Virus record (IMG/VR): IMGVR_UViG_3300045837_000213 | Coordinates: 29,432-93,431 of that record | Strand: one strand, 5' to 3' | Length of the DNA stretch: 64,000 bases | Source: a virus | Taxonomy: Duplodnaviria > Caudoviricetes | In this document: one piece after another, positions 1 to 64,000 of the stretch | How the letters are laid out: the number at the start of each line of letters is the position of its first letter | Position numbering within the stretch: the first letter of the stretch is position 1 | The notes under the pieces: generated by a model | What the model was told of the DNA's origin: nothing | The model's database searches: none | Seen by the model: the letters and a program-made list of their open reading frames with translations, nothing else | Made by a program: the position numbers and the translations under genes

Positions 1-426
1 CTCCAGGTCGGCGCGGTCGCTTTGATGGACGCGAGCGGCGGTCATTTTTCCAACGTCGTCGGCCCACTCTCCTCCGGCGGCCTTATCATCCGCGAAGGCG
101 GAAGGATGCGGCTCACCGAAGCCGGTCGCGCGCGCGCGCACGTGCCCGACCGCGTCGCCACCCTCGGCGAGTATCATGACGTGCTGCGCGCGCGCGTCCT
201 GAAGGCACGCTCTGCTTCGAGGCGCACGGTTGACATCCTCAACGTCGTCATCTCGCGCGGGGGCGAACCCGTCTCGAACGAGGAGATCGGCGAGGAGGTC
301 GGAATTGACCACATGGGCGGCCACTTCTCGAACACGATAGGGCCGCTCTCGACGCTCGGCTTGATAAGGCGCTCGGGCGGCCTCGTCTATCCGACAGAGA
401 TTCTTTTCCCGGAGGGGCTGCGATGA
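1..426 (+). CDS. 5'-truncated protein with two C-terminal winged-helix-like repeats (possibly the end of a DUF87/HerA-like ATPase)
   Basis: Frame is open from base 1; duplicated motif GGHFSNxxGPLSxxGLI. Confidence 0.5.
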   Translation, partial: LQVGAVALMDASGGHFSNVVGPLSSGGLIIREGGRMRLTEAGRARAHVPDRVATLGEYHDVLRARVLKARSASRRTVDILNVVISRGGEPVSNEEIGEEVGIDHMGGHFSNTIGPLSTLGLIRRSGGLVYPTEILFPEGLR

Positions 427-656
427 AAATTCTGACGCCCTGCAACGCCGAAGAGCTGACCGCCGACCTCTCGAAGAGGATTCGTGAGCGGGGTCGTGAC
501 GGCCTGAGCCTTTCTTCGCTCGACGGGGTGGACGCCTACCTCGCCGGCGGACTCACGCTGCGCGGTGACGTGAAGCTCGTCACGCGCACGAGCGGACAAT
601 TCCTCGTGTGGCTCGACACGCGTCCCGCCACGCCGCCGGTCTTCGTCGAGGAATGA
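423..656 (+). CDS. hypothetical protein
   Basis: ATGA overlap with the upstream stop; GC-rich codon usage. Confidence 0.6.
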   Translation: MKILTPCNAEELTADLSKRIRERGRDGLSLSSLDGVDAYLAGGLTLRGDVKLVTRTSGQFLVWLDTRPATPPVFVEE

Positions 657-666
657 AAAGAAAAAA

Positions 667-1149
667 ATGAAGGTCATCTTCCTCGACTTCGACGGAGTAA
701 TCATCCTCCCTCACTCGCAGGGCAAGTCCGGCAGCCGCTCGCGCGCCGACGACCGGGCCGTCAAGCACCTCAATTCCATCATCAGTCGCACGCGCGCCAA
801 GGTCGTCGTCTCTTCCGCCTGGCGCGGGCGCTTCAAGGCACCGCTGAAACGGTTACTACAGGGGTGGGGCGTCCGCTGCACCGTCGCGGGCGTCACCCCG
901 CGCAACCGTCGGCGCGCCTGGGTCTATGGCCCTGAAGACGATCTGCGACAATTCAACATATCGGGGCCGCGCGGCGCGGAGATCATCGCCTGGCTGCGCG
1001 GGCACCCCGAGGTCGAGTCCTTCGTCATCCTCGACGACGACTCGGACATGGCTTGCGTCGCGCATAAGCTTGTCAAGACCGATTTTATGACCGGCCTCAC
1101 AGCCGAGCACGAAGAGCGCGCCGTGAGGATGCTACGAGGTGAGTCGTGA
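667..1149 (+). CDS. HAD-family phosphatase (Swiss-army-knife RNA-repair type)
   Basis: KVIFLDFDGV, VVSSAWR, RGAEI and FVILDDDSDM motifs. Confidence 0.85.
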   Translation: MKVIFLDFDGVIILPHSQGKSGSRSRADDRAVKHLNSIISRTRAKVVVSSAWRGRFKAPLKRLLQGWGVRCTVAGVTPRNRRRAWVYGPEDDLRQFNISGPRGAEIIAWLRGHPEVESFVILDDDSDMACVAHKLVKTDFMTGLTAEHEERAVRMLRGES

Positions 1150-1370
1150 AACAGGACTGGACGGTCGAAGGGACGGTCTGGCTCGCCGGCGGCGGGACGA
1201 AGGAGGTCTATCAAACATGGGAGGGCGTCGGCCTTGCCCGAGCCGACGACATGCTCGAACAACTCGCACATGATTACATCCTCAAGCCGAACGTCAAGGC
1301 CGTTGACTTCAAGGCCACGGCGCTGGGCGAAGAAGGGACATCTATTCTGGTGAGGCAGCAGTGGAAGTGA
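1146..1370 (+). CDS. hypothetical protein
   Basis: GTGA overlap with the HAD gene stop. Confidence 0.6.
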   Translation: MKQDWTVEGTVWLAGGGTKEVYQTWEGVGLARADDMLEQLAHDYILKPNVKAVDFKATALGEEGTSILVRQQWK

Positions 1371-1536
1371 AAAGCGAAGGCGGCGGGAATTTTGGGATCC
1401 CCGCCGCCTTCCGATGTCGCGCTCACCGTCCTCACCCCGGCAAGCGCTGCTGCGGATACGTTCAGCACCCGCGCTTGTTGGGAGGGATGATAGCCACATC
1501 CCTCGGCCATGTCAAAGCAACGCGGAGGGATGATAG

Positions 1537-1917
1537 ATGCACTACCAATGCGCCCCCGACCCGGATCAAGTACTCGCGCAGCGCCGGCTTTCAGACGGGC
1601 GCGTGCTCGCCGTCTTCCACGACCCCCGCACCGAGCAGCGCGTCGTCACCGAGCGGGCCGTCCACGAGGTCGAAGCCTCGGGCGGGCGCGTGCTCCTCGA
1701 ATACGAGCGCCCCCGCGTCGCCACGTTCAAGCTGCCGGGCGACGACTATTTTCTCGTCATCACCGACGACGCCGGGGAGCCGGAGAAGTGGCGGACTCTT
1801 TGCTCCCGCGCCACGGAAGACGCGATCCGCCGCGCGTTCTTACATTTCAGGGAGGGGGACGATGAAAGACGCATTAACCAGGCCGAAGTTCACCCGCGCC
1901 GCCGCGCTACTGACTAG
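1537..1917 (+). CDS. hypothetical protein
   Basis: Most protein-like of the three overlapping frames; GGAGG upstream. Confidence 0.5.
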   Translation: MHYQCAPDPDQVLAQRRLSDGRVLAVFHDPRTEQRVVTERAVHEVEASGGRVLLEYERPRVATFKLPGDDYFLVITDDAGEPEKWRTLCSRATEDAIRRAFLHFREGDDERRINQAEVHPRRRATD

Positions 1918-2320
1918 CCTCGCGCCGCTGGCCGACTACCGGCTCGTACCGCACGCGTTTCTATTCTGCGCGCTCATGTTCGCGCCGATGGGGCAGCCGT
2001 TCGTCGCCTGGTGCTGCGTCGTCTTCGCATTCCTCTTCCGATACGACGCGGGACGATGCCGGCACCGGCGAGCGACGTTCGTGAGGAACATCTACGGCGA
2101 TGAGATCAACGCGACGGGCGCACGCAGTTGGTGGGAGTGCGACGGCTGCGGCGAGTTCTTCACGCGGGATGTGCTGGTCGCGACGGAGTGCGAGATGAAA
2201 GCGGTCGGCGCAACCGCCGAAGAGAGCGAGGCGAAAACAGCCTCGCTCGCCGAGTATGTGCGGATGGACGCTTCTGGAAAGATGTCCTTCCTGCGAGGGG
2301 GTGGGAGGATCATAGACTGA
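1862..2320 (+). CDS. hypothetical membrane protein with CxH/CxxC motifs
   Basis: GGAGGGGG RBS before ATG; hydrophobic stretch; WECDGCG. Confidence 0.5.
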   Translation: MKDALTRPKFTRAAALLTSLAPLADYRLVPHAFLFCALMFAPMGQPFVAWCCVVFAFLFRYDAGRCRHRRATFVRNIYGDEINATGARSWWECDGCGEFFTRDVLVATECEMKAVGATAEESEAKTASLAEYVRMDASGKMSFLRGGGRIID

Positions 2321-2369
2321 CCCTCCCGCCTCTGCGATTCACGGCGGGCGCGGCGAGCGCCTTCCCGGC

Positions 2370-2894
2370 TCACGACGCCGGCTGCTGCGAAACCTTCACC
2401 TGCTTCGCCTCGTCCGTATAGACCTTGATCTCAGTCCCCGGCTTGATCTCGGCCTGCTTGCCGTGCTTCAGAAGCCCGACGGGGCCGAAGAGCACCACGA
2501 GCGCGATGGTCGCCCCGGTCTTGTCGTCGCCCGACTTGCCCTTCGACGACCGGAGCTTCACCGACTGGCCGTCGGCGGTCGTGGTCGATTCGACGCGGAG
2601 TTGGAGCTGGCCGCCCCGGCCCATCATGCCGGCCTTCTTCGCCTTCACGATGACGCCCTTGACGAGCGCCCCCTTGGCGATCACGACCTGGCCGTTGACC
2701 CGCACGTCCTCGACCACCTTGAGCGTGACGGAGTCGCCCTCCGTCGAGGTCTTGCTCGAAAGCGCCTCGGTCGTCGCCGCCGTCAGCTCCGTCCCTTCAG
2801 GCACGGCGACTTCGCCCGCGTCCTGTGCGCGTGCGGCGGCGAGGGGCGCGGAGAGAAAAGCGAGCAGCAGAAAGAGTGTGACTAAGTTTTTCAC
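2370..2894 (-). CDS. secreted beta-rich protein (moron)
   Basis: GTG start after AAAGGA; signal peptide; PEGTEL...LSSKT...VVIAKGA pattern. Confidence 0.7.
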   Translation of the reverse strand: MKNLVTLFLLLAFLSAPLAAARAQDAGEVAVPEGTELTAATTEALSSKTSTEGDSVTLKVVEDVRVNGQVVIAKGALVKGVIVKAKKAGMMGRGGQLQLRVESTTTADGQSVKLRSSKGKSGDDKTGATIALVVLFGPVGLLKHGKQAEIKPGTEIKVYTDEAKQVKVSQQPAS

Positions 2895-3167
2895 GGGGGA
2901 TGTTCCTTTCGCGGTTACGCTGAGGTCAAAGGTGGGCGCCGCCCCTACCGAGGCGGCGCCGGATTCAGTACGGTCGCGGCGCAGGAATGTAGCAGAGGGA
3001 GGTCGGAAAGGGAAGGCCGCGCGGGGGCGCATGACGAGCCAAACATTTTGCATAACGAATTGCGCCCGGCGTGGTATCATCGCCGCCGTTCGCAAGTACG
3101 CGCGCCGGCTACCGATACGCAGGCGCTTCCCCATTCCACTTTGCTTAAACGAAAGGAGCTTTCACGG

Positions 3168-3452
3168 ATGAAGTACCAAGCAGCTTTCCTCGCGCTCGTT
3201 GCGCTGATCACTGTCAGCCTGCACGCCAACCCCGTCATCATCGAGACGGGCGGCGACCGCCTCGAGGTCAACGGCGTCGACGAGGAGAACGCCCTCTTCA
3301 CCTGCCGCGCCGTCGACCGGGTCGGCCAGACGGTGCAGGGCGGCCCGACGACGCTCCCCTTCGAGCGCCAGTACTGCGACCTGATCCTTCCGCGCATCAA
3401 GTGGGCGGAGACGGAGCGCGCGGCTGCCGCCGGGGCGGGCAACAACACCTAG
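3168..3452 (+). CDS. small secreted protein
   Basis: AAGGAG RBS; N-terminal signal peptide MKYQAAFLAL. Confidence 0.65.
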   Translation: MKYQAAFLALVALITVSLHANPVIIETGGDRLEVNGVDEENALFTCRAVDRVGQTVQGGPTTLPFERQYCDLILPRIKWAETERAAAAGAGNNT

Positions 3453-3547
3453 CGCCCTCGCACACCCACGGACGAGGCACGCGCGGGCGCGGCGCCACGT
3501 CAACCGTTCGATCAACACTTCAGCGAAAGGAGCATCAGGCGAAGGAC

Positions 3548-3670
3548 ATGGCCGACAAAAAGAAGACCGGCGGTCAGGGCGCGAAGAAGCCCCAGGCCCA
3601 GGGCACGCAGCCGAAGACGGGCAAAGGCACCGGCGGCAAGATGAAAGGCACCGGCGGCAACAAGAAGTAG
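3548..3670 (+). CDS. 40-aa Lys/Gly-rich basic peptide
   Basis: AAGGA RBS; followed by a terminator. Confidence 0.55.
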   Translation: MADKKKTGGQGAKKPQAQGTQPKTGKGTGGKMKGTGGNKK

Positions 3671-3698
3671 CCGCGCGGGGCTAAAGGCTTCCACACGC

Positions 3699-3745
3699 GA
3701 AAGAGGGGCGACGCCGTCGGACACGGCGTCGCCCCTCTTTCTTTC
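3699..3745. terminator. probable bidirectional intrinsic terminator
   Basis: 19-bp stem GAAAGAGGGGCGACGCCGT/ACGGCGTCGCCCCTCTTTC between convergent genes. Confidence 0.8.
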
Positions 3746-3760
3746 ATCAGCCGCGCCGCC

Positions 3761-4318
3761 TCAATCCGGCCGCGCGGAAGATTTACGCACGCGTTTCACT
3801 TTGGGCTTCTCGCCAGCGGAGGCGCGGGGGAGTTTACGCCTGGCGGGAGGAGCGTCTGAAGGCGTCTGTGGCGGCTCGCTCTCGACGGCAGGTGCCGGGG
3901 CCTGCCCGTCTGAAGCTTCGAGCGCGAGCATACAATCCGGGTCGTAAGAAATCGTCACCCAGCGCTCCGCGCCGATAGACCAGGCGGCGATCTTCTCGCC
4001 GGCAAGAGGGTCGCGGCTCCAGTCGTACCAGAACCAACGCCGCTCGCCCCCCACAGCGACGCATACCGTGTTGCCGTAGAAAATGTTGCCCGGGTTGTTC
4101 GTCGCGTCGTCGAGGAGCCACCTGCCGCAGTAGAAGCCGGTAAGTGTCACGGGCGCGGAGTGCTCGTGTGACTTGGCGGCGGCGAACGTGAATCCGCCAG
4201 CCGGAGTGCAGGCGATGCCGGCGGGGTCGGAGGGCGAGGCACACTGAGCGGAAGCTGACGTGACCGCCAGCAGGAAGAGCGCGGCCAGTAAGGCCGGGCG
4301 CTTGAAAAGGTTCGTCAA
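3761..4318 (-). CDS. secreted hypothetical protein
   Basis: Signal peptide ending ASA-Q; AGGAG RBS; Cys/Trp-rich core. Confidence 0.65.
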   Translation of the reverse strand: MTNLFKRPALLAALFLLAVTSASAQCASPSDPAGIACTPAGGFTFAAAKSHEHSAPVTLTGFYCGRWLLDDATNNPGNIFYGNTVCVAVGGERRWFWYDWSRDPLAGEKIAAWSIGAERWVTISYDPDCMLALEASDGQAPAPAVESEPPQTPSDAPPARRKLPRASAGEKPKVKRVRKSSARPD

Positions 4319-4403
4319 GGGGATATTTCTCCTTTCGGCTAGGCGCGGACGGACGGCGCACGCCTTCAGGCGCGCGGGCGGAATTGTCGGAGCCGGGAAG
4401 GGT

Positions 4404-4859
4404 TCAGGACTGCGGGGCCGCTTCGGCGGTTGCTTCGGCGTCGCCCTCTCCGGAGAGTTCGGGGAAGAGCCAATAGAGTGCCGCCATGCAGGCCGGCAGC
4501 GGCGCGGGGTCGAAATCTTCGGCCTTGAGTCTGACCGCCGGCAGCGTCACCTCCTCGTCGCCGAGCGCTTCGATCTGCGCCTCCCACTCCTCGCGCTTCG
4601 CGCGGTCGGGGAAGCGGAAGTTCTGGCCGTCGTCGGTCTCGCCCAGGGAGCGCGCGAGCTTGATCTTCTGCTCGTCGTAAGACTCGAGTTCGACCGTCGC
4701 GCCGCGCGCGAGGCGCGCGAGGCGGATCGAAGTGGCGGCCTGCTTGGGTTGGGTGTTGGCGAGGGTGTTCAGCCAGTTCCTCGCGCCCACCAGCTCCTTC
4801 ATCTTCAGCGTGTCTGTGCCCGCCTTCCGGTTGATCGCCTCCTGCAGTTTGTCGCCCAC
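4404..4859 (-). CDS. tail-fibre-associated protein
   Basis: GAGGAGG RBS; directly downstream of the tail fibre gene. Confidence 0.6.
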   Translation of the reverse strand: MGDKLQEAINRKAGTDTLKMKELVGARNWLNTLANTQPKQAATSIRLARLARGATVELESYDEQKIKLARSLGETDDGQNFRFPDRAKREEWEAQIEALGDEEVTLPAVRLKAEDFDPAPLPACMAALYWLFPELSGEGDAEATAEAAPQS

Positions 4860-4926
4860 GTCCGCCTCCTCAGAAATAAGATGGCCGCGCCGGCGCGCAG
4901 CACGTTATTCAAAATAGCACACGGAG

Positions 4927-7900
4927 CTATGCGGGCGGCAAGTCCGCCGCCGTTAATGTCCCGGAGGTGCAGCGTCTGAGTTCCCGGACCTGACGCTCCA
5001 ACTTCGCTACCCTACTTTCGTGGTCGAAGAGATATAGGTATGCCTCTTCGACCGAGGCCAGTAGCGCGTCGCCGCCACTGAAGAGTCCGTGTCCGGCGGT
5101 CTGCCCGAAACGCGGCAGGTGCCACCAAGTGCGCGCGAACTCTTCGACCGCTTCGAGCGGCCTCAATCCGGCGTACTCTCTCGCCCCGTCATGATCAATA
5201 AACCTCTCCACCTTCCCCGTGGCCCAGTGCTCCAACACGTAGTCGGGGTTCGTATAACTCGCGCCGTTTTTGTACATGTCCCCCGACACGTTGACGGTCC
5301 CCGCGCCCTTGCTGCTCCCCGTCGCCGTACCCAGGAACACCCCGCCGTCCTGCGCGATGGTCAGGTCGGCGTGACCCCTGGAGTTGTTGTCGCAGAAGAA
5401 CGCGATGGCGTTATTGCCGCCGCTGACTTGCGACTGGTTGAAAATCTCCAGGTTGCCCCGCCGCGTGGAGAGAGCGCTGGTGCTGTTGATGACCTCAAAC
5501 AGCCCACTGCCACGTGAGGTCGTGCCGTCGCCCAGCTGGAAATACTGAAAGCTCGCCGTGTCGGTCGTATAGATTTGGACGTATGCCGTGCCGGAAGAGG
5601 CGCTGAAAGCGCCGTCGCCGCGCACGTCGAGCATGGCGATGGGCGCGGCGTTACTCCCTACCGTTAATCCCGATAGGGAACCCGCGTCAGCGTACACCCG
5701 TGCGTCAGACGAAGTGCCGCCGCTCAACTTGAGCAGAGCGGATTGCGTGCCCGCGTAATTCCACGCCTTCAGGACGAGCGCGCCCGTCGTGTTGGTGCTG
5801 CTGCCGGCGGCGGTGATACTGGCCTGAGAAATTACGTTGGTCGAGTCGTCTTTTGCCTGAATGGCGAGTATGTTCGCTCCGCCTGAGTTTTGCCAATAAG
5901 CGGAGCCAAAGCCGCTATTCGTCGGGACGTTAACGATCAGCGCGCCACTCGCCGAGTCCGTACGACCCACGACGAGATTTCCGCTCGTCGCGTCAATCTT
6001 GAGAAGCTGGTTGCCCGATGAGAGACCATAGAGACCCGTGCGATCCATCCAGACGCCCGTCCCGGCGCTTGCGGAAGTCGGCGGCGTCGTGCCGAGGGCG
6101 AACGAGCCGCTTGACGAACTGATCGTGACCGCGCCGGTGAAGCTGCCGGACGTGGCTGTGATCGCGCCGGAGATGGTCGCGCTTGTCGCCGTCAGATTGC
6201 CCGACGAATCCAGCGTGAAGTTCGCCGCCTTGATGAGTACCTTAGACGAGTCCCATTGCAGATAATTGTTAGCGTCTTTATAAAGAGACAGACGGCCCGA
6301 ATTCGCGCCCTCAAGATAAACGCCCGCGTTCGCGCCGTAAGAGGTGGGTGGAGTCGCGCCCATCGAAATGTACTCGCCAGTGTTGTCCACATAGACGTGC
6401 GTTGACGAGATGCGGCTACTGCTCAACGTCCACCCGGCTATCGAACCGCCGCTGGCTATGACGTTTCCGCTGGTCGCGTCAATCCTGAAGATTCGGAGGC
6501 CGCCGTTCAGCGCGTACAGACCCGTCCTGTCGAGCCACAGGCCGGTGCCGTGGAGGGAGTCGGTGGGCGGGAGCGACCCGATAGAGATTGAGCCGCTTGA
6601 CGAACTGATCGTGAGCGGCCCGGTGATCGAGCCTGACGTGGCGGTGATCGCGCCGGAGACGGTCGCGCCCGTGGCCGTGATCTGCCCGCTCGTCGCGTCA
6701 AGGATGAAATTCTGAGTTCCCGCGTTGAGTCCGAAGATGCCCGTGCGGTCAACCCAGATGCCCGTGCCGTGTGTCGCATCAGTGGGCGGCGTCGTGCCTA
6801 ATGTGAAGGCCGCGCCCGAACCGGACACCTGCATCTTGCCGACGAGGAACATCCCCTGCGAGGCATCCAACTGAATCATGTTGTTGCCCGCAGAGTCGTT
6901 GATGTTCAGCACGCCGGCGGACGTGAGCTGGATGCGGTTGGTCGTGTTGAGGCGAATGTCAACCTCGCCCGACGAGATGCGGACGTTGCTCTGCCCCGCC
7001 GCGACCTGCCCGACCGTGATGTTGCCGGCGGCGTCTATCTGCTGGACGACAGTAGAGAGTCCGTTGATAGTGCGGTAGCCGTTCGTGCTGTCAATCGTGA
7101 CGTGAGTCTTGCCCGCGGCGTATTCGCCCAGCGCGATGCCGACGGTTGAAGCCGTGTAACCGTAGAAGCCCACCAATTCGCCGAACGCGGCGTGCTCCGT
7201 GATGTCATTCCACGTAGAAGAATTTCTCTTCCAGAGAACTTGAGTTGGCCCGACCTGCCCCTTGTTGTAATAGACGCGCCGCGCGGATTGTTGAGGCGTC
7301 GTAGCCCATGAGGTGAAGGCGGAGATTCTGACCCTGACCCAAAACGCGGATTGAGAGTTGACCGTGCTGCTCGCCCAGCTTGTGAGACTCGAAGCCGTCC
7401 ACTCGAACCCTTGCCAGCCGGTCGCCTTCCAATCTCCGTTCGTGTTGCCGACGAAGGTAGGGGTAAAGCTCGTCCAGGCCGAACCGTTCCAGTACTCCCA
7501 CACGAGAGTCGCGCTGTAACTCGCGGCGGTCGTGACGTTGAAATACAAGTTGTTCCAACTCGTATTCTGGACGCCGAAATAGATAGCGCCGTTGAGGACG
7601 TTCGCCGAATCGCCGAAGGGCGACCAGTTGGCGGAGGCTGCGTAGTTTGACGAGAACGCGGGCGCTGCCGTGGCGTTGTAGATGAAGTCGGGCGCGACGC
7701 TGACGGTCGAATGAAGGGAGAAAATGTCCCAGTAGCCGTTACCGGCCTGGCCCGTGTCCAAAGCGGCGTCGCCCGCGTTCCACGCGTTCGCGCCTGTGCC
7801 GTCCAGGTTGCGCGCGACTGAATACTGATACCCCCCGGTGACAGTCGAGGGGCCGGAGGTGACCCGCATGAACTCAAGGCTGCCGGACTCCTCGAAGCGA

Positions 7901-10080
7901 AGGATGTCGCCGCTCTGCAAATTGTTGCGCTTGACGTTGACGGTCGTGTCGGAGGTGGCGACCGCCGCGATGAGTTGTGCGGAAGGGGCGATTAAGAATG
8001 CTCCGTCCGTCGTCACTTGGCTGTCCAGGGTGACGAGATTCTGCACGACGAGTTCGGCGGCGTAGATTGATTTGAACTTCTTTGAGAGTTGGCCGAGGTC
8101 GGTGTTGTAGGCCGTGACAACGCCTAACCGTGTGCCCGCGAGAGAAACGGTCGCGTTGTTGAGCGTCGCCGTTCCGGTCGCGGCTCCTATGTTCAACGTC
8201 GTCGCCGCGCCCGCGAAGTTCAGCGTCGTCGTCACGGTGTTATAGAGGTTGAGCGACGCCGAGTTGCTCTGAATGGTCGAGGCGTTGAGGTTGATGGTCG
8301 GGTTGTTGACAGTGAACGTGCCCGAAGACGCGCCGACGTTGATGGCGGTCGCAGCCCCGCCGAAGTTCAGGGTCGTCGTCGCCGTGTTGTAGAGCGCGAG
8401 CGTCGCCTGGTTGGTCTGGATTGTAGATGCGTTGATGGAGACGGTCGTCGAAGCGCCCGCGCCCATCGAGAGCGACGTGGCCGCGCCCGCGAAGTTCACC
8501 GTGGTCGCGGTCGTATTGATGAGGTTGAATGTTGCGTTCAGGGCGAGAAGGTCGGCCAGCGTCGTCTGGCTGCTCGCGTTGGTCGCCAGAATTGTCGAGG
8601 CCGCGCCCGCGCTCGTCGTCGTGACCGCGTGGACGTGGTCGCGGTGCGCGAAGACTAAAGACGTGCCCGGCGACGCCGCGCCCGTGGAGAGAGTCGCGGG
8701 GTCGGACGCGTCCAGAACGGTCTTCCACGCAGGCTCGGTGTCTCCGTTCGCCACGCCCAGCACGTTGAGGACGTTCGCCGCCGGGACGCTGATAGCCAGG
8801 CGCGACCACTTCGGCGTCGCGCCCTGACCCGTGATGATGTCGCCGCGCACCACGGACGCGGCGGTCGTGTCTCCGTGGTAGGCCGACAGAAGATTGACTG
8901 TGCCCCACGCAGGGTCTGTGCCGTTGCTCGTGAGCAGAGTATTCGCCGCACCGACACCGAGCCGCGCGTTGTCCGTGGCGTTGCGCGTGAGTAGATCGCC
9001 GCGCGCCGTCAATGGAGAGAGCGCGTTGAAGGCGGCGAGCGCCGTGGCCTGACCCGTGCCGCCGTAGGCGACGGAGACGGGCGTCGCCTGCCACGTGCCG
9101 GTCGTGATGGTGCCGACCGTGGCGATGTCAGTGCCGACGAGCTTGCTCGCCGAGATTGAGCCGGCGAGCATCGCGTTCGTCACGCCGCCCGTCGAGATCG
9201 AAAAAGAGTTGCCCGTCAGCGACAGCCCCGCGCCGGCGACGTAGGTGCCCGCGCCGCCCGTCTGCGTGAACTGAAGCGCGGTCGTGCCGACCGTGATCGT
9301 GTCGTTCGTGCAAGTCCACCACGTGTCTTGATTGACTGTGCCCGCGCGCACGGGGAACGTCGCCGAGACCAACTCCGCGCCCGTCTGGCCGTCCGCCGCG
9401 CGCGTCAAAGCCGAGCCCGCGCCGCCAAAGACATAGACGCCGTTCTCGCTCGCCGTCGCCTGGTTCTTCAACAGCACGCGGTCGCCGCTGTTGAGCGTCA
9501 CGCCGTCGAGAGACGACGGCGCGGAGGAGAGGGTGACGTTCGCCGTCGAGGCGGCAACCACGTCCTGCTTCCACTTCAACCCGACGATTGAATTGTCGAC
9601 GTAGGTCTTCGTCGCGTGCTGCGACGCGGCGCGCGTCGAGGAGTTGGCCGAGAGCGTCACGTCGTCATCCAACTGTGAAGATTGCAGGCAGGCGTTCAAC
9701 TGCGCCTGCGCGTCCGAAGTGAGGTTGGCGACGTAGCCCAGAGCGGTCGTCGTCACCGGCGAGGACGTGACGTTCTTCGAGCCGTCCGTGACGACCACGC
9801 GCGAGGCCGTGCCGGAGGCGAGCACCGGCGAGACGCCGAAAGTGGCCGCCGAGTTGAAAGTGTGCGGCGCCGTCCACGTCGGCGAGATGCCCTGGTCGAG
9901 CGCGAGGCGCGCGTCCGACCTCAGCGCCGTGCCCGCCGTGCCCGGGTCGGCGGTCAGCCCGACGGCGACGGAAGGCGTGCCGAAGGAGACGTCGGTCAGC
10001 ACGCCGGAAGGGGCCTTCCAGACGCCGCAGTTGTTCGAGGCGTCCCACGTGTAAACGTAGCCGTCGGATGAGAGAGGCAT
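4927..10080 (-). CDS. long tail fibre / receptor-binding protein
   Basis: 1717 aa, Thr/Ser/Gly/Ala-rich; DRVLLKNQ...ENGVY motif; internal repeats; C-terminal PDYV...HLP...EEAYLYL chaperone-like domain. Confidence 0.85.
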   Translation of the reverse strand: MPLSSDGYVYTWDASNNCGVWKAPSGVLTDVSFGTPSVAVGLTADPGTAGTALRSDARLALDQGISPTWTAPHTFNSAATFGVSPVLASGTASRVVVTDGSKNVTSSPVTTTALGYVANLTSDAQAQLNACLQSSQLDDDVTLSANSSTRAASQHATKTYVDNSIVGLKWKQDVVAASTANVTLSSAPSSLDGVTLNSGDRVLLKNQATASENGVYVFGGAGSALTRAADGQTGAELVSATFPVRAGTVNQDTWWTCTNDTITVGTTALQFTQTGGAGTYVAGAGLSLTGNSFSISTGGVTNAMLAGSISASKLVGTDIATVGTITTGTWQATPVSVAYGGTGQATALAAFNALSPLTARGDLLTRNATDNARLGVGAANTLLTSNGTDPAWGTVNLLSAYHGDTTAASVVRGDIITGQGATPKWSRLAISVPAANVLNVLGVANGDTEPAWKTVLDASDPATLSTGAASPGTSLVFAHRDHVHAVTTTSAGAASTILATNASSQTTLADLLALNATFNLINTTATTVNFAGAATSLSMGAGASTTVSINASTIQTNQATLALYNTATTTLNFGGAATAINVGASSGTFTVNNPTINLNASTIQSNSASLNLYNTVTTTLNFAGAATTLNIGAATGTATLNNATVSLAGTRLGVVTAYNTDLGQLSKKFKSIYAAELVVQNLVTLDSQVTTDGAFLIAPSAQLIAAVATSDTTVNVKRNNLQSGDILRFEESGSLEFMRVTSGPSTVTGGYQYSVARNLDGTGANAWNAGDAALDTGQAGNGYWDIFSLHSTVSVAPDFIYNATAAPAFSSNYAASANWSPFGDSANVLNGAIYFGVQNTSWNNLYFNVTTAASYSATLVWEYWNGSAWTSFTPTFVGNTNGDWKATGWQGFEWTASSLTSWASSTVNSQSAFWVRVRISAFTSWATTPQQSARRVYYNKGQVGPTQVLWKRNSSTWNDITEHAAFGELVGFYGYTASTVGIALGEYAAGKTHVTIDSTNGYRTINGLSTVVQQIDAAGNITVGQVAAGQSNVRISSGEVDIRLNTTNRIQLTSAGVLNINDSAGNNMIQLDASQGMFLVGKMQVSGSGAAFTLGTTPPTDATHGTGIWVDRTGIFGLNAGTQNFILDATSGQITATGATVSGAITATSGSITGPLTISSSSGSISIGSLPPTDSLHGTGLWLDRTGLYALNGGLRIFRIDATSGNVIASGGSIAGWTLSSSRISSTHVYVDNTGEYISMGATPPTSYGANAGVYLEGANSGRLSLYKDANNYLQWDSSKVLIKAANFTLDSSGNLTATSATISGAITATSGSFTGAVTISSSSGSFALGTTPPTSASAGTGVWMDRTGLYGLSSGNQLLKIDATSGNLVVGRTDSASGALIVNVPTNSGFGSAYWQNSGGANILAIQAKDDSTNVISQASITAAGSSTNTTGALVLKAWNYAGTQSALLKLSGGTSSDARVYADAGSLSGLTVGSNAAPIAMLDVRGDGAFSASSGTAYVQIYTTDTASFQYFQLGDGTTSRGSGLFEVINSTSALSTRRGNLEIFNQSQVSGGNNAIAFFCDNNSRGHADLTIAQDGGVFLGTATGSSKGAGTVNVSGDMYKNGASYTNPDYVLEHWATGKVERFIDHDGAREYAGLRPLEAVEEFARTWWHLPRFGQTAGHGLFSGGDALLASVEEAYLYLFDHESRVAKLERQVRELRRCTSGTLTAADLPPA

Positions 10081-10087
10081 GTGCTTG

Positions 10088-13000
10088 TTACCCGGTGGCG
10101 GTCGAGGCGAGACCCGGCGAGCCGTCGAACATCTCGCAGACCTCGACGGTCAATGCGGAGGGGATCGTGCCGCCGCCCCCCGTGTTGAAGTCCTGCTGCT
10201 GCATGGCGCGCGTGTAGGTGAAGGAGCGCGCCTGCGTATGATCCACGCGCGCCTGGAGAGCGTCCTGCGCCTCGCCCGAAAGCTGACCGACGGTGGCCTG
10301 CGCCTGGTAGGGCCAGCGCACGGGCGAGACGTTGGCGACGAAGATCGGCTTCGAGAGGTCTCCGACGTAGAAGCGGATGACGCCGCTGGCGACCTCAATC
10401 GCGCACGGGGTACCTGCCACGGCGATGCGCTTCGATGAGTCGAAGGCGACTGAGCAGGGGCGCAGGTAGAGCACGCCCGACGCGACCACGGCGTCGAGAG
10501 AGCAGAAGGCCGGCGAGGGGACGAGAGCGGGGTAGCTCATCGTGAAGCTCGCGGGTGTGCCCGAGAGAGAGACAGGCGTGCCGTTCGGGATGAGCGCGAT
10601 CTGAAAGCGCCCCTCCGTGGCGTTCACGACGTAGTAAGCGCCGCTCAGGGGTGAGGCGGAGTTGAAGACCACCTGGTCGCCGTTCTGCCAGTAATGATCG
10701 GGCGCGACGATCTCATTCGTCGCCGTGTCGCGCCCGCACGCCACGGTCGCGCCCACAAGGCGGAACTGGAGCGGCGGGTAGTGCGTGCCGAGCGTGAAGT
10801 GGACTAACGAGTCGCCGTAGATGATCTGGCCGGCCTGGAAGTCGCACGTGTGCGTCGCGTCGCCCGCGGTCGAGAGCGTGCCGTCTTCCGCGACCGAGGC
10901 GATTGAGGACGTGCCGAAGAGGTACTGCCACGCGAGCGGTTCGGAGTAGCCCGTCTCGACGTAGTGCGTGCGAATCAGGGTCGCGCCGTTGAAGACGCGG
11001 ACGCGATAGACCTCGGCGACGCCGCCCGGGCCGAGCGAGCCGCGCCGGCCCTTATCCCAGGAGGCCGTCAGAGGCGAGCCGTTCGACGCGTCGAGTCGCG
11101 TGAGCTTGAGGTTCGACGGCTGCGGCAGGAAGGCGTCGGCCTGGAACGTGTACGAGGTCGCGGGCACGGTCGCGATGTCCGCGCCGGCGGCGACGAACTT
11201 ATGGTCGCGCGCGACGAGCGCCTCCGACGCGTCCACCGGCAGGAACTTGAGCGCGTCGTCCAGGACGAGCAGCCGCTCGCTCGACGAGTGCCCGCTCATC
11301 GCCGTCTGGTCTTGCGCGCGGTTGACGAGGTTCGAGAAGCGCCAGCGGTTCGCGTAGCCGCCCAGTTGCGTCGCCGTCTTGTATTGCAGGCGCTCCGACC
11401 CGACCATCAGGCGGCCCAAACCGGCCGCGATGTCCGCGTCAGTGAAGCTGGCCGTCGGCTGCACCGTCCCGTAGATGTCGGCGTCTATTGTCTCGCTCCC
11501 GGTGTTCGTCGCCGCCAACGTCGTGGCGCAGACGCCGACGCACGCGTAGCGCGTCAGGTCGCACTCCTTCCTGTAACCCGCGCCGCGGTCGACATTGACC
11601 GCGCAGCCGCGGAACGGGGCCTGCTCGTAAGAGGCGACGCCTACGTAGTAGCCCTCCTTGCCCGTCGCCGCGTCTTCCGCCGTGAGGTAGTCGGTCTCGG
11701 CGAACTGCCCGACGAGAGTCGGCGGGAAGAAGACGGCGGGCGGCGTCCACGTCGGGGGCAACAGGTTCACGGGTTCGTGGTACTGCGCGCCGGCGACGAA
11801 GACGCCCTTGAAGGCGAGCGAGCCGGGCACGGGCCCCGTCCGCTCGGAGACTCTCACCGTGTAGGTCGTGTCGCCGTCGTCTAATTCGAGAACGGTCGCG
11901 GCGGTCGCGACGAGGTACTGGTGCGGCAGGTCGAATTCGACGGCGTAGCGCCCCTCCGTCCACGCGGTCTCGCCGAGGCGCCGGGCGACCGCCGCGACCT
12001 CGTCGGGCGAGAGCGCCATCAGCGTCGTCGCCTGCTGCGGCGTCTGCGAGGTCGTCTCGTCGCGCATCCACGAGCGCGTGACGTTCATAAATTCCGCGTT
12101 CGGGTCGTAGGCCGTGAGGTCTATGCGGCGCGGCAGCTCCACGTCGTTGAGCTTGACGCTCGTTCGAACCAGCTTCGGCGCGTCGTTCGACTGCGAGTCG
12201 CCGCCCGCCTTCTGCGCGCCGAAGCCGAGGTGGTCGGGCGGCACGTGGTAGCTGGCCGCGCCCCCGCGAAGCACGGCAGTCACCGCGCCGCCTATGTGCG
12301 CGAAGTCGAAGCCCCACCGAATCTGGAGCGTCTGCGCGGCGATCTGTTTCAGCGAGGCGGGCTGCGTGACGGCCATGCCGCGCACGTAGAGAGAGGAGAG
12401 AGCCGAAAAGTCGTAGTCGGCGGTGAGCGCGCCCGAGCGCACGGCGAGGTCGTCGAGGACGGCCTGCGCCGTGATGATTGATTTCGAGCGCAGGACGGCG
12501 GTGAAGTTCGGCACCCTCTGATAGTTCGTGAGGTTGAAGCGCTCCAACACGAGGTAGCAGCGCCCCTTGTACGCGGGCGCGACCGGAAGCCCGGAGCCGT
12601 ATTCGACGGGGAACTGTGTCTGCCAGTAGGCGTCAATTATGGGGTCGGGGAGTTGCGCCTCGTTGCCGGGGTAGAAGCGGAGTGCGGAGAACGCGCCGCC
12701 GACGACCGTGGCCGAGACCATGCCCGTCGTGTCGGGCGCGGGGACGATCGAGAAGTTGGCCGCCGGGTTGTCACGGTAAACCGGGTCGAGCGGCGAGGGC
12801 GGCGCGAGGTGGTTGATCGTGGGCGGCGTGACGGGCGTCGGGTTGACCGCGCCCGTCACGCCGGGCACGCTCACCGTCAGCTTGTCGAGGAGCAGCGTCG
12901 TCGAGGAGAGATTTGTGACCTTAATCGTGTTGAGCGCGCCGGAGGCGAGCGCGAACGGCGCGGAGAAGTAGCCGAGCGCATAGACGCCGCCCGTCGAGTT

Positions 13001-13693
13001 CAACGTCGTCGTGAAGGTCGAAGTGCCGGCCGCGCCCGACCAGTCGAACCTGACCGAGACCGCCGCCGCCGCCGAGTAGAAAAAGTTGAGGCGGTAAGCA
13101 GCGCCGTTGCCGACGACGCCGTTGAATTGCAGCGACGCGTTCAGCCCCATCGAGACGGCCTTGCCGCCCGACGCCGCGGCGTCCGTGATCGTGGTCGCGC
13201 CGCCCGCCGGGGTGTTCCCCACGTATTCGGCCTCGTATGAGCCGAAGGCTTCGGGGATGCCCAGTTGCGGGCGGATGTCGTAGATGAGGTCGGCGTCGGC
13301 GTAGAGCGCGAGCAGTTCGCACTCGGTGTCGGCGAACATGATGCCGATGTCGGCCTCGTAATTGTCGTTGATGATTTGGGTCGAGCGCGCGCCCTTGCCC
13401 GACCCTTGCGTCTCGGTCGTCGTCGTCTGGAATTTCCTGATGTCGCTTAAATAGACGACGTTTCCGGCGATGCGAAACCCGTGCGCGCTCCCGTCGGGCT
13501 GCACGCCCCCATAAACCAGCGGGATCATCGAGCCGTATTCGCTATCCTGTATCTGAACAGAGCCGGAGAGTTGGCCGCGCTCCTGGGCTTTCGGCTTCGG
13601 CGTTAATAAATAATTTAATGTGAACTCCGCCGCTGAGGTTGCGGCTGCGACCGCAGCAACGAGGAGTATACTTCCTGAGATCGGATCGGCCAT
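10088..13693 (-). CDS. tail tip / host-specificity protein (GTA-like), with a CBM-like YEAE insert
   Basis: YGSMIPLVYG...RIAGNVVY, PAYKGRCYLVLE and RVPNFT motifs; follows DUF2460-DUF2163-NlpC. Confidence 0.85.
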   Translation of the reverse strand: MADPISGSILLVAAVAAATSAAEFTLNYLLTPKPKAQERGQLSGSVQIQDSEYGSMIPLVYGGVQPDGSAHGFRIAGNVVYLSDIRKFQTTTTETQGSGKGARSTQIINDNYEADIGIMFADTECELLALYADADLIYDIRPQLGIPEAFGSYEAEYVGNTPAGGATTITDAAASGGKAVSMGLNASLQFNGVVGNGAAYRLNFFYSAAAAVSVRFDWSGAAGTSTFTTTLNSTGGVYALGYFSAPFALASGALNTIKVTNLSSTTLLLDKLTVSVPGVTGAVNPTPVTPPTINHLAPPSPLDPVYRDNPAANFSIVPAPDTTGMVSATVVGGAFSALRFYPGNEAQLPDPIIDAYWQTQFPVEYGSGLPVAPAYKGRCYLVLERFNLTNYQRVPNFTAVLRSKSIITAQAVLDDLAVRSGALTADYDFSALSSLYVRGMAVTQPASLKQIAAQTLQIRWGFDFAHIGGAVTAVLRGGAASYHVPPDHLGFGAQKAGGDSQSNDAPKLVRTSVKLNDVELPRRIDLTAYDPNAEFMNVTRSWMRDETTSQTPQQATTLMALSPDEVAAVARRLGETAWTEGRYAVEFDLPHQYLVATAATVLELDDGDTTYTVRVSERTGPVPGSLAFKGVFVAGAQYHEPVNLLPPTWTPPAVFFPPTLVGQFAETDYLTAEDAATGKEGYYVGVASYEQAPFRGCAVNVDRGAGYRKECDLTRYACVGVCATTLAATNTGSETIDADIYGTVQPTASFTDADIAAGLGRLMVGSERLQYKTATQLGGYANRWRFSNLVNRAQDQTAMSGHSSSERLLVLDDALKFLPVDASEALVARDHKFVAAGADIATVPATSYTFQADAFLPQPSNLKLTRLDASNGSPLTASWDKGRRGSLGPGGVAEVYRVRVFNGATLIRTHYVETGYSEPLAWQYLFGTSSIASVAEDGTLSTAGDATHTCDFQAGQIIYGDSLVHFTLGTHYPPLQFRLVGATVACGRDTATNEIVAPDHYWQNGDQVVFNSASPLSGAYYVVNATEGRFQIALIPNGTPVSLSGTPASFTMSYPALVPSPAFCSLDAVVASGVLYLRPCSVAFDSSKRIAVAGTPCAIEVASGVIRFYVGDLSKPIFVANVSPVRWPYQAQATVGQLSGEAQDALQARVDHTQARSFTYTRAMQQQDFNTGGGGTIPSALTVEVCEMFDGSPGLASTATG

Positions 13694-13903
13694 TTTGTGA
13701 GAAAAAGAAAAATGCCAGTGGGCAGACGTAGAGGTCTGCCCCCGCTGGCATTTTCGAGGTTCCGTTTTTTCCTTGATTATAGGTCGCGGTTCGCCGTCGC
13801 GGCCCGATCAGGAGTGACGCGCGTTGCGCGCGCTGTTAATACCATGCATTATAGCCGCGCCACTTGTCAATTTGTTTCTCACGAATGGTAAAGGAGGCGA
13901 AAA

Positions 13904-14356
13904 ATGACGCGAATTTTTGCGATGGCCCTACTTTTCTCAGCCTTCGCCCTGGCGCATGGCGCTCCGCAAGTCGCCGACAGGCCAGCAGGTAAGGCCACGG
14001 TCTATTTTTACAGGCTCAAGGAGTCGGGGCCCTACATCAAGACCAAGACGAGTGTTTACTGCGACGATGAAAAGCTGGCGGAGATAGGGAACGAGAGATA
14101 TTTCGCCGCCATGCTCGAACCCGGCATTCACACGTTCAGGTCAACAGATAAGCAGAGCGGCATCGAGAAAGAATTGAAGGCTGGCGAGGTCTATTATGTG
14201 AGAATCGAAATGAATTTGACCCGGATTAAATTATTCCGCAAGCCACCTTTCAGGGTGGCGACCGTCGAGCCTGAGCAGGGTAAGTATGAGGTAAAGCGAT
14301 TGAAGCCCATAAGTGAAGGTGATGTTAAGAACCATGAGAAGGTGACATTGCGGTAA
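13904..14356 (+). CDS. DUF2846-like secreted/envelope protein (moron)
   Basis: Signal peptide; ATVYFYR...LEPGIHTF...LKAGEVYYVRI; low GC; AAGGAGG RBS. Confidence 0.7.
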   Translation: MTRIFAMALLFSAFALAHGAPQVADRPAGKATVYFYRLKESGPYIKTKTSVYCDDEKLAEIGNERYFAAMLEPGIHTFRSTDKQSGIEKELKAGEVYYVRIEMNLTRIKLFRKPPFRVATVEPEQGKYEVKRLKPISEGDVKNHEKVTLR

Positions 14357-14596
14357 TTACAATTTAGGCTCGCGCTCGTGGACGTATCTCTCAAGGCAAG
14401 TGTAGCCGTCCGCTTTGGCTTGTGCGGCGTAGCCCCTGAGCCTGGCGATGATCTGCTCCGGCGTGCCCCGCGTCGTGTCATTCAAGATCGCCGCCGCCGA
14501 GAGCACGTCACCCCGCGTAAACTCGAACTCGTCTATGACGAGGAGTAAAGCGTCCTCCAACTCCGGCCTGCCCGTGTAGTAAAACCCCCCGCTCAC
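14357..14596 (-). CDS. hypothetical protein
   Basis: GTGA overlap with the upstream HTH gene. Confidence 0.55.
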   Translation of the reverse strand: MSGGFYYTGRPELEDALLLVIDEFEFTRGDVLSAAAILNDTTRGTPEQIIARLRGYAAQAKADGYTCLERYVHEREPKL

Positions 14597-14805
14597 TTCT
14601 TCCCGCCTTTCTTTGTTGATGGCCGCCCGCCCTTATCAGGCGTGAACTCTTGAAGGTCGCGGCGTGAGATGAATTTCTTTCCCGCGATTTCAATGAATGG
14701 GAGTTTACCTTGTCTTACTAGATGGCTAATCGCCTGTTTGGTAGTGCCGCGCTCTTCCGCGGCCTGCGTGATTGTAAGGAGTTCTTCGGGGTCTATTTTC
14801 ACCAT
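14593..14805 (-). CDS. helix-turn-helix DNA-binding protein (excisionase/MerR-like), probable cassette regulator
   Basis: LLTITQAAEERGTTKQAISHLVRQGKLP; basic GGRP tail; start chosen downstream of a -10 box. Confidence 0.8.
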   Translation of the reverse strand: MVKIDPEELLTITQAAEERGTTKQAISHLVRQGKLPFIEIAGKKFISRRDLQEFTPDKGGRPSTKKGGKK

Positions 14806-14811
14806 ATACCT

Positions 14812-14932
14812 ATTATACATACCTTTTGCCGGATGACAATATGTTATGCAAATTAAATATGCGGCTTGGCAATAAATCTCTTGCCTTCCGACAAAAGGTT
14901 ATTTATAATCCTTTTGTCGCTAGACAAAAGGA
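14812..14932. promoter_or_regulatory. divergent sigma70-type promoters with repeated operator-like motif
   Basis: + strand TTGCCT(14881)-17-TATAAT(14904); - strand TTGTCA-16-TATAAT (14839 to 14812); four CCTTTTGYC/GACAAAAGG copies. Confidence 0.7.
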
Positions 14933-14945
14933 AAGGCGGGCGAAC

Positions 14946-15074
14946 ATGGAAGACAAGAAAGAGCAGAAGCAGGAGACGCCGGAGGAGCGGGCCGAGCGGC
15001 AGGAGCTTAACCGGCGGATGTTCGAGTGGTTCTACGGCTACTGCGGCCAGATGGAGACGACGGTTCTATGTTAA
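14946..15074 (+). CDS. small hypothetical protein
   Basis: First ORF after the promoter; purine-rich RBS. Confidence 0.45.
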   Translation: MEDKKEQKQETPEERAERQELNRRMFEWFYGYCGQMETTVLC

Positions 15075-15427
15075 GGAAATTTCGTCCCATTACGCTCATC
15101 ACCCCTTTACAGGCGGCCACGCTTCTCGGCGTTGACCGCGCGGAACTCTTCAGGCGTTCGGGAGTCGCGGCGCACCTGGCGAAGGTGCGCCAAGGGAAAC
15201 GCTTCTCTTTCGTCCTCGAAGAAGTCGAGGCTCTCAGAAAGGAGTTACTTATGGATTACGTGATTCTATTGGCCCGCGACCCAAGCTCGCTCGCCTCTCA
15301 GGTAAACGACCTTATCAAGCGCGGGTGGCAGCCTCAGGGCGGCGTCGCCGCGAGCGAAGTTCACGAGGAAGGGACGGCGGCAGCGACGCAGTGGGCGCAG
15401 GCGATGGTTAAGCCCCAGTCGGAGTAA
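15068..15427 (+). CDS. HTH-like domain in frame with a DUF1737-like domain (internal start at 15251)
   Basis: QAATLLGVDR; AAGGAG before ATG 15251; VNDLIKRGWQPQGGV. Confidence 0.6.
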   Translation: MLRKFRPITLITPLQAATLLGVDRAELFRRSGVAAHLAKVRQGKRFSFVLEEVEALRKELLMDYVILLARDPSSLASQVNDLIKRGWQPQGGVAASEVHEEGTAAATQWAQAMVKPQSE

Positions 15428-15458
15428 ACGAACATTCCTCAGGAAGGGAGAGGGATTC

Positions 15459-15872
15459 ATGGCACAACGGGAAAGCACGGACGATATGTATTCATTACTC
15501 AAGAGGCGTTTCGACTGCTCGGAGCGGGCCGCGCTCGTCAGGCGGAAATTCGAGGTGCTGACGGTCGGGCGCGTCTCTTACCTGATTCAGTCAATCGTCT
15601 CCGAGGAGCAGGACACCTTCAAAGAGAGGTTCAACCGCCCGATCACCTTCGAGCAGGCGAAGGAGTTGGCGTCGCGGCTCCTGACGGGCGACTTCGGCGG
15701 CGGCGACGGGCAGATTCACGCCCTCATCGAGCTAATCGTCGGGATCGCCTACGAGGAGGATCACGTCGAGCGCGAACGGCTTGCGATGAGCGCTATCCGC
15801 GAGGCGTTCTTTTTCTCGGAGGCCCACGACGAAGCTTTGAACCAATTTTTCCATTGCGGGCCGAAGCAATGA
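15459..15872 (+). CDS. hypothetical protein
   Basis: GGAGAGG RBS; coupled to the HNH gene. Confidence 0.65.
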   Translation: MAQRESTDDMYSLLKRRFDCSERAALVRRKFEVLTVGRVSYLIQSIVSEEQDTFKERFNRPITFEQAKELASRLLTGDFGGGDGQIHALIELIVGIAYEEDHVERERLAMSAIREAFFFSEAHDEALNQFFHCGPKQ

Positions 15873-16174
15873 GGCGAAGATTGACTCAGGCGGAAAAGTT
15901 GCGACGGCTCTTCCAAAGGCGTCGTATGGCTACGGCCCGGCGGATGCTACGCCGGGCCGCGTCATACGGCGTAAGGGCCGAACATGTGACCCTCGACGAG
16001 ATCATCGAGCGCGACGGAACGCGCTGCCACCTTTGCGGCTTAGAAACAGACGTGGACGATAGGACTCACGACCACGTTGTGCCTCTCGTCAGGGGCGGGG
16101 AGCATACGACTATCAACTTACGCATCGCCCACAGGCGGTGTAATTCAATGAAGGGCGGTAAGAGTCACGCCTGA
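15869..16174 (+). CDS. HNH endonuclease
   Basis: RDGTRCHLCG...DHVVPLVRGGEH...NLRIAHRRCNSMKG. Confidence 0.9.
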   Translation: MRRRLTQAEKLRRLFQRRRMATARRMLRRAASYGVRAEHVTLDEIIERDGTRCHLCGLETDVDDRTHDHVVPLVRGGEHTTINLRIAHRRCNSMKGGKSHA

Positions 16175-16193
16175 TTCTAAAACGAGTTTTCTT

Positions 16194-16273
16194 GGGCGGG
16201 CATGGCTCGGTGAGGTAGGGCAACGCATGGAACGGTTTGGCCCGGCGCAGTATGGCCTGGCAAGGCATGGTTC
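16194..16273 (+). repeat. GGY-NN pentamer array 1 (16 units; putative guide RNA)
   Basis: GGGCG GGCAT GGCTC GGTGA GGTAG GGCAA CGCAT GGAAC GGTTT GGCCC GGCGC AGTAT GGCCT GGCAA GGCAT GGTTC. Confidence 0.9.
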
Positions 16274-16288
16274 AAACGCAAAAGGAGC

Positions 16289-16918
16289 ATGAGAATGTCA
16301 AACATCGTCAAGGCGAAAATCACGATCAGGGGTATGCGTCCGCTCTTACAACATCATTTCGGGCCGGACGCGTTGCCTTTGGAAAAGCAGGAGAAAGACG
16401 GCGTGGCGGGGAACTCGCCCAACGAGTGGCGGAAGACGGCGATGGTCACTAAAGACGGCCAGCTTTACCTTGAGCCGACCTACGCCTTTGCCACAATCCG
16501 CGACGCGGCGAAGTACACGAAAAAGGGGAGAGGCTCACTCCAAACCGCCGTCGCCGCCACCCTTCAAGTGCTGGACGACAGGATTTTGATTGATAGGTTT
16601 TTTCCGGGCTTCCCGAACGGACATGCCTTCGACATCCAGAAGGTCGAGCCGCCTTCGCTCGACAGGGAGCTTCCGGTTTACCTCGACGTGCAGTCTGTGA
16701 GGAATCCGACCACCAAAGCCCGCAACGTCAGGTACAGGGTGGCCGCATCCTCCGGCTGGTCGTGTTCGTTTACGATCATGTTCGACAAGACAGTCGTTGA
16801 CCGTAACCAGATGCAAGCTGTCCTTAATGACGCCGGCACTCTCGTCGGTATTGCCGACGGCAGAAGCGTTGGGTTTGGCAGGTTTTCCGTTGAAGCTTTC
16901 GACTTCTTAGAGTCTTAA
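16289..16918 (+). CDS. stand-alone Cas7/RAMP-like RNA-binding protein
   Basis: N-terminal strand ITIRGMRPLL; WSCSFTI; C-terminal Gly-rich loop GIADGRSVGFGRF; AAGGAG RBS (start 16289 or 16295); no other cas genes in the window. Confidence 0.8.
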   Translation: MRMSNIVKAKITIRGMRPLLQHHFGPDALPLEKQEKDGVAGNSPNEWRKTAMVTKDGQLYLEPTYAFATIRDAAKYTKKGRGSLQTAVAATLQVLDDRILIDRFFPGFPNGHAFDIQKVEPPSLDRELPVYLDVQSVRNPTTKARNVRYRVAASSGWSCSFTIMFDKTVVDRNQMQAVLNDAGTLVGIADGRSVGFGRFSVEAFDFLES

Positions 16919-16921
16919 CGC

Positions 16922-16987
16922 GGTGAGGCGGGGCAGGGTTCGGTATGGCGGGGCTTGGCGGTGGCCGGGCTTGGCGAGGCAAGGTCA
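16922..16987 (+). repeat. GGY-NN pentamer array 2 (13 units; putative guide RNA)
   Basis: GGTGA GGCGG GGCAG GGTTC GGTAT GGCGG GGCTT GGCGGT GGCCG GGCTT GGCGA GGCAA GGTCA. Confidence 0.9.
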
Positions 16988-17057
16988 CATACTGAAATCT
17001 GCTTCGGTCGCTCCACGGTCGAGGGCTTCGAGTTCATAGATTCATAAAGTTCCACTC

Positions 17058-17144
17058 GGCTTGGCTGCGGCTTGGCTGGTCATGGCAGGCTTCGGCTCGG
17101 TAGGGCAAGGCGATGGCAGGTTTGGGCTTGGCTAGGCGAGGAAC
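17058..17144 (+). repeat. GGY-NN pentamer array 3 (17 units; putative guide RNA)
   Basis: GGCTT GGCTGC GGCTT GGCTG GTCAT GGCAG GCTTC GGCTC GGTAG GGCAA GGCGAT GGCAG GTTTG GGCTT GGCTA GGCGA GGAAC. Confidence 0.85.
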
Positions 17145-17146
17145 GA

Positions 17147-17443
17147 ATGCCCAAGAAGCGACAGCCGCGCGAAATCTGGCTTAAGACGAAGCGCAGAATC
17201 TACGAGCGAGACGGGGGCTTATGTCAATACCCGTCTGGCAAGCATCCTGTCGCATTTGAGGAATCACATTGCGACCACATCCAGAGCGGGAAGCGAGCAA
17301 CGAACGCCGATAGCAACCTCCGAACTCTCTGCCGGATGCATCACGTCTTGAGAGCAGATAAGCGGCACAGGGGGCTAGTTGCCGCTGCCCTCCGAGATGG
17401 TATTATTGATGCCGGCTGGCGCAGTCAGGTATGGGAAGATTGA
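17147..17443 (+). CDS. HNH endonuclease
   Basis: RDGGLCQYP...HCDHIQSG...NADSNLRTLCRMHH; GAGGA RBS before MPKKRQ. Confidence 0.85.
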   Translation: MPKKRQPREIWLKTKRRIYERDGGLCQYPSGKHPVAFEESHCDHIQSGKRATNADSNLRTLCRMHHVLRADKRHRGLVAAALRDGIIDAGWRSQVWED

Positions 17444-17452
17444 ATTTCACGG

Positions 17453-17522
17453 GGCATGGCAGTGTTCGGCTAGGGTAGGTTAGGTTCGGCAAGGCGTGGC
17501 TCGGTAAGGCGTGGCAAGGAGA
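17453..17522 (+). repeat. GGY-NN pentamer array 4 (14 units; putative guide RNA)
   Basis: GGCAT GGCAG TGTTC GGCTA GGGTA GGTTA GGTTC GGCAA GGCGT GGCTC GGTAA GGCGT GGCAA GGAGA. Confidence 0.9.
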
Positions 17523-17553
17523 AAGGGCGGATGAACTCCGCCCTTTCTATTTT
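17520..17553 (+). terminator. intrinsic terminator closing the RAMP/HNH operon
   Basis: AGAAAGGGCGGA-TGAAC-TCCGCCCTTTCT followed by ATTTT. Confidence 0.85.
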
Positions 17554-17637
17554 GAAGTGATCGGGGCGCGTTGGCTATGGCGAACCCGCGCCCCTCCGGT
17601 GATAAGAAAATGCCAGCACAACCTTACCACCAAAACT

Positions 17638-18120
17638 TCACACGTCTTCTAGCGCGGCTATTTCGCGGACTCGGAACGCCGAAACATTAAAAATCGGATC
17701 AGTCCAGCGGCCTTCCGTCACACACCGCGTGGCGCGATAACGGTAGGCGTGAACGCAGCGCAGATTGTCCACCTCGTTAAGCGTCACGACTCCACAATGC
17801 TTTGCCGGTTCATTCAACCTATAGCAACGGGTCACTACATCGCCGGGCCTTGCGTCCCGCCAATGTTGCAGCCTCACCATGTGCTCGGCGAGTTTCGTAT
17901 CTAACAAGTCGCCTTCGGGAACGATATGGTATTCATAATCGTGTAGCTCGAAACCGCAGATGTCTGCCGCCGCCAGCAATACGCCCAAACAATCAAAGCC
18001 GACATCGCGCGAGCGACCCCGGTAGGCATACGGCGAGCCGACGAGGGAGCGCGCCGCGGCGACGAAGGCCGCGCGCAGCTCGTCCGCCGTCGGGTTAGGT
18101 GTGAGGGTTATTTCGGCCAC
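17638..18120 (-). CDS. NlpC/P60 tail-associated peptidase
   Basis: AARSLVGSPY...GFDCLGV...KHCGV...VHAY; GTG start overlapping the DUF2163 stop. Confidence 0.85.
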   Translation of the reverse strand: MAEITLTPNPTADELRAAFVAAARSLVGSPYAYRGRSRDVGFDCLGVLLAAADICGFELHDYEYHIVPEGDLLDTKLAEHMVRLQHWRDARPGDVVTRCYRLNEPAKHCGVVTLNEVDNLRCVHAYRYRATRCVTEGRWTDPIFNVSAFRVREIAALEDV

Positions 18121-18920
18121 GAGTAGAGTTTGTTTCTGCCGGGGATGGCCGGCTCGCCGCGGAAGAATTCTGCCCGCCCCTTCTTGATGCAGGCGGGGAA
18201 GGTGTGCGCGCAGCCTTCGGAGAGGACGACCGTGTCGCCTATGGCGACGGCGTGCCTCATGTTCTCGACGAGCTGCACGGTGAGCGTCCCGCCCGACTGA
18301 GAACTGTTGCTGATCTGACCCGACAGGCCGTTGTTCGCGCCGGACGTGAAGGTGATCTTGCCGCGCTGGTAGTAGTTGTCTTCCGGCTCGGTGAGCGTAA
18401 ACGTCACGACGTCGCGCGCGGTGAAGCCGGTCACGGTCGCCGTCGCCTTGTTGGGCGTCGCGCCGCACTGTGTCGAGCCGAAACCCGTGCGGCACGTGTC
18501 CTGGTAGGTGTCCCCGACCGGCTGGTTGAAGAGGAGCGCCACGTCGAGGATTTCGCACTTCATCGCGCCGGCGTCATAGACGACCGAGTTGAGCACCCCG
18601 CGCCACGTCTCCTCGACCGTCCCCGTGTCCCAGCGGTACTTCCTGATCTCGACGCGCGCGCCGTCCCACTTGCCGCCCAACAGGTCTTCCTTCGTCACCC
18701 CGGCTGCGCTCATCGAAAGCCCGATCTCCATGTTTCCGGGTTCGAGGTTTTCGACCTGCTGCTCCTGCGAGGGGCGCAGGTCGGCGACCGCGTATGTGAC
18801 TCCCGCGTAGGTGACCGGGCGCGTCGCGCTCGTCACGTCCACGCCCGAACCGTCCAAGGCGATCAGGCGCCAGAGCGTCGTGTACCGGGAGAGCTGCGTG
18901 ATGTCTATGGTCGCGGGCAT
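18108..18920 (-). CDS. DUF2163 / BR0599-type tail hub protein
   Basis: CRTGFGSTQCG, FTSGANNG and GCAHTFPAC...FRGEPAIPG motifs. Confidence 0.85.
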   Translation of the reverse strand: MPATIDITQLSRYTTLWRLIALDGSGVDVTSATRPVTYAGVTYAVADLRPSQEQQVENLEPGNMEIGLSMSAAGVTKEDLLGGKWDGARVEIRKYRWDTGTVEETWRGVLNSVVYDAGAMKCEILDVALLFNQPVGDTYQDTCRTGFGSTQCGATPNKATATVTGFTARDVVTFTLTEPEDNYYQRGKITFTSGANNGLSGQISNSSQSGGTLTVQLVENMRHAVAIGDTVVLSEGCAHTFPACIKKGRAEFFRGEPAIPGRNKLYSWPK

Positions 18921-18934
18921 GAGGGAACGGCGGG

Positions 18935-19017
18935 TGGTATCAAACCGGCATCAAACTGGTATCAAACTGGTATCAACCAAGGTTTATCAAGAGAGCTTTA
19001 TCAACATTGGTTGATAC
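18935..19017. repeat. 11-bp tandem TGGTATCAAAC repeats plus further TATCAA sites
   Basis: Four tandem units at 18935-18978, two TTTATCAA, one inverted copy at 19007-19017. Confidence 0.8.
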
Positions 19018-19671
19018 TCATTCCCGGTCTTCTATCAGCAGAAGTTCGGGCTGCTCGCCGAGCGCCTTTTTGGTCGAGACGGCGAGCTTAAACAACTCCC
19101 AATCGACCTCGTCGTCCTTGAAGCGGACGGGCACGTAGAAATTCCCGTCCCACGTCGGAGCTGCCGCCGGCGGCGAGGTGAACGTCACCAGCCCCGTCGT
19201 GTAATCAATCGAGTAGCCGGAGGTGACGAGCGCGTTGGAGTCGTAGATGAGTACCGTGCCCGATTGAGGGCGAGTGATCTTGCGCGCGTGCGTGCGGTAG
19301 GAATTCGAGTAGAGCTTTTGCAGTTGGAAGACGGTCGTCGAGCCGCCGTAGCTCTCCGCGACGCCCTGCTCGAAGCAGCCGCCCGAATTCGGTATCACGT
19401 CCTGCGTGTGAATGACCGAATAGTCCGACCAGTCGGTCAGCAGGAAAGAGATCTCCGGCCCGTTGCAGGCGTAGAAGAAGGCGCGCACCAGGCGCACGTG
19501 GTCGAGCGTGCGGATGCCCGGCGTGCAGTCGAACGTGTGGCGCGAGTCCTGCCACAGCGGGGTGCGTACCTCGACGCCCGACGTGCCCTCCTGGATGTCG
19601 GTCGAGAACTGCACGCCGCCGCCGATCTTCTGCACGTTGTTTAAGGGGAAGACAACGGGATCCACAGCCAT
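19018..19671 (-). CDS. DUF2460 (TIGR02217-like) distal tail protein
   Basis: SGVEVR..LW, FLLTDWSDY, FQLQKLY and FYVPVRF motifs. Confidence 0.85.
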   Translation of the reverse strand: MAVDPVVFPLNNVQKIGGGVQFSTDIQEGTSGVEVRTPLWQDSRHTFDCTPGIRTLDHVRLVRAFFYACNGPEISFLLTDWSDYSVIHTQDVIPNSGGCFEQGVAESYGGSTTVFQLQKLYSNSYRTHARKITRPQSGTVLIYDSNALVTSGYSIDYTTGLVTFTSPPAAAPTWDGNFYVPVRFKDDEVDWELFKLAVSTKKALGEQPELLLIEDRE

Positions 19672-19700
19672 CTCAAATCACCTTCATGCGTTTGTATGCA

Positions 19701-22700
19701 TTAAGCGGGTTGGAATTGGAGGAGCTGCGCGCGGGCGGCGCGCCCGATCTGGCGGCCCGTCTTGCGCGCGCGCCCGCGCCCGGCTGACGTGTCCTCGTCG
19801 GCGCGGACGAAGACCTGCACGGCCCCGACCGAGACGCCGCCGCCGAAGGAAGAGCGCGACGCGTAAGACGGCGGCGTGTAGCCGGAGGCGAAACCGCCCG
19901 CGGCGAACGACCCGCCGCTGAGGCCCGTCATGCCGAGATAAGCCGCGAGCAGTTGCCTCATGCGACCGCGCTGCGCCGGGTCGGTCGTCAAGACGACCTC
20001 GTCGTAGCCGCCCTCGGCCACGCGGATGAAGCGCCCGCCCGGTCGCGCGCCGAAGATGCCGCCCGACGCGGCGTAGCCCGACGACGTGTCGGGATTGATG
20101 CCCGTCGGGTCGTCGGCCATCGTGCCGCCCGACGAGTCGTGCGGCTTGAAGAGTCCGTTGGTGAGTCCCGAAATGAAGCCGATGCCGGCGGCGGCGAGCA
20201 AGCCTTTCCAGAACGACCCTTGCGCCGCGCCCGCCGCGAGAACAGCCGCGATCGAGAGCATCGTCGAGACGATTGACTGCCCGACGCTCATCAGCGTCTT
20301 CGACTGCGCCTCGCCGGTCTTGCCGATCTGCGCGACCGAATTCTTCCACCCGTCGTTGATGGCCGTCGTGGCGGCGTGCCCCGCGCTTGAGACCGCTGAG
20401 GCGTCGGCCTTCTGAGAGTTGTTGTTGCCGCCGAGGTTGAAGAGTCGGCTGATCATCGCGCCGAACAGGCCGAAAGGCCCCAGCGCGCTCTGAACGCCGC
20501 TCTGCTGTCTCGGCTGTTGCGTCGTGCCCGTCGCCGAGCCGGGCAGCGGCGTGTTCGTCAACTGTCGGAGCAACGTCATCAGCTTCGATTCGAGCAGGTT
20601 CTCTTCCATCTTGATAATCATGTTGAGGAAGTCCTGCCCGATCTGCTGGAACATCGCCTTCCAGCCCTTCGTCCGAAGGGTCTGGAGCGCGCCGTCGATC
20701 AAGGAGATGGCCTTGTCGGCCATCTGCTTGAGCCGGTCGTTCTGCTTGGCGATTAAATCGTCCAACAATGCCAACTGACGGACGTTAGAGGATTGGCGCA
20801 CCGCCTCCATCTCGTCATCAAGGGCCTTCAACTTTTCGAGTTTTTTAACTCCGTCCTGTTCGGTCGCCTCAGTCGTCTCGCGCTCAAGTTGTAGCTCGCG
20901 TAACTTTCTCTCCTGCTGCAACTGCTCGCCTTCGAGGTCGAACTGGTACTGCTTCTGCCAGAGCGCCTGCTTGTTCTTACCCGACGCCTCCATCACCTTC
21001 AACAGCGCTTCCTGCGCCGAGCGCTGGTCTTCGGCGGTCGCGTCGGTGATCTCGGCGAGAGACTTCCTGTAGTTCTGCAACGTCGAGAGGTCGTCGGCGA
21101 CCGCCGTCTGCTCGTCCTTGTTGAATTGGGCGAACGCCTGCTTGCGTTGCAGGAAGAACGCCTTGATCTGGTCGATGGCCTCCTGCGCGGCCTCCGGGTT
21201 CGACGCGTTGGCGAGGATGGTCTTGAACGCGTCCTGCATCCCCTCGCTGTTCGTCGCGTTCACCGCGTCGTTGACCGCCTGCGAGATCATCTCCGCGAGG
21301 TCGAGGTCGGGGCCCGAGAGCGCCGACACCTCGCCCGCCCCGCCCATCGCGTGCGTGAGCGCGCCTTCGAGGACTTTGCCCTGCGCCTCGGCGACGGCGC
21401 CTAAGGCCGTGAAGCGCGCGCGCATCGCGGCGACGTGCGTCGTCGTTCCCGCCTCGATCTGGAGCTGGAGTTCCGCGTCCTGCGCGCGCTGCGCCTCTTC
21501 GAGTAAAGAGACCGCCGATTGCGCGAACTTCTGCTGTATGTCATAGCGGTGTTGTTCGCCCTCGGCGGTGTACTGCGAGAGTTTGTCCTGGTGCTCGCGC
21601 TCGGCGGCCTGCTCGCGCTGGCGGATGTCTTTGAGCTTAACGTCGCGCTTCGCGCCGTCGAGTCCGGCGGCGGCCGCCTCTTCCGCCTTGAAGCCGGCCC
21701 GCACGGCCTTGTAGCGCTCGTCTTCGAGTTGTTTGAGCGTCGAGACGTAGGACTCGTAATCGGTGAGGTTCTGGTCGAGGAAGCGCTTGGCGATCTGGTT
21801 GCCCTGCTGATAGACCGACTCTGCCTCGCGCAAGTCTATCTGCGCTGATTCCAGCGCGGCGTCGGCCATCTCGTTGCCGGCCTTGCGCCCCTTGCGGCCG
21901 CCGCCCGACTTCTCGCCCATCAGCCCGGAGACGTGTTTCGCATAATCATCTTGCGCCTTCTTCGTCGCGGCTTTGACAGCGGCATCGGCCTGCATCAGCC
22001 CGAGCATGAAAGGCGACGGCGGCTGCGCCAGGCCCCGCGCGAGCGCCGAGCCGACGCCCGCGTTGCCGCGCGCGTAATAGTCCTGCGCCGCCCTCTCGCG
22101 CATCGCGTATGGCGCGGTGAATTTGCCGCCCGAAGCGGCGCGCTCTTCCGACGTGCGCCCGTCGCCCGACGCGTAACCGCTGACCGCCTGAATGACCGAG
22201 AGTGCCGCGCGCCACGCGACGGCCACCTCGTGCGCCTTCTCGATGACGGCCAGCGCGACGCCGCCGACGATCTGCCCCCACGTCCTGAAATCGTCGCCGT
22301 TCTGAGAGAGCCACTTCGAGAGGTTGTCGAAGAGCGCCTCGAAGATGGGCATGACCTCCTCGCCCACCTTGACTTTCATCACGTCGAACTGCGCGGCGAG
22401 CAACTTCTGCTTGGCCTCGAACTCCTGCGCCGCCGCCGCGTCCTTGTCCGACAGCACCGCGCCGAGGTCTTCGAGGTGCTTGATGAACGTCGGCAGGTCG
22501 CCGTGCGCCTGCGCGATGATCGCCAGCATCGCCTTGCCGCCGCGCCCGAACGCCTCCATCGCCAGTGCCGTCTTCGTCGTGCCGTCAGGCAGCTTCGACA
22601 GGACGGTGAACATCCCTTCGAGCGCCTTCTGGTTGTCGCGCACGTCCACGTTCGCGTCCTTCAAAACGCGCGACAGTTTCGACGACTTCTCGGCGCCGGC

Positions 22701-23699
22701 CTCTAACTTCTTCTCGAAGATGCCGAGGCCTGCGCCGATCTGATTGAACGAGACGCCGACCTGTGAGGCGGCCACGTCGAGCGCGTTCAGTTCGTGCGCC
22801 GTGTAGCCCGTCTCCATCGAGAGGTCTTTGTATTTCGCCCCGACCTCGGCGGCTGAACTGGCGAGCTGATAAGCGCCGTACACGACGCCGACAGACGCGG
22901 CGGCGACCGCCGCGAGTGCCGCGACGACGAGGAGTAGCGGCCCGGAGACTTCGCCCAGCATGGCGACGAGGCCGCCGCCGGCGGAGGCCAGCCCGGCCAG
23001 CCCCTGCTCTGCCGTCGAGGCCGCGCCCTTCAGAGACGCCAGTTCCTTCTCCGTGTCGGCGATCTGAACTTTCGTGTTGCCGAGCGCGCGCGTCGCGCTG
23101 CGCTCCATGTTCCCGAACTTGGCGGCGGCGCGGTCGACCTCGTTCGCCAACTCCTGCGAGATGCCGCCCGTCGCGCCGAGAATGAGCGCGTCACGTTCTT
23201 TCGCGCCCGCCGTGTTGTTGTAGTTGCGGAGAAAATCGGAGGAGAAGCTCTGCCCCGTGCGGCGCTGGAGGTCGTCGACCAGCCGCTGCGTGCCGCCGGC
23301 GAAGTCCGACGTGATGAGCGACGCCTTGGCGCGCAGCGAGGCGAGTTTCGATTCGAGGCCGACTATCGACATACCCAACTGCTCGACCTGCTTGCGCGCC
23401 GACACAATCGCCGTCTCGCTGGCCTGCCCCGCCGTGAAGAAGCTCTGTCGCAGGGATGAGGCGCGCCGCTCGACCTGCGCGAGCACGCCGCCGACTAAGG
23501 GCACGCGCTGGAGTATGCGCGCCGTCGCCTGGTCGAGTCCGGTGAACGCCTGCGAGCCGACGCGCGAGTAGGTGCGGTCAATTCTGGCCGCCGCGTCGCC
23601 GAGGCTGCGCTCCATGCGCGCGAGCTTGGCCTCGACCGGCGTGATGTCGGCGTCGGCGGTGACGAGGATCGAACCTATTTCGTTACCGGCTAAGTCCAC
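19701..23699 (-). CDS. tape measure protein
   Basis: 1332 aa, Ala-rich helical; C-terminal AEGGYDEVV...FAAGG; position in the tail operon. Confidence 0.9.
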   Translation of the reverse strand: MDLAGNEIGSILVTADADITPVEAKLARMERSLGDAAARIDRTYSRVGSQAFTGLDQATARILQRVPLVGGVLAQVERRASSLRQSFFTAGQASETAIVSARKQVEQLGMSIVGLESKLASLRAKASLITSDFAGGTQRLVDDLQRRTGQSFSSDFLRNYNNTAGAKERDALILGATGGISQELANEVDRAAAKFGNMERSATRALGNTKVQIADTEKELASLKGAASTAEQGLAGLASAGGGLVAMLGEVSGPLLLVVAALAAVAAASVGVVYGAYQLASSAAEVGAKYKDLSMETGYTAHELNALDVAASQVGVSFNQIGAGLGIFEKKLEAGAEKSSKLSRVLKDANVDVRDNQKALEGMFTVLSKLPDGTTKTALAMEAFGRGGKAMLAIIAQAHGDLPTFIKHLEDLGAVLSDKDAAAAQEFEAKQKLLAAQFDVMKVKVGEEVMPIFEALFDNLSKWLSQNGDDFRTWGQIVGGVALAVIEKAHEVAVAWRAALSVIQAVSGYASGDGRTSEERAASGGKFTAPYAMRERAAQDYYARGNAGVGSALARGLAQPPSPFMLGLMQADAAVKAATKKAQDDYAKHVSGLMGEKSGGGRKGRKAGNEMADAALESAQIDLREAESVYQQGNQIAKRFLDQNLTDYESYVSTLKQLEDERYKAVRAGFKAEEAAAAGLDGAKRDVKLKDIRQREQAAEREHQDKLSQYTAEGEQHRYDIQQKFAQSAVSLLEEAQRAQDAELQLQIEAGTTTHVAAMRARFTALGAVAEAQGKVLEGALTHAMGGAGEVSALSGPDLDLAEMISQAVNDAVNATNSEGMQDAFKTILANASNPEAAQEAIDQIKAFFLQRKQAFAQFNKDEQTAVADDLSTLQNYRKSLAEITDATAEDQRSAQEALLKVMEASGKNKQALWQKQYQFDLEGEQLQQERKLRELQLERETTEATEQDGVKKLEKLKALDDEMEAVRQSSNVRQLALLDDLIAKQNDRLKQMADKAISLIDGALQTLRTKGWKAMFQQIGQDFLNMIIKMEENLLESKLMTLLRQLTNTPLPGSATGTTQQPRQQSGVQSALGPFGLFGAMISRLFNLGGNNNSQKADASAVSSAGHAATTAINDGWKNSVAQIGKTGEAQSKTLMSVGQSIVSTMLSIAAVLAAGAAQGSFWKGLLAAAGIGFISGLTNGLFKPHDSSGGTMADDPTGINPDTSSGYAASGGIFGARPGGRFIRVAEGGYDEVVLTTDPAQRGRMRQLLAAYLGMTGLSGGSFAAGGFASGYTPPSYASRSSFGGGVSVGAVQVFVRADEDTSAGRGRARKTGRQIGRAARAQLLQFQPA

Positions 23700-23719
23700 G
23701 GCGCTCCCTTATTGAGGCG

Positions 23720-23817
23720 GTCATGAGTGATGGGTAATGAGTGATGGGTGATGAGTGATGAGTGATGGGTAATGAGTGATGGGTGACGGGTGATGAGTGA
23801 TGAGTGACGGGTGACGA
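23720..23817. repeat. heptamer tandem repeat (GTRAYGR) x14
   Basis: GTGATGA/GTGATGG/GTAATGA/GTGACGG units, intergenic. Confidence 0.9.
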
Positions 23818-23838
23818 GTCGGAAATGAGGCGCGGGCC

Positions 23839-24467
23839 TCACTCTCCGGCGTCTTCGCTTTCGAGGTCGGCCCGCTGCTTCTCCAGCTCGAGGGCGATCC
23901 TCTCGCCCTCGGCCTCCGCCCAGTCGGCGGCGAGCGCCCACTGGGTGATGTAGGCGGGCGCGCCGGCCAGCTCCTCGACCGTATAGGCGCCCTTGTAGTA
24001 ACGGCACGCGCGAACCAGCGGGTACCAGTCGGGGACGCTCCCCACGTCCCCGCCGGTGCCGAGGTAATTCGCTAGCTCTGCGCGCTCGGAGGGTTTGCCT
24101 GCGCGCCCAAAAACGTCGTCACGTCCTTGAGGAGCGTGATCAGCAGCGGGTAGGAGAGCTGCGCGAGGTTTTCATACGTGGGCGGGAAGGGCGCGTCGTG
24201 GAGCGTGACCTCTTCGCCGTCGCCGTCCTTCCACGACTCGATGAGGTCGGCCAGAAGCTGCGCCGACTCGTCCTTGACCTCCGGCTCGTGGTCGGTGCCG
24301 GCCTCCGCGCCCTGCTCGGCCTCGGCCTGCGCCTTCGAAGCGAGCAGGATGGCCTTCGCCTTGTAAGCGGGCGTGAGCTTCTCGGTGAAGACCTGCATCA
24401 CGAAGGTCAGATTTTTGTAGGTCGAGCGCGCCTCGGCGGTGCTCTTCAAAAGGTTTGCTAAGTCCAC
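23839..24467 (-). CDS. tail assembly chaperones G (24072-24467) and GT (via -1 frameshift)
   Basis: Between tail tube and tape measure genes; slippery A AAC CCT at 24096-24090 leads in frame into the 23839-24045 ORF. Confidence 0.75.
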
Positions 24468-24585
24468 TATCCGTTTCTCCTTGGTTGTGGTGAGTGGTCG
24501 GGTGAAGCGACGGGGCCGCGCCGGCGGCGAGGACGAGGAAGTCATGCGCCGCCGGCGCGCCGGGCCGCGCTATGGGGTGCGGGCT

Positions 24586-25005
24586 TTAGTAAGTCGCGCG
24601 CGTGACCGCGCCCGAAATCTGAAAGTCCGCCGTGAAGGAGACGAGCGCGTTCTGCGCGCCCGACTTCTTGAACGACGTGCAGTAGCAGTTGCCCGTGTAT
24701 TTGACGTTGCCCGTGGCGCTCCCCTGCGGCCCCAGCTCGAACGCGACCGGTGTGGCGAAGCCGAGGAGCGCGCCGAGGTGGCCGTCGAGCGCGGCTGTCC
24801 AGTTGCCGCCGCCCGAGAACTTGTTGTCCTTGAAGCCGACCTCGAAGGTCTTGTCGGTGTCCTGGAAGGCGGTCGATTCCGCCATGTCCACCGCCTCGTC
24901 GAAGTCGAGCGTCTTGAAGTTGTTGCTGCGGTCGGTAACCACAGACGGCGCGCCTTGCGTGCCGATCTTGACGACGTATTTGCGTGAGTGAACAGCGCTG
25001 CCCAT
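24586..25005 (-). CDS. major tail tube protein
   Basis: AGGAG RBS; KYTGNCY...VSFTADFQISGAVT. Confidence 0.8.
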   Translation of the reverse strand: MGSAVHSRKYVVKIGTQGAPSVVTDRSNNFKTLDFDEAVDMAESTAFQDTDKTFEVGFKDNKFSGGGNWTAALDGHLGALLGFATPVAFELGPQGSATGNVKYTGNCYCTSFKKSGAQNALVSFTADFQISGAVTRATY

Positions 25006-25101
25006 GTTGAGGTTCTCCTGTTGAGGGTTGAGGGTTGAACGGGGCGGCGCTCGTCGGCGTGGGCGAGCGCCGGATGCTGGCGGCTGGGGTTCGTGCGCCC
25101 C

Positions 25102-25860
25102 TTAGAACGGGTTGAGCGCGAAGGAGACGGCGAAGGTCGCGCCGTTCGTGCCGGTGAAGGTCCAGGTCGCGCGGACGTAGCGGCGCACGTTTCCGGCGAC
25201 CGAGATCGGCTGGCCGCCAAGGGCGGTCACGGCGTTGAAAGTGCCGACGGTCGCCCAGCCCGTCAGCCCGTCCGCCGAGTCCTCGATCTGGACGGCGAGC
25301 GTGGTGGCCGAGCCGACGACGGTCGCGTGCAGGTTGGCGCGAAAGCCGACCTGGGAGGCCGCCCCAAGGTCGAGGACGGCGGACGAGGCGTTCGTCGTGC
25401 GGGCGAGCAGTCGCGCGAGCGTGTAGCCGTAGCGAAGGCCGCCGTCCGCCTGCATGTCGGCCATGCAGGAGATGAGGTTGTCCGCCGGCGCCTGCACGCT
25501 GTAACGCGTGAGCTTCGTCGAGAAGAGCGTCGCCGAGACGCCGTCCGCCGCCATCCCCTCGTGGGCGACGGTCACGGCGTAGGCTTGCGTGGCGACGCCG
25601 ATGATCTGCGAGAGGACGTCGTCGACCAGGTCCCGGTTGAGCGGGTTGGCGTCGCCGGCGTTCGCGGAGAAGAGGCCGGAGAGCGACGCCTTGCCGTCGG
25701 GCACGGCGGGCGCGAACGACTTGTCGTTTGTCGGCTCGTCGAAGCAGGTCGAGTCGAGCGCCGCCGCGCTGCCCTCCGTGTCGACTTTGTTGAAGAAGTT
25801 CGAGAGGTCGTAGCCGTCGACGAGGACTTTCGTCTTCCGTGAGTGAATTGCGCTGCCCAT
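25102..25860 (-). CDS. second tail-tube-like protein with C-terminal extension
   Basis: Starts MGSAIHSRK like the adjacent tube gene; AGGAG RBS; C-terminal RRYVRATWT. Confidence 0.65.
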   Translation of the reverse strand: MGSAIHSRKTKVLVDGYDLSNFFNKVDTEGSAAALDSTCFDEPTNDKSFAPAVPDGKASLSGLFSANAGDANPLNRDLVDDVLSQIIGVATQAYAVTVAHEGMAADGVSATLFSTKLTRYSVQAPADNLISCMADMQADGGLRYGYTLARLLARTTNASSAVLDLGAASQVGFRANLHATVVGSATTLAVQIEDSADGLTGWATVGTFNAVTALGGQPISVAGNVRRYVRATWTFTGTNGATFAVSFALNPF

Positions 25861-25901
25861 CTTTGAGGTTCTCCTGTTGAGGGTTGGCGGTTTCGAGCTG
25901 C

Positions 25902-26372
25902 TTACGGCCTGTCCACCAGGATCTCGAAGCGAACGCCCTGGCTCACCTGGTCGCGCGCGTTCGGCCCCTGGCTCGCCGCGGGCGGGACTCCCGTGTAGGG
26001 GCGGCAGTTGAGGAGTTCGTACCCGGCGATGGAAAGCTGCGCGTCGGTGAGGACGCGCCGGACGTGGCCGACCAGAGTCGAGCAGATCTGCTCGCCCGTC
26101 ATCACGCCGTCGCGGTCTTCGGCCCAGGCCGTGAACTCGTAGGGGTATCGCTCCTCGGCCGGGCCGCCGAACGTGTAGCCGTATCCGGGCGTGAGCGCGC
26201 GGAAGGTGACGAACGGGAGCGGAGTCCCGTCGTCGGCCTGCACGTTCCAGACTCCGCCCTGCGGCGCGCCCTGCTGCCCGAACAGCGAGACGTAGAACGC
26301 GCCGAGTTGCAGGTCGCCGGCGAGCGCCGCGTAGAGCGCTTCGTTGATCGGGTCTGTCGCGTCGTCGGCCAT
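25902..26372 (-). CDS. tail terminator (DUF3168-like)
   Basis: ALYAALAGD...PLPFVTF...GVRFEILV; gene order. Confidence 0.7.
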   Translation of the reverse strand: MADDATDPINEALYAALAGDLQLGAFYVSLFGQQGAPQGGVWNVQADDGTPLPFVTFRALTPGYGYTFGGPAEERYPYEFTAWAEDRDGVMTGEQICSTLVGHVRRVLTDAQLSIAGYELLNCRPYTGVPPAASQGPNARDQVSQGVRFEILVDRP

Positions 26373-26774
26373 TTAGTTGAGGGCGAAGATTTGGGCGAGG
26401 TCGCGGTTGAGAGAGTCGCGGCACGCCTCGAAGGCGGCCAGGAGGAAGGGGTTGCCGGCGTAGTGGCCGTTGCCGTTATGTACCCACAGCGCGTAAGGCG
26501 CGGTATAGGCGACCGACTTGGCGACGCCGGACTGCCGCCCGTCGCCGACGGTGCTGGCGTAGTCAATGATCTGCCCGGACTTCTTGAGGAAGTCGGGGTG
26601 AGGGTTCCCCTGCGCGTCAACGTATTGGCGGTCGCCGACGTTGACTAACTGCTGCGAGATGGCGAGGACGTTTCTGGCCCACGCGTTGATGCATCGGCCC
26701 GCGCGCGGCCTCAGCTGCTGACGCAACTCCGCGACGCGGTTGCGCTGCGTGACCTTGTACTGGATGAAGGGCAT
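26373..26774 (-). CDS. HK97 gp10-like neck/tail completion protein
   Basis: YTAPYALWVHNG...NPFLLAA. Confidence 0.7.
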   Translation of the reverse strand: MPFIQYKVTQRNRVAELRQQLRPRAGRCINAWARNVLAISQQLVNVGDRQYVDAQGNPHPDFLKKSGQIIDYASTVGDGRQSGVAKSVAYTAPYALWVHNGNGHYAGNPFLLAAFEACRDSLNRDLAQIFALN

Positions 26775-26814
26775 CCCTCGTCACCACGGCTTTTTCAAAC
26801 ATCGCCCCGCGCCC

Positions 26815-27240
26815 TCAGCGCGCCGCGCTGTTCTGCTCCTCGACCGTGACGATCTCGCGCACCACGCCGTTGAGGATGACGGAGCGCACGACCTCGACCT
26901 CCGTGACGGCGGGCTGCTCGCCGCGGGCGAGGATGGTCAGCTTGTCGAGGGTCGTGCAGTCGACGGAGGCCGCGCACAGCACGCGGCGGAAGATGACGGG
27001 AACTCTTCGCTTGGCGGCGATCTGCTCGAGTTCCAGCCCGCGCCGCTCCATCGTCGAGACGGCGAGGGCGGAGAAGGGGGTCTGAGTCGTCGCCGTGTAG
27101 CGTTTGATCGTGCCGCCGCGACCGTCGGAGACCGGGGCCGCCGAGCGAAGCACGTAGAAGGAGTCGGTGCCTTCGGCGGCGGCCAGCGCCGCGACGGTCG
27201 GGGCGAGGCGGTCGAGGAGTTTTCCGAGTGCGAGCGACAT
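26815..27240 (-). CDS. head closure protein
   Basis: SDGRGG motif; position after the adaptor. Confidence 0.6.
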   Translation of the reverse strand: MSLALGKLLDRLAPTVAALAAAEGTDSFYVLRSAAPVSDGRGGTIKRYTATTQTPFSALAVSTMERRGLELEQIAAKRRVPVIFRRVLCAASVDCTTLDKLTILARGEQPAVTEVEVVRSVILNGVVREIVTVEEQNSAAR

Positions 27241-27246
27241 TTCCCT

Positions 27247-27774
27247 TTACGCCCTCACGATGCGCACGCCGCCCGGCCCGGCGGTCAGCCACGGCGCGAT
27301 GAAGTTCAGCACCCGCGGCGGCAGGTCGTCCTCGTTGGGGAGTTGCTCCCTCATCTCGAATTCCAGGACGTTCGCGACGTGGAGCGACTTGAACTGCCTG
27401 AGGGCCTGGTCGACGACGAGCGTCGGGTCCTGCCTGAGGTAGAAGAGCGCCAGCTCGCAGCAGGCGAACTTCACCGGCGGGATGACGTTCTCCTGCGGGT
27501 AGAAGTAGCCGTGGTCGTCTTCGAGCCAGAAGCGCGGGTGCTTCAGGGCCTGCGTGACGTGAGTCGGGAGCGAAACCCACTGGAGGCGTTCGAGCCTGCG
27601 CGTCGCCTTGCACAAAGCCTGCTCCTTCTTCAGGAGGTCGGGCGGGTTCGTGTTGACGAGCGCGTTCCACTCCGCCGCGTAGAGTTCGCCGCCGAAGTAG
27701 TCGTCGGCGAACTCCACGGTGCAGTAGCTGTTGGAAGTCGTCCCGCCTTCGGTCGCGTCAAAGAGGAATGCCAT
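27247..27774 (-). CDS. head-tail adaptor (DnaT-like phage family)
   Basis: NSYCTVEFADDYF...QALKHPR...IPPVKFACCELAL. Confidence 0.8.
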   Translation of the reverse strand: MAFLFDATEGGTTSNSYCTVEFADDYFGGELYAAEWNALVNTNPPDLLKKEQALCKATRRLERLQWVSLPTHVTQALKHPRFWLEDDHGYFYPQENVIPPVKFACCELALFYLRQDPTLVVDQALRQFKSLHVANVLEFEMREQLPNEDDLPPRVLNFIAPWLTAGPGGVRIVRA

Positions 27775-27898
27775 CTGCCGGTACCCGGATGAGAGGAAGC
27801 GGGGCGCGTCAAGGAGAGGAACCCGCGCCCCGGCGGCGCCGACCTGGTGGGGGAGCGCGCGCGGTGTGTGGCGCGCGCGCAGCCAGCGCCGGAGAGGT

Positions 27899-28219
27899 TT
27901 ACTTAGCCGCGGGCGTTTCGGCCTCGGCCTTCGCCTCGGATTCCTTCCTGGCCTTCGCCTCGGCGTCTGCCTTAGCTTTGGCTTCCGCCTTCGCCTTGGC
28001 CTGCGCCTCGCGCTTCGCTTTGGCCTCCGCCTCAGCCGCGGCCTTGGCAGCCTCTTCAGCCTCCGCCTTAGCTTTCGCTTCAGCCTCGGCGCGCTCGCGC
28101 TCGGCGTCCTCGAAGAGCTTGTGCGTCGAGGCGTCGAAGTCGCTCTCGTTGATCGTGGCGAAGCCGCTCGGCGCGCCTTCGTGCGCGATCCTTACTGTCG
28201 GAACCTTCATGGTCGTCAC
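27899..28219 (-). CDS. small capsid-associated protein with Ala/Glu/Lys repeats
   Basis: INESDFDASTHKL followed by AEAKAK repeats. Confidence 0.7.
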   Translation of the reverse strand: MTTMKVPTVRIAHEGAPSGFATINESDFDASTHKLFEDAERERAEAEAKAKAEAEEAAKAAAEAEAKAKREAQAKAKAEAKAKADAEAKARKESEAKAEAETPAAK

Positions 28220-28378
28220 GTCTCTCCCTTGTTGAGTCGAGTGGGTGAAATTCCTGCGCGGAAGTTAAGGCCCAGCGTCTTCCGGGAATCGCTTACGTTT
28301 TCTCATATCACCGTGGGGTTAATGAGAATACAAAGAACCCCCGGAAGACGATTGCCTTAACCTATTCGCCGGAGGCTG

Positions 28379-29512
28379 TTAACCCAGAAGGATGGCGGCG
28401 TGGTCGGGCTTGATGAGGGCGACCCCCCAAGCAAGGCTCAGCTCGTAACGCACCCTTCTATATTGCGGATAAACCGCCACCTCAAATGAGAGGCCGGAAC
28501 GCGGATCGGTAATGATCTCGCGGTCGGTCGCCATGTCGCCCTCCTCGGGGAGTGCGGGCGGCCTGGCGACGAGGATCACGGCGCTGCGGTGGAAGGCCAT
28601 GTTCGCCGTGTAGGAGTTGCCCACGGTCAGGGCGTCCGACGCCGAGTGCGCCAGGCGCAGGCCCGGCGAGTTCAGCACGATTGAGCCGGGCGCGTTGATG
28701 CCCGTGCCGACCACGTACTTGTTCGCGTCGCCCGCGATGGTCACGATGTCGCCGGCGTTGACGTTGCCGGTGCCGGTGATGAGCGCGATGGACGTGTCCT
28801 TCACGGCCTGGTTGGCGGAGAGGACGTAAGAAGCGCCGTTGCCCTTCGTGACCTGCTTGATCTGCGCGGACTCGCGGATCTGCATGCCGAAGAGGTTCAG
28901 GAGGACGCCCTGGCGGAGCAGCTCGTCGCCGCCCGCCTCGTTCGCCTTCGTCAACTGCGTGTTCGAGCGCATGTTGGCGCCGGCGTTCGTGTCGATGATG
29001 AGGTGCACGTCGCCCTCGGGCGCGCCGTTGTCCTTGAGGATCTTGAGGACCTGCGCGGCGTCGCCGACGCCCGTGGCGAACGGGGTCGTGCCGGCGGTGC
29101 CGTAGGCGCGGGAGGCGCGGTTGAAGAGGCCGGCCAGGTCAGACTCGACCTCGTTGCAGGCGGCGCGCATTGCCTGCGCGATCTGCTGCACCTTGATCGA
29201 GCGGTAGCCGACGCCGGTGTTCATTCCCTTCTGCTCCTCACCCTGCCAGCGGAAGGGGAAGGTGCGCGACTTGGTGATCGAGAGCGTCGTGTTGCCCACG
29301 GTCTGGTCGCCGGTGTCGGGCGGTAAGCTTCCGGGCGTGGTGTTCTCGCCCGTCGAGGCCGGCGTGACGGGCACGCGGATCGTCTGGTTGAGCGCGGCGC
29401 GCTCGGCGGATGCGTCGAGCGTGACAGCCGGTATGAAGCCGACTAATTCACGACTCACAATGTCCAGGGCCTCGTAAAGGTCCGGAAACATATTCGACAA
29501 ACTGTTGGCCAT
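28379..29512 (-). CDS. major capsid protein (P22 coat-like)
   Basis: 377 aa after the scaffold gene; ALDIVSRELVGFI...NMAFHRSA...LAWGVALIKP. Confidence 0.85.
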   Translation of the reverse strand: MANSLSNMFPDLYEALDIVSRELVGFIPAVTLDASAERAALNQTIRVPVTPASTGENTTPGSLPPDTGDQTVGNTTLSITKSRTFPFRWQGEEQKGMNTGVGYRSIKVQQIAQAMRAACNEVESDLAGLFNRASRAYGTAGTTPFATGVGDAAQVLKILKDNGAPEGDVHLIIDTNAGANMRSNTQLTKANEAGGDELLRQGVLLNLFGMQIRESAQIKQVTKGNGASYVLSANQAVKDTSIALITGTGNVNAGDIVTIAGDANKYVVGTGINAPGSIVLNSPGLRLAHSASDALTVGNSYTANMAFHRSAVILVARPPALPEEGDMATDREIITDPRSGLSFEVAVYPQYRRVRYELSLAWGVALIKPDHAAILLG

Positions 29513-29639
29513 GTTGAGGTTTCCTTTTTGGTGGGTTGAGGTCGGTTGGTGTCGTGGGGGGCGCGCGCGCTATGCGGACGCGCCCCGCTTTCACGAACTC
29601 GTGGGCCGCGGTCTATGGAAGGCCGCGGGCGTTCTTGTT

Positions 29640-30419
29640 TTAGTCTTCGACCTTGCCGCCTTCCTTGAAGAAGGTCATGCGCTCCTGCGCGCCCATCTGC
29701 TCGAACTCCTGCCGCTTGACAGACTTCTTCGAGGAGCCGCCCGCCGCGCCGCCCGCCGGCGAGCCGGAGCCGGAGCCGCCGGTCGGCGCGTAGAACTTGG
29801 GCTTCTGCTCCTTGAACTGCTTGCCGAAGAAGTCTTCGAGCGAAGAGCCGGAGTCTTTGCCGTCCGCGCCGAGGACGACGACCTGGCCCTCCTGCGAGAG
29901 GTCGAAGCGCGAGGCGGTGAGGGTCATCACGTCCTCGATGTCGTCGGCGAGCACGCCCGCGTGGAGCGCGGCGGCCCGCACCTTGTCGTCGAGTTGAAAC
30001 TTGCGGAGCGCGCGGTCGCGCTCGGCGATCGTCGCGTCGCGCGCCTCGATCTCCTTGATCTTGGCGTCGAGGGCCTTCTGCGCCTTATCGCGCTCGGCGG
30101 CGAGCAGCTCTTCGAACTTGCCCTTGTCCTTGAGCTTCTTCTCCTCGGCGTCGGCGAGCGCCTGCAAGGCCTCGCGCGCTTTGTCGGGGTCGATGTCCTT
30201 GTAGCGCTCGTAATCGCCCTTGAGCCGCTCGATCTCTTTATTCGCCGTCCGGCGGGCCTCGCGCTCGCGCTCCAGCGCCGTGCGCAGCTCCGCGCCGTCG
30301 TCGATCTCGATCTCGTCGAGGTGGAACTTCTTGTCTTCTCCTTCGGTGTACCTGCCGCGATATGCCTCCGGCACGTCGTTCAGGCTGTCGACTACTGACT
30401 TGAGTGTGATTTTCGGCAT
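29640..30419 (-). CDS. capsid scaffolding protein
   Basis: Charged coiled coil; GSGSG linker; upstream of the capsid gene. Confidence 0.8.
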   Translation of the reverse strand: MPKITLKSVVDSLNDVPEAYRGRYTEGEDKKFHLDEIEIDDGAELRTALEREREARRTANKEIERLKGDYERYKDIDPDKAREALQALADAEEKKLKDKGKFEELLAAERDKAQKALDAKIKEIEARDATIAERDRALRKFQLDDKVRAAALHAGVLADDIEDVMTLTASRFDLSQEGQVVVLGADGKDSGSSLEDFFGKQFKEQKPKFYAPTGGSGSGSPAGGAAGGSSKKSVKRQEFEQMGAQERMTFFKEGGKVED

Positions 30420-30833
30420 TGTGAGCACCGCTCCTTTGCGCGGGGTCGCGACGGGCGCCGCCCGGTCGCTTTGTGGTGGGTAATTGGTGGGTCGTCTTGC
30501 GGGCTAAAGAAAAACCGCCCGCCATTAACGAAACTGCCCCGTGAGTCATCCCGACTCTTGGGCGGCTTGGTTAATCGCGGGCGGAGCGGTTTTCCGGTCG
30601 GCCCGTCTGTGCTGGAGCGCTCTCGTCAGCTCTGCCGCCGCGCCGGCCTGCGCGAGGCTCGTGCGGCGGAGGCGTTCGAGCGCCTTAATGACCTTAGCAT
30701 AGTCGGCGTCCGATCCGTCAAGCAAATTATTCAAATCGCATTGCTCGTTGTGCATGGCGGGCGCGGGAAGTCTCTTTCCGTGAGGCCCTTAACTTGGGAA
30801 AGAATTTTTGGAAGGAGGGGAGTCGGGCCGCCT

Positions 30834-31130
30834 TCAGGCGGCGGCCTGCGGTTCGAGGTCTGCGGCCTTGGAGAAGGAGAGGAGCGTCACGGGGAGGCCT
30901 TTCTTATCCCAGTCCGTCAGCGTGGTGAATTCCGCCGTGTCGCCGACCTTGAGGGCGCGGTACAGGCGGTCGAAGTCTTCCGCGGGGATGATGGCGGAGA
31001 GCGTGGCGTGCCTGGTCTGGCCTTCAACGTCACGGCCCGTGACGATGTAAACGACGCGCGCGGGGCGGTCGCCCTCCGCGGCCTTGATGGCCGTGATCCT
31101 TCCTCGGCTTGTGGCCCGCGTTTCGCTCAT
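30834..31130 (-). CDS. hypothetical protein (possible partner of the MuF C-terminal domain)
   Basis: ATGA overlap with the upstream gene. Confidence 0.6.
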   Translation of the reverse strand: MSETRATSRGRITAIKAAEGDRPARVVYIVTGRDVEGQTRHATLSAIIPAEDFDRLYRALKVGDTAEFTTLTDWDKKGLPVTLLSFSKAADLEPQAAA

Positions 31131-32188
31131 CGCTTCCCCCTCGGCGGCAGCCGTCGATTAAGAGGCGGCAAATCTGGAGGGGCTACTCCGGTGCCTCCGG
31201 TTTGGACATTCACCCCCCGCAATAGATCGTAAATGGCTATCTGATTATAACGGCGCGCGAGGTCCTCGGCGACTGTTTTTTCGACCGTGGCGACCAGGTC
31301 GAGGTAGGTCAACTCTTCAGTCGGGTTGAACCAGCTCCCGACCGAATAGCGTGAGTCCTTCAAAAGCTCCAGGTTGTCGACGATGAAGGATTTGACTTTC
31401 CCTGTCGGGAGGGCGCGACCGGGATATTGCCGGGTGATCTCGCCGTTCGGGAAAGGGGAGACGGCGAAAAGCGGTAGCCCTCGCATGTCGCCTCTGAACG
31501 GGTTGACGGTCGCGCCGCCTTTCGACTCGTGAAGCGTGACCACCTTCTCGGCAATCGCGCCTATGTTGACGGAGCGGAATTCGACCTCGCACCGGCAAAA
31601 CTGCATACACTCCTGCGAGCCGATCTCTTCCAGCTCGTCGAGCGGCACCCACGAAAGCGCCTCCTGCTCCACACACCCGTCGCAGTGCTCGGTCGCGACC
31701 GCGCCCGTCTGCCGCCGCGCCTCTACCAACTGCTCCGTGTCAGCCATGCGCCCGGCCATCGTCCGCCAGAAGGCGACGCGGGCGTTCGCCGCGTAGGAGG
31801 CGGCGCGCGACCGCACCAGCCCCGAAGTGATCCTCAGGCGACCGGAGCTGAGGTCGCGGGCGAATGATTCGAGGTGCGTGTACTCCTTCTTCAGTCTTGC
31901 GCCGACCCGGCCCCAGTCCGCCTTCGTCATCTGACTGAAGCCGCCGGCGGCAGCCGCCGCGCTCACGGCGTGGAGCGAGCGGAGTTCGGCGCGCATCCCC
32001 TGCTGAAACTCTTTCGTGGTGATCGCGCCACGCTGGAGGTCGGCGGCGAGCGCGCGCATCCGCGAGGCCGCGCGGCGGTTCACGGAGTCGAGCGCGCGCA
32101 TCACGTCCGGGCGCGGCACGTACCGGCCCGTCGAAGTGTCGCGGTAGCGCAGCGAGAGTCTGTCCCAGGCGTAGCGCGGATTAAGCAT
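31127..32188 (-). CDS. minor head (MuF-like) protein with C-terminal extension
   Basis: HCDGC...CMQFCRC motif followed by about 150 extra aa. Confidence 0.65.
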   Translation of the reverse strand: MLNPRYAWDRLSLRYRDTSTGRYVPRPDVMRALDSVNRRAASRMRALAADLQRGAITTKEFQQGMRAELRSLHAVSAAAAAGGFSQMTKADWGRVGARLKKEYTHLESFARDLSSGRLRITSGLVRSRAASYAANARVAFWRTMAGRMADTEQLVEARRQTGAVATEHCDGCVEQEALSWVPLDELEEIGSQECMQFCRCEVEFRSVNIGAIAEKVVTLHESKGGATVNPFRGDMRGLPLFAVSPFPNGEITRQYPGRALPTGKVKSFIVDNLELLKDSRYSVGSWFNPTEELTYLDLVATVEKTVAEDLARRYNQIAIYDLLRGVNVQTGGTGVAPPDLPPLNRRLPPRGKR

Positions 32189-32199
32189 CGGAGACTGTG

Positions 32200-32766
32200 T
32201 CAGGTGTGGAGGACGGTGAAGGGCGAGCGCACCGACGCGTTGCAAGCCTCGGAGCATTCGAGCGCGATCTCGAGCTTGCGCCGGGCCGGGATCTCCTTGA
32301 ATGGGAGGAGCGCGAGAAGTGCGCCCCGCGCTTCCGGGCCGCCCGACCCAGCGGTCGCTATCTCGCCGGCGTTAAGGCCGACGTTGTAATCGCTCTCGAG
32401 GGTGAAGAGGCGCGCGCCGCAGGCGACGACCATCTCCGACTGCTGGTTGCTCCGTTCGGAGCCGACCTGCACGATCTCGGCGACGCCCTCCTCCTTCAGC
32501 ACGAACCGCAGGGCCGGGATGAACTTGCCGACGAGAAAAGCCTCGAACTCCGAATCGGTCTTCAGGCCGCGCGGTAGGGGCGGCGGCTGGAAGAGGTGGC
32601 GCAGCACCTGCATCTGGCGGTAGCTGCCGGCGCAGCCGAAGACGTAGCCGCGGTTGAAGAAGACCTTCGGCTGGCGGCGCACGATGAGGTCGTTGTTGTA
32701 AGTGGCCGCGGCGTCGCCCCCCACGTAAGCTTTGCCGCCTTCGACGAATGCTGCGATACAAGTCAT
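32200..32766 (-). CDS. HslV/proteasome-beta-like Ntn peptidase
   Basis: N-terminal (M)TCIAA, GGDAA, PKVF, GCAGS and AGSGG motifs. Confidence 0.75.
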   Translation of the reverse strand: MTCIAAFVEGGKAYVGGDAAATYNNDLIVRRQPKVFFNRGYVFGCAGSYRQMQVLRHLFQPPPLPRGLKTDSEFEAFLVGKFIPALRFVLKEEGVAEIVQVGSERSNQQSEMVVACGARLFTLESDYNVGLNAGEIATAGSGGPEARGALLALLPFKEIPARRKLEIALECSEACNASVRSPFTVLHT

Positions 32767-32951
32767 CAGTTTTCAGGTTCGGCTTCGAGAAGGGCCGCGA
32801 GGAAGGGGCTGGCGCGGCGCACGTAAGCGCGCGCCTCCGACGGGTCGCGCGACAGTTTTTCGGCGTCCTCGCGCGCGAGCCGTTCGATCTGTGCGGGAGT
32901 CCACTGCTCGCCCTTGCCCGGACGCGCCGGCGACTCAGGTTCTTTCTTCAT
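32766..32951 (-). CDS. hypothetical protein
   Basis: TGATG coupling to the next gene. Confidence 0.5.
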   Translation of the reverse strand: MKKEPESPARPGKGEQWTPAQIERLAREDAEKLSRDPSEARAYVRRASPFLAALLEAEPEN

Positions 32952-33000
32952 GTCCGAGGGCTATTTGCGGAATGCGGAATCGAGACGTTGAAAAAAAAGT

Positions 33001-34575
33001 TCACGACGCTGGCACGCCGTCCTCTTCCTCCTGCTCGGTCGGCCCGGGCGGGTCGCCGTTCTCGGCCTGCGCCTTCCGCACGACGGCAGGCTTCGCCGAC
33101 GCGCCCGCGCCGAATAGGCGCTCCATCTCCTCCACGGGGTCGAAGTCTGCCGGTAGCGCGTCCGCGTTCTGCATGATCGACCAGAGGGTTTCCAGCGAGA
33201 GCTGCGATTCCATGACCATCTGGCTGTAGGCCTGTACCTGCTGCGGCGTGAGCAGGAGGCTGCGGAGGTGTCCGCCCCAGGTGGCCGTCCCGCCCGACTT
33301 CTCGCCGAGGTAGGCGGCGTGGAACGAAAGACACGCCTCGAGCGCGTCCCGGCCCGAACGCACGATGGTCTCTAACTGCGAGGACTCCTGCGAGAAGTCG
33401 ATGACCGTTTCGGTGGCCGTCGCCGCGGCCTCGGGGCGCGAACTTAAGACCGAGAGGCCGAGCGCGGCCATCTCGGCGCGCACGTCCTGGAGGTCGGTGC
33501 GCGCCACCTCGAGCGACTTGCCCTGCGGCTCCATGTACTTCGCTTCGCCGCCCATCGGGATGTCGAGTCCGAAGCCCGAGCCGACCGCCTGCTGCGGCGA
33601 CTGCGTGTTGCGCCCGATGAAGACCGGGATCGGGAACCCGGCCTTGTGGAGCGACGCGTCATAGTCCGAGCGCTTCTGGTAATACTTGATGTTGATGAGC
33701 GCGAGGTCGAGTAAGACCGGCTGGCTCGTGAGGAAGCCCGTCTGCTGCCCGTACACGACGGCGACGGGGATGCGCTCGAACGGCACGCGAGGACCGCCCG
33801 TCTTGCTGCCGCGCATGCAGACGCCTTCACCGGCGTCGGCGAACGTGACTTGGCCCGACTTAGGGTCGACGACCTTCCTCTTCAGCTCCCAGCGCGCGCG
33901 GTACTTCTGCCCGCCAGTCACCGAGTCTTTGTATTCTTCGAGAAAGAACGTCCGATACTGGTAGGCAGGCGCGGAGCCGTAGCGGCCCTGCCGCTCGCTC
34001 ACCTGCTCCTCGAAGGTGATCTGACCGATCTCCAGCTCGCCGTTGATAATGACGGGAATGAAATTGACCGCCTGGTTTGCCTTGTATTTCGTCCAGTAGG
34101 GTCGGAGTCCCATCTTCTGCTCGGCCTCGGCGTTCGCCGCCTCGCCCTGCTGCATGTCGACGAGAATGAAGGCGTGCCCCTCGAAGGCGTCGGTCAGAAC
34201 GCGCTTCATGAAGACGTCGAGGTGGGTGCCGGCGAGGTCGATGTTCTCGACTTGACCCTCGACGCCGGCCTCCTCGTCGCCCCTGATCGCCGCCGGCACG
34301 TCCTCCCCGAGGACTGGCCCCTTCTTACATGCCATGCCGACGAGGCCGCCGACGGTGCGGTTGTAGGCGTTGAAGAAAGTGGCCGTCTTCAGCCGGTCTT
34401 CGTAATCGTCCTTGTGCTCGGCGGGGAATTTGGGGAGGTATTTCTCCCGCTTCGAGCGCATGTGGAGCGTGCCTGCCGCGACGTCCGAGCAGATCTGCCA
34501 TGCGGGCTGCATCTGCGCGTAGGCGGGCGACTGGTAATCGGGCTTGTCGTAAGGCTGTTTAATCTCTTCTGTCAT
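33001..34575 (-). CDS. portal protein (DUF4055 type)
   Basis: YLPKFPAE...YEDRL..ATFFN; LLDLALINIKYYQ; follows the terminase. Confidence 0.9.
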   Translation of the reverse strand: MTEEIKQPYDKPDYQSPAYAQMQPAWQICSDVAAGTLHMRSKREKYLPKFPAEHKDDYEDRLKTATFFNAYNRTVGGLVGMACKKGPVLGEDVPAAIRGDEEAGVEGQVENIDLAGTHLDVFMKRVLTDAFEGHAFILVDMQQGEAANAEAEQKMGLRPYWTKYKANQAVNFIPVIINGELEIGQITFEEQVSERQGRYGSAPAYQYRTFFLEEYKDSVTGGQKYRARWELKRKVVDPKSGQVTFADAGEGVCMRGSKTGGPRVPFERIPVAVVYGQQTGFLTSQPVLLDLALINIKYYQKRSDYDASLHKAGFPIPVFIGRNTQSPQQAVGSGFGLDIPMGGEAKYMEPQGKSLEVARTDLQDVRAEMAALGLSVLSSRPEAAATATETVIDFSQESSQLETIVRSGRDALEACLSFHAAYLGEKSGGTATWGGHLRSLLLTPQQVQAYSQMVMESQLSLETLWSIMQNADALPADFDPVEEMERLFGAGASAKPAVVRKAQAENGDPPGPTEQEEEDGVPAS

Positions 34576-34580
34576 GGTCG

Positions 34581-36329
34581 TTAAATCCTGAACTGGGATA
34601 CTCCCCAATCCTGGTTGGGGAAGATGAAATCCGGGGCGACGCAGAGGACGAACCCGTCCCCGTCGTCGGGGCTGCGGCCCAGGCGCTTCGGCTTGCGGAA
34701 ATCGACTTTCGATTCGAGCTTCTTGACGTCCACGCCCTTGTGGTTGACCCAGCCGTACTGGCGCTCGCACAGGTCGGCCTCGAGTGTCTCAGGCGGGTTC
34801 TCGACGCGGACGGCTTTCAGGGTCTCCGCGGCCTGCGCGTGCATCTCGGTGACGAGGTCGGCGAAGGACTGCTCGTCGTGCGCCGCGGCGTTGAAGTGGA
34901 CTTCGAGGACGCGGAAGTCCGTGAAGGCGCGCAGCAGCTCGGCGTCCGCCTTCACCTTGTCGATGACGCCGCCGCCGAAGCCGCCGCCGCCGTCGACGCG
35001 GACGTGGAGGCTGCGGACGCCGAGGCGGGCGAGCGCGAGCGCGTGTTCTCGAATCACGCGCGCGTACTCGTTCGTGTCCTGCTTCCGGAACTGCGCCGCG
35101 CGCCAGACGGAGCCGCGGTGGCGGACGAACAGCGTCCCGTAATCACGCCCGAAGCGCGCCACGTCTACGCCCATGCGCGCGCGCGCCGGGTCTTCTGACG
35201 GGGCCGGGCGCTTGCAGGCTGACTCGAAACGACCGACGGTGATGAGGGTGTTGTCGGAGATGTTGGCGGGGGCGACGCCGAGCACGCGGAACATGAATTC
35301 CGCGTCCGGCTTGAAGACGGTTCCCGGCGCGTGCGTCTCGCCCTTGAGGGTGACCGGGTACCCGAGCGCGAAGGTGAGGTCGTCGTCCGAGTGCGCGGCG
35401 GCGACCTCGCAGTGCTTCTCGATCATCTCCTCGACGTACTGGCGGCGCACCGCGCCCGGCACCTCCTCGCGGCCCTCGACGACGTTCGGGTGGTGGAGGC
35501 AGGAGATGCGGAAGGACTTAACGTTCGTCGCGCCCTTGAGCTTGTGGAAGCGCGAGGAGCGCGTGCGCGGGTTCGCCAGCATGACGACGACCGAGATGCC
35601 GCCCGATGTCATCGAGTCGACGGCGTTGAAGACGTAGTCGTCAATGCCCTCCGCCTCGTCGAGGACGAAGATCTGGTACCGCTCGTGCTGGCCGTGGATG
35701 CGCTCCGTGCCCTGGCCGCCGGCGTTGTTGGTGGCGCGCCCCTTGATGAAGTGGTTGTCCGCGAGGTGGAGTTCGAGGTCGAGTATTCTGCCGGGCAGTC
35801 CCTTATCGCGCCGGTCGGCCTTGACCTCCTTAAACAGCAGGTCGTGGATCTGCGCGTAGCCGGGCGCGAGGCAGTAGCCCGTGACCGGGGAGAAGTGGTC
35901 GAAGAAGTGGTTGACGATGCCGGACGCGAGCTTGGTCTTGCCGACGGTATGGCCGGCCTCGACGCGGATGCGGTTCTTGATGGTCTGGCCGGGCTGCCAG
36001 TATCGCAAATTTGCGATGTCGATTTGGCCGGCCTCGAAGGCGGCGCGCTCGTGCTGCTGCCGCAGGCAGAGGACGTAAGCGTCGAGGACTTCCTGCTGGC
36101 CCGGGTGTTCTGCGTCGCCGCGCCACGGCTCCCAGCCGAGGTGTCGCTTGATGTAGGCGCGCGGGTCGTAGCGCGTCGCCTCGAAGCGGCGCGACTGGTC
36201 GCCCGGCCCGTACACCTTCAACGCGTGTTGAGCCGCCGCCTCGCGGAACTGGGGCGGCAGCCGTTTTATCCGGTTGATAACGTCTTCCCTACTTAGAAGA
36301 GCCATCAGCAGGGGGGTCAGGAAGGTCAT
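34581..36329 (-). CDS. terL: terminase large subunit
   Basis: AGHTVGKT (Walker A), FVLDEAEG (Walker B), GVDVARFGRD, SPDDGD. Confidence 0.9.
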   Translation of the reverse strand: MTFLTPLLMALLSREDVINRIKRLPPQFREAAAQHALKVYGPGDQSRRFEATRYDPRAYIKRHLGWEPWRGDAEHPGQQEVLDAYVLCLRQQHERAAFEAGQIDIANLRYWQPGQTIKNRIRVEAGHTVGKTKLASGIVNHFFDHFSPVTGYCLAPGYAQIHDLLFKEVKADRRDKGLPGRILDLELHLADNHFIKGRATNNAGGQGTERIHGQHERYQIFVLDEAEGIDDYVFNAVDSMTSGGISVVVMLANPRTRSSRFHKLKGATNVKSFRISCLHHPNVVEGREEVPGAVRRQYVEEMIEKHCEVAAAHSDDDLTFALGYPVTLKGETHAPGTVFKPDAEFMFRVLGVAPANISDNTLITVGRFESACKRPAPSEDPARARMGVDVARFGRDYGTLFVRHRGSVWRAAQFRKQDTNEYARVIREHALALARLGVRSLHVRVDGGGGFGGGVIDKVKADAELLRAFTDFRVLEVHFNAAAHDEQSFADLVTEMHAQAAETLKAVRVENPPETLEADLCERQYGWVNHKGVDVKKLESKVDFRKPKRLGRSPDDGDGFVLCVAPDFIFPNQDWGVSQFRI

Positions 36330-37002
36330 CGGGGGAAATGCCCAGCAGCGCCGCGAGCGCGTTCCGGGAGTTGACGTTGACGTTTATGGAGCCGAGGTTG
36401 TAGAGCGCGTCGATGCGCTCCAGTGGTTTGGCGGCGGCCTGGAGGAAGCGGGGGTCGCCGACGAGCTGCGCCTTCTTCCGCCTGAGCTTGACCTTGGTCG
36501 CGCCGGAGATCTCGACGCGGCGCGAGCGCTCGCGCGTCGAGAGGAGTTCCGAGAGCGGGCCGTCTATTTCCTCGGCCAACTGGCCGACGGTCGTCTGGAG
36601 GCCGACGGTCTCCTTGTCCTCCTGGATTTCGCTGACCTCGCCCTTCGAGCGCTCGTAGTCGTTGCGCGCCGTCTCGTAGAGGTCTTCGTAGCGCGCGAGC
36701 TGTCTGGCGCGCACGGTCTCCATCGCGTCGAGCGAGCGCTCCCGCAGTTCCTTCAGGATCGCCCTGACGTCGTAGTCGATCATCTGGCGCGTGAGCGCGT
36801 ACGGCTCACGCACCGCCGGGATGGCCTCGTCGGCTTCTAGTTCGGCGAGTGAGGCCAGCGCCTTCTGGTATTCGTCCTTCCGCCGCTGGTTGAGGATGTC
36901 GGCGACGCGCTGGTGGGTGATGGAGCGGTGGCGCACGAGGAGTTGTGCGATCTCCTCGCGGTCGCGCTCGACCTCCCATTTTTCGCGTTTGGTCTCGGCC
37001 AT
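36289..37002 (-). CDS. probable terminase small subunit
   Basis: HTH-like N-terminus; directly upstream of terL. Confidence 0.65.
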   Translation of the reverse strand: MAETKREKWEVERDREEIAQLLVRHRSITHQRVADILNQRRKDEYQKALASLAELEADEAIPAVREPYALTRQMIDYDVRAILKELRERSLDAMETVRARQLARYEDLYETARNDYERSKGEVSEIQEDKETVGLQTTVGQLAEEIDGPLSELLSTRERSRRVEISGATKVKLRRKKAQLVGDPRFLQAAAKPLERIDALYNLGSINVNVNSRNALAALLGISPDDLPDPPADGSSK

Positions 37003-37010
37003 GAGGTGTT

Positions 37011-38270
37011 TCAGGCGACTTGCGCTGCCGCGTGTGGGTCATTCTTGTGGCGGAGGAGGTGCTGCTGGAGCGAAGCCACCGAGACGGCTGCCTCCGCCCT
37101 CTCGGAGAAGGCGGTAGCCAGCCCGGGCGCGTGGCCGGGGAAGAAGTGTGAGAAGAGGCGCGCGGCCTGCTCGCGCGTCGCGTTGCCGAATTCCACCTCG
37201 ACGTCCACCCTGCCGGGCCGGATGAGAGCCGGGTCGAGGCGCTCCTTGTGGTTGGTCTTCATGACGACGATGAGGCCCTCGCGCGCCGCGACGCCGTCGA
37301 GCGCGTTCAGCAGCCCCGAGAAGGTGATCCCGCGCTCCGAGTCCTTACCCTCCTTCAGCTCGCGACGCGCCGCCGCGTCCACGTCTTCGAGGAGGATGAC
37401 GGCGCCCTCCCTGGCCGTCGAGAAGAGTTGCGCGAGCGACTCGTCCGAGGGCACGCCGGCGAGCGAGAGCGCGTAGAGGTGGAGGCCCAGGTGTGAGGCG
37501 ACGGCGGCGATGACCGAACTCTTGCCGGAGCCGGGCACGCCGTGGAAGAGGTAGCCGCGCCGGTAGGGGATGCCGCGGCGCGTGTACCACTCGCGCGAAA
37601 CGAGGAACTCGTGCACGTCGGCGACGAGCATTTCGGTCGTGCCGCCGGGCAGGATGACGGAGTCGAGCGGTCGCGGCGGCACGGGCCCCGTCCGCTCCCA
37701 GCAGCCCCAGTTCGACGCGAACAGTTCCGGCTCGGCCTTCGCCGCCGACAGGAAGGACTCGCGCGCGTCCTCGATGATCTGCCTCGCCACCGACTGCGAA
37801 CGACCTATGACACGGATGTTATAAGTCTCGCGCCGCCGAAGTGCGGCGAACGCGCCCTCCTCGTGGGCGGGCCCAGCGCCGCCGCCCGACTGTTCGCGGT
37901 CACGGTGGAACCAGACGAGCCGCCCGCGGTAGACGAAGAAGTGATTGCCGGGGGCCGGCGTCAGCACCACGACCGGCTTCTGACCTTCTTTGCCGCGCGA
38001 AGTGGTCAGCGAGAGGCGCGTCGCGCGCCGCGAATAGGGGTGAGCGTCGAGCCACGCGGTCAGCCACTCGAAGGCCGGGTCGGAGTTCATCACGTCGACG
38101 GAGACGGTGAACCGCAGCTTGAGCCAGTTCCAGAGGTCGTTAGGCGCGCGGCGGAAGAGCGCCATCAGCGCGCCGACGGCCATCATGATGAGGCCGCCCG
38201 AAAGGAACGGGTTGCCGGCTGACGACGTGATTTCTGAAATTCCGTTCACCGAAGCAAACTCCTGAGGCAA
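37011..38270 (-). CDS. BCS1-like AAA+ ATPase
   Basis: TM segment; PAPGNHFFVYRG; GIPYRRGYLFHGVPGSGKSS, LLEDVD, TFSGLLNALDGV, LDPALIRPGRVD; start uncertain. Confidence 0.85.
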   Translation of the reverse strand: MPQEFASVNGISEITSSAGNPFLSGGLIMMAVGALMALFRRAPNDLWNWLKLRFTVSVDVMNSDPAFEWLTAWLDAHPYSRRATRLSLTTSRGKEGQKPVVVLTPAPGNHFFVYRGRLVWFHRDREQSGGGAGPAHEEGAFAALRRRETYNIRVIGRSQSVARQIIEDARESFLSAAKAEPELFASNWGCWERTGPVPPRPLDSVILPGGTTEMLVADVHEFLVSREWYTRRGIPYRRGYLFHGVPGSGKSSVIAAVASHLGLHLYALSLAGVPSDESLAQLFSTAREGAVILLEDVDAAARRELKEGKDSERGITFSGLLNALDGVAAREGLIVVMKTNHKERLDPALIRPGRVDVEVEFGNATREQAARLFSHFFPGHAPGLATAFSERAEAAVSVASLQQHLLRHKNDPHAAAQVA

Positions 38271-38328
38271 ACCGGCGGTGAGGGAGCAGTCCCGTCGGGG
38301 ACGGCGTGAGAAGTGCGCGCGGTGAGAG

Positions 38329-38973
38329 CTATGCCGCCGAAGGCAGCGGCCTGACCTCTATCCCGTCTCCCGGCAGACGCGTGACGGTCGCGCCCTTCCA
38401 CCCGTGTATGTCGCGCTGTGTTTCCACGGGTTTGCGGTACGGGACGCGGTCTGACTGCGACGCGATCAGCCTCTTGCGGCGGATGATCGCCTGGAGGAGG
38501 CGCAGCGACTTCGAGCGGAAGGCCGGGCAGACCCGCTTGAGGAAGGAGCGCGAGGCGCGCCCGGCGAGCAGCCCGTCTTCAACGGGGTCGGGCGTAAGCC
38601 GTGCGCGCGCTGCGGCGCGCATCCGGTTGCAACGCTTCTCGTCGTCGATGAAGGTTTGCGCGGCGTACAGCTCCGTCAGGGTCGCGCGGTCGCGGTGCTT
38701 CTTCGACCGGGCGAGAAGGCGCGCGCGCTTCGCCTGGTGGGCGCCGTACCCTTTGGGCAGCCCGCGCGTGTTCTTGCGCGCGCCGCCGAGTTCGGCGTTG
38801 CGGATGTCGCGGACGAAGCGGGCGGCGATCGCGCCCTCGAAGGTGCCGGGCCGCGCGCTCACCTCCGCGTCGAGGCTCTCGCGCGCGGCCTTCGTGCGCC
38901 CGTCAGAGGCGGCCTGGCCGTAGAGCGACGAGACGGCGTGCTTGAATTTGGAGAAGAGTTGTTTGAGCTTCAT
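38329..38973 (-). CDS. hypothetical basic protein
   Basis: GAGGAG RBS; operon orientation. Confidence 0.5.
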   Translation of the reverse strand: MKLKQLFSKFKHAVSSLYGQAASDGRTKAARESLDAEVSARPGTFEGAIAARFVRDIRNAELGGARKNTRGLPKGYGAHQAKRARLLARSKKHRDRATLTELYAAQTFIDDEKRCNRMRAAARARLTPDPVEDGLLAGRASRSFLKRVCPAFRSKSLRLLQAIIRRKRLIASQSDRVPYRKPVETQRDIHGWKGATVTRLPGDGIEVRPLPSAA

Positions 38974-39030
38974 CGGGCGGGGTTGCTCCTCTGTTGGTCT
39001 TGCTGAAGGGAAGGTCGGGGCGGAGTGAAT

Positions 39031-39726
39031 CTAGCGGCGGCTCCTGCTCCTCTGGATGAGGTTGTAGAACTCGGCGCGCGCCGACGGGCGGAGCAGGAAC
39101 TGGCCGCGCAGCACGGCGTTGTTCATCGAGCCGGGCGTGCGGATGCCGCGCATCGTCATGCAGGTGTGCATGCCGTTCTCGCAAAGCACCGCGACGTCGC
39201 GCATCCGCGTGACCGCCATGACCTCGTCGGCGATCTGCTCGGCGATTGACTCCTGAGTCTGGAGCCGGTGGCAGACCTGGTGGGCGATGCGCGCGAACTT
39301 CGAGAGGCCGAGCACGCGCCCCTGCGCGATGTAGCCGACCGAGATGTCGGTGTAGAAGGGGAGCATGTGGTGCGCGCAGATAGACCACATCCTCATGTCG
39401 GAGACCGTGACCATCTGGCCGGTGACTTTCTCCTCGGCGAACGAGGTATCTACAGTGCCCGGGTCCCAGCCGAGGAATTCCTTGTAGAAGCGGGCGACGC
39501 GGCGTGGCGTGTCGCGCAGGTCTTCGCGCGAGAGATCCTGGCCGGTCGCTTCGAGGATCATGCGGACGGCGATCTCGATGGTCGTCGTGTCAACCTGGCC
39601 GGACTCTTTGGCATAGTCGTCGTAGCCGTCTTCGATTTCGCCGGTGTCGCGGGCCTCGTCGATTCGCCCCGTGAACAAAGAGGCAAGGTGCTCGACGTTG
39701 ATCTCGTTTCTTTTCTGCTTGTCCAT
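39031..39726 (-). CDS. folE: GTP cyclohydrolase I
   Basis: DTPRRVAR, SICAHHMLPF, GLSKFARI, RLQTQE, HTCMTMRG. Confidence 0.95.
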   Translation of the reverse strand: MDKQKRNEINVEHLASLFTGRIDEARDTGEIEDGYDDYAKESGQVDTTTIEIAVRMILEATGQDLSREDLRDTPRRVARFYKEFLGWDPGTVDTSFAEEKVTGQMVTVSDMRMWSICAHHMLPFYTDISVGYIAQGRVLGLSKFARIAHQVCHRLQTQESIAEQIADEVMAVTRMRDVAVLCENGMHTCMTMRGIRTPGSMNNAVLRGQFLLRPSARAEFYNLIQRSRSRR

Positions 39727-39762
39727 CAGTCCGTGAATGGGGTGTGGCGCGGTGTGGGTGAG

Positions 39763-39960
39763 TCAGTCTTGTCTTGTAACGCGCGGGTCGGGCCGGAGGA
39801 GGTTGTTGCGGACTTCGTAGTCGCGGGTTTCGCCGTCCGTGTTCGCGGGGTGGATGTAGAAGCTGACGCGCCCGCGCTCGTCAATGCCGGCGCGCAGCGT
39901 GTGGTCGATGACGCCGCGCGCCAGGGCGTCTTTAAGATACTTTTCGAGCGTCTTGTCCAT
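39763..39960 (-). CDS. hypothetical protein
   Basis: Operon orientation; AAGGAG upstream. Confidence 0.55.
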   Translation of the reverse strand: MDKTLEKYLKDALARGVIDHTLRAGIDERGRVSFYIHPANTDGETRDYEVRNNLLRPDPRVTRQD

Positions 39961-39974
39961 CGGAGGAGTGCTCC

Positions 39975-40526
39975 TTAGCGGCGGATGATCACTTCGCCTT
40001 CGGCGTCAATCTCGACGTCGGCGACGGCCTCGAGGGAGATCACGGGGAGTTCGCGGGCGTTGACGTCAACGGTCACGCGGCGGAGGAAATTTGTGATCTC
40101 GGTCTCGCCGACGAAAACGCGCGTATCCTTGCCGTGCGCCCCGACAAAGACCTTCATGCGCGCCCGCGCATGAAGGTCTTTGTCGGGGCGCCTCCTCGAC
40201 GATCTGGCGGTGCTGGGGTTGTCACTCGCCGCGAGCGCTTCGACGAGGCGCGGGCAGTCGGCGATCTCGACCTCTTCCGGCTCGGCCCGTTTCCTTTTCT
40301 CGACCTCGCGCCGCTCGAAGCGGAGCATGAGCAAATAGCTCGTCTGATCTATTTCGCACTCGACGGCCTCAGCTCCGAAGGGCGTCGTGTCGAGCAGGTT
40401 TAAGCTCACGTAGATGTCGGTGACCTGCGCCGCGCCGCTCTCGATGTCGTCGGCAAGTTTGCGCAGTTGTGAGGCGGCAGCACTCTGCGCTTCCGGCTCC
40501 AATGCGTTGATTGAAGTTTTTCTCAT
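39975..40526 (-). CDS. hypothetical protein (contains a 56-bp palindrome)
   Basis: ORF in operon orientation. Confidence 0.5.
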   Translation of the reverse strand: MRKTSINALEPEAQSAAASQLRKLADDIESGAAQVTDIYVSLNLLDTTPFGAEAVECEIDQTSYLLMLRFERREVEKRKRAEPEEVEIADCPRLVEALAASDNPSTARSSRRRPDKDLHARARMKVFVGAHGKDTRVFVGETEITNFLRRVTVDVNARELPVISLEAVADVEIDAEGEVIIRR

Positions 40527-40554
40527 TCTGAGCCCTTTACTTCTTCGCCGCGCG

Positions 40555-40701
40555 TCATCGGTTGTTTTCGGAGAGGAGGTCGCGCCAGAAAGCGGCTGTC
40601 TCCGACAGTTCGTCGGGTCGCGCGACCTCGTGCGAAAAGGCCAGAGTGCCGTCGAGGTCGACGCCGATCCACCCGCGCTCGCTATCGTTTTGGTTTCCCA
40701 A
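40555..40701 (-). pseudogene. truncated HAD-phosphatase-like remnant (48 aa)
   Basis: Hand translation MGNQNDSERGWIGVDLDGTLAF...; HAD motif I only. Confidence 0.55.
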
Positions 40702-40707
40702 AGTAAC

Positions 40708-41499
40708 TTACCTGCCTTGCTCGTTCTTCCACAGCAACGTGTGCAACTGCGGGATTATCGAGACGTCATGCCAGCGGTCTTTCGCCGCGCGCTCCACGAC
40801 CCAGCGGGCGCGCTCGAGCACGCCCTCCGTGTCGAACTCGTGTTCGCCGTCCCTGTTCCACCGCGCGCCGGCTGGCGGCGTATGGTTGCCCGGCGTGACG
40901 AAGAAGGGGATCGAGAGCGGGCGCGCGAAGTGCTCGCAGACGGCGCGCGCGAACTCGTAATCCTCCTCGCTCATCACGACCACCTTCAGCGACAGGTGCG
41001 TGTGACGCGGCTCCGCGCCGACTATGCGGATGCGCGCCGCGTTGACGCAGTCGCGCAGGCGCCACGGCCTGAAGAGGACGCCTGAGCTGGGCGGCTTCGG
41101 GCTGAGGACGATGTGGTCGAGCCGGTTGAACCAGGGCTTCGCGACGTTCCCCTGAGTCTCCATCGAGAAGGCGTAGCCGAGTTCGCGCCCGACGTCTAAG
41201 AGAGCGTGCAGAGGCTGGAGCGCGGGATTGCCGCCCGAGAGCGTGACCAGGCACGGGACGCCCCCGGAAAGGCGGCAGACTTCGAGCATGACCTCGTCAG
41301 CCGTCATCGGCTTCCAGTCGCCTTTGTGAGCGGGGTCGACGGCGTGCATCGAGTCGCACCAGGCGCAGCGGTCGTTGCAGCCGCCCGTGCGGACGAAGAC
41401 CGTCATGCGCCCGGCCTGGGCGCCTTCGCCGCTCAGAGTCGGGCCGAAAATCTCGGAGATTAAAATCGTGTCTCTCACTTCTTGAGGCACCGCTTGCAC
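40708..41499 (-). CDS. queE: 7-carboxy-7-deazaguanine synthase (radical SAM)
   Basis: EIFGPTLSGEG, FVRTGGCNDRCAWCDS, SGGNP, METQG, LSPKPPSS, PQLH. Confidence 0.95.
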   Translation of the reverse strand: MQAVPQEVRDTILISEIFGPTLSGEGAQAGRMTVFVRTGGCNDRCAWCDSMHAVDPAHKGDWKPMTADEVMLEVCRLSGGVPCLVTLSGGNPALQPLHALLDVGRELGYAFSMETQGNVAKPWFNRLDHIVLSPKPPSSGVLFRPWRLRDCVNAARIRIVGAEPRHTHLSLKVVVMSEEDYEFARAVCEHFARPLSIPFFVTPGNHTPPAGARWNRDGEHEFDTEGVLERARWVVERAAKDRWHDVSIIPQLHTLLWKNEQGR

Positions 41500-42107
41500 G
41501 TGACGAGCCTTTCTTCCCTCGTGCCGGTGATCTGCATTGATGACCAGCGCCGCCAGCGCCGGCGGTCGTCAATGCCGCAGGCCGTGCGCGGCGGCCTGCC
41601 GACCAATTTATGAATCGCGCCGAGTTTCATCGGAAAAGGAAAGTCCATGCCGGCGCTGACGGGTGCTGGAGCCGCCAGAGGGCGAAGTCGATCAGCCACG
41701 AGGCGGCGAGGATGATTGCAGCCGCGAGCACGACGCGGGCGGGGCCCAGATTCGCGGCATGTCTTCTCATTTGTGGAAGCTGTTAAAGAGCGGCGAGACG
41801 CAGAGGCCGTTGATGAAGACGGCGACGATGGGGAGGCCGACCCCGTAGTCGGGTATGGCCTGGACGACGTGGACGCTCTCGCGCCTCCATTCGGCGGTGC
41901 AGAACTCGACCATCTCCTCGCGCGACTTCACGGTCGCGACAGCCTGGTAAGCGCCCGTGCGCTTGTCGAAAGTCTCGATGCTGTAAGTGGTCATTCGTTC
42001 AGGCCGCAATAAACGGTCACGATCTCGCAAAACGCCGTCGGGGCCGACGATGAAGCGGCGGCAGGGGACGAGGGTCGGCAGTCGGGTGGCTACGGCGGGC
42101 ATCGGGT

Positions 42108-43094
42108 TCAGCCGAGGAATCGGGCCCACGCCTTCGCCGAGGCGCGGTCGTAAGCGCGGAGCGCGCGCCGGTTGAGCCACGCTCCGAAGCGCCCGAAGGA
42201 GAGGGCCGTCCGCAGCGCGGCGACCTGGTCGCCGACGTCGTTCGGGTCGGCCTGGAACAGCCACGGCACCCAGGAGATCGCCGGGCTGACGACGACGGGC
42301 GTGCCCGCGGCGACGGCGTCAGCCGTGACGATGTTGAAGGTCTCCGTGTAGCTGACCTGCATCAGCACGTCCATCTCCGCGAGCACGGAGAGGAACTGTT
42401 CGTGCGGGTACCACTCGTGCTCGACGAGACGGTGGGGCCCCGCGGCGAAGAGCGCGCGCAGGTTCTTCAGCGCCTCGGCGCCGCGCTGCTCGACCCTCGC
42501 CGCGTTGACGTGGAAGCGGAGGGTTTTACCTTCCTCCTCGGCGAAGTGGATGGCCGCTACCGCCTGGTTGAGCTGGTTCTTCAGCGGGCGGATCGCGCCG
42601 AAGCAGCCGACATCGAGGGCGCGGGAATCAGTGAAGCGGCGCGGGAGTCTACCGGCGGGCGCGGGGTAGCGGTTCGGCAGGTACGTGACCTCGCGCGAGA
42701 GGACGAGGGAGAGTTCGCGCGCCGTGTCCGCGGCGTTCGCGGCGACGGCGACTTTCCGGTCGTAGCGGCGGAGCCAGTCGAGCGCGATCCCCTCCTCGGC
42801 GAGGAACGGCGTCTTGCTGTGCACGCGCACGACCCAGCGGACGCGCGGGTGCAGCCGGACGAGCACGGCCATCTTTTCGGGGACGACCCACAGCGCATCG
42901 ACGACGACCACGTCGGGGCGCTCCCGCGCGACGAGGCCGTCGATGGAGTTGTTGTCGACGACTTCGCGCACCAAAGCGAGGTGCCCTTCGCAGTTGAGCG
43001 CGAAGGCGGCGAGCCGCGCCGAGTTCAAGAGGCCCCATGAGTTGCCGGAGCCGGCCATGCGCCGGTGCTCTTTGATGATGAAAAGAATCTTCAC
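42108..43094 (-). CDS. glycosyltransferase (GT-B, family 4-like)
   Basis: GCFGAIRPLKNQ; QVSYTETFNIVTADAVAAGTPVV. Confidence 0.8.
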   Translation of the reverse strand: MKILFIIKEHRRMAGSGNSWGLLNSARLAAFALNCEGHLALVREVVDNNSIDGLVARERPDVVVVDALWVVPEKMAVLVRLHPRVRWVVRVHSKTPFLAEEGIALDWLRRYDRKVAVAANAADTARELSLVLSREVTYLPNRYPAPAGRLPRRFTDSRALDVGCFGAIRPLKNQLNQAVAAIHFAEEEGKTLRFHVNAARVEQRGAEALKNLRALFAAGPHRLVEHEWYPHEQFLSVLAEMDVLMQVSYTETFNIVTADAVAAGTPVVVSPAISWVPWLFQADPNDVGDQVAALRTALSFGRFGAWLNRRALRAYDRASAKAWARFLG

Positions 43095-43152
43095 TTGCTG
43101 TCCCTTGAAGGCGGGCGGAGGAAAGTCGGGGCGCGATTACAGCGGGCGGCGG

Positions 43153-43635
43153 TTAAAGGATGGAGTCGGAGAGAAGTTCCTGAAGGCTGAAGATGAAGTC
43201 GTCCGACCTCGCGCCGCGGAACTGGACGACTGTGCGAGAGTGCTCCTCGCAGACGACGATTCGGGACGGGAGGTCGGCCCTGAATTCGCTCACGGTCTTC
43301 CCCGGCGTCTCGCTGACGCGCACGGCGACGACCGGCCACGCCTGCGTCCCCGCGACCCACTCGAAGATGTGGCGCGCGAGGTTCTCGGCGGTCGGGTTGA
43401 AGGAGAACTGCTCGTTCAGGTCGCGGTGATCCATGCGCGACGTGAGGTATTCGGCGAGCGGATTGAGGCCGCCGTAGTCGACGACGAAGCCGTGCTCGTT
43501 AAGCTCGTCGGACGAGATCTCGACCTCGACCTCGTAATTATGCCCATGCTTGCGCCCGCACTGGTGGCCGTCGGGCATACCGACGAGCTGGTGCGAGGCG
43601 GCGAAGGGGCCCAATTTTTTTATGATCGTGTACAT
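43153..43635 (-). CDS. queD: 6-carboxytetrahydropterin synthase
   Basis: FAASH, CGRKHGHNY, DHRDLN, PTAENLA, VSETP. Confidence 0.95.
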   Translation of the reverse strand: MYTIIKKLGPFAASHQLVGMPDGHQCGRKHGHNYEVEVEISSDELNEHGFVVDYGGLNPLAEYLTSRMDHRDLNEQFSFNPTAENLARHIFEWVAGTQAWPVVAVRVSETPGKTVSEFRADLPSRIVVCEEHSRTVVQFRGARSDDFIFSLQELLSDSIL

Positions 43636-43732
43636 GAGAGTGAAAGGGATGCCGAGTCTTCTCCGACTATCGGCGTCACGGTCGCCCCGGTACGGCCTCG
43701 TGCAGCGTGTGCGGGGCGCGGTGATCTCAATT

Positions 43733-44503
43733 TCAGTCCAGGCCTCCGAGGACGGCCATCTCCCTGCGCCAACGGAAGCGCGCGCGGCGCTCAAGTTCCA
43801 GGTACCAGTCGACTTCCGCGCGCAAGTTCGTGTTCTCGCTCCCGCGCACGCTCATCCTCCCGCCGTATGAGAGCCAGCGCCCGAACTTCGACGGCCCCAC
43901 GAGCCACGTCGTCGCGTCCACCGAGTGCCAGGGGAGCGCCATCAACTGGCGCTCGCTGCCGAAGCCGAAGCCGTGAATCTTTTTGGGCCAGACGCGTGCG
44001 AAGCACTGCTCGGCCCACTGGAGCTTCGAGGCGGCGTTGGCGTAGGCGACGCCTCCGAGGGCGATGCGCGGGTAGTCGCGCGCCATCTGCTCGAGTGCCT
44101 CCCACGGCTCGCCGGCGTGGAAGCAGGGGATTGCGGGGACGCCCTGGCGCCACATCTCCTCTGTGTTGCGGAGTGAGGCTTTCCAGTCGCCGATCACGTC
44201 GAGCGCGAAGACGCCGGTGAGTTGTTTGTCTTCCGCGAGCAGTTTTTTGGCGAGGTCGATGTAGTCCTGGAGCTTGATCTCCGTGCCGCTGTTGTAGGCG
44301 GAGAAGGCCCCGGAGTCGAGCACGTAGTCGCGGAAGGTGATGTCGGGGCGGGCCAGCTCGAACTGGTGGAGATAGACGTAGGAGACGAGGAGCGCCGGGA
44401 CGGGTTCGCCCGCTGGCCGCGCGCAGAGTCCCGACTTGAGGACCTGGTTCGCGCCGCCGAAGGCGAGGCGTACTGTCGGGGCTTGTAACTCGTCACTCAT
44501 CAC
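43733..44503 (-). CDS. TGT/DpdA-like transglycosylase
   Basis: LDSGAFSA, LDVIGD, PCFH.GE, IALGG, KIHGFG, SVDATTW; adjacent to queD. Confidence 0.75.
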   Translation of the reverse strand: MMSDELQAPTVRLAFGGANQVLKSGLCARPAGEPVPALLVSYVYLHQFELARPDITFRDYVLDSGAFSAYNSGTEIKLQDYIDLAKKLLAEDKQLTGVFALDVIGDWKASLRNTEEMWRQGVPAIPCFHAGEPWEALEQMARDYPRIALGGVAYANAASKLQWAEQCFARVWPKKIHGFGFGSERQLMALPWHSVDATTWLVGPSKFGRWLSYGGRMSVRGSENTNLRAEVDWYLELERRARFRWRREMAVLGGLD

Positions 44504-44557
44504 TCGTCACTCGTCGCCTGTGGCTCTTATGCAAATATGCGAGTCGAATTCGCATAA

Positions 44558-45439
44558 TCATTCGCAGCCGGGCGTGTCTTCTTCTTCCGACTCCGGCAGT
44601 GTCCCGCGCACGCGCTCGAACTCGGCGAGCGCCTCGTCGCGCGACGGTGCGCCGCTCAGATAATCCGCGGCGAACAATTCCACGCAGCGCCCTTCGCTCA
44701 AACTCATATCGCCGCTGACGAGCCGGACGCGCTCGACGGCTTGGTCGATCACAGTTCTCATGTTTGGGGTCACTATGATCGGAGCGCAGCGGTCGGCGCG
44801 GTCGCCCTCTTCCAAATCAGTATGGGGGTCTTCGGAGCCGCGTTGCTTCGGCGCGCGCTGGCCCTCCAACACTTCGGCGGGCTTCCACTCGGCGTTGAGG
44901 AGCGGCTTCAGCTCGTGATCGTCGAAGCCGAACTCTTCGCCCGAGAATTCGAGATCGCCGCCGTCGAACTCGTCCTTGGAAGACTGGATGTTTTCGGCGA
45001 GCTGCCTGTAGTCCCACTGAGAGGAGAGACCCGTGGCGTTGTCGGCCACGGCGTAGGCTGTCGCCTCCGCGCCTTCGAGGTTCGAGACCTCGTACCAGAT
45101 GTGCGACCAGCCTTCGAGTTCGGCGGACTCGTGCGTGCCGTTGCCCTTCAGAATCTTCCCCGCGCGGTCGACGATGATCGGCGACTGCTGGCCGCGCGCG
45201 CCGCGCCGCAGCGAGGCCCTGATGTGGCGGAGGTTTTTGTCCTGGTGAAGCCTCGCATTCTGCGGGTCGCGCGTGAAGGCGGAGAGCGGCGCGATCAGCC
45301 GGCGCGGGTCCGGGTGCGTCGGCTCGCCGTGGTACGGCGGATAGACGAGCACCCCGAAGTCGACCGCCGGCGTCTCGACCGGGGCCGAATCTTCTACGCG
45401 AGCGCTCACGTATTCTTTTTCTTCGCCGCTTCTCTTCAT
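44558..45439 (-). CDS. ParB/Srx-like N-terminal domain protein
   Basis: DPQNARLH...GQQSPIIVD...GNGT...AYAVADN. Confidence 0.8.
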   Translation of the reverse strand: MKRSGEEKEYVSARVEDSAPVETPAVDFGVLVYPPYHGEPTHPDPRRLIAPLSAFTRDPQNARLHQDKNLRHIRASLRRGARGQQSPIIVDRAGKILKGNGTHESAELEGWSHIWYEVSNLEGAEATAYAVADNATGLSSQWDYRQLAENIQSSKDEFDGGDLEFSGEEFGFDDHELKPLLNAEWKPAEVLEGQRAPKQRGSEDPHTDLEEGDRADRCAPIIVTPNMRTVIDQAVERVRLVSGDMSLSEGRCVELFAADYLSGAPSRDEALAEFERVRGTLPESEEEDTPGCE

Positions 45440-45771
45440 CGCGTCTTGGCGCGCCCGTCGAGGAGCGCCTTTCTCACCTCGCGCACGTCCGCCTGGATGG
45501 ACTTGAGCTGGTCTTCTTCGGACTGCCAGTGCGCCTCCTGCTCACCGCGCGGGACGATCTCGCGCTTCAACTCCTCGCGCTCCCGGACGCGGTCGAGCCG
45601 GTTCTGCTCGATGTTGTGTTCCGCCGTGCCGAGGCGCGAATAAAGCGTGCCGTAAGTGGCGCCGATGGTGACGAGTGTGCCCACGACGGCGATCAGCAGG
45701 GTGATCACAATGTGGGCCAGCTTGAGGTGTGAGGCGGCTGTGTGGCTGCCGGTCAGGTGAGTGCTTTCCAT
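45436..45771 (-). CDS. single-TM coiled-coil lysis-region protein (holin-like)
   Basis: One TM segment then coiled coil; in the lysis cassette. Confidence 0.5.
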   Translation of the reverse strand: MESTHLTGSHTAASHLKLAHIVITLLIAVVGTLVTIGATYGTLYSRLGTAEHNIEQNRLDRVREREELKREIVPRGEQEAHWQSEEDQLKSIQADVREVRKALLDGRAKTR

Positions 45772-45814
45772 GAGGTCGAGGGCCTTTCTTGAGGGGTCGT
45801 GCGGCGGCCTCCGG

Positions 45815-46264
45815 TCAGAGGCCGTAAATCTTGAGGAGGATGAGCGCGGCGTATCCGGCTTCGAGGAGGAGCTTCTGCTTCCGCAACTTCTTCACCTGCG
45901 CCCGTGCCTGGTCGCGCTCCGACGTCACTTCCCCGAGCTGCTGCTTCAACTCCGCGACGGCATCGTTGAGGCTCTTTACCTCCGCCTTCAGGCCGCCCAG
46001 TTCGAGCAGAACGTCCTTGTACGCCTCGGAGAGAGTCTGGCCGGAGCGCTCCATCGCGGCGACCTGCTCGTCGAGCGCTGAGATGCGCGCAGTCTTGACG
46101 GCGATCAAATCCTCGTCGGCACGCACGCGCTCGGCGAGGACTTTGATTACCTTATTTTTCTCGGCACCCGACAGGACGGACGTTGACTGACTTGAGTTCT
46201 GTGCAAACGTCGTCGTCAGTAATAGCAGGCTCGTCAGAAGTAGAGCGGCGGCTCGCTTCAACAT
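45815..46264 (-). CDS. secreted coiled-coil protein (spanin-like)
   Basis: Signal peptide; overlaps the upstream gene by about 110 nt. Confidence 0.5.
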   Translation of the reverse strand: MLKRAAALLLTSLLLLTTTFAQNSSQSTSVLSGAEKNKVIKVLAERVRADEDLIAVKTARISALDEQVAAMERSGQTLSEAYKDVLLELGGLKAEVKSLNDAVAELKQQLGEVTSERDQARAQVKKLRKQKLLLEAGYAALILLKIYGL

Positions 46265-46628
46265 AGCGGCGCGTGGCCTCCTCGTCCTTTATGCGCGCGT
46301 CTACCGCGCGGCTGCGGGCGCGCGTGACGGCGCGCTCCTGTTCCTGGTAGCGGCCTTCCGCCTCGCGCCGGTCGGCCTCCGCGTTCGCGGCGTCTCCGGC
46401 GGCCTTGTCCGCCGCGCCGAGGTCGGCTGAGACGTTCGCGTTGTGCTGAGAGTCGCGCCTCTCCGACGCGTTGCCCTGGAAGACGGCGCGCGCGGCCCCG
46501 AAGAGGAAGAGCGCGACGAGCACGAGAACAACGAGCGTCACGCCGACCGCTTTCCACTCGGTCGGGTTGAGGCTGTGCACGACGCGGACGACCTTCGAGG
46601 CGTCCGACTTCACGTCTTCAGCTTGCAA
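46152..46628 (-). CDS. i-spanin-like membrane protein
   Basis: N-terminal TM plus helical domain after the endolysin. Confidence 0.55.
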   Translation of the reverse strand: MQAEDVKSDASKVVRVVHSLNPTEWKAVGVTLVVLVLVALFLFGAARAVFQGNASERRDSQHNANVSADLGAADKAAGDAANAEADRREAEGRYQEQERAVTRARSRAVDARIKDEEATRRYVEASRRSTSDEPAITDDDVCTELKSVNVRPVGCREK

Positions 46629-47625
46629 GTGCGCCCTCCTTGGCCGCGCTCAGGGCGACGACCGCCCAGCGGCGCAGGTCGGCGCGGTTGCGCCAGGCGA
46701 CGTACAGGAGGAAGAGCGCGAGGACGGCCACGAGCAGGTAGGCCGAAAGCTCTCCGGCCTTGAGCGCCGAGCCGAGCCACGCCCCCGCCTCGACGACGCG
46801 CGAGCCCGACTTCGCCCAGAGCGATTTCGACTGCTCGGCGATGGCCGAAGACGGCGTCGCCTCGGCGAGGTCGATGTAGCTCGCCGCCTTCGACTGCTCG
46901 GCGACGTGCGCGGCCTCTGCCTGGGCCTGCACCTCCGGCGACTTGTCGGCGATCTTCAGCTCGATGGGGTCGTGCGTCTCCGGGGTCGGGATGACGGGCG
47001 AGGCGGCGATCCGGTGGGCGAGAACCTGAGAGGCCGTCACCGCGGATGGCGCGCGGTCGAGGACGGCCAGGCAGCGCCAGTAGTTCTGGACGCGCTCCGC
47101 TAGCCCGTTCGTGCCGCCGTTAATGCGCCGGCAGATCGAGGTGAGCGTGCGCTGCTCCGCCGCGTCGCGCACCCCGCGCAGGCAGTCGGCCAGCTCATTC
47201 AGGTGCTTGTCGCTCCAGAAGAAGGCCGCGGAGAGGCAGGCGTTGTCGGTCTGTTCGAGTAGCTCCGGGTGGTCGAGCAGGTCGAGGCCGAGGGCCTTTC
47301 CCACGCGCGCGTAGTTGGCGCGGCCCGTGGTCTGGATGTAGCCGCGCCCCATGAACTTTTCGCCGTCGCCCGGCTGCGTGTTGCCGAGGTCTTTGCGCCC
47401 TTCGTAGCGCTCCTGCGTCGGCGTCGGGCCCCAGATCTCGCGGGCGTAGCGGAACCCTTCCGACTCCTTGAGCAGGTTGGCGACGAAGGCGGCGACGCGC
47501 ACGCGCGTAGTGATCCCGAAGCGGAGCATCGCCGCGTTCAGGGCCGGCAGGAGTTGGGCGCGCTTCGCCGGGCCGACGGTCGGGGCTATGAGGCGGAACT
47601 GTTCGTCAGTAAGCTGAATGTCCAT
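46618..47625 (-). CDS. endolysin, glycoside hydrolase family 19, with C-terminal TM
   Basis: LGNTQPGDGEKFMGRGYIQTTGRANY; INGGTNGLAER. Confidence 0.9.
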   Translation of the reverse strand: MDIQLTDEQFRLIAPTVGPAKRAQLLPALNAAMLRFGITTRVRVAAFVANLLKESEGFRYAREIWGPTPTQERYEGRKDLGNTQPGDGEKFMGRGYIQTTGRANYARVGKALGLDLLDHPELLEQTDNACLSAAFFWSDKHLNELADCLRGVRDAAEQRTLTSICRRINGGTNGLAERVQNYWRCLAVLDRAPSAVTASQVLAHRIAASPVIPTPETHDPIELKIADKSPEVQAQAEAAHVAEQSKAASYIDLAEATPSSAIAEQSKSLWAKSGSRVVEAGAWLGSALKAGELSAYLLVAVLALFLLYVAWRNRADLRRWAVVALSAAKEGALAS

Positions 47626-48002
47626 CGGGTGTTTACTCTCTTCGCATGACCTTTACCTTGAGAAAATGACCGGTCGCGCGCGCCGCACGAATCGTCAGTG
47701 AACTTCGGCAGGCTCGAAGAAATCTCGGAGTCTTCAAGGTTCGGAAGGTGACGGGTTTGGCGGGTCGCTCTTTAGCGATGGTAAGACGCGCGGTCGCGCG
47801 CGAAATTGAAAGGAGCGCCGTCGCACACCGCATTATGCGATGTGACTAACACGTTAAACAACATAGCAGAGCGGCGTGGGTGCGCGCAACTGGCTTTTTT
47901 TCGGAGGTACGGTCTGAGAGGGGATTGCCTGATTTTCCCGCCCGAATGAGGGCGAAAGGCGGGCGATCATAAAATCATATGATTCTATGATTTTGCATGA
48001 TT

Positions 48003-48335
48003 TCAGCCGATCAGGTCGTCGGCGAACATCTTCCCGATGTCCTCGTCGGAAGACGCTTCCCGTCGCCGCTCGAATTCCTGATTAACCACGTCGAGCGCCG
48101 CCCTCGTCGCCGGAAGCGCCGAGGCCATCGCGTCGTTAAAGAGCCGCACCAGCTCGTGGTAGGGAGACGACAGGAGTTGTTGTATGAGGGCGTTTCGGTC
48201 TGCCACGTTTTCAGCGCGCGCAACGATGAAGTCGGTGCGAGCGCCGACCGCCAGGCCCTGACCGGCTAGTTCTATCCAGAAGGCCTCCTGGACGGTCAGC
48301 TCGCTGGTTGAAAATTTCAGTTCGATCATCGTCAA
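48003..48335 (-). CDS. hypothetical protein
   Basis: GAGG RBS; protein-like composition. Confidence 0.5.
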   Translation of the reverse strand: MTMIELKFSTSELTVQEAFWIELAGQGLAVGARTDFIVARAENVADRNALIQQLLSSPYHELVRLFNDAMASALPATRAALDVVNQEFERRREASSDEDIGKMFADDLIG

Positions 48336-48407
48336 ACCTCGGTCATTGTCCCGGCGTCGAGAATCTTCATGCAGTCCTCACAGACGAAGACACGCCTGCG
48401 CCTCTTA

Positions 48408-49523
48408 TCAATCCCAATTGGCGGTAGAGAGAAAAAGTTGCTCGTCGGATTTGAGCATGAGCATCTGCGCGATGAGCTGGTCGGCCATCGGGAGGGCGTA
48501 GGCGTTCGGCGGCAACGCGCAGAGTCGCACCGGGCGTTTGAGACCTTTGCCCATCATCGTGACGTTATATGACCGCGCGCGCGCAGATAGTTGATAGCGA
48601 TAACCCGACTGCCCGGTGATTGTGAAATGCCCGTGGCGGTCGAGTGATTCGCGCTGCTCTTCGGTAAGAAGGGATCGAAGGAGGGCGTCGGCGCGTTCTT
48701 CCATCGCGGGCGTGATAGCCGATGTCTTCTCACGACCGAAGTCCATGCCGACGAGAGCATGAAGATGCCTCTCCGTCTCAGGATTCATTCGGTGCGTGAA
48801 GCCGCCGCGTGTACGCAAGTCGTGACGATCGATGGCCGGGCGCGCGGCGTAATTCAGCGCGTCGGTCGGGTCATCATGTTGCGCTCGCGGTATCCCGACG
48901 TGCGGCTGGCCGGGCTGGCGACGGCCCATCTCGACGAAGGCGGCGTACTGCGCCGCAGAGCGCAACGTCCCACCCTCGATTGTGATTTGTGGCAGGCGCA
49001 GATCTTCGACGCGCGGCATCTGGACGCGCGCTCCTCGACCGAAGGGAGCGTCGGGCCGGCGAAGCGCAGTCATCACGCGCGACGCCTCGACGGCCTGCGC
49101 CGCGAACTTTTCGAGCGCGCTCGACATCTCGGCGCGCAGACGTTGCGTGATGGTAAGCACGAGTCCCGCCATGACCTCGAAACTGTGACGCGCCGCGTCA
49201 GCGGAATGAATCTGCTGTCGGGCGAGCATCGTGAATTCTTCGGTGAACTCCCATTGCTCGGCGCGGTCGCCGCAGTCGAGCCGCGCCGTCACCGTATAAG
49301 GGCCGTATGCATAAGGCTCGGCGCGCGTCTCCAGATCGGTGAGAATGGGCGCGTGCGGCGGCGGGTCTGGCTCGACATACGCCGACGGCTCGCGCCACGC
49401 GCGGGCGTCGAAGACGCTCACGTCGTGAATCGCGCCGCGCCGCCCCCTGACCTCGACGGAACTCACCATCGGCAGCGCCGGGATGTCGGGGTCGAGATCA
49501 GCGGGCCGGCTGATTTCTCTCAT
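48408..49523 (-). CDS. hypothetical phage protein
   Basis: Long ORF; C-terminal LCALP...ADQLIAQMLML; start uncertain. Confidence 0.6.
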   Translation of the reverse strand: MREISRPADLDPDIPALPMVSSVEVRGRRGAIHDVSVFDARAWREPSAYVEPDPPPHAPILTDLETRAEPYAYGPYTVTARLDCGDRAEQWEFTEEFTMLARQQIHSADAARHSFEVMAGLVLTITQRLRAEMSSALEKFAAQAVEASRVMTALRRPDAPFGRGARVQMPRVEDLRLPQITIEGGTLRSAAQYAAFVEMGRRQPGQPHVGIPRAQHDDPTDALNYAARPAIDRHDLRTRGGFTHRMNPETERHLHALVGMDFGREKTSAITPAMEERADALLRSLLTEEQRESLDRHGHFTITGQSGYRYQLSARARSYNVTMMGKGLKRPVRLCALPPNAYALPMADQLIAQMLMLKSDEQLFLSTANWD

Positions 49524-49844
49524 GTTGTAGGCGCGGACGGCCACTGCGACGATTAACCGCCGACGAGCGTGCGAAACATGAAGACCGACTCGGCGGCGCG
49601 CGCGTCCTCTTCGCAACGCAGCACGCGACCGGCGGGTATCTCGGCCTCGCCGCCCTTGAAGTCCGCGGGCACTTCGACGGCGGTGAATCCGTTGCCGAAC
49701 AGAGTCGCGAGGACGCCCGATTGCACGGCCTCCGTGACGGGCAGCGTCGTGTGACCGGCGTCGGGGAGGCCGAAGCGGTTGGCGTCCGCCTGCGAGAGCA
49801 GGACGTGGAGTTTTCTATCGCTCATCATTTGCTCCCTGGAATGG

Positions 49845-50129
49845 TTAAAGCACGATCTCTTCATGGTCGAATACGTCATGACCATCAGGACGTGCGACGC
49901 CCGAAAAGCCCGTGCGTAGAATCTTCACGTCGGCGCGATCTCTCGCCGCCGGCGTCCAGTAGGCGAAGCAGGACTGCCACCAAATCGAGTCGCCGGGCCT
50001 GATCAATTCGGAGTCTGCGTTGCGCTCGACGTAGATCGTGCAGGTGTCCTTCGGGTAAGTCTTATCGCGGATGTTGAGCCAAATCCTCTCGCCTACCTCG
50101 ACGACTTCGATGACGGTTCCTCCGACCAT
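49845..50129 (-). CDS. hypothetical protein
   Basis: GGAGAGG RBS. Confidence 0.6.
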   Translation of the reverse strand: MVGGTVIEVVEVGERIWLNIRDKTYPKDTCTIYVERNADSELIRPGDSIWWQSCFAYWTPAARDRADVKILRTGFSGVARPDGHDVFDHEEIVL

Positions 50130-50529
50130 GACCTCTCCCTTCGCACGGCTCGAAAATAGAAGCCCCCGCAGTCGCTATCCTGCCTGGAAGCCGCGAACCT
50201 CTTTAACGGGGAGGGGCGGCGGTCGGGTGCCACCTATGTGTTCAGCGACACCAGGGGCCCAGTTGTCAAAGGTCGGGACTCGCGGGTGCAGCCCTCGCAT
50301 CGGCATATAGCCCGCTGCGGCGCGCGCGGGAATTCCCGCGGACGCCCGCCAGGGAGTTGCATCGCGCGGCCACCCTTGGCCTTCGGGAGCCGCCCTGGCC
50401 CTGACGCCTGACCGGCGAGCCGTTGTTCTCGGGATGCCACGAGCGTCGCCAGCCCGGTTGCCGCCGCGAAGAGTAGCCCCAGGCTCGGACCTCGATGCAG
50501 GTCTCGCGGCGGCCAAACTCAAATACCTC

Positions 50530-50913
50530 TCAAGGAGCCTCGACGAGTTCGACCACCGGCTCGTCGGCGGAAGGGTAGGCGTCATAGACGCCGAACTCAT
50601 CCTCGAAGGCGAAGAAGCTGACGCGCAAATCTTTCGCCTCCTCCTCCGACATACCTTCCGACTCGACGTAGCGCCTCTTCGCCTCAGCCGGCTCCACGTC
50701 GAGGTAGGCGCGCTTCACGCCCATGTGGCCGATGATGACCAGCGTGTGCTGGCGCGACGGCCTGCGCTCGAGGTGGCGCGTCAGGATCATCTCGACCTGC
50801 TGCATGAGAGTGCGGTGATCCTGCACGGCCTCAGCCTTGAGCCGCCGCTTCAGCTCTTCGGTGATGTATCCGCCGATGTAGCCGGTCTTCCTTCTCATGC
50901 CCTCGCCGCTCAA
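50530..50913 (-). CDS. ribbon-helix-helix-like DNA-binding protein
   Basis: YIGGYITEELKRRLKAEAVQDHRTLMQQVEMIL. Confidence 0.6.
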   Translation of the reverse strand: MSGEGMRRKTGYIGGYITEELKRRLKAEAVQDHRTLMQQVEMILTRHLERRPSRQHTLVIIGHMGVKRAYLDVEPAEAKRRYVESEGMSEEEAKDLRVSFFAFEDEFGVYDAYPSADEPVVELVEAP

Positions 50914-50948
50914 TCACTCCGCCGCCAGGCGAAAAGTTAACTTGAAAT

Positions 50949-53522
50949 TCAAGCGCCGTTTTTGTGCGCGAACTCGTCGTGGTCGAGCGCAAGTATTCGC
51001 CGCCGCGACGCCTCGAAAAGCTTGGCGATGTTGTTGTTCTCGTGAGTGCGAAGCCTGCCCGTGAGGAATTTCTTTTCGACCTCGGCGACGACGTTCGACG
51101 CCTCGACCTTCAAGTCGATCATGCTCTGGCGCGTAAACTCGCGCGTGTCGGTCTGCGCTGTCCGTTGCGGCGAGTGCGGGCAAGCTTTCGAGATGGGTAT
51201 TACCGTCGTATCGCAGTCGAACCCGACCGATAGATGGCAGATTGCGTGCAGGTTGACGTTGGGAGTCTGTACGACTCTGAGCGTCGCCCCGACGAGGACG
51301 CTCGCGCAGTAGCCGATGGGCGTCGGCCAGTTGAAAGTAATCGTCTCTTGGAGGTCGTAGCAATCCGCCGCTTGGTTCGGCCCCGGCTGCGTCGCGCCAG
51401 CCGAGTTGTTGACGTAGCCGCCTGACGCGTAAATGTGCGTCGCCGCAATCGCGTCGCGATAAGAGGCGGCGACCTTCGAGCGAAAAAGCGGCGCGTCGAA
51501 CTGCCAATAACCTTGCCGCGGCGAGACGGAGGGCGCTTCAACCCAACGGCTCGCGGCGTCGTAGCAGCTCTGCACGCGGTCGGCGAACTCTTCGGGCGAG
51601 ATCGGGGTCGCGGCGCTAGAGAGCGCCGGTCTATCTTCGGACAGCTTGAAGTCCTCGACGAGGGCGTATGCCATGCCGCGGTATGCTGGCTGCTCATCAC
51701 ACTTGTCCTTCATGCTGAGAACGAGGCGTGGGGAAGATACCACCTGCTTCGAAGCCGTGAGCTTCTTTTCCAGATCTTCGTTGCACTGCCGCAGGTACTT
51801 GACCTCATCCTGTGTCTTCTTGAGCTGTTGATGTAGCTCGTTAGCATCAACGAAGCCGCCGCGCCCGGCGAGACGCATGACGACGTGCTCGGTGTAGAGG
51901 TCGGCGAGCATCGCACGCACGTTTGACTCGCTGAACCCGTGTTCGGCAATCTCCGGCACCAACCTCTCGAAAAAGGCTTCGACGAACATGCCGGGCGAGA
52001 TAAGGCCGGGACTCGGCAACGTCATCTCGGAGAAGAGCGCGGCCACCTTCTCTCGAAACATGCCGGAGTTGAAGGTCGCGCCGCTGCGGGTGAAGGATTC
52101 GAGGCGCGCGAGGTCTATGAGTTTGGCGAAGTGTTCGCCGCTGACGACCGTGAAAGGTCGCCCGTCCTGCCTTGGAAGCCCCGACGGATAACACACCGGG
52201 CAATAGATGCCCTCGAAGTCGCCGTGCATCTGACAGCGCAGGCCGGGGCGAGGCGTCTGGTCGGGGTTGCCGTGTCGCGTGATGCCGGCACAAGAGATGA
52301 TTGACGCGGGTGTGTTGCAATAGAAGCAGGCGAGATCGGGGATGCGCCCGTCAACACACCACACAGTCTGCTCCCTCTGCAAACGGCAATTCTCGCAGCG
52401 GGCGACCAACTCGGCGCTGTATTCGTCGGACGGCTTGCCACAGGTCGTGACGTAGAAAATTGCGGGGCGCTGACCGGACAGAAAGCCGGTCATGTCGAGA
52501 TATGCGTTGCGTCGCGGCAGAACCTTGAACCATTCGGGCGACTCGGCTAACCCTTCGCCCTCAAGCCCCAGCGCGCGCGCCTCGGCCTTTGAGACTTCGA
52601 GAATCGCGCTCAGATCGCCGGTCGCCACCGCCTCATCCATCATCGCGTTGAAACGAGAGAGTGCGAGCGATAGATCATCGCGCACTTTCGGGTCTGTCGG
52701 GTCAATAGCCACTAATCTGTCGCGCGCGACGAGCGCAGACTTCTCGGCCTCTTCGATTATCGCGACCATGCGTTGCTGGCGTTCGACGGCCTCGGCGATC
52801 TCGTCAACGCGGGAGAGAGAGTCGGCATCCATCGCGTCGCGCAGCTTGGCCTTGATGGCGGCGACGCGCTCGGCTTCGGTCATCGCCTTCGCTTCGTCCC
52901 CATAGCCGAAATTGACGGTGAAAGACCCGTCTCTAAGGCCGGGATAGAGGTCGCCGTGATGCCCGTCGCAGACGCACTCCTCAAGGTTATGGCCGTTGGC
53001 GCACTGGCCGATGACAACGAAGCCGGAGCACTTGCAGCCGGGCGCGGTGCAGGCACGCCCGCGTGCCGTCTCTTCGCCGGTGTGACGCGAGCGGTAGTGC
53101 TGGCAGGAGATGAGGCCGCAGCCGGCGTCCTCGGCGAATTCAGGCGCGGGCACGAACACGCCAACATCTCTGAACACCATCCCCCCGCCGTCACATTGAA
53201 CATCGCCCGCGCCGGCAGTAATGCCGCCGTGCGCGTCCATCATCGCGACCGCCTTCGTCTGGCCGTCTCTGAACACAAGCACGTCGCCGTCCTCGGCCTC
53301 GGTGAGTGCGTGCACCACATCTTCGCCGCGCGCCGGTCTGTTCTGCGCATCCCAAAAGGTCAGCGTCAGAAACTCGGGCTTGAGCGCGCCGTTAGGGTCG
53401 TGCGCGTCAACAACACGCGAGTAGCCGCGCGGAGGTTCTGTGCCCTTCGGTACGCGAAACGCGATGCCGTCGCGCTCGCGCATGATCACGTCGCTATCTT
53501 CCGGTCGCTTCTGTTCGCCCAT
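50949..53522 (-). CDS. large hypothetical protein with several Cys clusters
   Basis: 857-aa ORF; multiple CxxC/CxC motifs. Confidence 0.65.
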   Translation of the reverse strand: MGEQKRPEDSDVIMRERDGIAFRVPKGTEPPRGYSRVVDAHDPNGALKPEFLTLTFWDAQNRPARGEDVVHALTEAEDGDVLVFRDGQTKAVAMMDAHGGITAGAGDVQCDGGGMVFRDVGVFVPAPEFAEDAGCGLISCQHYRSRHTGEETARGRACTAPGCKCSGFVVIGQCANGHNLEECVCDGHHGDLYPGLRDGSFTVNFGYGDEAKAMTEAERVAAIKAKLRDAMDADSLSRVDEIAEAVERQQRMVAIIEEAEKSALVARDRLVAIDPTDPKVRDDLSLALSRFNAMMDEAVATGDLSAILEVSKAEARALGLEGEGLAESPEWFKVLPRRNAYLDMTGFLSGQRPAIFYVTTCGKPSDEYSAELVARCENCRLQREQTVWCVDGRIPDLACFYCNTPASIISCAGITRHGNPDQTPRPGLRCQMHGDFEGIYCPVCYPSGLPRQDGRPFTVVSGEHFAKLIDLARLESFTRSGATFNSGMFREKVAALFSEMTLPSPGLISPGMFVEAFFERLVPEIAEHGFSESNVRAMLADLYTEHVVMRLAGRGGFVDANELHQQLKKTQDEVKYLRQCNEDLEKKLTASKQVVSSPRLVLSMKDKCDEQPAYRGMAYALVEDFKLSEDRPALSSAATPISPEEFADRVQSCYDAASRWVEAPSVSPRQGYWQFDAPLFRSKVAASYRDAIAATHIYASGGYVNNSAGATQPGPNQAADCYDLQETITFNWPTPIGYCASVLVGATLRVVQTPNVNLHAICHLSVGFDCDTTVIPISKACPHSPQRTAQTDTREFTRQSMIDLKVEASNVVAEVEKKFLTGRLRTHENNNIAKLFEASRRRILALDHDEFAHKNGA

Positions 53523-53526
53523 CTGC

Positions 53527-54042
53527 TTATAGCTCCTCGCTCTCGTGTTTCTCTTCGCGCGTGTTGCTTGTATAACCCGTCATCGTCGTCGGCGAAGAAT
53601 TGTACGGCGAGGGCGGCGCGACGCCGGCCGGGGCTTGGCCGGTTTCGTTGATGAGTAAATGCTCGCGCAGGATGCGGTTGCCGAAGGGGATTTTGAACAA
53701 CTCGACGGCGAGCGCGAGTTTCTCCTCGGCGCACGTCCGTTGCAGCTCCAGAAAGCGCGCGTCGGACTCGCGCAAAGAGATGGCGCGCTCGCGCTCGGCG
53801 CACTTCGCCTCTCTCTCGGTCATGCGCTTGTCGCGCTCGACGAGTTGCGCGTTCTCCGAACGCAGGCGTTCATTCTCTTTGGCGAGCGACGCGTTGCCTT
53901 GGTACAGTTCTTTGATCTGGACTAACGCCTCGTCGGCGCGGCGAAGGTACATCCGCAACTCGCCCGAAAGCATCCCCGGCAGATGTTTGTTGATGGCCTC
54001 GCTCAACTCGGCGCTGAGCGTCGGTTTATTCTCATCACTCAT
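53527..54042 (-). CDS. coiled-coil hypothetical protein
   Basis: AAGGAG RBS. Confidence 0.65.
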   Translation of the reverse strand: MSDENKPTLSAELSEAINKHLPGMLSGELRMYLRRADEALVQIKELYQGNASLAKENERLRSENAQLVERDKRMTEREAKCAERERAISLRESDARFLELQRTCAEEKLALAVELFKIPFGNRILREHLLINETGQAPAGVAPPSPYNSSPTTMTGYTSNTREEKHESEEL

Positions 54043-54057
54043 GGCAATCGCTCTCCT

Positions 54058-54426
54058 TTATTTAGCTTCCGGCTCTTCGGTCGCTTGAGCTTCCTCGCCT
54101 TCCGCCGCCTTACCTGAAGCCAACACCTGCGCCGCCGGCGCGGTCGCCTCAGGCGCAGGATCTTTCGTCGCCTTCGCCTCCTCGCGCTTAATGAGCTGCG
54201 CGACCGCGACCATCTCAGAGCGCGGGCCGTAAGAGACGAGCGAACTCGTCCCGACGACGGCTACCGTGCCGTCACGGTATTTGATCGCGTCGCCTACTTC
54301 CGGCGAGTGTGGCCCCGGCGGCTGCCAGTCGAGGCCGTCGAAGAGCGCGAAGGAAAATGTCTTCGGCGCGTCCACGGTTGTTCGCGCCGAGCCAATGCTT
54401 AGATTGCCCTGTTCTTCTGCCCCCAT
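54058..54426 (-). CDS. hypothetical protein
   Basis: GAGGA RBS before MGAEEQ. Confidence 0.55.
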   Translation of the reverse strand: MGAEEQGNLSIGSARTTVDAPKTFSFALFDGLDWQPPGPHSPEVGDAIKYRDGTVAVVGTSSLVSYGPRSEMVAVAQLIKREEAKATKDPAPEATAPAAQVLASGKAAEGEEAQATEEPEAK

Positions 54427-54440
54427 CGTCTCTGTCCTCC

Positions 54441-55061
54441 TCAGGCTGCCTTTCGATCTATGAAGCCGGCGAACCCGCCGATCAGCGCGGGCGCGTAATG
54501 AAACCGATAGCCGTCGCACCTGCCGAGTACTCGAATACGCCCGTCCACGACCTTCGAGAAGTTGATCGACTTCACCACGCCTGGCATTGCGCGCTTGACG
54601 TTCGTGTGCCAGATGTAGGCCCAGTCGGCCTGCACCCAATACACGTTCATCGTGCGCTTCTCCAGCACCATGAAGCCGCTGTAAGGGTTGCCGCCGGCGA
54701 AAGACGAATAAAGGTCTTCGATCTGCTTCGGTTTGAAATTCTCGTAAGAGATCGAAGCCCCGGCGAACTCCTTGGCGTCGAACTGCACGGCCCAGCAGCC
54801 GACCGAGCCGACGTAGTCGGGCGCGCTCTTCCGCCTCATCAGCAGTCCGCCCTCGGCGGTGCGCGCGCGGCATTCGGGCGTCTGCTTCTCCCACAGCCAT
54901 CGGTCGGCGAACGCCCACTCGTTGCGGACGGAATAGACCTTGCCCCAGCGCCGCGACTCGTACCACGCGTGAGTCCGGTCGAGGATGTCCTGCCAGATGC
55001 GCCCGCGGTTGCCCTGAGGCTCGCGCCGGTTCACGCCGGCGAGTTGTAGCTGTTCGCCCAT
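54441..55061 (-). CDS. recU: RecU-like Holliday junction resolvase
   Basis: NRG...KSAPDYVG...FDAKE...Q pattern. Confidence 0.75.
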   Translation of the reverse strand: MGEQLQLAGVNRREPQGNRGRIWQDILDRTHAWYESRRWGKVYSVRNEWAFADRWLWEKQTPECRARTAEGGLLMRRKSAPDYVGSVGCWAVQFDAKEFAGASISYENFKPKQIEDLYSSFAGGNPYSGFMVLEKRTMNVYWVQADWAYIWHTNVKRAMPGVVKSINFSKVVDGRIRVLGRCDGYRFHYAPALIGGFAGFIDRKAA

Positions 55062-55071
55062 TCACTCTTCC

Positions 55072-55767
55072 TCAGGCGGCCACCGGCTGCTCACTACCTG
55101 CCCTTCGCGGAAAGAAGCCCGCCTGCGGCTCGGCGTCCGTGGCGGCCTCCTTGATGAGTTCTCCAAGCCCCAGCGTCGGCACCGGCGTGTCGTTGACCTC
55201 CTCGACGAGCGCGGAGTGGTAGCGCACGAACTTCCGCACCAGGTCGGGGTCGTAGAAGGAGCCGCTGCCCTGCACGATGATCTCGAGCGTCTCCTGCGCC
55301 GACATCGCCCCGCGGTATGGCCGGTCGTTGGCGAGCGCGTCATAGCAGTCGGCTATCGAGATGATCCGGGCGAGGAGCGGTATCCTCAGCCCGTTCAGCC
55401 CGTCCGGGTACCCGCCGCCGTCCCAGCGCTCGTGGTGCGCTCGCACGGCCTTCCAGACCTTTTCACTGAAGCCGGCGGCCCGCGCCAGCTCGCCGCCGTT
55501 CGCGGCGTGCGCCTGCATCTCACGGAACTCTTCCGGCGTCAGGCGGTCGGGCTTGTTCAGGACGTATTCGCTCACACGCACCTTGCCGATGTCGTGCAGC
55601 GTCGCCGCTTGCGCTAAATACCGGCGGTCGCGAAGCGTCAGGCTGTCCACCTGCCTACCCAGTCCCACGGCCATCACCGCGACGCGGTGGGAGTGCGCGC
55701 GCACCGACTGGTCTTTCGCCTCCAGCGCCAAACTGAGGGCGTTCAATACCTGAGTGTTCCTGGGCAT
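55072..55767 (-). CDS. HD-GYP cyclic dinucleotide phosphodiesterase
   Basis: HSHRV, LHDIGK, HHERWDGGGYPDGL, IADCYDAL...RPYR. Confidence 0.9.
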   Translation of the reverse strand: MPRNTQVLNALSLALEAKDQSVRAHSHRVAVMAVGLGRQVDSLTLRDRRYLAQAATLHDIGKVRVSEYVLNKPDRLTPEEFREMQAHAANGGELARAAGFSEKVWKAVRAHHERWDGGGYPDGLNGLRIPLLARIISIADCYDALANDRPYRGAMSAQETLEIIVQGSGSFYDPDLVRKFVRYHSALVEEVNDTPVPTLGLGELIKEAATDAEPQAGFFPRRAGSEQPVAA

Positions 55768-56157
55768 AACGGGGCGAACTTGTCTTCAGTCATCGGTCGA
55801 AACCACGGGCAAGAACGGGTATCTCAGCGCCGCCTCGGTCATCGCGGGAGGGTTCGGGCGGCTGGGAGCGAGGGGAACATCCCCCCTAATTAAGATGAAG
55901 GATTAATAGTCGGCTGTCAATAAACTATGCAAAACGGTCGGTAAATTATGCGGACTTGAGATGAGACTTTAGAGGGCGGGGATGCAATCAGGCCGATGGA
56001 GGCGGCCTTTGTGCGGAAATCTTACGCGCGTGAAATGCAAACTCTTGAGGCAAACTGAAGGACATTCAGTCAGGCGTGACAAAACATAGAAATATATTCA
56101 GAGAATCAAAGGCCGTGAAAATAATTCGGCTATTTCAAAAATAGTGTTGAAGGGCAG

Positions 56158-57465
56158 CTAAAAGCGCCCTTCCTCAAGTTCGGTGGTCAGTGTTGATATG
56201 TCGGTCCCGAAGTTGAGCGTATGAGGAGGAAGCATCTCAAGCGAGGTACTAGAGGGCCAGCCGTCGCGCTGGTAGCGTGGCTTGCGCGTCTTGTGCAGGC
56301 GGCGCGTGTGGAGGGCCTTGGCGCGGATCACGTCGAAGGAGTAGCCGCGACCGAGTTTGTTCGTCAGTTTAATGAGTCCGTTCAGGCACTCGGTGAAAGC
56401 ATTGGTAACGCCGCCGGTGCCGAAGTAGTTGAAGATGTACTGCTCCCAGTTTTTGACCGCCCTCCGCAGCTCCGCGAAGTCGTCGCGCAACTCTGCCGGG
56501 ATACGCTCAGACCACTCGCGGTAGATGCGCCTCGCCTCGTCAGAGGTCTCCGCGTCGTAGATCGCGTAGAAGTCCTCCTTGAGCCTGTGCGCGACTCCCA
56601 AGACGGGATAGCTCTTGACGAGCGCGTCAACCTTGATGAGTTGCTCAGCCGTCAGGTCTTTCTCTCGCTTCTCGAAGAGCCTGCGCGAGCCGGTGAGACG
56701 CCGGCGCTGGCGGTCTGGCAGTGCCTTACCGACTCTCTTCCTCACGCCGTCGAAGGCATAGTTGGCGTAGCGGACGACGTGGAACTTGTCTATCACGATG
56801 ACGGCACGGGGCAGGGCTTCGCGCGCGGCGTCGCGGTAGCCGGGCCACATGTCTATCGCCACGTAGCGCACTCGCTCGTAGTCGTCCATCCTCAGCAGCC
56901 TGTTCTTGACCGTCGCCTTGTTGCGGTCGGGCAGGAGGTCGAGGATGGTGCGCTCTGCGACGTTGGCGAGGACGGCGCACGGTCGCCTCAGCAGCGTCAA
57001 CTCGTCGAGGCCCAAGATTTCTGGCGTCTCGAACTTCACGCTCTTGTCGAGTTCGGCGACGTGCTCGGCGAAGAGGTTGATTATCGTCTGGTAGCTGTAG
57101 CCGGTCTCGCGCGCAACGTCAACGAAGGTGCGGTCTCGGGCCTCTCGCCCGATGTACTCGACGAGTCGGTCGGTCGCGGAGTGAAGCTTCGAGACTCCGG
57201 GCAACTCAGGCGAGAAGGTCTTCTGACACTTCTTGCACTGATACCTTTGACGCTTGGTGTGGATGCCGACGCGCTTCCCGTGCGCCGGCAGGTCCATGAT
57301 GATCTGGTCGTAGGTGCCGAACTTGCGATTCTCGGTGTAGTTGGAGCAATGAGGACAGATGACGAAGGCAGGCTCGTTGGCCTGCGCCGTCACCTTGTAG
57401 TCGTGTTCATTCTGCTCGACGGGTGGGGTGACAGTCCAGCCCGGAAGGTTGAGGATGTCAGTCAT
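56158..57465 (-). CDS. ISL3-family transposase
   Basis: CPHC...CKKC zinc finger; LGLDE, AIDMW, DKFHVV, TNAFTECLN. Confidence 0.95.
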   Translation of the reverse strand: MTDILNLPGWTVTPPVEQNEHDYKVTAQANEPAFVICPHCSNYTENRKFGTYDQIIMDLPAHGKRVGIHTKRQRYQCKKCQKTFSPELPGVSKLHSATDRLVEYIGREARDRTFVDVARETGYSYQTIINLFAEHVAELDKSVKFETPEILGLDELTLLRRPCAVLANVAERTILDLLPDRNKATVKNRLLRMDDYERVRYVAIDMWPGYRDAAREALPRAVIVIDKFHVVRYANYAFDGVRKRVGKALPDRQRRRLTGSRRLFEKREKDLTAEQLIKVDALVKSYPVLGVAHRLKEDFYAIYDAETSDEARRIYREWSERIPAELRDDFAELRRAVKNWEQYIFNYFGTGGVTNAFTECLNGLIKLTNKLGRGYSFDVIRAKALHTRRLHKTRKPRYQRDGWPSSTSLEMLPPHTLNFGTDISTLTTELEEGRF

Positions 57466-58396
57466 GCTTGAGTCCTATCAGCATCGGCTCTATCCAGATC
57501 GTCTTATGCCGCGTTCGGCCCGCGCCCACGGCCTGCCGGCGGAAGTGCCCGCGCCGCCAATGGGGCCGCGGGCTGGCGTGCGTGCCGCCCTGCGCGGTGG
57601 CTTCGGCGCGCGCGATGCGGTAGTCGCGCCCGACGACGTTGGGCGTCCACAACTCGACGCCGCTCTTCTTGTGCGTGCCGTCGCGCGCCCCGCGCGCGAG
57701 CAGTGCCGGCCTCGCCTCAAGCCCTAGCAACACGCGGAACACAACTCCGCTCAGGTCGCGCAGGAACTCGCCCTCGGAGGCGGCGAGCGGCAGGTCGAAG
57801 ACCCCGCTGCGCGTGTGTGTGCCCAGGAGCAACTCGTCCGTGGCGACGTAAGGCGCGGTCGCGGCGTTAAGCACGCGGTCGAGCATCGGCATCGTCTCGG
57901 CCTCGTGGCAGGCCGTGAAGACGATGAACACGTCCCCGTCGAGCGCGACCTGCCCGCCGCCGGGAACCGAGAGGCGCTCGCCCGCCCTGACGCGGGCGTA
58001 CCCGGCGAAGGCAATCTCGCCGTCCGTGGGGTGGCGCATGAAGCCGCGCGGGAACATGAGGAGGGCCGCCTCGAAGGGCAAATGGATGTCCTGCCAGCGC
58101 GTCTCTGGCGGCGGCTCCGACTGTGCGAGAGCCGCGAGCAGCTCCGGCGCGAGGAAGAGCGCCGGCGTCTGGTAGCGCGCCAAGACGCACCCCGCGATGG
58201 CGATGTCTCGCGCCGTCGCCGCCGAGCTGCGGTAGCCCCGCTCGCGCACCATCATGGCCGCGCTTGTGAGCGCCGCGGCGGCCACTTTGGGGGAGCCCCA
58301 CGCTTCGGCGCGGCGGTACATGCGCGGGTAATAGAGCCGCCACAGTTCGTGCTCCAGCCGCGGCGCGCTCTCAACGATAGTTTGGTAGATGGTCAT
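57458..58396 (-). CDS. hypothetical passenger protein
   Basis: C-terminal SPRPHWRRGHFRRQ...IWIEP. Confidence 0.7.
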   Translation of the reverse strand: MTIYQTIVESAPRLEHELWRLYYPRMYRRAEAWGSPKVAAAALTSAAMMVRERGYRSSAATARDIAIAGCVLARYQTPALFLAPELLAALAQSEPPPETRWQDIHLPFEAALLMFPRGFMRHPTDGEIAFAGYARVRAGERLSVPGGGQVALDGDVFIVFTACHEAETMPMLDRVLNAATAPYVATDELLLGTHTRSGVFDLPLAASEGEFLRDLSGVVFRVLLGLEARPALLARGARDGTHKKSGVELWTPNVVGRDYRIARAEATAQGGTHASPRPHWRRGHFRRQAVGAGRTRHKTIWIEPMLIGLKHD

Positions 58397-58623
58397 TCAT
58401 CCTCCATCTGCCAATCGGCGCGCAGACGCCGAGCTATCTCACGCAGGTCGTTGCGGCCATCCTTCTCGGCTCGGCGCTCTACGGAGAGGACGAAGCTGAG
58501 GCGCATATTCGCCAGCATGTGCGGCGGGGGCGGACTCGCGCCGGCGCGCAGCACGGAAAGGAAATATCTCCACCATTCGCGGCGGCACTTCCACGCTTCC
58601 ATCCAAGTCTGTTGTGCGTACAT
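58393..58623 (-). CDS. hypothetical passenger protein
   Basis: ATGA coupling. Confidence 0.45.
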   Translation of the reverse strand: MYAQQTWMEAWKCRREWWRYFLSVLRAGASPPPPHMLANMRLSFVLSVERRAEKDGRNDLREIARRLRADWQMEDE

Positions 58624-58756
58624 GAGATTAAGGTTGGGCGCGCCCGCCCTCCCGTGGAAAGTAACGACCGCTTACGCGACCGGCGTCGCACGTCAGACGC
58701 TCATACGACCCTTGCGGGTCGGGCGGAGCCACAGGAGGACAAGGCGCATAAGAAGC

Positions 58757-59536
58757 TTACACCCCCTGACCGGCGGAGGCCAGCTCAACGGCCTCGTCAA
58801 TAAGAGACGGGTCGGGCGCGGGCCAGCCGTCGTCGTCAAAGGGATTACTCTCGCAGCCGTCGCTTTGGGTGTCGCACTCAAGTTCGCCTTCGGAGTCCAC
58901 GTCGAACATCGCCCCGGCGACCTTCTCTCCGAGCACGTAGGCGTCCACCGTGATGAGCGCGTGCCCCGCATTGACGCTCTCCGTCACTTCGTAGCGGTAC
59001 TCCGGTGCCACCTCGTCGGCGTACTTGCCCTCCTCGTACTCCACCGAGTTGAGCCCCTGCTCGCCGTTGGCGGGGTTCTGCGCCCACGTGTCGGTGACGC
59101 GCTCGGTGCCGCAGTAGATGCAGACCTCGTGGATACGGACGCCGCCGCCGTGCCCGAACACGCCGGGGTTCTCCTTGATGCCGCCGACCAGCTCAATCGG
59201 CGACTGCCAGTCATGGTCATCGCCGCGGGAGTCGGTGCAGGACGGCTCGTCCGGCTCAATCGTGATGGTGATGTACTCGCGGTCGGCCTCAATCCTGCCG
59301 GTGCCGTCGCACGAGACGCACTCCTTTTCCTCATCCGTCGCGTCGTCAGCGGCGTTTTCGTCTTCGCCGCTGCCCTCACACATGACGCAACGCGGAGTCA
59401 CGCATACGCTGACCCACGTCGTCTTCTCGCCCTCGCCCCAGTCGCCGCCGTCAACGTATTCCTGCGCCGCGTCCTGCGCGCTCTCGGCCTCGATCTCCAG
59501 TTCGGCGTTGCCGTCGTTGCAATAGTATGTGGTCAT
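58757..59536 (-). CDS. acidic Cys-rich passenger protein
   Basis: AAGGAG RBS; CVMCEGSG and CVSCDGTG (DnaJ-type zinc motifs). Confidence 0.7.
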   Translation of the reverse strand: MTTYYCNDGNAELEIEAESAQDAAQEYVDGGDWGEGEKTTWVSVCVTPRCVMCEGSGEDENAADDATDEEKECVSCDGTGRIEADREYITITIEPDEPSCTDSRGDDHDWQSPIELVGGIKENPGVFGHGGGVRIHEVCIYCGTERVTDTWAQNPANGEQGLNSVEYEEGKYADEVAPEYRYEVTESVNAGHALITVDAYVLGEKVAGAMFDVDSEGELECDTQSDGCESNPFDDDGWPAPDPSLIDEAVELASAGQGV

Positions 59537-59620
59537 TGTCTCCGCTCCTTCTGTGGGGCCATAGCCCCTGTCGCCCCTTCGGATCGCCGTCGCCCGGCCT
59601 CGCTTAATTGCGATGGACTA

Positions 59621-59648
59621 ATTATACAGATTTCCCGGAGCGTGTCAA
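59621..59648 (-). promoter_or_regulatory. consensus sigma70 promoter driving cargo and transposase
   Basis: TTGACA-16-TATAAT on the minus strand. Confidence 0.7.
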
Positions 59649-59723
59649 CACTTATTTTGAATTTTTCTTATGACTGTACAAAGCGGAATTTAGAGGATGG
59701 TCAACAGGGATTTTGAAATAGCC

Positions 59724-60027
59724 CAACTACTTCGGCACGGGTGGAGTTACCAACGCCTTTACCGAGTGCCTGAACGGACTCATTAAACTGACGAACAAAC
59801 TCGGTCGCGGCTACTCCTTCGACGTGATCCGCGCCAAGGCCCTCCACACGCGCCGCCTGCACAAGACGCGCAAGCCACGCTACCAGCGCGACGGCTGGCC
59901 CTCTAGTACCTCGCTTGAGATGCTTCCTCCTCATACGCTCAACTTCGGGACCGACATATCAACACTGACCACCGAACTTGAGGAAGGGCGCTTTTAGCTG
60001 CCCTTCAACACTATTTTTGAAATAGCC
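59724..60027 (+). pseudogene. inverted 304-bp copy of the ISL3 transposase 3' end and IR
   Basis: Reverse complement of 56128-56431. Confidence 0.9.
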
Positions 60028-60138
60028 AAAATTAGGGACGACGCAGAACACGATTTTCCAGATGGGAGCTTGAGACGCTTCCAATCGAGAAACCGGCAAT
60101 GCTCGACTTGGCATTACAGGCGTTGGAGGCACGGCAGA

Positions 60139-60567
60139 ATGGGACTCAAACCAAAAAGCGGCGCACATAGTGTCCACGCTCTGGCGTACCATCTCGTCTG
60201 GTGCGTGAAGTATCGCCACACGCTCCTGACCCGCGAGATTGGCGATAGGGCGAAAGAGATAATCTCCGAGATAGCGCAAGAAATTGATGCTGAGATTATC
60301 GAGATTGAAACGGACACAGACCACGTCCATGTGGTCGTGAGACTCAAGCCGACGCACACACTGTCGAGCGTATTCCATCGCTTCAAGGGCGGTTCGGCGC
60401 GCAGACTCTTTCAGGAATTTCCACACCTCCGCAGAAGACTTTGGGGCGGGCATCTGTGGAGTCCATCGAAGTACGCCGTCACGGTCGGCGGCGCGCCTAT
60501 CGAAGTGCTCAAGAAATATGTTCGCGAACAACGTGCTCAAATGGAAGACCTCCCAAGCGTCGAATGA
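60139..60567 (+). CDS. tnpA: IS200/IS605 HUH transposase
   Basis: YHLVWCVKYR, DHVHV, FKGGSAR, LWSPS, KYVREQ. Confidence 0.95.
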   Translation: MGLKPKSGAHSVHALAYHLVWCVKYRHTLLTREIGDRAKEIISEIAQEIDAEIIEIETDTDHVHVVVRLKPTHTLSSVFHRFKGGSARRLFQEFPHLRRRLWGGHLWSPSKYAVTVGGAPIEVLKKYVREQRAQMEDLPSVE

Positions 60568-60638
60568 TTCAAGTTATCGTTCAAGCCTCGCCCGCCTTCT
60601 GAGAAGCCCCGCCGCTTTCTTGGAAGGCGGGGAGAGCT

Positions 60639-60839
60639 TCACTTCCTGCCCTTCTTCGTGCTCTTGCGCGGCCTTCCCATCTGAGGCGGCTTAAACGTTT
60701 TCAGGTCTGATTCTGGAATAACCCAGTCTCGTCCGACCTGCTGGGCGTTAGGGAAACGCCCCTGCCTGCACCACAGCCTCACGGTCGAAACGTCCACGTT
60801 AAGGCGCGCGGCAACTTCCGAAGTCGAATGTAGCTTCAT
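60639..60839 (-). CDS. HTH DNA-binding protein (excisionase/MerR-like)
   Basis: STSEVAARLNVDVSTVRLWCRQGRFP...GRDWVI; GRP tail. Confidence 0.85.
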   Translation of the reverse strand: MKLHSTSEVAARLNVDVSTVRLWCRQGRFPNAQQVGRDWVIPESDLKTFKPPQMGRPRKSTKKGRK

Positions 60840-60847
60840 GGGAGTGA

Positions 60848-60938
60848 ATGCTAACCAGTCAGGAATGTTTTGTCAATAAAAAGTTTCTCGCATGCGCGAA
60901 ATTAGAGGTTGCACAAAGTTTCTCGCGTGCGTTATACT
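60848..60938. promoter_or_regulatory. divergent promoters with two 17-bp operator-like repeats
   Basis: - strand TTGACA-17-TAGCAT; + strand TTGCAC-18-TATACT; AAAGTTTCTCGCRTGCG at 60880 and 60915. Confidence 0.7.
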
Positions 60939-60982
60939 TCGCATTGTCAGTTGGTTATGCAAAACAAACAAGGAGCTACACG

Positions 60983-61600
60983 ATGAAAAAGACGGCGAAA
61001 GCGAACAAGACGACGGCGGCGGCGGAGAAGGCCGCGCGCGAGGCGCGCAACTCGGGCAAACCGGCGCGCAAATCAAAGGCGGCGCGCGAGGCCGCCGAGC
61101 AGGTCAGGGCGCTGACGGGCGCGAATGACGGCGCGGAGGCCGCCGGGGAAGGGCAGGCCGCGCAGGTTGAGTCGCGCGAGGCCGAGGTCGCGCGCGCGGC
61201 GGAGATGGGAGTCACCCTCGCCGAGAACGAATACCTGACGCGCCCCGAAAACCTGCCCGAAGGCGCGACGGTGAAGAAGGTCGTCCGGCGCGACGGCCAG
61301 AAGCTGCCGGAGCCGATCTACAAGGTCGAGTTTCCCGAGGCCGCGCGGCAGTCCGCGCCTGAGAAGCGCGCGCGCAAGGCCAAGCAGGACGCCTCGCCGC
61401 GCAAGGGCTGGGCGGAGCAGTCGGTCGAGGGCGAGCGCGCGCAGGCCGTCCTCAAGAAGCTCCAGAAGGGGACGCGCCAGAAGCCGGTCTTCGCGGCGAA
61501 GGAACTCAACGACCACGAGCGCCACCTCGCGCGCCGGCTCTTCGCGCACGGCCTCATCCGGCGGGACAAGTTCGAGCAGGGAATCGGCTACTTCGCGTGA
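60983..61600 (+). CDS. basic Ala/Lys-rich hypothetical protein
   Basis: AAGGAG RBS; first gene after the promoter. Confidence 0.7.
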   Translation: MKKTAKANKTTAAAEKAAREARNSGKPARKSKAAREAAEQVRALTGANDGAEAAGEGQAAQVESREAEVARAAEMGVTLAENEYLTRPENLPEGATVKKVVRRDGQKLPEPIYKVEFPEAARQSAPEKRARKAKQDASPRKGWAEQSVEGERAQAVLKKLQKGTRQKPVFAAKELNDHERHLARRLFAHGLIRRDKFEQGIGYFA

Positions 61601-61672
61601 GTGGCCGCCGGCGGCGCGGCGCCCTCTTTTGTTGCGCGCCGCGCCGCGTTATCTCAACCGTGGAGGTGAATC

Positions 61673-61876
61673 TTGGAAGTTGAGGATTACGTGGTGCTGC
61701 TGGCGACCGACCCGTCGAGCCTGAGCAGCCAGGTCAACAAACTCATCGCTCAGGGGCGCGATGACAAAGGACTCAGGTGGCAGCCGCAGGGCGGCGTCGC
61801 CATCAGCGAGATTCACGAGGAAGGGACGGGGGAGTCCACGCAGTGGGCGCAGGCGATGGTTAAACGCACCGAATAG
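61673..61876 (+). CDS. DUF1737-like protein
   Basis: Paralog of 15251-15427 (WQPQGGVA.SE.HEEGT....QWAQAMVK). Confidence 0.7.
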   Translation: MEVEDYVVLLATDPSSLSSQVNKLIAQGRDDKGLRWQPQGGVAISEIHEEGTGESTQWAQAMVKRTE

Positions 61877-61990
61877 CCATGCGCTCTGCAACACTCCCCC
61901 CGAAAGGGGCAAGATAGCACTCAGGCCGAATCGTTGGAGCGATTCGGCCTTCGAGTTTCAGGCTAATGGGTTAGCCGGAAAGTAACCACA

Positions 61991-62815
61991 ATGAGGAAAC
62001 ATTACCAGAAGAAGAGTAACGCGACAACAGCCGCGCAACCTGCTTGGGCCGACCTCCTCAAGGAGGCGGTCGAGAAGCCGGGCCGCATCCTCGAGGCTTA
62101 CAGCTACTTCCACAACTACAGCCTCGGCAACCAGCTCCTCGCGCTCCACCAGTGCGCGCTGCGCGGACTCAGGCCCGGCCCGGTCTCGACATATCAGGGC
62201 TGGCAGAGCCTCACGCGGCAGGTGCGAAAGGGCGAGCGCGCGATAGTGCTCTGCATGCCGGTCACACGCAAGGTAGGCGCCGAAGGCGTGGCTGAAGGCG
62301 CCGACGACGCCCGCGTCGTTATCAATTTCATCTACCGCCCCAACTGGTTCGTGCTCTGCCAGACCGACGGCGAGGAGCTTCCGCCGGCGGAGACGCCCCG
62401 GTGGGACAGGGCACGCGCCCTCCGGTCGCTCGGCGTCGAGGAGATTCCTTTCGACGAGACGAACGGCAACATTCAGGGCTACGCGCGCAAGCGGCAGATC
62501 TCCGTCTCGCCCATCGCGGCGCTTCCCCACAAGACGACCTTTCACGAACTGGCTCACGTCCTCCTCGGGCACACGGGCGACGCGTCCTTCGCCGACTCCG
62601 AGCACACGCCGCACAACCTGATGGAGGCGGAGGCCGAGGCGGTCGCGCTGCTCTGCTGCGAGAGCCTCGGCCTCGAGGGCGCGGAGTACGCGCGCGGCTA
62701 CATCCAGAACTGGCTCAAAGGCGACGTGATACCGGAGAAGAGCGCGCAGAAAATTTTTCGCGCCGCCGACTCTATCCTGAAAGCCGGCGCGTCGGGCGGG
62801 AAGGAGGTCGCATGA
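61991..62815 (+). CDS. ArdC-like ssDNA-binding antirestriction protein
   Basis: FHNYSLGNQLL, WQSLTRQVRKGERA, HELAH, EAEAVA, YIQNW. Confidence 0.8.
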   Translation: MRKHYQKKSNATTAAQPAWADLLKEAVEKPGRILEAYSYFHNYSLGNQLLALHQCALRGLRPGPVSTYQGWQSLTRQVRKGERAIVLCMPVTRKVGAEGVAEGADDARVVINFIYRPNWFVLCQTDGEELPPAETPRWDRARALRSLGVEEIPFDETNGNIQGYARKRQISVSPIAALPHKTTFHELAHVLLGHTGDASFADSEHTPHNLMEAEAEAVALLCCESLGLEGAEYARGYIQNWLKGDVIPEKSAQKIFRAADSILKAGASGGKEVA

Positions 62816-63429
62816 CCGTGAAGACACGAACGCGAAACAACGTCGCACTGACGACCGAGTTCGTCTATTACGACCGCGCGACTGGCCGACCACACTTCGG
62901 CCCCGGCTCTGTCAGGAAGTACACGGCGCAGGAGGCCGCGGCCATCGAGCGCAACTTCGCCGACACCGGCACAGGCTTGCGCGAAATCACCCCCTTCGAC
63001 CGCGTCATGCTTGCGCTCGGTCGGGCCGCTCTCGAAGACGCGGACATTCACCGCGTGACCTTCAAGGGGCGGCGCGGCTACCACGAACACCTGAACGGCC
63101 TCGAAGGATTCGTCGCCGTGCAGCGGGGCGGCGGCGGCCCTCAATGCTTCCGCGCCGACGGCTCGAAGATGTGCGTTGTGATCATTGAGGGCGAGTTGAA
63201 GTACTCCGTCATAGAGTCGCTTTGGCCGCGCGAGCGGAAGGCGCCGGACGGCGAAGAGGTTAAACCTCGGAAGCCGCGCGCCTCGAAGAAGGCCGTCAAG
63301 TTCAACACCAAACACAAGGCGGCCAAAGGCAGGCGCGCGACTAAGGGCGGTGAAGAGATAACACGCCAGCCGGACGCGTCTTCGGCGCTCAAGCGCAACG
63401 CCGAGGCGGGAAGGGGGTTGAAGCGATGA
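62812..63429 (+). CDS. hypothetical protein
   Basis: AGGAGG RBS; ATGA coupling. Confidence 0.6.
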   Translation: MTVKTRTRNNVALTTEFVYYDRATGRPHFGPGSVRKYTAQEAAAIERNFADTGTGLREITPFDRVMLALGRAALEDADIHRVTFKGRRGYHEHLNGLEGFVAVQRGGGGPQCFRADGSKMCVVIIEGELKYSVIESLWPRERKAPDGEEVKPRKPRASKKAVKFNTKHKAAKGRRATKGGEEITRQPDASSALKRNAEAGRGLKR

Positions 63430-63719
63430 ATCAGGCTCGCGTTTTCCCTGAGCAATTCTCGCCGGGCCGCATATCCATCACGCCCGGCGCGCGCGACGCG
63501 ATAGCCAAGTCCGGCGAAGACCCGCTCTCCTTCCTTGGGCGACACGTCACCGGCGACTGGGGCGACCTCTGCGACGAGGACAAGCGGCAGAACGACTTCT
63601 CGCTCGAGAACGGCTTCCGGCTTCTGAGCGCATACCACACACGCGCCGGCGTGAAGCTCTGGATTATCACCGAGCATGACAGGAGTACGACGACGATCCT
63701 TCTGCCCTCGGAGTATTAG
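63426..63719 (+). CDS. conserved plasmid/phage-type hypothetical protein
   Basis: RHVTGDWGDL...RLLSAY...WIITE.DRS.TTILLPSEY. Confidence 0.8.
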   Translation: MNQARVFPEQFSPGRISITPGARDAIAKSGEDPLSFLGRHVTGDWGDLCDEDKRQNDFSLENGFRLLSAYHTRAGVKLWIITEHDRSTTTILLPSEY

Positions 63720-63763
63720 CTGTCAGGTGTTAGCTGTCAGACGTCAGATGTCAGTTAAGAGAT

Positions 63764-63797
63764 GAAAGAGGCGGCCCCAATGGGGCCGCCTCTTTTC
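63764..63797. terminator. intrinsic terminator
   Basis: AAAGAGGCGGCCCCA/TGGGGCCGCCTCTTTT. Confidence 0.8.
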
Positions 63798-63880
63798 GTG
63801 AGCGGAGCCTTGACGTGGACAAAATAGCCCACCCCAATCGTGCAAGTTTTTTATCCGCGCAATATACGAAACCGGGTTCA

Positions 63881-63930
63881 TACCGGGGGCGGGACTCGAA
63901 CCCGCACGGCCCTCAGGGCCAACGGATTTT
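63881..63930 (-). tRNA. tRNA-Leu (NAA) 3' exon
   Basis: Reverse complement AAAATCCGTTGGCCCTGAGGGCCGTGCGGGTTCGAGTCCCGCCCCCGGTA: long variable arm, T-loop, discriminator A. Confidence 0.85.
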
Positions 63931-64000
63931 CTTACCACCACGGCTTTCGCCGCCCGCCGCGAACGGCGGTTTGTGGTCTGGACTATACCTTCACCTTTTT
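63931..64000 (-). ncRNA. group I intron 3' part, inserted in the tRNA-Leu anticodon
   Basis: S element GAAGGTATAGTCC, P9-like hairpins, terminal G at 63931. Confidence 0.8.

What the first reader, a model, noticed from the sequence alone, without database searches (positions are those of the whole stretch)
13437..20777. Wobble-skipping targeting and self-avoidance through six-fold-degenerate codons
In all three decoded targets the unread base is codon position 3, so ordinary synonymous mutation could not escape. The only silent escape is swapping codon families for Leu, Ser or Arg. Nine of the 14 mismatched units across arrays 1-3 are exactly such swaps. Inference: the guides effectively read protein sequence, and either the carrier was recoded or the guides were selected to spare self. 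The 3'-most two or three units mostly fail to match and may form a handle.
Basis: inference. Interest (0 to 1): 0.88.

Follow-up and report, generated by a model that had tools for sequence, protein, structure and literature searches.

The report
Phage VIPR guides spare recoded self
A soil phage carries a recently described RNA-guided system (VIPR) whose four guides match the tail genes and the VIPR gene of rival related phages, while its own copies fall below the published matching threshold, mostly through silent switches between the two codon families of leucine, serine and arginine.

Summary
The system itself is already published. It is a VIPR locus: a Vipr RAMP protein, GGY/NN pentamer guide RNAs and a 1-nt skip on the target (bioRxiv 10.64898/2026.04.26.720920, 720927 and 2026.10.15.759431). 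Those papers already report that the skipped base falls on the codon wobble position. This scan also found a VIPR locus before on other DNA (e1-3273157).

What I did not find in those papers holds up here. In arrays 1-3, 9 of the 14 core mismatches to the carrier's own genes are Leu/Ser/Arg codon-family switches. By the published base-identity score (threshold 0.8), self sites score 0.64-0.77. The orthologous sites of relatives score 0.86-0.95. Five of those relatives lack the cassette at this junction.

Those relatives carry the guide-matching CTN/TCN/CGN codons where the carrier has TTA/TTG/AGC/AGG.

Array 4 had no target in the window. It matches the NlpC-like gene of two relatives at 10 of 11 units.

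Arrays 1 and 4 point at sites 217-315 bp on either side of the cassette insertion point. The carrier's DNA around each target is unusually divergent.

Still open: whether the carrier was recoded in place or received divergent patches, and whether the pressure was self-avoidance or rival VIPRs.

The parts
13694..17637 (.). 3.9-kb cassette inserted exactly between the stop codon of the NlpC/P60-like gene and the start codon of the tail protein gene. GC is 0.562, against 0.67 in the flanking genes.
   Evidence: In the relatives these two genes are adjacent or nearly so.
14593..14820 (-). HTH_17/Cox-like regulator, divergently transcribed from the vipr operon
   Evidence: Pfam HTH_17, E = 1.1e-6. 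Homologues sit upstream of vipr in L021-L023. Divergent promoter-like sites lie at 14812-14839 (-) and 14881-14909 (+).
15872..16174 (+). HNH endonuclease 1 (100 aa); close copies only in this window
   Evidence: Pfam HNH, E = 4e-9. Only one weak match in related loci.
16194..16273 (+). vrRNA array A1, 16 GGYNN units. The core of 14 units targets the N-terminal region of rival tail protein genes.
16295..16918 (+). vipr gene, 207-aa RAMP protein
   Evidence: PDB 36pp 'SUSP1 Vipr protein': E = 1.3e-6 with the single sequence and E = 2.8e-15 with a profile. 1572 homologues found.
16922..16987 (+). vrRNA array A2, 13 units (one of 6 nt). It targets the G-loop codons of rival vipr genes.
16988..17057 (+). 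Relic of the 3' end of a second vipr gene
   Evidence: One frame reads a C-terminus similar to that of Vipr.
17058..17144 (+). vrRNA array A3, 17 units (two of 6 nt). The core of 13 units targets rival tape measure genes.
17147..17443 (+). HNH endonuclease 2 (98 aa), the conserved accessory gene (vap) beside vipr
   Evidence: 52-82% identical copies follow vipr in L001 and L019-L023. The Pfam HNH match is weak (E = 0.0086, 16.6 bits, below the 21.4-bit cutoff).
17453..17522 (+). vrRNA array A4, 14 units. The core of 11 units targets the NlpC/P60-like gene of relatives. A hairpin and T-run follow it, to about 17556.
   Evidence: The hairpin was read from the sequence.
13437..13477 (-). Carrier's own A1-facing site in the tail protein gene (codons 73-86). 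8 of 14 units match; 4 mismatches are L/S/R family switches.
16856..16888 (+). Carrier's own A2-facing site in the vipr G-loop. 7 of 11 units match; 2 mismatches are family switches.
17920..17952 (-). Carrier's site orthologous to the A4 target in the NlpC-like gene. 5 of 11 units match, and six of the 11 amino acids are replaced.
20740..20777 (-). Carrier's own A3-facing site in the tape measure gene (codons 975-987). 8 of 13 units match; 3 mismatches are Leu family switches.
10088..13693 (-). Tail protein gene (Phage-tail_3, PF13550). Codons 1-100 are unusually divergent from the closest relative.
17638..18120 (-). NlpC/P60-like tail gene. Codons 41-160 have depressed GC3.
19701..23699 (-). 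Tape measure gene. Codons 925-987 form a carrier-specific divergent patch that ends at the A3 site.

Best explanation
The stretch is an HNH-associated VIPR system carried by a soil phage. It sits in a 3.9-kb cassette inserted into the tail gene cluster. By analogy with the characterised systems, Vipr protomers coat each vrRNA, hold the GGY triplets and present the NN pairs. The NN pairs bind double-stranded DNA and skip every third base.

The four guides are aimed at rival phages of the same family. They point at the tail protein gene (A1), the tape measure gene (A3), the NlpC-like gene (A4) and the G-loop of rival vipr genes (A2).

The carrier holds orthologues of all four targets. They stay below the published matching threshold because they differ from the guides at 4-6 of 11-14 units. 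The wobble base is not read, so the only silent way to differ is to change codon family at Leu, Ser or Arg. That accounts for 9 of the 14 core mismatches of arrays 1-3. At the A4 site the difference comes from amino-acid replacements instead.

Shown here:
- membership of VIPR;
- the 1-nt skip;
- better matches to relatives than to self;
- the carrier-specific codon families.

Inferred:
- that these differences were selected as immunity alleles linked to the cassette;
- that the HNH protein cuts or otherwise acts on the bound target.
For: Family membership.
- The Vipr homologue matches PDB 36pp 'SUSP1 Vipr protein'. It matches 117 isolate phage records (mostly Escherichia, Salmonella and Shigella phages; several Felixounavirus) at about 30% identity.
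- GGYNN arrays flank vipr and a conserved HNH gene.

Skip rule. On the relatives' DNA, a 1-nt skip gives 0.86-0.95 identity. Skips of 0, 2 or 3 nt give at most 0.77, and shuffled guides at most 0.82.

Self against non-self.
- A1: self 0.75, relatives 0.86.
- A2: self 0.73, rival vipr genes up to 0.91.
- A3: self 0.77, relatives 0.88-0.92.
- A4: self 0.64 at the orthologous site (my hand count), relatives 0.95.

Codons.
- The relatives keep the guide-matching families where the window has TTA, AGC, AGG and TTG.
- 9 of 11 guide-compatible L/S/R sites sit in the other family, against 3.75 expected (P = 1.8e-4).
- The guide windows rank in the top 1.7% and 1.4% for carrier-specific switches.

Local divergence around the targets.
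- Tail codons 61-100: 0.90 amino-acid but 0.75 nucleotide identity to L006, against 0.82 nucleotide identity in the rest of the gene.
- Tape measure codons 925-987: the window is 0.61-0.64 identical to relatives that are 0.88 identical to each other.

Literature. The published surveys also found no self hit at or above 0.8 (10.64898/2026.04.26.720920, Methods).
Against: - Exact matches to self are no better than shuffled guides.
- Inside the target windows, read and unread codon positions are both raised about 2-fold. This does not single out selection on the read bases, although family switches force some third-base changes.
- Clusters of lineage-specific family switches also occur in a relative with no array in the 20.5 kb fetched (L003 tail codons 413-420 and 614-618). 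They also occur in the window where no resident guide points (tape measure codons 927-936).
- The two A2 switches could reflect the AGR-rich codon usage of the cassette: 10 of the 15 Arg codons in vipr are AGR.
- Only 2-5 relatives were available per site, and none carries the same cassette.
- How many mismatched units this VIPR clade tolerates is unknown.
- No expression data are on hand.
Confidence: 0.7

Rival explanations
1. Neutral divergence with survivorship. The guides simply target relatives, and the carrier's alleles drifted apart. Family switches are just the only synonymous changes visible at codon positions 1-2. Guides that happened to match self were lost. Nothing was recoded under selection.
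For: The background rate of family switching at conserved L/S/R sites is already 13-18% between close relatives. Third positions are raised as much as read positions inside the windows.
Against: - The guide windows rank in the top 1.4-1.7% of their genes for carrier-specific switches.
- All 8 sites where the guide has the common family carry the rarer family in the carrier (P = 7e-7 from codon usage).
- The carrier is most divergent just where the relatives are most alike.
Confidence: 0.15
2. Escape from other phages' VIPR systems rather than self-avoidance. The tail genes were recoded under attack from rivals carrying similar guides. The cassette, or its guides, arrived later in a genome that was already immune.
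For: - Lineage-specific family switches cluster in all lineages pooled (18 close pairs against 6.0 expected, P < 0.0002). This includes L003, which shows no array in the part fetched (P = 0.004).
- There is also a cluster in the window's tape measure gene at codons 927-936, where no resident guide points.
- The literature describes VIPR systems that target each other (10.64898/2026.10.15.759431).
Against: - The recoded sites coincide with the resident guides.
- They lie within 3.2 kb of the cassette in a 93-kb genome.
- No foreign guide from the six other loci matched these sites.
Confidence: 0.2
3. The partial self matches are functional. The guides bind the carrier's own tail genes weakly and tune their expression, rather than attacking rivals.
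For: Self identity of 0.73-0.77 is above the mean of shuffled guides (0.66-0.72). Published type II VIPRs act as transcriptional silencers.
Against: The relatives match much better than self at every site. A4 has no self match at all. A nuclease gene is the conserved partner.
Confidence: 0.05
4. Chance resemblance: the arrays have no targets in these genes.
For: Exact unit matches to self do not exceed shuffles.
Against: The amino-acid-compatible scores exceed all shuffles. The orthologous sites in independent metagenomic relatives reach 0.86-0.95, only with the 1-nt skip.
Confidence: 0.02

Closest known systems
VIPR type II systems of Escherichia phage SUSP1 and the Pseudomonas fulva prophage (bioRxiv 10.64898/2026.04.26.720920; structures in 10.64898/2026.04.26.720927)
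   Same: - A Vipr RAMP protein of about 200 aa.
- vrRNAs of 9-16 GGY/NN pentamers.
- A 1-nt skip that falls on the wobble position.
- No self hit at or above 0.8.
- Targets in rival mobile elements, including rival vipr genes.
   Different: - Only about 30% identical to the isolate-phage (SUSP1-family) Vipr proteins.
- The partner gene is an HNH nuclease, not a DNA-binding Vap1.
- The arrays end in a short GCAA-GR motif. No conserved tail structure like the SUSP1 pseudoknot was seen or searched for here.
- The targets are orthologues of the carrier's own neighbouring structural genes.
Nuclease-associated VIPR types III and V (same preprint)
   Same: A predicted nuclease as the accessory gene. 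HNH domains are named among the Vap proteins.
   Different: Those types are described as enriched in host defence islands and acting for the host. This one sits in a phage tail gene cluster and points at related phages. I could not assign a type, because the classification tables are not held.
Free-standing homing endonucleases of T-even phages (SegG, MobE and the like; intronless homing and marker exclusion).
   Same: - A small nuclease gene inserted between two conserved genes.
- Predicted recognition sites in the cassette-free allele within about 0.3 kb on each side of the insertion point.
- The carrier is protected by sequence differences at those sites.
- The flanks next to the insert are unusually divergent.
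   Different: Recognition here would be by guide RNA rather than by the nuclease protein. Neither cleavage nor biased inheritance has been shown.
Class 1 CRISPR-Cas effector complexes (Cas7 backbone)
   Same: RAMP protomers along a guide RNA, with periodic interruption of base pairing.
   Different: There is no CRISPR repeat-spacer array in the window and no PAM (published for VIPR). Cas1/Cas2 genes were not searched for here. Self is told from non-self only by the target sequence itself, which is why codon choice in the carrier matters.

Membership tests
VIPR | A Vipr protein homologous to the described RAMP family | tested here: met
   phmmer E = 1.3e-6 and profile E = 2.8e-15 to PDB 36pp 'SUSP1 Vipr protein', including the G-loop. 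tblastn gives about 30% identity over 94-97% of the protein in 117 isolate phages.
VIPR | Tandem GGY/NN pentamer arrays of about 9-16 units next to vipr | tested here: met
   Four arrays of 13-17 units on the vipr strand. The same is seen in six related loci.
VIPR | Targets follow the 1-nt skip rule | tested here: met
   In silico only. Identity is 0.86-0.95 with a 1-nt skip, at most 0.77 with 0, 2 or 3 nt, and at most 0.82 for shuffled guides.
VIPR | The skipped base aligns with the codon wobble position | tested here: met
   True for all four guides, at self sites and at the relatives' sites.
VIPR | A conserved accessory (vap) gene beside vipr | tested here: met
   HNH2 is conserved downstream of vipr at 52-82% identity in L001 and L019-L023.
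VIPR | No self target at or above 0.8 identity | tested here: met
   Self scores are 0.64-0.77 (the 0.64 for A4 is my hand count).
VIPR | A conserved 3' tail after the repeat tract | tested here: inconclusive
   A GCAA-GR end motif is shared by nearly all arrays. It overlaps ribosome-binding sites of downstream genes in some cases. I did not fold the 3' ends or compare them with the SUSP1 pseudoknot tail.
VIPR | vrRNAs are expressed and bound by Vipr | not testable with these tools
   The only holders of the sequence are soil metagenome DNA runs.
Free-standing homing endonuclease / marker-exclusion element | A nuclease gene inserted between conserved genes that are adjacent in relatives | tested here: met
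   The cassette lies exactly between the NlpC-like gene and the tail gene. These are adjacent in L004, L006 and others.
Free-standing homing endonuclease / marker-exclusion element | Recognition sites in the empty allele close to the insertion point, with an immune carrier allele | tested here: inconclusive
   Predicted guide sites lie 217-257 bp and 283-315 bp from the two junctions. The relatives match and the carrier does not. Cleavage is untested.
Free-standing homing endonuclease / marker-exclusion element | Biased inheritance with co-conversion of the flanks in mixed infection | not testable with these tools
   There is only an indirect hint: the flanks have cassette-like low GC3 and excess divergence.
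CRISPR-Cas | A repeat-spacer array | tested here: not met
   Tandem Repeats Finder found no repeat family of CRISPR period in the window. The arrays found are 5-nt units.

The most novel reading that the evidence does not exclude
The cassette may be an RNA-guided homing or poison-antidote element. In a mixed infection, Vipr loaded with A1 and A4 would mark the cassette-free allele about 0.2-0.3 kb on each side of the empty site, and A3 a third site 3 kb away. The HNH nuclease would break the DNA there. Repair from the carrier genome would then copy in the cassette together with its flanks, which carry the immune, recoded target sites. On this reading the silent Leu/Ser/Arg switches are the antidote alleles, kept in tight linkage with the guides.
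Probability: 0.25. Interest if true: 0.85.

Novelty: new member of a known kind. Interest (0 to 1): 0.55.

Why it matters
The VIPR papers argue that skipping the wobble base blocks escape by synonymous mutation, so a target can only escape by changing its protein (10.64898/2026.10.15.759431, Discussion). This locus shows the loophole that the genetic code leaves open. Leu, Ser and Arg can change at codon positions 1-2 without changing the protein.

A natural VIPR carrier differs from its own guides mainly in that way, while relatives that lack the cassette at this junction do not. Three things follow:
- It gives a sequence signature for finding past VIPR conflict in phage genomes, namely clusters of six-fold codon switches.
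- It bears on how programmable VIPR tools could be evaded or made allele-specific.
- Together with the targets flanking the insertion site and the HNH partner, it raises a testable idea: some VIPR cassettes may spread as selfish elements.

Tried and rejected
- Pfam gave no family for the 207-aa protein. Rfam gave no hit above its gathering scores in 13500-18000.
- Other skip lengths and other orientations of the guides gave only self matches of the arrays, or chance-level scores.
- IMG/VR holds no relatives of the tail protein gene or the tape measure gene by peptide patterns.
- IMG/VR holds no tolerant-pattern targets of A1 or A4.
- The seven IMG/VR hits to a tolerant A3 pattern matched only the nine units I had specified. 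They lie in unrelated phages of lower GC, so I set them aside as chance.
- A tolerant pattern for a guide of related locus L023 found nothing in IMG/VR.
- Guides of six other VIPR loci have no hit at or above 0.84 in the window's genome or in the relatives.
- Family switching in vipr genes is 45-48% at conserved L/S/R sites, against 13-19% in tail genes. However, synonymous sites of vipr are also nearer saturation (0.52-0.64 against 0.33-0.41). I draw no conclusion from it.
- Comparing read with unread codon positions did not separate recoding in place from import of a divergent patch.
- The genome search could not draw relatives for a virus record. It could not search four of the relatives' records whole. 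'Cassette-free' therefore means no cassette at this junction and no array in the 4-24 kb fetched.
- No RNA holder was listed for the stretch.


Full report
WHAT IS THERE

The window is part of a 93.4-kb virus record from soil metagenomes, with 64% GC. Four + strand arrays of 5-nt GGYNN units lie between 16194 and 17522. They are the only such arrays in the record.

The arrays flank a 207-aa ORF with no Pfam family, and two small HNH genes. All of this sits in a 3.9-kb stretch (13694-17637) with 0.562 GC. That stretch separates the NlpC/P60-like tail gene from the Phage-tail_3 tail protein gene. In the relatives fetched with flanking DNA, the two genes are adjacent or nearly so.

Divergent promoter-like sites at 14812-14909 face an HTH_17 regulator on one side and the vipr operon on the other. 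A hairpin with a T-run follows array 4.

WHAT IT IS

A literature search found the system at once. VIPR stands for Viral Interference Programmable Repeat. It consists of a Vipr RAMP protein and vrRNAs made of alternating GGY and NN. The NN pairs read double-stranded DNA while one base in three is skipped (bioRxiv 10.64898/2026.04.26.720920).

Membership was tested here.
- The ORF matches PDB 36pp 'SUSP1 Vipr protein' at E = 1.3e-6.
- A profile of 20 homologues matches it at E = 2.8e-15 through the G-loop.
- 117 isolate phage records (mostly Escherichia, Salmonella and Shigella phages; several Felixounavirus) hold a copy about 30% identical.
- The protein has 1572 homologues in metagenomes.
- HNH2 follows vipr at 52-82% identity in six related loci, so it is the accessory gene.
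- HNH1 is peculiar to this window.

The same papers already state that the skipped base falls on the wobble position and that this blocks escape by synonymous change. That half of the finding is not new. This scan has also met a VIPR locus on other DNA before (e1-3273157).

CHECKING THE OBSERVATION

Exact unit matches (8/16, 7/13, 8/17) are no better than shuffled guides.

Scored by which amino acids each NN codon box can encode, the same places reach 12/16, 9/13 and 11/17. Shuffles reach those values 0/100, 3/100 and 0/100 times.

The skipped base is codon position 3 in each case. Without the last 2-4 units, 14 units mismatch, and 9 of them are Leu/Ser/Arg family switches. From the genes' own codon usage I expect 3.75 of the 11 guide-compatible L/S/R sites in the other family. 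Nine are (P = 1.8e-4). All eight sites where the guide has the common family carry the rarer one in the carrier.

THE DECISIVE COMPARISON

Protein searches found homologues of the tail protein and the tape measure protein. Their contigs gave five relatives with no cassette at the junction and no arrays in the DNA fetched.

Base identity, scored as in the published work with a threshold of 0.8:

| Guide | Self | Relatives |
|---|---|---|
| A1 | 0.75 | 0.86 in four relatives |
| A3 | 0.77 | 0.92 and 0.88 |
| A2 | 0.73 | up to 0.91 on rival vipr genes |
| A4 | 0.64 at the orthologous site (my hand count) | 0.95 on the NlpC-like gene of two relatives |

- A4 had no target in the window.
- Many Vipr homologues carry exactly the peptide that A2 spells.
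- Only the 1-nt skip gives these scores.

Codon alignments show the relatives with CTC, TCC/TCG and CGC where the window has TTA, AGC and AGG. In the tape measure gene they have CTC/CTG where the window has TTG/TTA.

The guide windows rank in the top 1.7% and 1.4% of all windows of their genes for carrier-specific family switches.

At the A4 site the carrier differs by six amino-acid replacements in 11 codons instead.

One of the nine switches (A1 unit 13) mismatches all the relatives as well, so it is not carrier-specific.

THE HANDLE

Nearly all arrays in this window and in L001 and L019-L023 end in GCAA followed by a GR-starting unit. In some places the motif also overlaps the ribosome-binding site of the next gene.

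GEOMETRY AND FLANKS

The A1 site lies 217-257 bp from the left end of the cassette. The A4 orthologous site lies 283-315 bp from the right end. The A3 site lies 3.1 kb away.

The carrier's DNA next to the cassette is odd.
- GC3 is 0.50-0.65 in tail codons 1-60.
- GC3 is 0.61 in NlpC codons 41-160, against 0.79-0.88 in the relatives.
- Nucleotide identity to the closest relative falls from 0.82 to 0.65-0.75 in tail codons 1-100, while amino-acid identity stays at 0.75-0.90.
- In tape measure codons 925-987 the carrier is 0.61-0.64 identical to two relatives that are 0.88 identical to each other.

So each target sits in or at the edge of a patch where the carrier alone has diverged, largely silently.

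Read and unread codon positions are both raised about 2-fold. I therefore cannot tell recoding in place from import of a divergent patch by recombination.

HOW IT MOST LIKELY WORKS

The guides mark rival alleles of the carrier's own neighbouring genes and of rival vipr genes. The carrier is protected because its alleles differ at enough read positions. Where the protein must be kept, the only way to differ is a Leu, Ser or Arg family switch.

Binding by Vipr-vrRNA follows from the published biochemistry. Action by the HNH partner is inferred. That the switches were selected is supported statistically but not proven.

Similar near-self sites with family switches occur in two of the six other VIPR loci I examined (L021 and L023).

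WHAT REMAINS OPEN

- Clusters of lineage-specific family switches are general in this phage group: 18 close pairs against 6.0 expected. They include a relative with no array in the part fetched, and a site in the window's tape measure gene (codons 927-936) that no resident guide faces. Pressure from other phages' VIPRs is thus a live alternative to self-avoidance.
- The flanking geometry, the nuclease partner and the divergent flanks fit an RNA-guided homing or poison-antidote element. I rate this at about one in four.

VERDICT

- The system and the wobble skipping are already published.
- Silent escape through six-fold codons, and the self/non-self layout of this HNH-type phage locus, are additions I did not find in the three VIPR preprints.

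Noticed in passing
window 16988-17057: The spacer between arrays 2 and 3 reads, in one frame, as the C-terminal 19 residues of a second Vipr protein followed by a stop. It looks like the relic of a tandem second cassette. Locus L001 still has two complete cassettes in tandem.
   Followed up: partly
window 20892-20921 (tape measure codons 927-936): Four carrier-specific Leu/Arg family switches fall within 10 codons, the densest such cluster in the gene, and no resident guide faces it. It may be a footprint of a guide carried by another phage.
   Followed up: partly
L003:7058-10513 (tail gene codons 413-420, 456-459, 614-618, in window residue numbering): This relative, with no array in the part fetched, shows its own clusters of lineage-specific Leu/Ser/Arg family switches (P = 0.004 for clustering).
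   Followed up: partly
window 13514-13693 and 17638-18000: The 180 bp and 360 bp of tail-gene DNA that abut the cassette have GC3 of about 0.5-0.65, like the cassette. The rest of these genes, and the relatives, have about 0.8-0.9.
   Followed up: yes
window 16295-16918: The vipr gene uses AGR for 10 of its 15 Arg codons in a 64% GC genome. Codon families at conserved Leu/Ser/Arg sites differ at 45-48% of positions between vipr homologues that are 82-84% identical.
   Followed up: partly
L001:12925-14130: A second, distant Vipr (about 30% identical) sits 2 kb downstream of the first in an IMG/VR phage of lower GC. It has its own arrays and its own HNH gene.
   Followed up: partly
L019, L020: Vipr homologues 64-65% identical lie on contigs of Armatimonadota and Abditibacteriaceae metagenome-assembled genomes. 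This may hint at the host group of this clade.
   Followed up: no
window 13904-14356 and 14357-14596: The cassette also carries a DUF2846 protein with a signal-like N-terminus and a 79-aa ORF on the opposite strand next to the HTH_17 gene. Their roles are unknown.
   Followed up: no

What the first reader, a model, noticed from the sequence alone, without database searches (positions are those of the whole stretch)
13437..20777. Wobble-skipping targeting and self-avoidance through six-fold-degenerate codons
In all three decoded targets the unread base is codon position 3, so ordinary synonymous mutation could not escape. The only silent escape is swapping codon families for Leu, Ser or Arg. 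Nine of the 14 mismatched units across arrays 1-3 are exactly such swaps. Inference: the guides effectively read protein sequence, and either the carrier was recoded or the guides were selected to spare self. The 3'-most two or three units mostly fail to match and may form a handle.
Basis: inference. Interest (0 to 1): 0.88.

Follow-up and report, generated by a model that had tools for sequence, protein, structure and literature searches.

The report
VIPR phage recodes its own targets
A soil phage carries a recently described RNA-guided DNA-targeting system (VIPR) whose guides match the tail genes and effector gene of related phages, while its own copies differ by silent Leu/Ser/Arg codon-family swaps, an escape route the published work overlooks.

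Summary
The locus is a VIPR system (Vipr, four GGY/NN guides, HNH genes) inserted in a phage tail operon. Wobble-skipping is already published; family-swap escape is not. In 16 self near-targets of other VIPR loci, 37 of 48 six-fold sites are swapped (18.8 expected, P about 1e-9; shuffled-guide control ratio 0.99). The 3' handle is supported (2.9 versus 0.4 unmatched units; AA-rich). Self near-targets cluster beside the cassette and a conserved HNH gene accompanies 96/116 loci, suggesting a weapon-plus-immune-flank unit, possibly RNA-guided homing. Protection, cutting and the order of events are inferred, not shown; escape from rivals' guides probably contributes. This scan noted the same swap and flank ideas on other genomes.

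The parts
13694..17637 (.). VIPR cassette (GC 0.56) inserted between the NlpC/P60 gene and the tail-tip gene
   Evidence: NlpC and tail genes are directly adjacent in L001-L003, L222; GC
16295..16918 (+). vipr gene, 207 aa RAMP-fold effector
   Evidence: family profile hits SUSP1 Vipr, PDB 36PP, E 2.8e-8; model matches Csm3/Cas7 folds
16194..16273 (+). guide array A1, 16 units; 14 informative; aimed at tail-tip gene homologs
   Evidence: 10-11/14 in four relatives
16922..16987 (+). guide array A2, 13 units; 10 informative; aimed at the vipr G-loop of rivals
   Evidence: 10/10 match in L112 vipr
17058..17144 (+). guide array A3, 17 units; 13 informative; aimed at tape-measure homologs
   Evidence: 11/13 in L221, 10/13 in L001
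17453..17522 (+). guide array A4, 14 units; 11 informative; aimed at NlpC/P60 homologs; followed by a GC hairpin and T-rich run
   Evidence: 10/11 in L001 and L002; hairpin seen in sequence
17147..17443 (+). HNH accessory gene (vap candidate), 98 aa
   Evidence: PHROG HNH hits; homolog beside 96/116 vipr loci; D43, H44, N57, H66 invariant in 40 homologs
15869..16174 (+). second HNH gene, not conserved with the system
   Evidence: Pfam HNH E 4e-9; beside 9/116 loci
13436..13477 (-). self near-target of A1, tail-tip codons 73-86 region; carrier-only TTA (13450), AGC (13447), AGG (13438)
16856..16885 (+). self near-target of A2 in the vipr G-loop; AGC and AGG swaps, one Ile/Val difference
20739..20777 (-). 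self near-target of A3 in the tape-measure gene; TTG (20774), TTG (20765), TTA (20756) break pairing, TTG (20768) matches
17921..17953 (-). carrier's counterpart of the A4 target in NlpC/P60; 5/11 match, differs by amino-acid changes
17003..17047 (+). relic of another vipr 3' end between A2 and A3, starting inside the A2 target motif
   Evidence: translation beside the intact C-terminus
10088..13693 (-). tail-tip protein gene; first 50 codons AT-shifted (GC3 0.59)
   Evidence: Pfam PF13550
17638..18120 (-). NlpC/P60 minor tail gene; GC3 0.55-0.69 versus 0.78-0.95 in relatives
19701..23699 (-). tape measure gene
   Evidence: PHROG hits
14593..14805 (-). small divergent ORF, probable HTH regulator of the cassette, with back-to-back promoter-like sites at 14812-14839 and 14881-14909
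   Evidence: inference from HTH_17 genes at the same position in related cassettes

Best explanation
This is a VIPR cassette used against close relatives. Each guide directs a Vipr filament to double-stranded DNA, reading two bases and skipping one (published mechanism, inferred to apply here). Three guides aim at conserved tail-operon genes on both sides of the insertion site as they occur in cassette-free relatives, and one at rivals' vipr gene. Because these genes are also essential to the carrier and the skipped base is the wobble base, the carrier avoids its own guides mainly through the only silent changes at read positions: CTN->TTR, TCN->AGY, CGN->AGR. Where the protein tolerates it (NlpC) amino-acid changes do the job. 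The swaps lower the self-match from 85-90% to 57-70%. The last 2-4 units are a non-pairing scaffold. Shown: sequence patterns, relatives' codons, statistics. Inferred: expression, binding, protection by the swaps, that own guides drove them.
For: Swaps 9/11 six-fold sites against 3.75 expected from each gene's codon use (P 2e-4); P 6e-4 to 2e-3 with local codon use. Carrier-only rare family at 7/8 footprint sites versus 55/564 elsewhere against L001 (P 9e-7); same codons in L002, L003, L222, L221. Each guide fits a non-self gene better: 11/14, 10/10, 11/13, 10/11. Replication: 37/48 versus 18.8 in 16 other self near-targets (P 1e-9; local null 7e-7); shuffled guides give ratio 0.99; non-self, non-vipr targets show 6/28. 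The two rare codons that match the guide also occur in relatives, so they need no recoding. Self near-targets sit close to their cassette (combined P 1e-7).
Against: No relative closer than about 80% protein identity was found, so order of events is not fixed. Relatives were seen only as 4-24 kb loci, so a VIPR elsewhere in them is not excluded (one search failed). Extra carrier-only swaps lie outside current footprints (tape measure 20831-20921; tail 13543-13618). A TTA in the carrier's vipr lies in the footprint of another phage's guide. Mismatch tolerance of Vipr is not known, and no perfect target was found for A1, A3, A4.
Confidence: 0.62

Rival explanations
1. Escape from rivals: the swaps were selected against guides of other phages that attack the same conserved sites; the carrier later picked up a cassette or guides to which it was already resistant.
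For: The vipr Pro-Leu-Leu site, aimed at by a guide of L193 only, has TTR at 10/20 leucines in the ten closest homologs versus 4.2 expected (post hoc P 0.002), including the carrier. Guides A1 and A2 read a rare family at one Arg each, as if tracking an escaped rival. Swap clusters exist outside current footprints.
Against: No excess at that site over all 57 homologs (40 vs 37). Cassette-free relatives, which rivals would attack too, are unswapped at the A1 and A3 sites. Self targets are swapped far more than non-self targets.
Confidence: 0.2
2. Imported AT-rich alleles: the flanks came with the cassette from a lower-GC donor by recombination, so rare codons are a by-product of ordinary allele divergence, filtered only by loss of self-lethal guides.
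For: NlpC and the tail 5' end are AT-shifted like the cassette; A4 self-avoidance is by ordinary divergence; wobble bases in the footprints are slightly AT-richer.
Against: The excess survives local nulls. The A3 site is 3.1 kb away across genes of normal GC3, and its local GC3 equals that of L001. Against L001 the A1 and A3 footprints hold 7 swaps and only 4 amino-acid changes, the reverse of the genome-wide ratio (hand count).
Confidence: 0.13
3. Deliberate weak self-targeting: partial matches tune the phage's own late genes and vipr (autoregulation).
For: A2 lies over vipr itself; all near-targets are in one late operon.
Against: Every guide fits non-self alleles better; self matches are below the 80% used for natural targets in 10.64898/2026.04.26.720920; costly two-base swaps away from the guide are the opposite of what autoregulation predicts.
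Confidence: 0.05

Closest known systems
VIPR systems (Vipr + vrRNA + vap; SUSP1 and P. fulva type II; bioRxiv 10.64898/2026.04.26.720920, .720927)
   Same: RAMP-fold effector with conserved H20, R148, D188, R190 (SUSP1 H17, R138, D177, R179 by the alignment); GGY/NN guides of 13-17 units; 1-nt skip on the wobble base; both strands targeted; phage-borne; some guides hit other VIPRs.
   Different: Guides aim at homologs of the carrier's own neighbouring structural genes; self sites carry codon-family swaps, not reported there; 2-4 AA-rich non-pairing units at the 3' end instead of a recognised pseudoknot tail; HNH accessory gene on a phage, whereas the paper places nuclease types (III, V) in defence islands.
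SUSP1 VIPR versus F5 satellites and solo vrRNAs (bioRxiv 10.64898/2026.10.15.759431)
   Same: Wobble-aligned targeting of constrained codons; vipr-targeting guides near the start and end of the gene; lower self than non-self scores noted for vrRNA-targeting guides.
   Different: That paper concludes that escape needs amino-acid-determining changes; Leu/Ser/Arg family swaps are a silent loophole it does not mention.
Free-standing homing endonucleases and intronless homing / marker exclusion (T4 SegF, SegG, MobE; PMC2988022)
   Same: Intergenic insertion between conserved genes, target sites hundreds to thousands of bases away in neighbouring genes, HNH nuclease, flanks of shifted composition like co-conversion tracts.
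   Different: Specificity here would come from reprogrammable RNA guides with several sites on both sides; cutting and biased inheritance are untested.

Membership tests
VIPR | Vipr, a stand-alone RAMP with RRM, thumb and G-loop | tested here: met
   profile hit to SUSP1 Vipr E 2.8e-8; fold matches Csm3/Cas7; invariant G-loop and thumb residues
VIPR | Intergenic GGY/NN pentamer arrays of about 9-16 units beside vipr | tested here: met
   four arrays of 13-17 units
VIPR | Targets follow the 1-nt skip rule, skip on wobble base | tested here: met
   non-self matches 10/10, 10/11, 11/13, 11/14 in coding frame; skips of 0, 2, 3 gave nothing meaningful in the window's record
VIPR | Accessory vap gene | tested here: met
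   98-aa HNH gene beside 96/116 related loci
VIPR | vrRNA expressed, bound by Vipr, silencing or binding DNA | not testable with these tools
   needs sRNA-seq and assays
VIPR type II (SUSP1) | Conserved structured 3' tail (pseudoknot) and DNA-binding vap1 | tested here: not met
   arrays end in AA-rich units with unlike downstream sequence; vap is an HNH protein
VIPR types III/V (nuclease vap) | Type assignment by Vipr phylogeny and vap class | not testable with these tools
   the paper's supplementary tables are not held; HNH vap fits type III by the fig. S21 legend
Free-standing homing endonuclease element | Intact cassette-free allele in relatives, with targets in neighbouring conserved genes | tested here: met
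Free-standing homing endonuclease element | Nuclease cuts the cassette-free allele and is over-inherited in co-infection | not testable with these tools
   active-site residues conserved but activity unknown
CRISPR-Cas | Repeat-spacer array and cas operon | tested here: not met
   no CRISPR-like repeat family in the window; single RAMP gene

The most novel reading that the evidence does not exclude
The HNH-bearing VIPR cassette is an RNA-guided homing element: Vipr and guides bring the HNH nuclease to both flanks of the cassette-free allele in a co-infecting relative, repair from the carrier copies the cassette together with its recoded, resistant flanks, and codon-family swaps are the immunity that lets a reprogrammable drive sit beside essential genes.
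Probability: 0.3. Interest if true: 0.9.

Novelty: new variant of a known kind. Interest (0 to 1): 0.7.

Why it matters
The VIPR papers explain the gapped code as a way to make silent escape impossible. These data show a silent escape class that evolution uses repeatedly, and it answers how a PAM-less system can aim at genes its carrier shares. It gives a sequence signature (clusters of TTR/AGY/AGR at conserved sites) for present and past VIPR attack, a design rule for engineered guides (avoid Leu/Ser/Arg-rich footprints), and a direct test of mismatch tolerance. The clustering of targets around the insertion site makes the question of how VIPR cassettes spread testable with one phage cross.

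Tried and rejected
DNA-only self-matching: at chance level, so not used as evidence. Skips of 0, 2, 3 nt: no meaningful hits. Exact gapped patterns for A1 and A4 in viral contigs: none. Tail-gene search of viral contigs: none; 401 genomes of the family of G005 gave only distant tail homologs. Guide-free scan for rare-codon clusters: footprints are the top or joint-top 14-codon windows in their genes but not significant alone (P 0.25-0.74). Whole-record look-up for cassette-free relatives not available. Sequencing runs: only the probable source sample holds the DNA, identical over the stretch; no RNA holder listed; no cassette-free joint. Vipr-HNH complex prediction: no verdict. A hammerhead reading of the A2-A3 spacer was dropped by eye because it translates as a vipr C-terminal relic; no RNA family search was run. 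Literature searches for six-fold-codon escape and VIPR homing returned nothing.
Full report
What the locus is. The window is part of a 93-kb virus record from soil with portal, capsid, tape-measure, baseplate-hub, NlpC/P60 and tail-tip genes on the minus strand. Close homologs of its effector lie in Pyrinomonadaceae bins at 73-74% identity, so an acidobacterial host is likely (inference). A 3.9-kb block of GC 0.56 (13694-17637) separates the NlpC and tail-tip genes, which are adjacent in four relatives. It holds a 207-aa gene whose family profile hits SUSP1 Vipr (E 2.8e-8) and whose model matches Csm3/Cas7 folds, four GGY/NN arrays and two HNH genes. This is a VIPR system as defined in bioRxiv 10.64898/2026.04.26.720920.

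Checking the observation. With one base skipped per unit, A1, A2 and A3 fall on the tail-tip gene, the vipr G-loop and the tape-measure gene, always with the skip on codon position 3. At DNA level the matches (8/14, 7/10, 8/13) are no better than shuffled guides achieve somewhere in 93 kb. Counting swaps as matches they reach 12/14, 9/10 and 11/13, equalled by 0, 8 and 1 of 400 shuffles. Independent proof that these are homologous target sites comes from relatives, where the same guides match 10-11/14 (L001-L003, L222), 10/10 (L112 vipr) and 10-11/13 (L001, L221) without invoking swaps. A4, which has no self hit, matches the NlpC gene of L001 and L002 at 10/11; the carrier's NlpC matches 5/11 through amino-acid changes.

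Is the swap excess real? Of 11 six-fold sites where guide and gene agree on the amino acid, 9 are swapped; 3.75 are expected from each gene's codon use (P 2e-4) and about 4 from local use (P 6e-4 to 2e-3). At all 8 sites where the guide reads the common family, the carrier has the rare one. Against L001, carrier-only rare codons occur at 55/564 conserved Leu/Ser/Arg sites outside the footprints and at 7/8 inside A1 and A3. One swap is guide-side (tail Arg73). Two rare codons match the guide, but both alleles exist in relatives (TTG in L221, AGG in L112), so they look inherited.

Replication. I decoded 148 arrays from 116 related vipr loci, including 15 long phage or prophage records fetched whole or in large part. 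Sixteen other self near-targets passed z >= 4 in long reading frames, scored so that match and swap count equally. There 37 of 48 six-fold sites are swapped against 18.8 expected (P 1e-9; 21.0 and 7e-7 with a local null). Shuffled guides put through the same pipeline give 688 against 695. Non-self targets outside vipr and vap show 6/28, or 3/24 without one probable chance hit. Some loci are related, so the P values overstate independence, but the footprints are in different genes.

The 3' handle. In 24 guide-target alignments the unmatched run averages 2.9 units at the 3' end and 0.4 at the 5' end; across 148 arrays AA fills 43% and 34% of the second- and third-last units against about 5% internally. 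In SUSP1 all resolved units pair and a pseudoknot caps the RNA, so this clade seems to use repeat units themselves as scaffold (inference).

An added feature. Self near-targets lie close to their cassette: in 12 cases with at least 8 kb of flank, seven are within 400 bp of the vipr-array core (combined P 1e-7). Here A1 and A4 hit the genes about 250 and 300 bp from the two cassette edges, and A3 a gene 3.1 kb away. The flanking NlpC gene and tail 5' end are AT-shifted relative to relatives. The 98-aa HNH gene accompanies 96/116 loci with invariant D43, H44, N57, H66. This layout resembles intronless homing, where free-standing nucleases cut hundreds to thousands of bases from their gene and co-convert flanks (PMC2988022). 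It also fits a silencing weapon kept linked to its immune alleles without any cutting. A Vipr-HNH complex prediction gave no verdict.

Mechanism and rivals. Most likely the cassette attacks close relatives' late genes and vipr, and the carrier's own guides selected the swaps (0.62). Escape from rivals' guides (0.2) has some support: a guide of L193 aims at the vipr Pro-Leu-Leu codons, where the carrier and most close homologs have a TTR codon although only L193 is seen to carry that guide (10/20 versus 4.2, post hoc; no excess across all 57 homologs), and swap clusters occur outside current footprints. The two causes can coexist. Imported AT-rich alleles (0.13) explain NlpC but not A3. Autoregulation is unlikely (0.05).

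Against what is known. Wobble alignment and its anti-escape logic are published. Those papers report no self-targets above 80% and state that escape requires amino-acid-determining changes; neither mentions six-fold codons, flank targeting, homing or a repeat-unit handle in the text searched. Earlier notes of this scan reached the swap and flank ideas on other genomes; I did not check those genomes. Verdict: a new variant of a known system, with a well-supported evolutionary signature and untested function; interest 0.7.

Noticed in passing
window 17003-17047: Relic of a different vipr 3' end between A2 and A3, starting inside the motif A2 targets and carrying the guide-matched CGC; suggests guides are gained by recombination with rival cassettes at the A2 site.
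   Followed up: partly
window 13745-13755 and 17606-17616: An 11-bp motif occurs as inverted copies near the two cassette edges (2 matches, 0.01 expected), with a near copy at about 13709.
   Followed up: no
window 20831-20921 and 13543-13618: Further carrier-only TTR/AGR/AGY codons outside current footprints; possible scars of lost or rival guides.
   Followed up: partly
window 56125-60030: 307-nt inverted repeats (98%) enclose an ISL3-like transposase ORF (56158-57465, by inspection) and two cargo ORFs; an IS200-like tnpA ORF follows at 60070-60567.
   Followed up: no
window 15324-15411 and 61776-61863: The small DUF1737 gene in the cassette has an 88% identical copy elsewhere in the same phage.
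   Followed up: no
window 23723-23819 and 44488-44515: 7-bp tandem repeats, the first of about 14 copies just upstream of the tape-measure gene.
   Followed up: no
L193:9913 and L193:10625: Guides aimed at the vipr 5' region and at the HNH vap gene of other cassettes.
   Followed up: partly
L085, L086, L009, L129, L132, L194 (minus strand, upstream of vipr): Close-clade cassettes often carry one extra guide on the opposite strand, several ending in a GC hairpin.
   Followed up: no
L087/L108 (G003, G004) 40029-40598 and 60131-60700: A second, divergent vipr-like gene 3 kb from the first, with its own arrays.
   Followed up: no
L054, L059, G022 guides versus L056:5604-5704: Guides from related phages match one 2134-aa gene of L056 at 18/19, 12/12 and 12/14: near-perfect natural targets clustered in 100 bp.
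   Followed up: partly

What the first reader, a model, noticed from the sequence alone, without database searches (positions are those of the whole stretch)
13700..17637. Cassette sits inside the tail operon and its guides point at neighbouring genes: possible RNA-guided homing or exclusion
A 3.9-kb, lower-GC, mostly opposite-strand block separates NlpC/P60 from the tail-tip gene, which are normally adjacent in GTA-like tail modules. AAAATGCCAG occurs near both edges (13709 and 17607). The decoded targets lie about 0.25 kb left and 3 kb right of the block, and two HNH genes are interleaved with the arrays. Inference: cutting a cassette-free relative near this locus could spread the cassette by repair, or the prophage could block superinfecting relatives.
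Basis: partly seen in the sequence, partly recalled or inferred. Interest (0 to 1): 0.75.

Follow-up and report, generated by a model that had tools for sequence, protein, structure and literature searches.

The report
VIPR-HNH cassette aimed at its neighbours
A 3.9-kb insert in a phage tail operon is a recently described VIPR RNA-guided system with an HNH nuclease; its four guides match rival phages' versions of the genes flanking the insert, while the carrier's own copies are recoded, so it looks like an RNA-guided homing or exclusion element.

Summary
Window 13694-17637 is a lower-GC insert between the NlpC/P60 gene and the tail-tip gene. These two genes abut in three relatives that lack the insert.

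The insert is a VIPR system, a kind published in 2026 preprints. It has a Cas7-like Vipr protein, four GGY/NN guide arrays and a conserved HNH partner found in 94 of 100 related loci. This scan has met VIPR before on other DNA.

Read by the published 1-nt-skip rule, the guides match the insert-free relatives well:
- Array 1: 26/30 in the tail-tip gene, about 0.2 kb from the junction.
- Array 4: 21/22 in NlpC/P60, about 0.3 kb from the junction.
- Array 3: 25/28 in the tape-measure gene, about 3 kb away.
- Array 2: 20/20 in the G-loop codons of other vipr genes.

The carrier's own sites score only 58-80%. They differ mostly by Leu/Ser/Arg codon-family switches. A carrier-specific, divergent, lower-GC tract of about 0.7 kb spans the junction.

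Targeting of rival alleles is well supported. Cutting by HNH and copying of the insert by repair (homing) are inferred and fit the geometry; plain exclusion remains a live rival. The homing-style layout and the six-fold-codon escape do not appear in the three preprints.

The parts
13694..17637 (.). The insert: everything between the tail-tip start codon (13693) and the NlpC/P60 stop (17638)
   Evidence: It is absent from relatives L101-L103, where the two genes abut. GC is 0.49-0.60.
13709..13754 (.). Left-edge hairpin. Its outer stem is AAAATGCCAG paired with its inverted copy.
   Evidence: Sequence. The 10-mer occurs 3 times against 0.03 expected.
17607..17616 (+). Right-edge direct copy of AAAATGCCAG, 21 nt beyond the NlpC/P60 stop
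13904..14356 (+). DUF2846 protein with a signal-peptide-like N-terminus; cargo gene
   Evidence: Pfam PF11008, E 5e-11
14357..14596 (-). 79-aa ORF with no family match
14593..14820 (-). HTH_17 / Cox-excisionase-like regulator, transcribed divergently from the vipr operon
   Evidence: Pfam PF12728 and phrog_66. Homologues sit upstream of vipr in L062, L063, L104 and L105.
14812..14931 (.). Divergent sigma-70-like promoters with repeated operator-like ACAAAAGG motifs
   Evidence: Promoter matches of 11/12 and 10/12; repeats D13 and I19
15068..15427 (+). DUF1737 protein
   Evidence: Pfam PF08410
15459..15872 (+). 137-aa ORF with no family match
15854..16174 (+). HNH#1, an extra HNH endonuclease that is not the conserved partner
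   Evidence: Pfam PF01844, E 5e-9. Among the other loci only a weak relative in L076.
16194..16273 (+). vrRNA array 1 (about 15 GGY/NN units). It targets the tail-tip gene.
16295..16918 (+). vipr: a 207-aa Cas7-like RAMP protein with a C-terminal G-loop
   Evidence: Model pLDDT 78. Foldseek E 6.5e-7 to Csm3 and type VII Cas7; VIA Z 9.9. 1314 homologues.
16922..16987 (+). vrRNA array 2. It targets the G-loop codons of other vipr genes.
   Evidence: 20/20 in L002, L028, L036 and L047
16997..17047 (+). Relic of a vipr 3' end (reads ..FGRSTVEGFEFIDS*), followed by array 3
17058..17128 (+). vrRNA array 3 (irregular units). It targets the tape-measure gene.
17147..17443 (+). HNH#2, the conserved accessory nuclease (vap) of this Vipr clade
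   Evidence: phrog_144 and phrog_589. Present in 94 of 100 vipr loci. D43, H44, N53 and H66 are invariant.
17452..17522 (+). vrRNA array 4. It targets the NlpC/P60 gene.
17522..17553 (+). Stem-loop plus T-run that ends the vipr operon
   Evidence: Read directly from the sequence. The consensus scan did not list it.
13434..13481 (-). Carrier's own recoded array-1 site in the tail-tip gene (codons 72-87), 213-260 nt from the insert
   Evidence: 23/32. Leu TTA, Ser AGC and Arg AGG stand where three relatives have CTC, TCN and CGC.
17920..17958 (-). Carrier's own array-4 site in NlpC/P60, 283-321 nt from the insert. It has diverged at the amino-acid level.
   Evidence: 15/26 here against 22/26 in L101 and L102
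20737..20778 (-). Carrier's own recoded array-3 site in the tape-measure gene
   Evidence: 22/28. All four Leu codons are TTR where L101 has CTN.
16856..16885 (+). Carrier's own array-2 site, the vipr G-loop (DGRSVGFGRF)
   Evidence: 16/20. Ser AGC and Arg AGG stand where the guide expects TCN and CGN, plus Ile to Val.
10088..13693 (-). Tail-tip / host-specificity gene (g15-like)
   Evidence: Pfam PF13550 and phrog_4271
17638..18120 (-). NlpC/P60 minor tail gene (g14-like); the start is approximate

Best explanation
**What it is.** The block is a self-contained VIPR cassette of the HNH-bearing kind, inserted exactly between the g14-like and g15-like tail genes of a phage or prophage.

**Expression (inferred).** A divergent HTH_17 regulator and promoter pair drives one + strand operon. 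It runs small ORFs, HNH#1, array 1, vipr, array 2, array 3, HNH#2, array 4 and a terminator.

**Recognition (shown elsewhere, inferred here).** Preprints show for type II VIPR systems that Vipr protomers coat each GGY/NN guide RNA. The NN pairs read double-stranded DNA two bases on, one base off.

**Targets (shown here in silico).** The four guides recognise:
- the tail-tip, NlpC/P60 and tape-measure alleles of close relatives that lack the cassette;
- the G-loop codons of rival vipr genes.

Two targets lie 0.2-0.3 kb on either side of the empty insertion point.

**Self-protection (shown in silico).** The carrier's own alleles fall below the published target threshold in the three tail genes (58-79%) and sit at it for vipr (16/20). 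They differ by Leu/Ser/Arg codon-family switches and a few amino-acid changes.

**Action (inferred).**
1. The conserved HNH partner cuts the bound rival DNA.
2. In a mixed infection, or when a relative superinfects a lysogen, the break destroys or cripples the rival.
3. When the break is repaired from the carrier genome, the cassette and its linked immune flanks are copied into the rival.

This would be an RNA-guided version of intronless homing / marker exclusion.
For: **Kind of system**
- Cas7-like fold.
- Four GGY/NN arrays, the only ones of 12 or more units in the window.
- Arrays and the HNH partner are conserved beside vipr across six phyla.
- All this matches the VIPR description.

**Targets**
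- Only the 1-nt skip gives hits above the null. Scores are 26/30, 25/28 and 21/22 in L101-L103 and 20/20 in other vipr genes. Null means are 14-18.
- The skipped base is the wobble base.

**Empty site**
-.

**Self-avoidance**
- Carrier sites score 23/32, 22/28, 15/26 and 16/20.
- There are three guide-breaking synonymous family switches in each of the 16-codon and 14-codon sites. The background is 2.3-2.8% of codons. My Poisson estimate is about 0.007 for each site.
- Three relatives share the guide-matching codons.

**Linked flanks**
- A carrier-specific drop in identity to 0.56-0.72, with GC 0.51-0.61, runs from about -414 to +246 nt around the junction. Farther out, identity to L102 is about 0.80-0.93 upstream and 0.74-0.90 downstream.

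**Generality**
- The same cassette type sits at other tail-module positions in L105, L062, L066 and L104.
- Near-cognate sites lie in the gene right beside the cassette in L086/L087, L080, L097, L063 and L104.
- Four of ten arrays with self hits at z of about 4 or more have the hit within 300 nt of the array.
Against: - No experiment or read data bear on this locus. Guide RNA expression, RNP formation and HNH cutting are all untested here.
- The published VIPR activity is transcriptional silencing by type II systems, not cleavage.
- Only one genome carries the cassette at this site, so co-conversion cannot be separated from local fast divergence. The junction itself is variable among all relatives.
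- Synonymous family switches are common throughout these genes, in both directions.
- The best targets are 87-95%, not 100%, so the true rivals have not been sampled.
- HNH#1 could move the block on its own.
Confidence: 0.55

Rival explanations
1. Exclusion or silencing only. The VIPR cassette blocks or destroys related superinfecting or co-infecting phages but is not copied into them. The targets lie next to the cassette only because a cassette survives recombination solely when its immune alleles are tightly linked to it.
For: Published VIPR systems act by repression against competing phages and satellites. The guides match relatives and not the carrier. Array 2 aims at rival vipr genes, which has nothing to do with this insertion site.
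Against: Silencing a rival's tail genes is weak exclusion in a mixed infection, because tail proteins are shared (my inference). It does not explain why two of three tail-gene targets bracket the insertion point within 0.3 kb. It also does not explain why the gene beside the cassette is hit in several other loci, or why a nuclease is the conserved partner.
Confidence: 0.3
2. Classical protein-guided homing. HNH#1 (or HNH#2) is an ordinary free-standing homing endonuclease that recognises the empty junction by itself, and the VIPR genes are cargo.
For: Free-standing HNH genes between conserved phage genes are common and cut near their insertion site (PMC2988022 and PMC2790892, found). HNH#1 has an intact HNH/zinc motif.
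Against: HNH#1 is found in almost no other vipr locus, whereas HNH#2 is nearly always there. This reading does not explain why the guides spell the flanking genes, or why the carrier is recoded exactly at guide positions.
Confidence: 0.1
3. The guide-to-gene matches are chance or a by-product of local sequence duplication, and the block is just a moron island.
For: Array 2 (16/24) and array 4 have no significant match inside the carrier's own window.
Against: Scores in the relatives lie far above all shuffles and appear only with the 1-nt skip. The wobble register is kept. A 5-nt guide period cannot arise by copying a 3-nt coding period.
Confidence: 0.03

Closest known systems
VIPR systems (Vipr RAMP protein, vrRNA and vap). 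Sources: bioRxiv 10.64898/2026.04.26.720920, 10.64898/2026.04.26.720927 and 10.64898/2026.10.15.759431.
   Same: - Lone Cas7-like RAMP protein with a G-loop.
- GGY/NN pentamer guide arrays flanking it.
- One accessory gene.
- Phage-borne.
- 1-nt-skip, wobble-aligned targets in competing phages and in rival vipr genes.
- No self-target above 80% NN match on the carrier; the best are 79% (tape-measure site) and exactly 80% (16/20, own vipr G-loop).
   Different: - The protein has no tblastn match in 50,697 phage records at E 1e-5, so it is far from the studied SUSP1 and P. fulva type II systems.
- The partner is an HNH nuclease. The preprint's legends suggest this is its type III, which I could not test.
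- The preprints place nuclease types mainly in host defence islands. Here the cassette sits inside a tail operon and aims at alleles of its own flanking genes.
- Homing, HNH mechanism and escape through six-fold degenerate codons are not discussed in the three texts.
Free-standing homing endonucleases of T4-like phages (Seg and Mob; intronless homing / marker exclusion). Sources: PMC2988022, PMC2790892.
   Same: - A nuclease gene is inserted between conserved genes and is missing from relatives.
- The recognition site in the empty relative lies within a few hundred bp of the insertion point.
- The carrier is protected by sequence differences at that site.
- The flanks are expected to be co-converted.
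   Different: Recognition here would be by guide RNAs on a Vipr filament, at several sites at once, and not by the nuclease protein itself. Cleavage and gene conversion are not shown.
OMEGA nucleases TnpB and IscB of IS200/IS605 (RNA-guided retention or homing of a mobile element). Basis: established knowledge; review PMC13565253 found.
   Same: A mobile element encodes a guide RNA that directs a nuclease to the element-free allele, so that repair restores or spreads the element.
   Different: The protein family is unrelated (RuvC/HNH single effector with omega RNA). That system uses a contiguous guide and a transposon with a Y1 transposase; none of these is present here.
Class 1 CRISPR-Cas Cas7 backbones (Csm3, Cmr4, type VII Cas7)
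   Same: Best structural matches: Foldseek E 6.5e-7 and VIA Z 9.9 over the whole protein.
   Different: The cassette has no CRISPR repeat-spacer array and no other recognisable cas genes. The guide period is 5 nt instead of 6.

Membership tests
VIPR system | Minimal single-RRM RAMP (Cas7-like) protein with a glycine-rich loop | tested here: met
   The AlphaFold model has pLDDT 78. The top hits are Csm3, type VII Cas7 and gRAMP domains. G185, R190, G193, G195, R196 and F197 near the C-terminus are invariant.
VIPR system | Guide RNA genes made of tandem GGY/NN (YNNGG) pentamers next to vipr | tested here: met
   There are four arrays of 12-14 phased GG units, all on the vipr strand and the only ones of 12 or more units in 64 kb. 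Arrays are found beside vipr in most of 61 genome loci, even at GC 0.31.
VIPR system | A conserved accessory (vap) gene beside vipr | tested here: met
   An HNH#2 homologue is present in 94 of 100 vipr loci by tblastn. It is the only strongly conserved neighbour.
VIPR system | Targets readable by the 1-nt skip rule, wobble-aligned, at 80% NN match or more | tested here: met
   Scores are 26/30, 25/28, 21/22 and 20/20 with skip 1. Skips 0, 2 and 3 stay at null level. The register is codon positions 1-2.
VIPR system | Guide RNAs are expressed and co-purify with Vipr as a filament that binds dsDNA | not testable with these tools
VIPR type III (HNH vap) | Placement in the preprint's Vipr phylogeny and its vap class | not testable with these tools
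   The type is inferred only from the text. Types III-V carry enzymes, and the Fig. S21 legend lists an HNH domain among types II, III and VII.
Free-standing homing endonuclease / intronless homing | Nuclease gene between conserved genes, absent from close relatives | tested here: met
   L101, L102 and L103 have an empty junction.
Free-standing homing endonuclease / intronless homing | Recognition site in the empty allele close to the insertion point, with a resistant carrier allele | tested here: met
   Predicted guide sites lie about 0.3 kb and 0.2 kb either side of the junction at 95% and 87%. The carrier sites score 58-72%. This covers recognition in silico only.
Free-standing homing endonuclease / intronless homing | Co-conversion of flanking DNA with the element | tested here: inconclusive
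   A carrier-specific divergent, lower-GC tract runs from -414 to +246 nt. However, there is only one carrier genome, and the junction is variable in all relatives.
Free-standing homing endonuclease / intronless homing | Double-strand cut and unidirectional inheritance in mixed infection | not testable with these tools
   This needs biochemistry and crosses.
CRISPR-Cas | Repeat-spacer array and further cas genes (Cas5, Cas6, Cas8, Cas10, Cas1, Cas2) | tested here: not met
   No CRISPR-like repeats were found in 12-22 kb. Pfam and PHROGs find no other cas gene in the cassette.

The most novel reading that the evidence does not exclude
HNH-bearing VIPR cassettes are RNA-guided homing elements (natural gene drives) of phage tail modules. 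Their guides are aimed at the cassette-free alleles of the genes on both sides of the insertion. The nuclease breaks those alleles, and repair copies the cassette together with flanks that have been recoded through six-fold-degenerate Leu/Ser/Arg codons. Those codons are the only synonymous escape that a wobble-skipping code leaves open.
Probability: 0.4. Interest if true: 0.8.

Novelty: new variant of a known kind. Interest (0 to 1): 0.62.

Why it matters
VIPR was published only in 2026, as a silencing system. The role of its nuclease-bearing types and the way carriers avoid self-targeting are still open.

This locus gives a concrete, testable case with all the pieces in hand:
- all four guides have identified targets;
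- the empty-site relatives are available;
- the carrier's immune alleles are defined to the codon.

If the HNH cuts guided targets, this would be an RNA-guided counterpart of intronless homing in phages. It would also be a second, independent origin of RNA-guided selfish spread beside TnpB/IscB.

The codon-family switches also qualify the preprints' claim that wobble skipping prevents escape by synonymous mutation.

Tried and rejected
- **Rfam on the cassette.** At E up to 1 it gave only chance-level hits.
- **Hammerhead-like motifs.** I saw GAAAC-hairpin-GUC-hairpin-CUGAUGA motifs by eye before the arrays of Bacillota loci. Rfam did not call them, either at gathering score or at E up to 10. 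I did not build a model. The preprint reports hammerhead-interspersed arrays.
- **Tail-tip relatives in viral contigs.** None were found with single-protein patterns. Relatives came from the protein search instead.
- **tblastn of Vipr against 50,697 phage records.** No match.
- **Array 2 as a self-target on the carrier's own vipr.** Not significant in the window (16/24, P 0.86). Its real targets are other vipr genes.
- **Array 4.** It has no significant match in the carrier contig.
- **Guides from 115 arrays of other loci against this phage and its relatives.** Only one borderline 16/20 hit.
- **L105 arrays.** No target among the sequences held.
- **CRISPR membership.** Rejected: no array and no other cas genes.
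- **An RsmZ/CsrA-sponge or TRAP-like reading of the GG repeats.** Dropped once the VIPR papers and the target matches were in hand.

Full report
**1. What is in the window**

The window lies in a 93,431-base contig, which is all that is held of the genome. From about 38 kb down to 5 kb the - strand carries a phage structural module:
- portal (33001-34770);
- major head protein (28379-29512);
- tape measure (19701-23699);
- a g12-like gene (19018-19671);
- a g13-like tail assembly gene (18108-18920);
- an NlpC/P60 minor tail gene (17638-~18120);
- a 1201-aa Phage-tail_3 tail-tip gene (10088-13693).

Between the last two lie 3,944 bases (13694-17637). Their GC is 0.49-0.60, against 0.65-0.72 around them. 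Most of their genes are on the + strand. I did not establish whether the contig is a prophage or a free phage. I saw no integrase in the genes I scanned, but I did see an ISL3 transposase.

**2. The block is an insertion**

The tail-tip protein has few relatives. In three of them the NlpC/P60 gene runs straight into the tail-tip gene:
- L102: 82% tail-tip identity;
- L101: 78%;
- L103: 53% over most of the protein, 71% in the N-terminal 130 residues.

In L102 the stop TAA is followed at once by ATG. So empty sites exist.

The 10-mer AAAATGCCAG occurs three times in the window and the contig, all at the edges of the block:
- 13709;
- inverted at 13745, forming a long hairpin with the first copy;
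- 17607, which is 21 nt past the NlpC/P60 stop.

The expectation is 0.03. It may be a target-site or microhomology duplication left by the original insertion. I cannot say more than that.

**3. The cassette is a VIPR system**

*Protein.* The 207-aa ORF at 16295-16918 has 1314 homologues with no Pfam family and matches phrog_4652 of unknown function. It folds as a Cas7/Csm3-like RAMP:
- pLDDT 78;
- Foldseek E 6.5e-7 to Csm3 and type VII Cas7;
- VIA Z 9.9.

*Arrays.* Four tracts of phased GG at a 5-nt period flank it on the same strand. They are the only ones of 12 or more units in the window.

*Conservation.* I fetched 99 related loci from Acidobacteriota, Armatimonadota, Chloroflexota, Cyanobacteria, Bacillota, Chlamydiota and viral contigs.
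- The arrays recur just downstream of the gene, even in DNA of GC 0.31.
- The only strongly conserved neighbour is a roughly 97-aa HNH protein, the homologue of 17147-17443. It is present in 94 of 100 loci.

*Literature.* A full-text search found the kind already described as VIPR (bioRxiv 10.64898/2026.04.26.720920). That work reports:
- a Vipr RAMP protein;
- vrRNAs of alternating GGY/NN;
- a vap accessory gene;
- recognition of double-stranded DNA by the NN pairs with one skipped base, usually the wobble base;
- targets in competing phages.

Two further preprints give the filament and triplex structures and describe a phage-satellite conflict. This scan has also met VIPR on other DNA.

**4. 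Where the four guides point**

I scored every position of both strands for gapless NN matches. The null was the maximum score after shuffling the order of units.

| Array | Carrier's own site | Carrier score | Best target outside the carrier | Score there |
|---|---|---|---|---|
| 1 | 13434-13481 (tail tip) | 23/32 | tail-tip gene of L101, L102 and L103 | 26/30 |
| 2 | 16856-16885 (own vipr G-loop) | 16/20 | DGRSIGFGRF codons of vipr in L002, L028, L036, L047 | 20/20 |
| 3 | 20737-20778 (tape measure) | 22/28 | tape-measure gene of L101 | 25/28 |
| 4 | 17920-17958 (NlpC/P60) | 15/26 | NlpC/P60 gene of L101 and L102 | 21/22 |

- **Carrier contig.** Array 1 (null 19.3 +/- 0.8) and array 3 (null 18.0 +/- 0.8) stand out. 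Arrays 2 and 4 have nothing above chance.
- **Insert-free relatives.** The null means for arrays 1, 3 and 4 are 18.1, 17.7 and 14.4.
- **Array 2.** The null is 15.7 over 1.18 Mb.
- **Skip length.** Skips of 0, 2 or 3 bases give null-level scores for every array in its own target set. This independently supports the published rule on a distant Vipr clade.
- **Register.** In every case the skipped base is the third codon position.

In the closest relative, L102, the array-4 site lies 287-325 nt upstream of the empty junction. The array-1 site lies 197-244 nt downstream of it. The array-3 site in L101 is about 3.2 kb upstream.

**5. The carrier's own alleles are recoded**

- **Array-1 site.** The peptide ..YLSDIRK is kept, but the carrier uses TTA, AGC and AGG where all three relatives use CTC, TCN and CGC, as the guide expects.
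- **Array-3 site.** All four Leu codons are TTR in the carrier and CTN in L101. Three of these break the guide.
- **Array-2 site.** The carrier's vipr has Ser AGC and Arg AGG where the guide expects TCN and CGN, plus Ile to Val.
- **Array-4 site.** The carrier differs by amino-acid changes.

Codon-family switches are not rare in these genes. They make up 2.3-2.8% of aligned codons, in both directions. Three guide-breaking switches inside a 14-16-codon site have a Poisson probability of about 0.007 at each of two sites; this is my arithmetic on the counts. TTR is 14% of Leu codons in the phage genes.

The preprints argue that wobble skipping prevents escape by synonymous mutation. The six-fold degenerate codons are the loophole, and the carrier uses it.

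**6. Signs that cassette and flanks travel together**

- Upstream of the junction, nucleotide identity between the carrier and L102 is mostly 0.80-0.93 across g13 and the start of NlpC/P60. Downstream of the tract, in the tail-tip gene, it is 0.74-0.90.
- From about -414 to +246 nt around the junction it falls to 0.56-0.72.
- In parts of that tract L101 and L102 stay 0.72-0.82 alike, for example 0.72-0.79 between -354 and -174.
- In that tract the carrier's GC is 0.51-0.61, against 0.57-0.72 in the relatives.
- The tract contains both flanking target sites.

This fits a foreign, co-converted flank. However, the last 60 nt on either side of the junction are variable in all pairs, and there is only one carrier genome. 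I therefore rate this evidence as suggestive.

**7. The pattern recurs elsewhere**

Close Vipr homologues sit in cassettes of the same build (divergent HTH_17, small ORFs, vipr, arrays, HNH) at other points of tail modules:
- L105: between the tape-measure gene and the genes upstream of it, on the opposite strand;
- L062 and L066: upstream of a tape-measure gene;
- L104: beside a 2667-aa SLT-domain protein.

I decoded 106 arrays automatically and scored each against its own locus. About ten have a best hit at z of 3.9 or more.
- In L086/L087, L080, L097 and L063 the hit lies within 300 nt of the array, in the gene beside the cassette.
- Again many mismatches are Leu/Ser/Arg family switches.
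- L104 has a 79% site about 120 nt from an array.
- An L063 guide hits L062 at 80%, just upstream of that locus's cassette.
- If hits fell uniformly over +/- 8 kb, four of ten within 300 nt would have a probability of about 4e-4. This is my estimate. The set was not designed as a test.

**8. Mechanism and its rivals**

*Shown here in silico:* the kind of system, the targets, the empty sites, the carrier's mismatches and the geometry.

*Shown elsewhere, for type II systems only:* filament assembly on the guide, dsDNA binding, and silencing.

*Inferred:* that HNH#2 cuts the bound DNA, and that repair from the carrier copies the cassette.

I favour an RNA-guided form of intronless homing / marker exclusion, at 0.55, for four reasons:
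- a nuclease is the conserved partner;
- two targets bracket the insertion point;
- the immune alleles are linked to the cassette;
- silencing a rival's tail genes alone would exclude it poorly in a mixed infection, because tail proteins are shared.

The rivals are:
- exclusion without copying (0.3), the main rival;
- classical homing by HNH#1 with VIPR as cargo (0.1);
- chance (0.03).

**9. Novelty and verdict**

The system is a member of a kind published in 2026, so the module itself is not new. Text searches of the three preprints for 'homing', 'HNH', 'synonymous', 'escape' and 'self-target' did not find the following:
- a homing-style layout, with guides aimed at the cassette-free alleles of the flanking genes;
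- the six-fold-codon route of self-avoidance.

Earlier notes of this scan point the same way on other genomes. They include an HNH-armed VIPR island splitting a tail chaperone from the tape measure, and a guide that spells its host gene's motif in rivals.

I rate the finding a new variant of a known kind, with interest 0.62.

Noticed in passing
L010 ~6150-6240, L016 ~6890-6950, L021 ~6880-6980, L026 ~7010-7085, L051 and L060 ~6890-6960: In Bacillota loci the order is vipr, HNH, then a hammerhead-like motif (GAAAC, hairpin, GUC/GUA, hairpin, CUGAUGA), then the array. In L026 a degenerate copy separates two arrays. Rfam does not call these motifs. The VIPR preprint mentions hammerhead-interspersed arrays.
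   Followed up: partly
L033 and L039, about 30-130 nt downstream of vipr (Nostoc and Anabaena loci): The arrays keep the 5-nt period but read ..AGTCA AGTCA.. (GT in place of GG). This would be a repeat-consensus variant that changes together with the Vipr clade. My GG-based scan therefore missed arrays in about ten cyanobacterial loci.
   Followed up: no
window 16997-17047: A relic of a vipr 3' end (..FGRSTVEGFEFIDS*) lies between arrays 2 and 3. It suggests that arrays multiply by tandem duplication of the gene end together with its array.
   Followed up: partly
window 13603-13618 (tail-tip codons 26, 29, 30) and 20500-21100 (tape-measure gene, GC dip to 0.55): There are further clusters of rare TTA/TTG codons where relatives have CTN. 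These may be recoded sites for guides of other VIPR cassettes that have not been sampled.
   Followed up: no
L006, L008, L070, L054, L042, L028 and others: Outside phage tail modules, the same vipr-HNH pair sits beside tyrosine or serine recombinases, P4-type primases and type I restriction genes. It is often accompanied by a divergent XRE-type HTH gene, which suggests small integrative or defence islands.
   Followed up: no
window 56158-57465, 39031-39726 and 42108-43094: The same contig carries an ISL3 transposase, a GTP cyclohydrolase I (possibly for 7-deazaguanine DNA modification) and a 'conflict-system' family 4 glycosyltransferase.
   Followed up: no
window 17638-18120 compared with L101 and L102: The NlpC/P60 protein next to the insert is only 66-68% identical to the relatives' proteins. 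The neighbouring g13 protein is 77-88% identical and the tail-tip protein 78-82%.
   Followed up: partly
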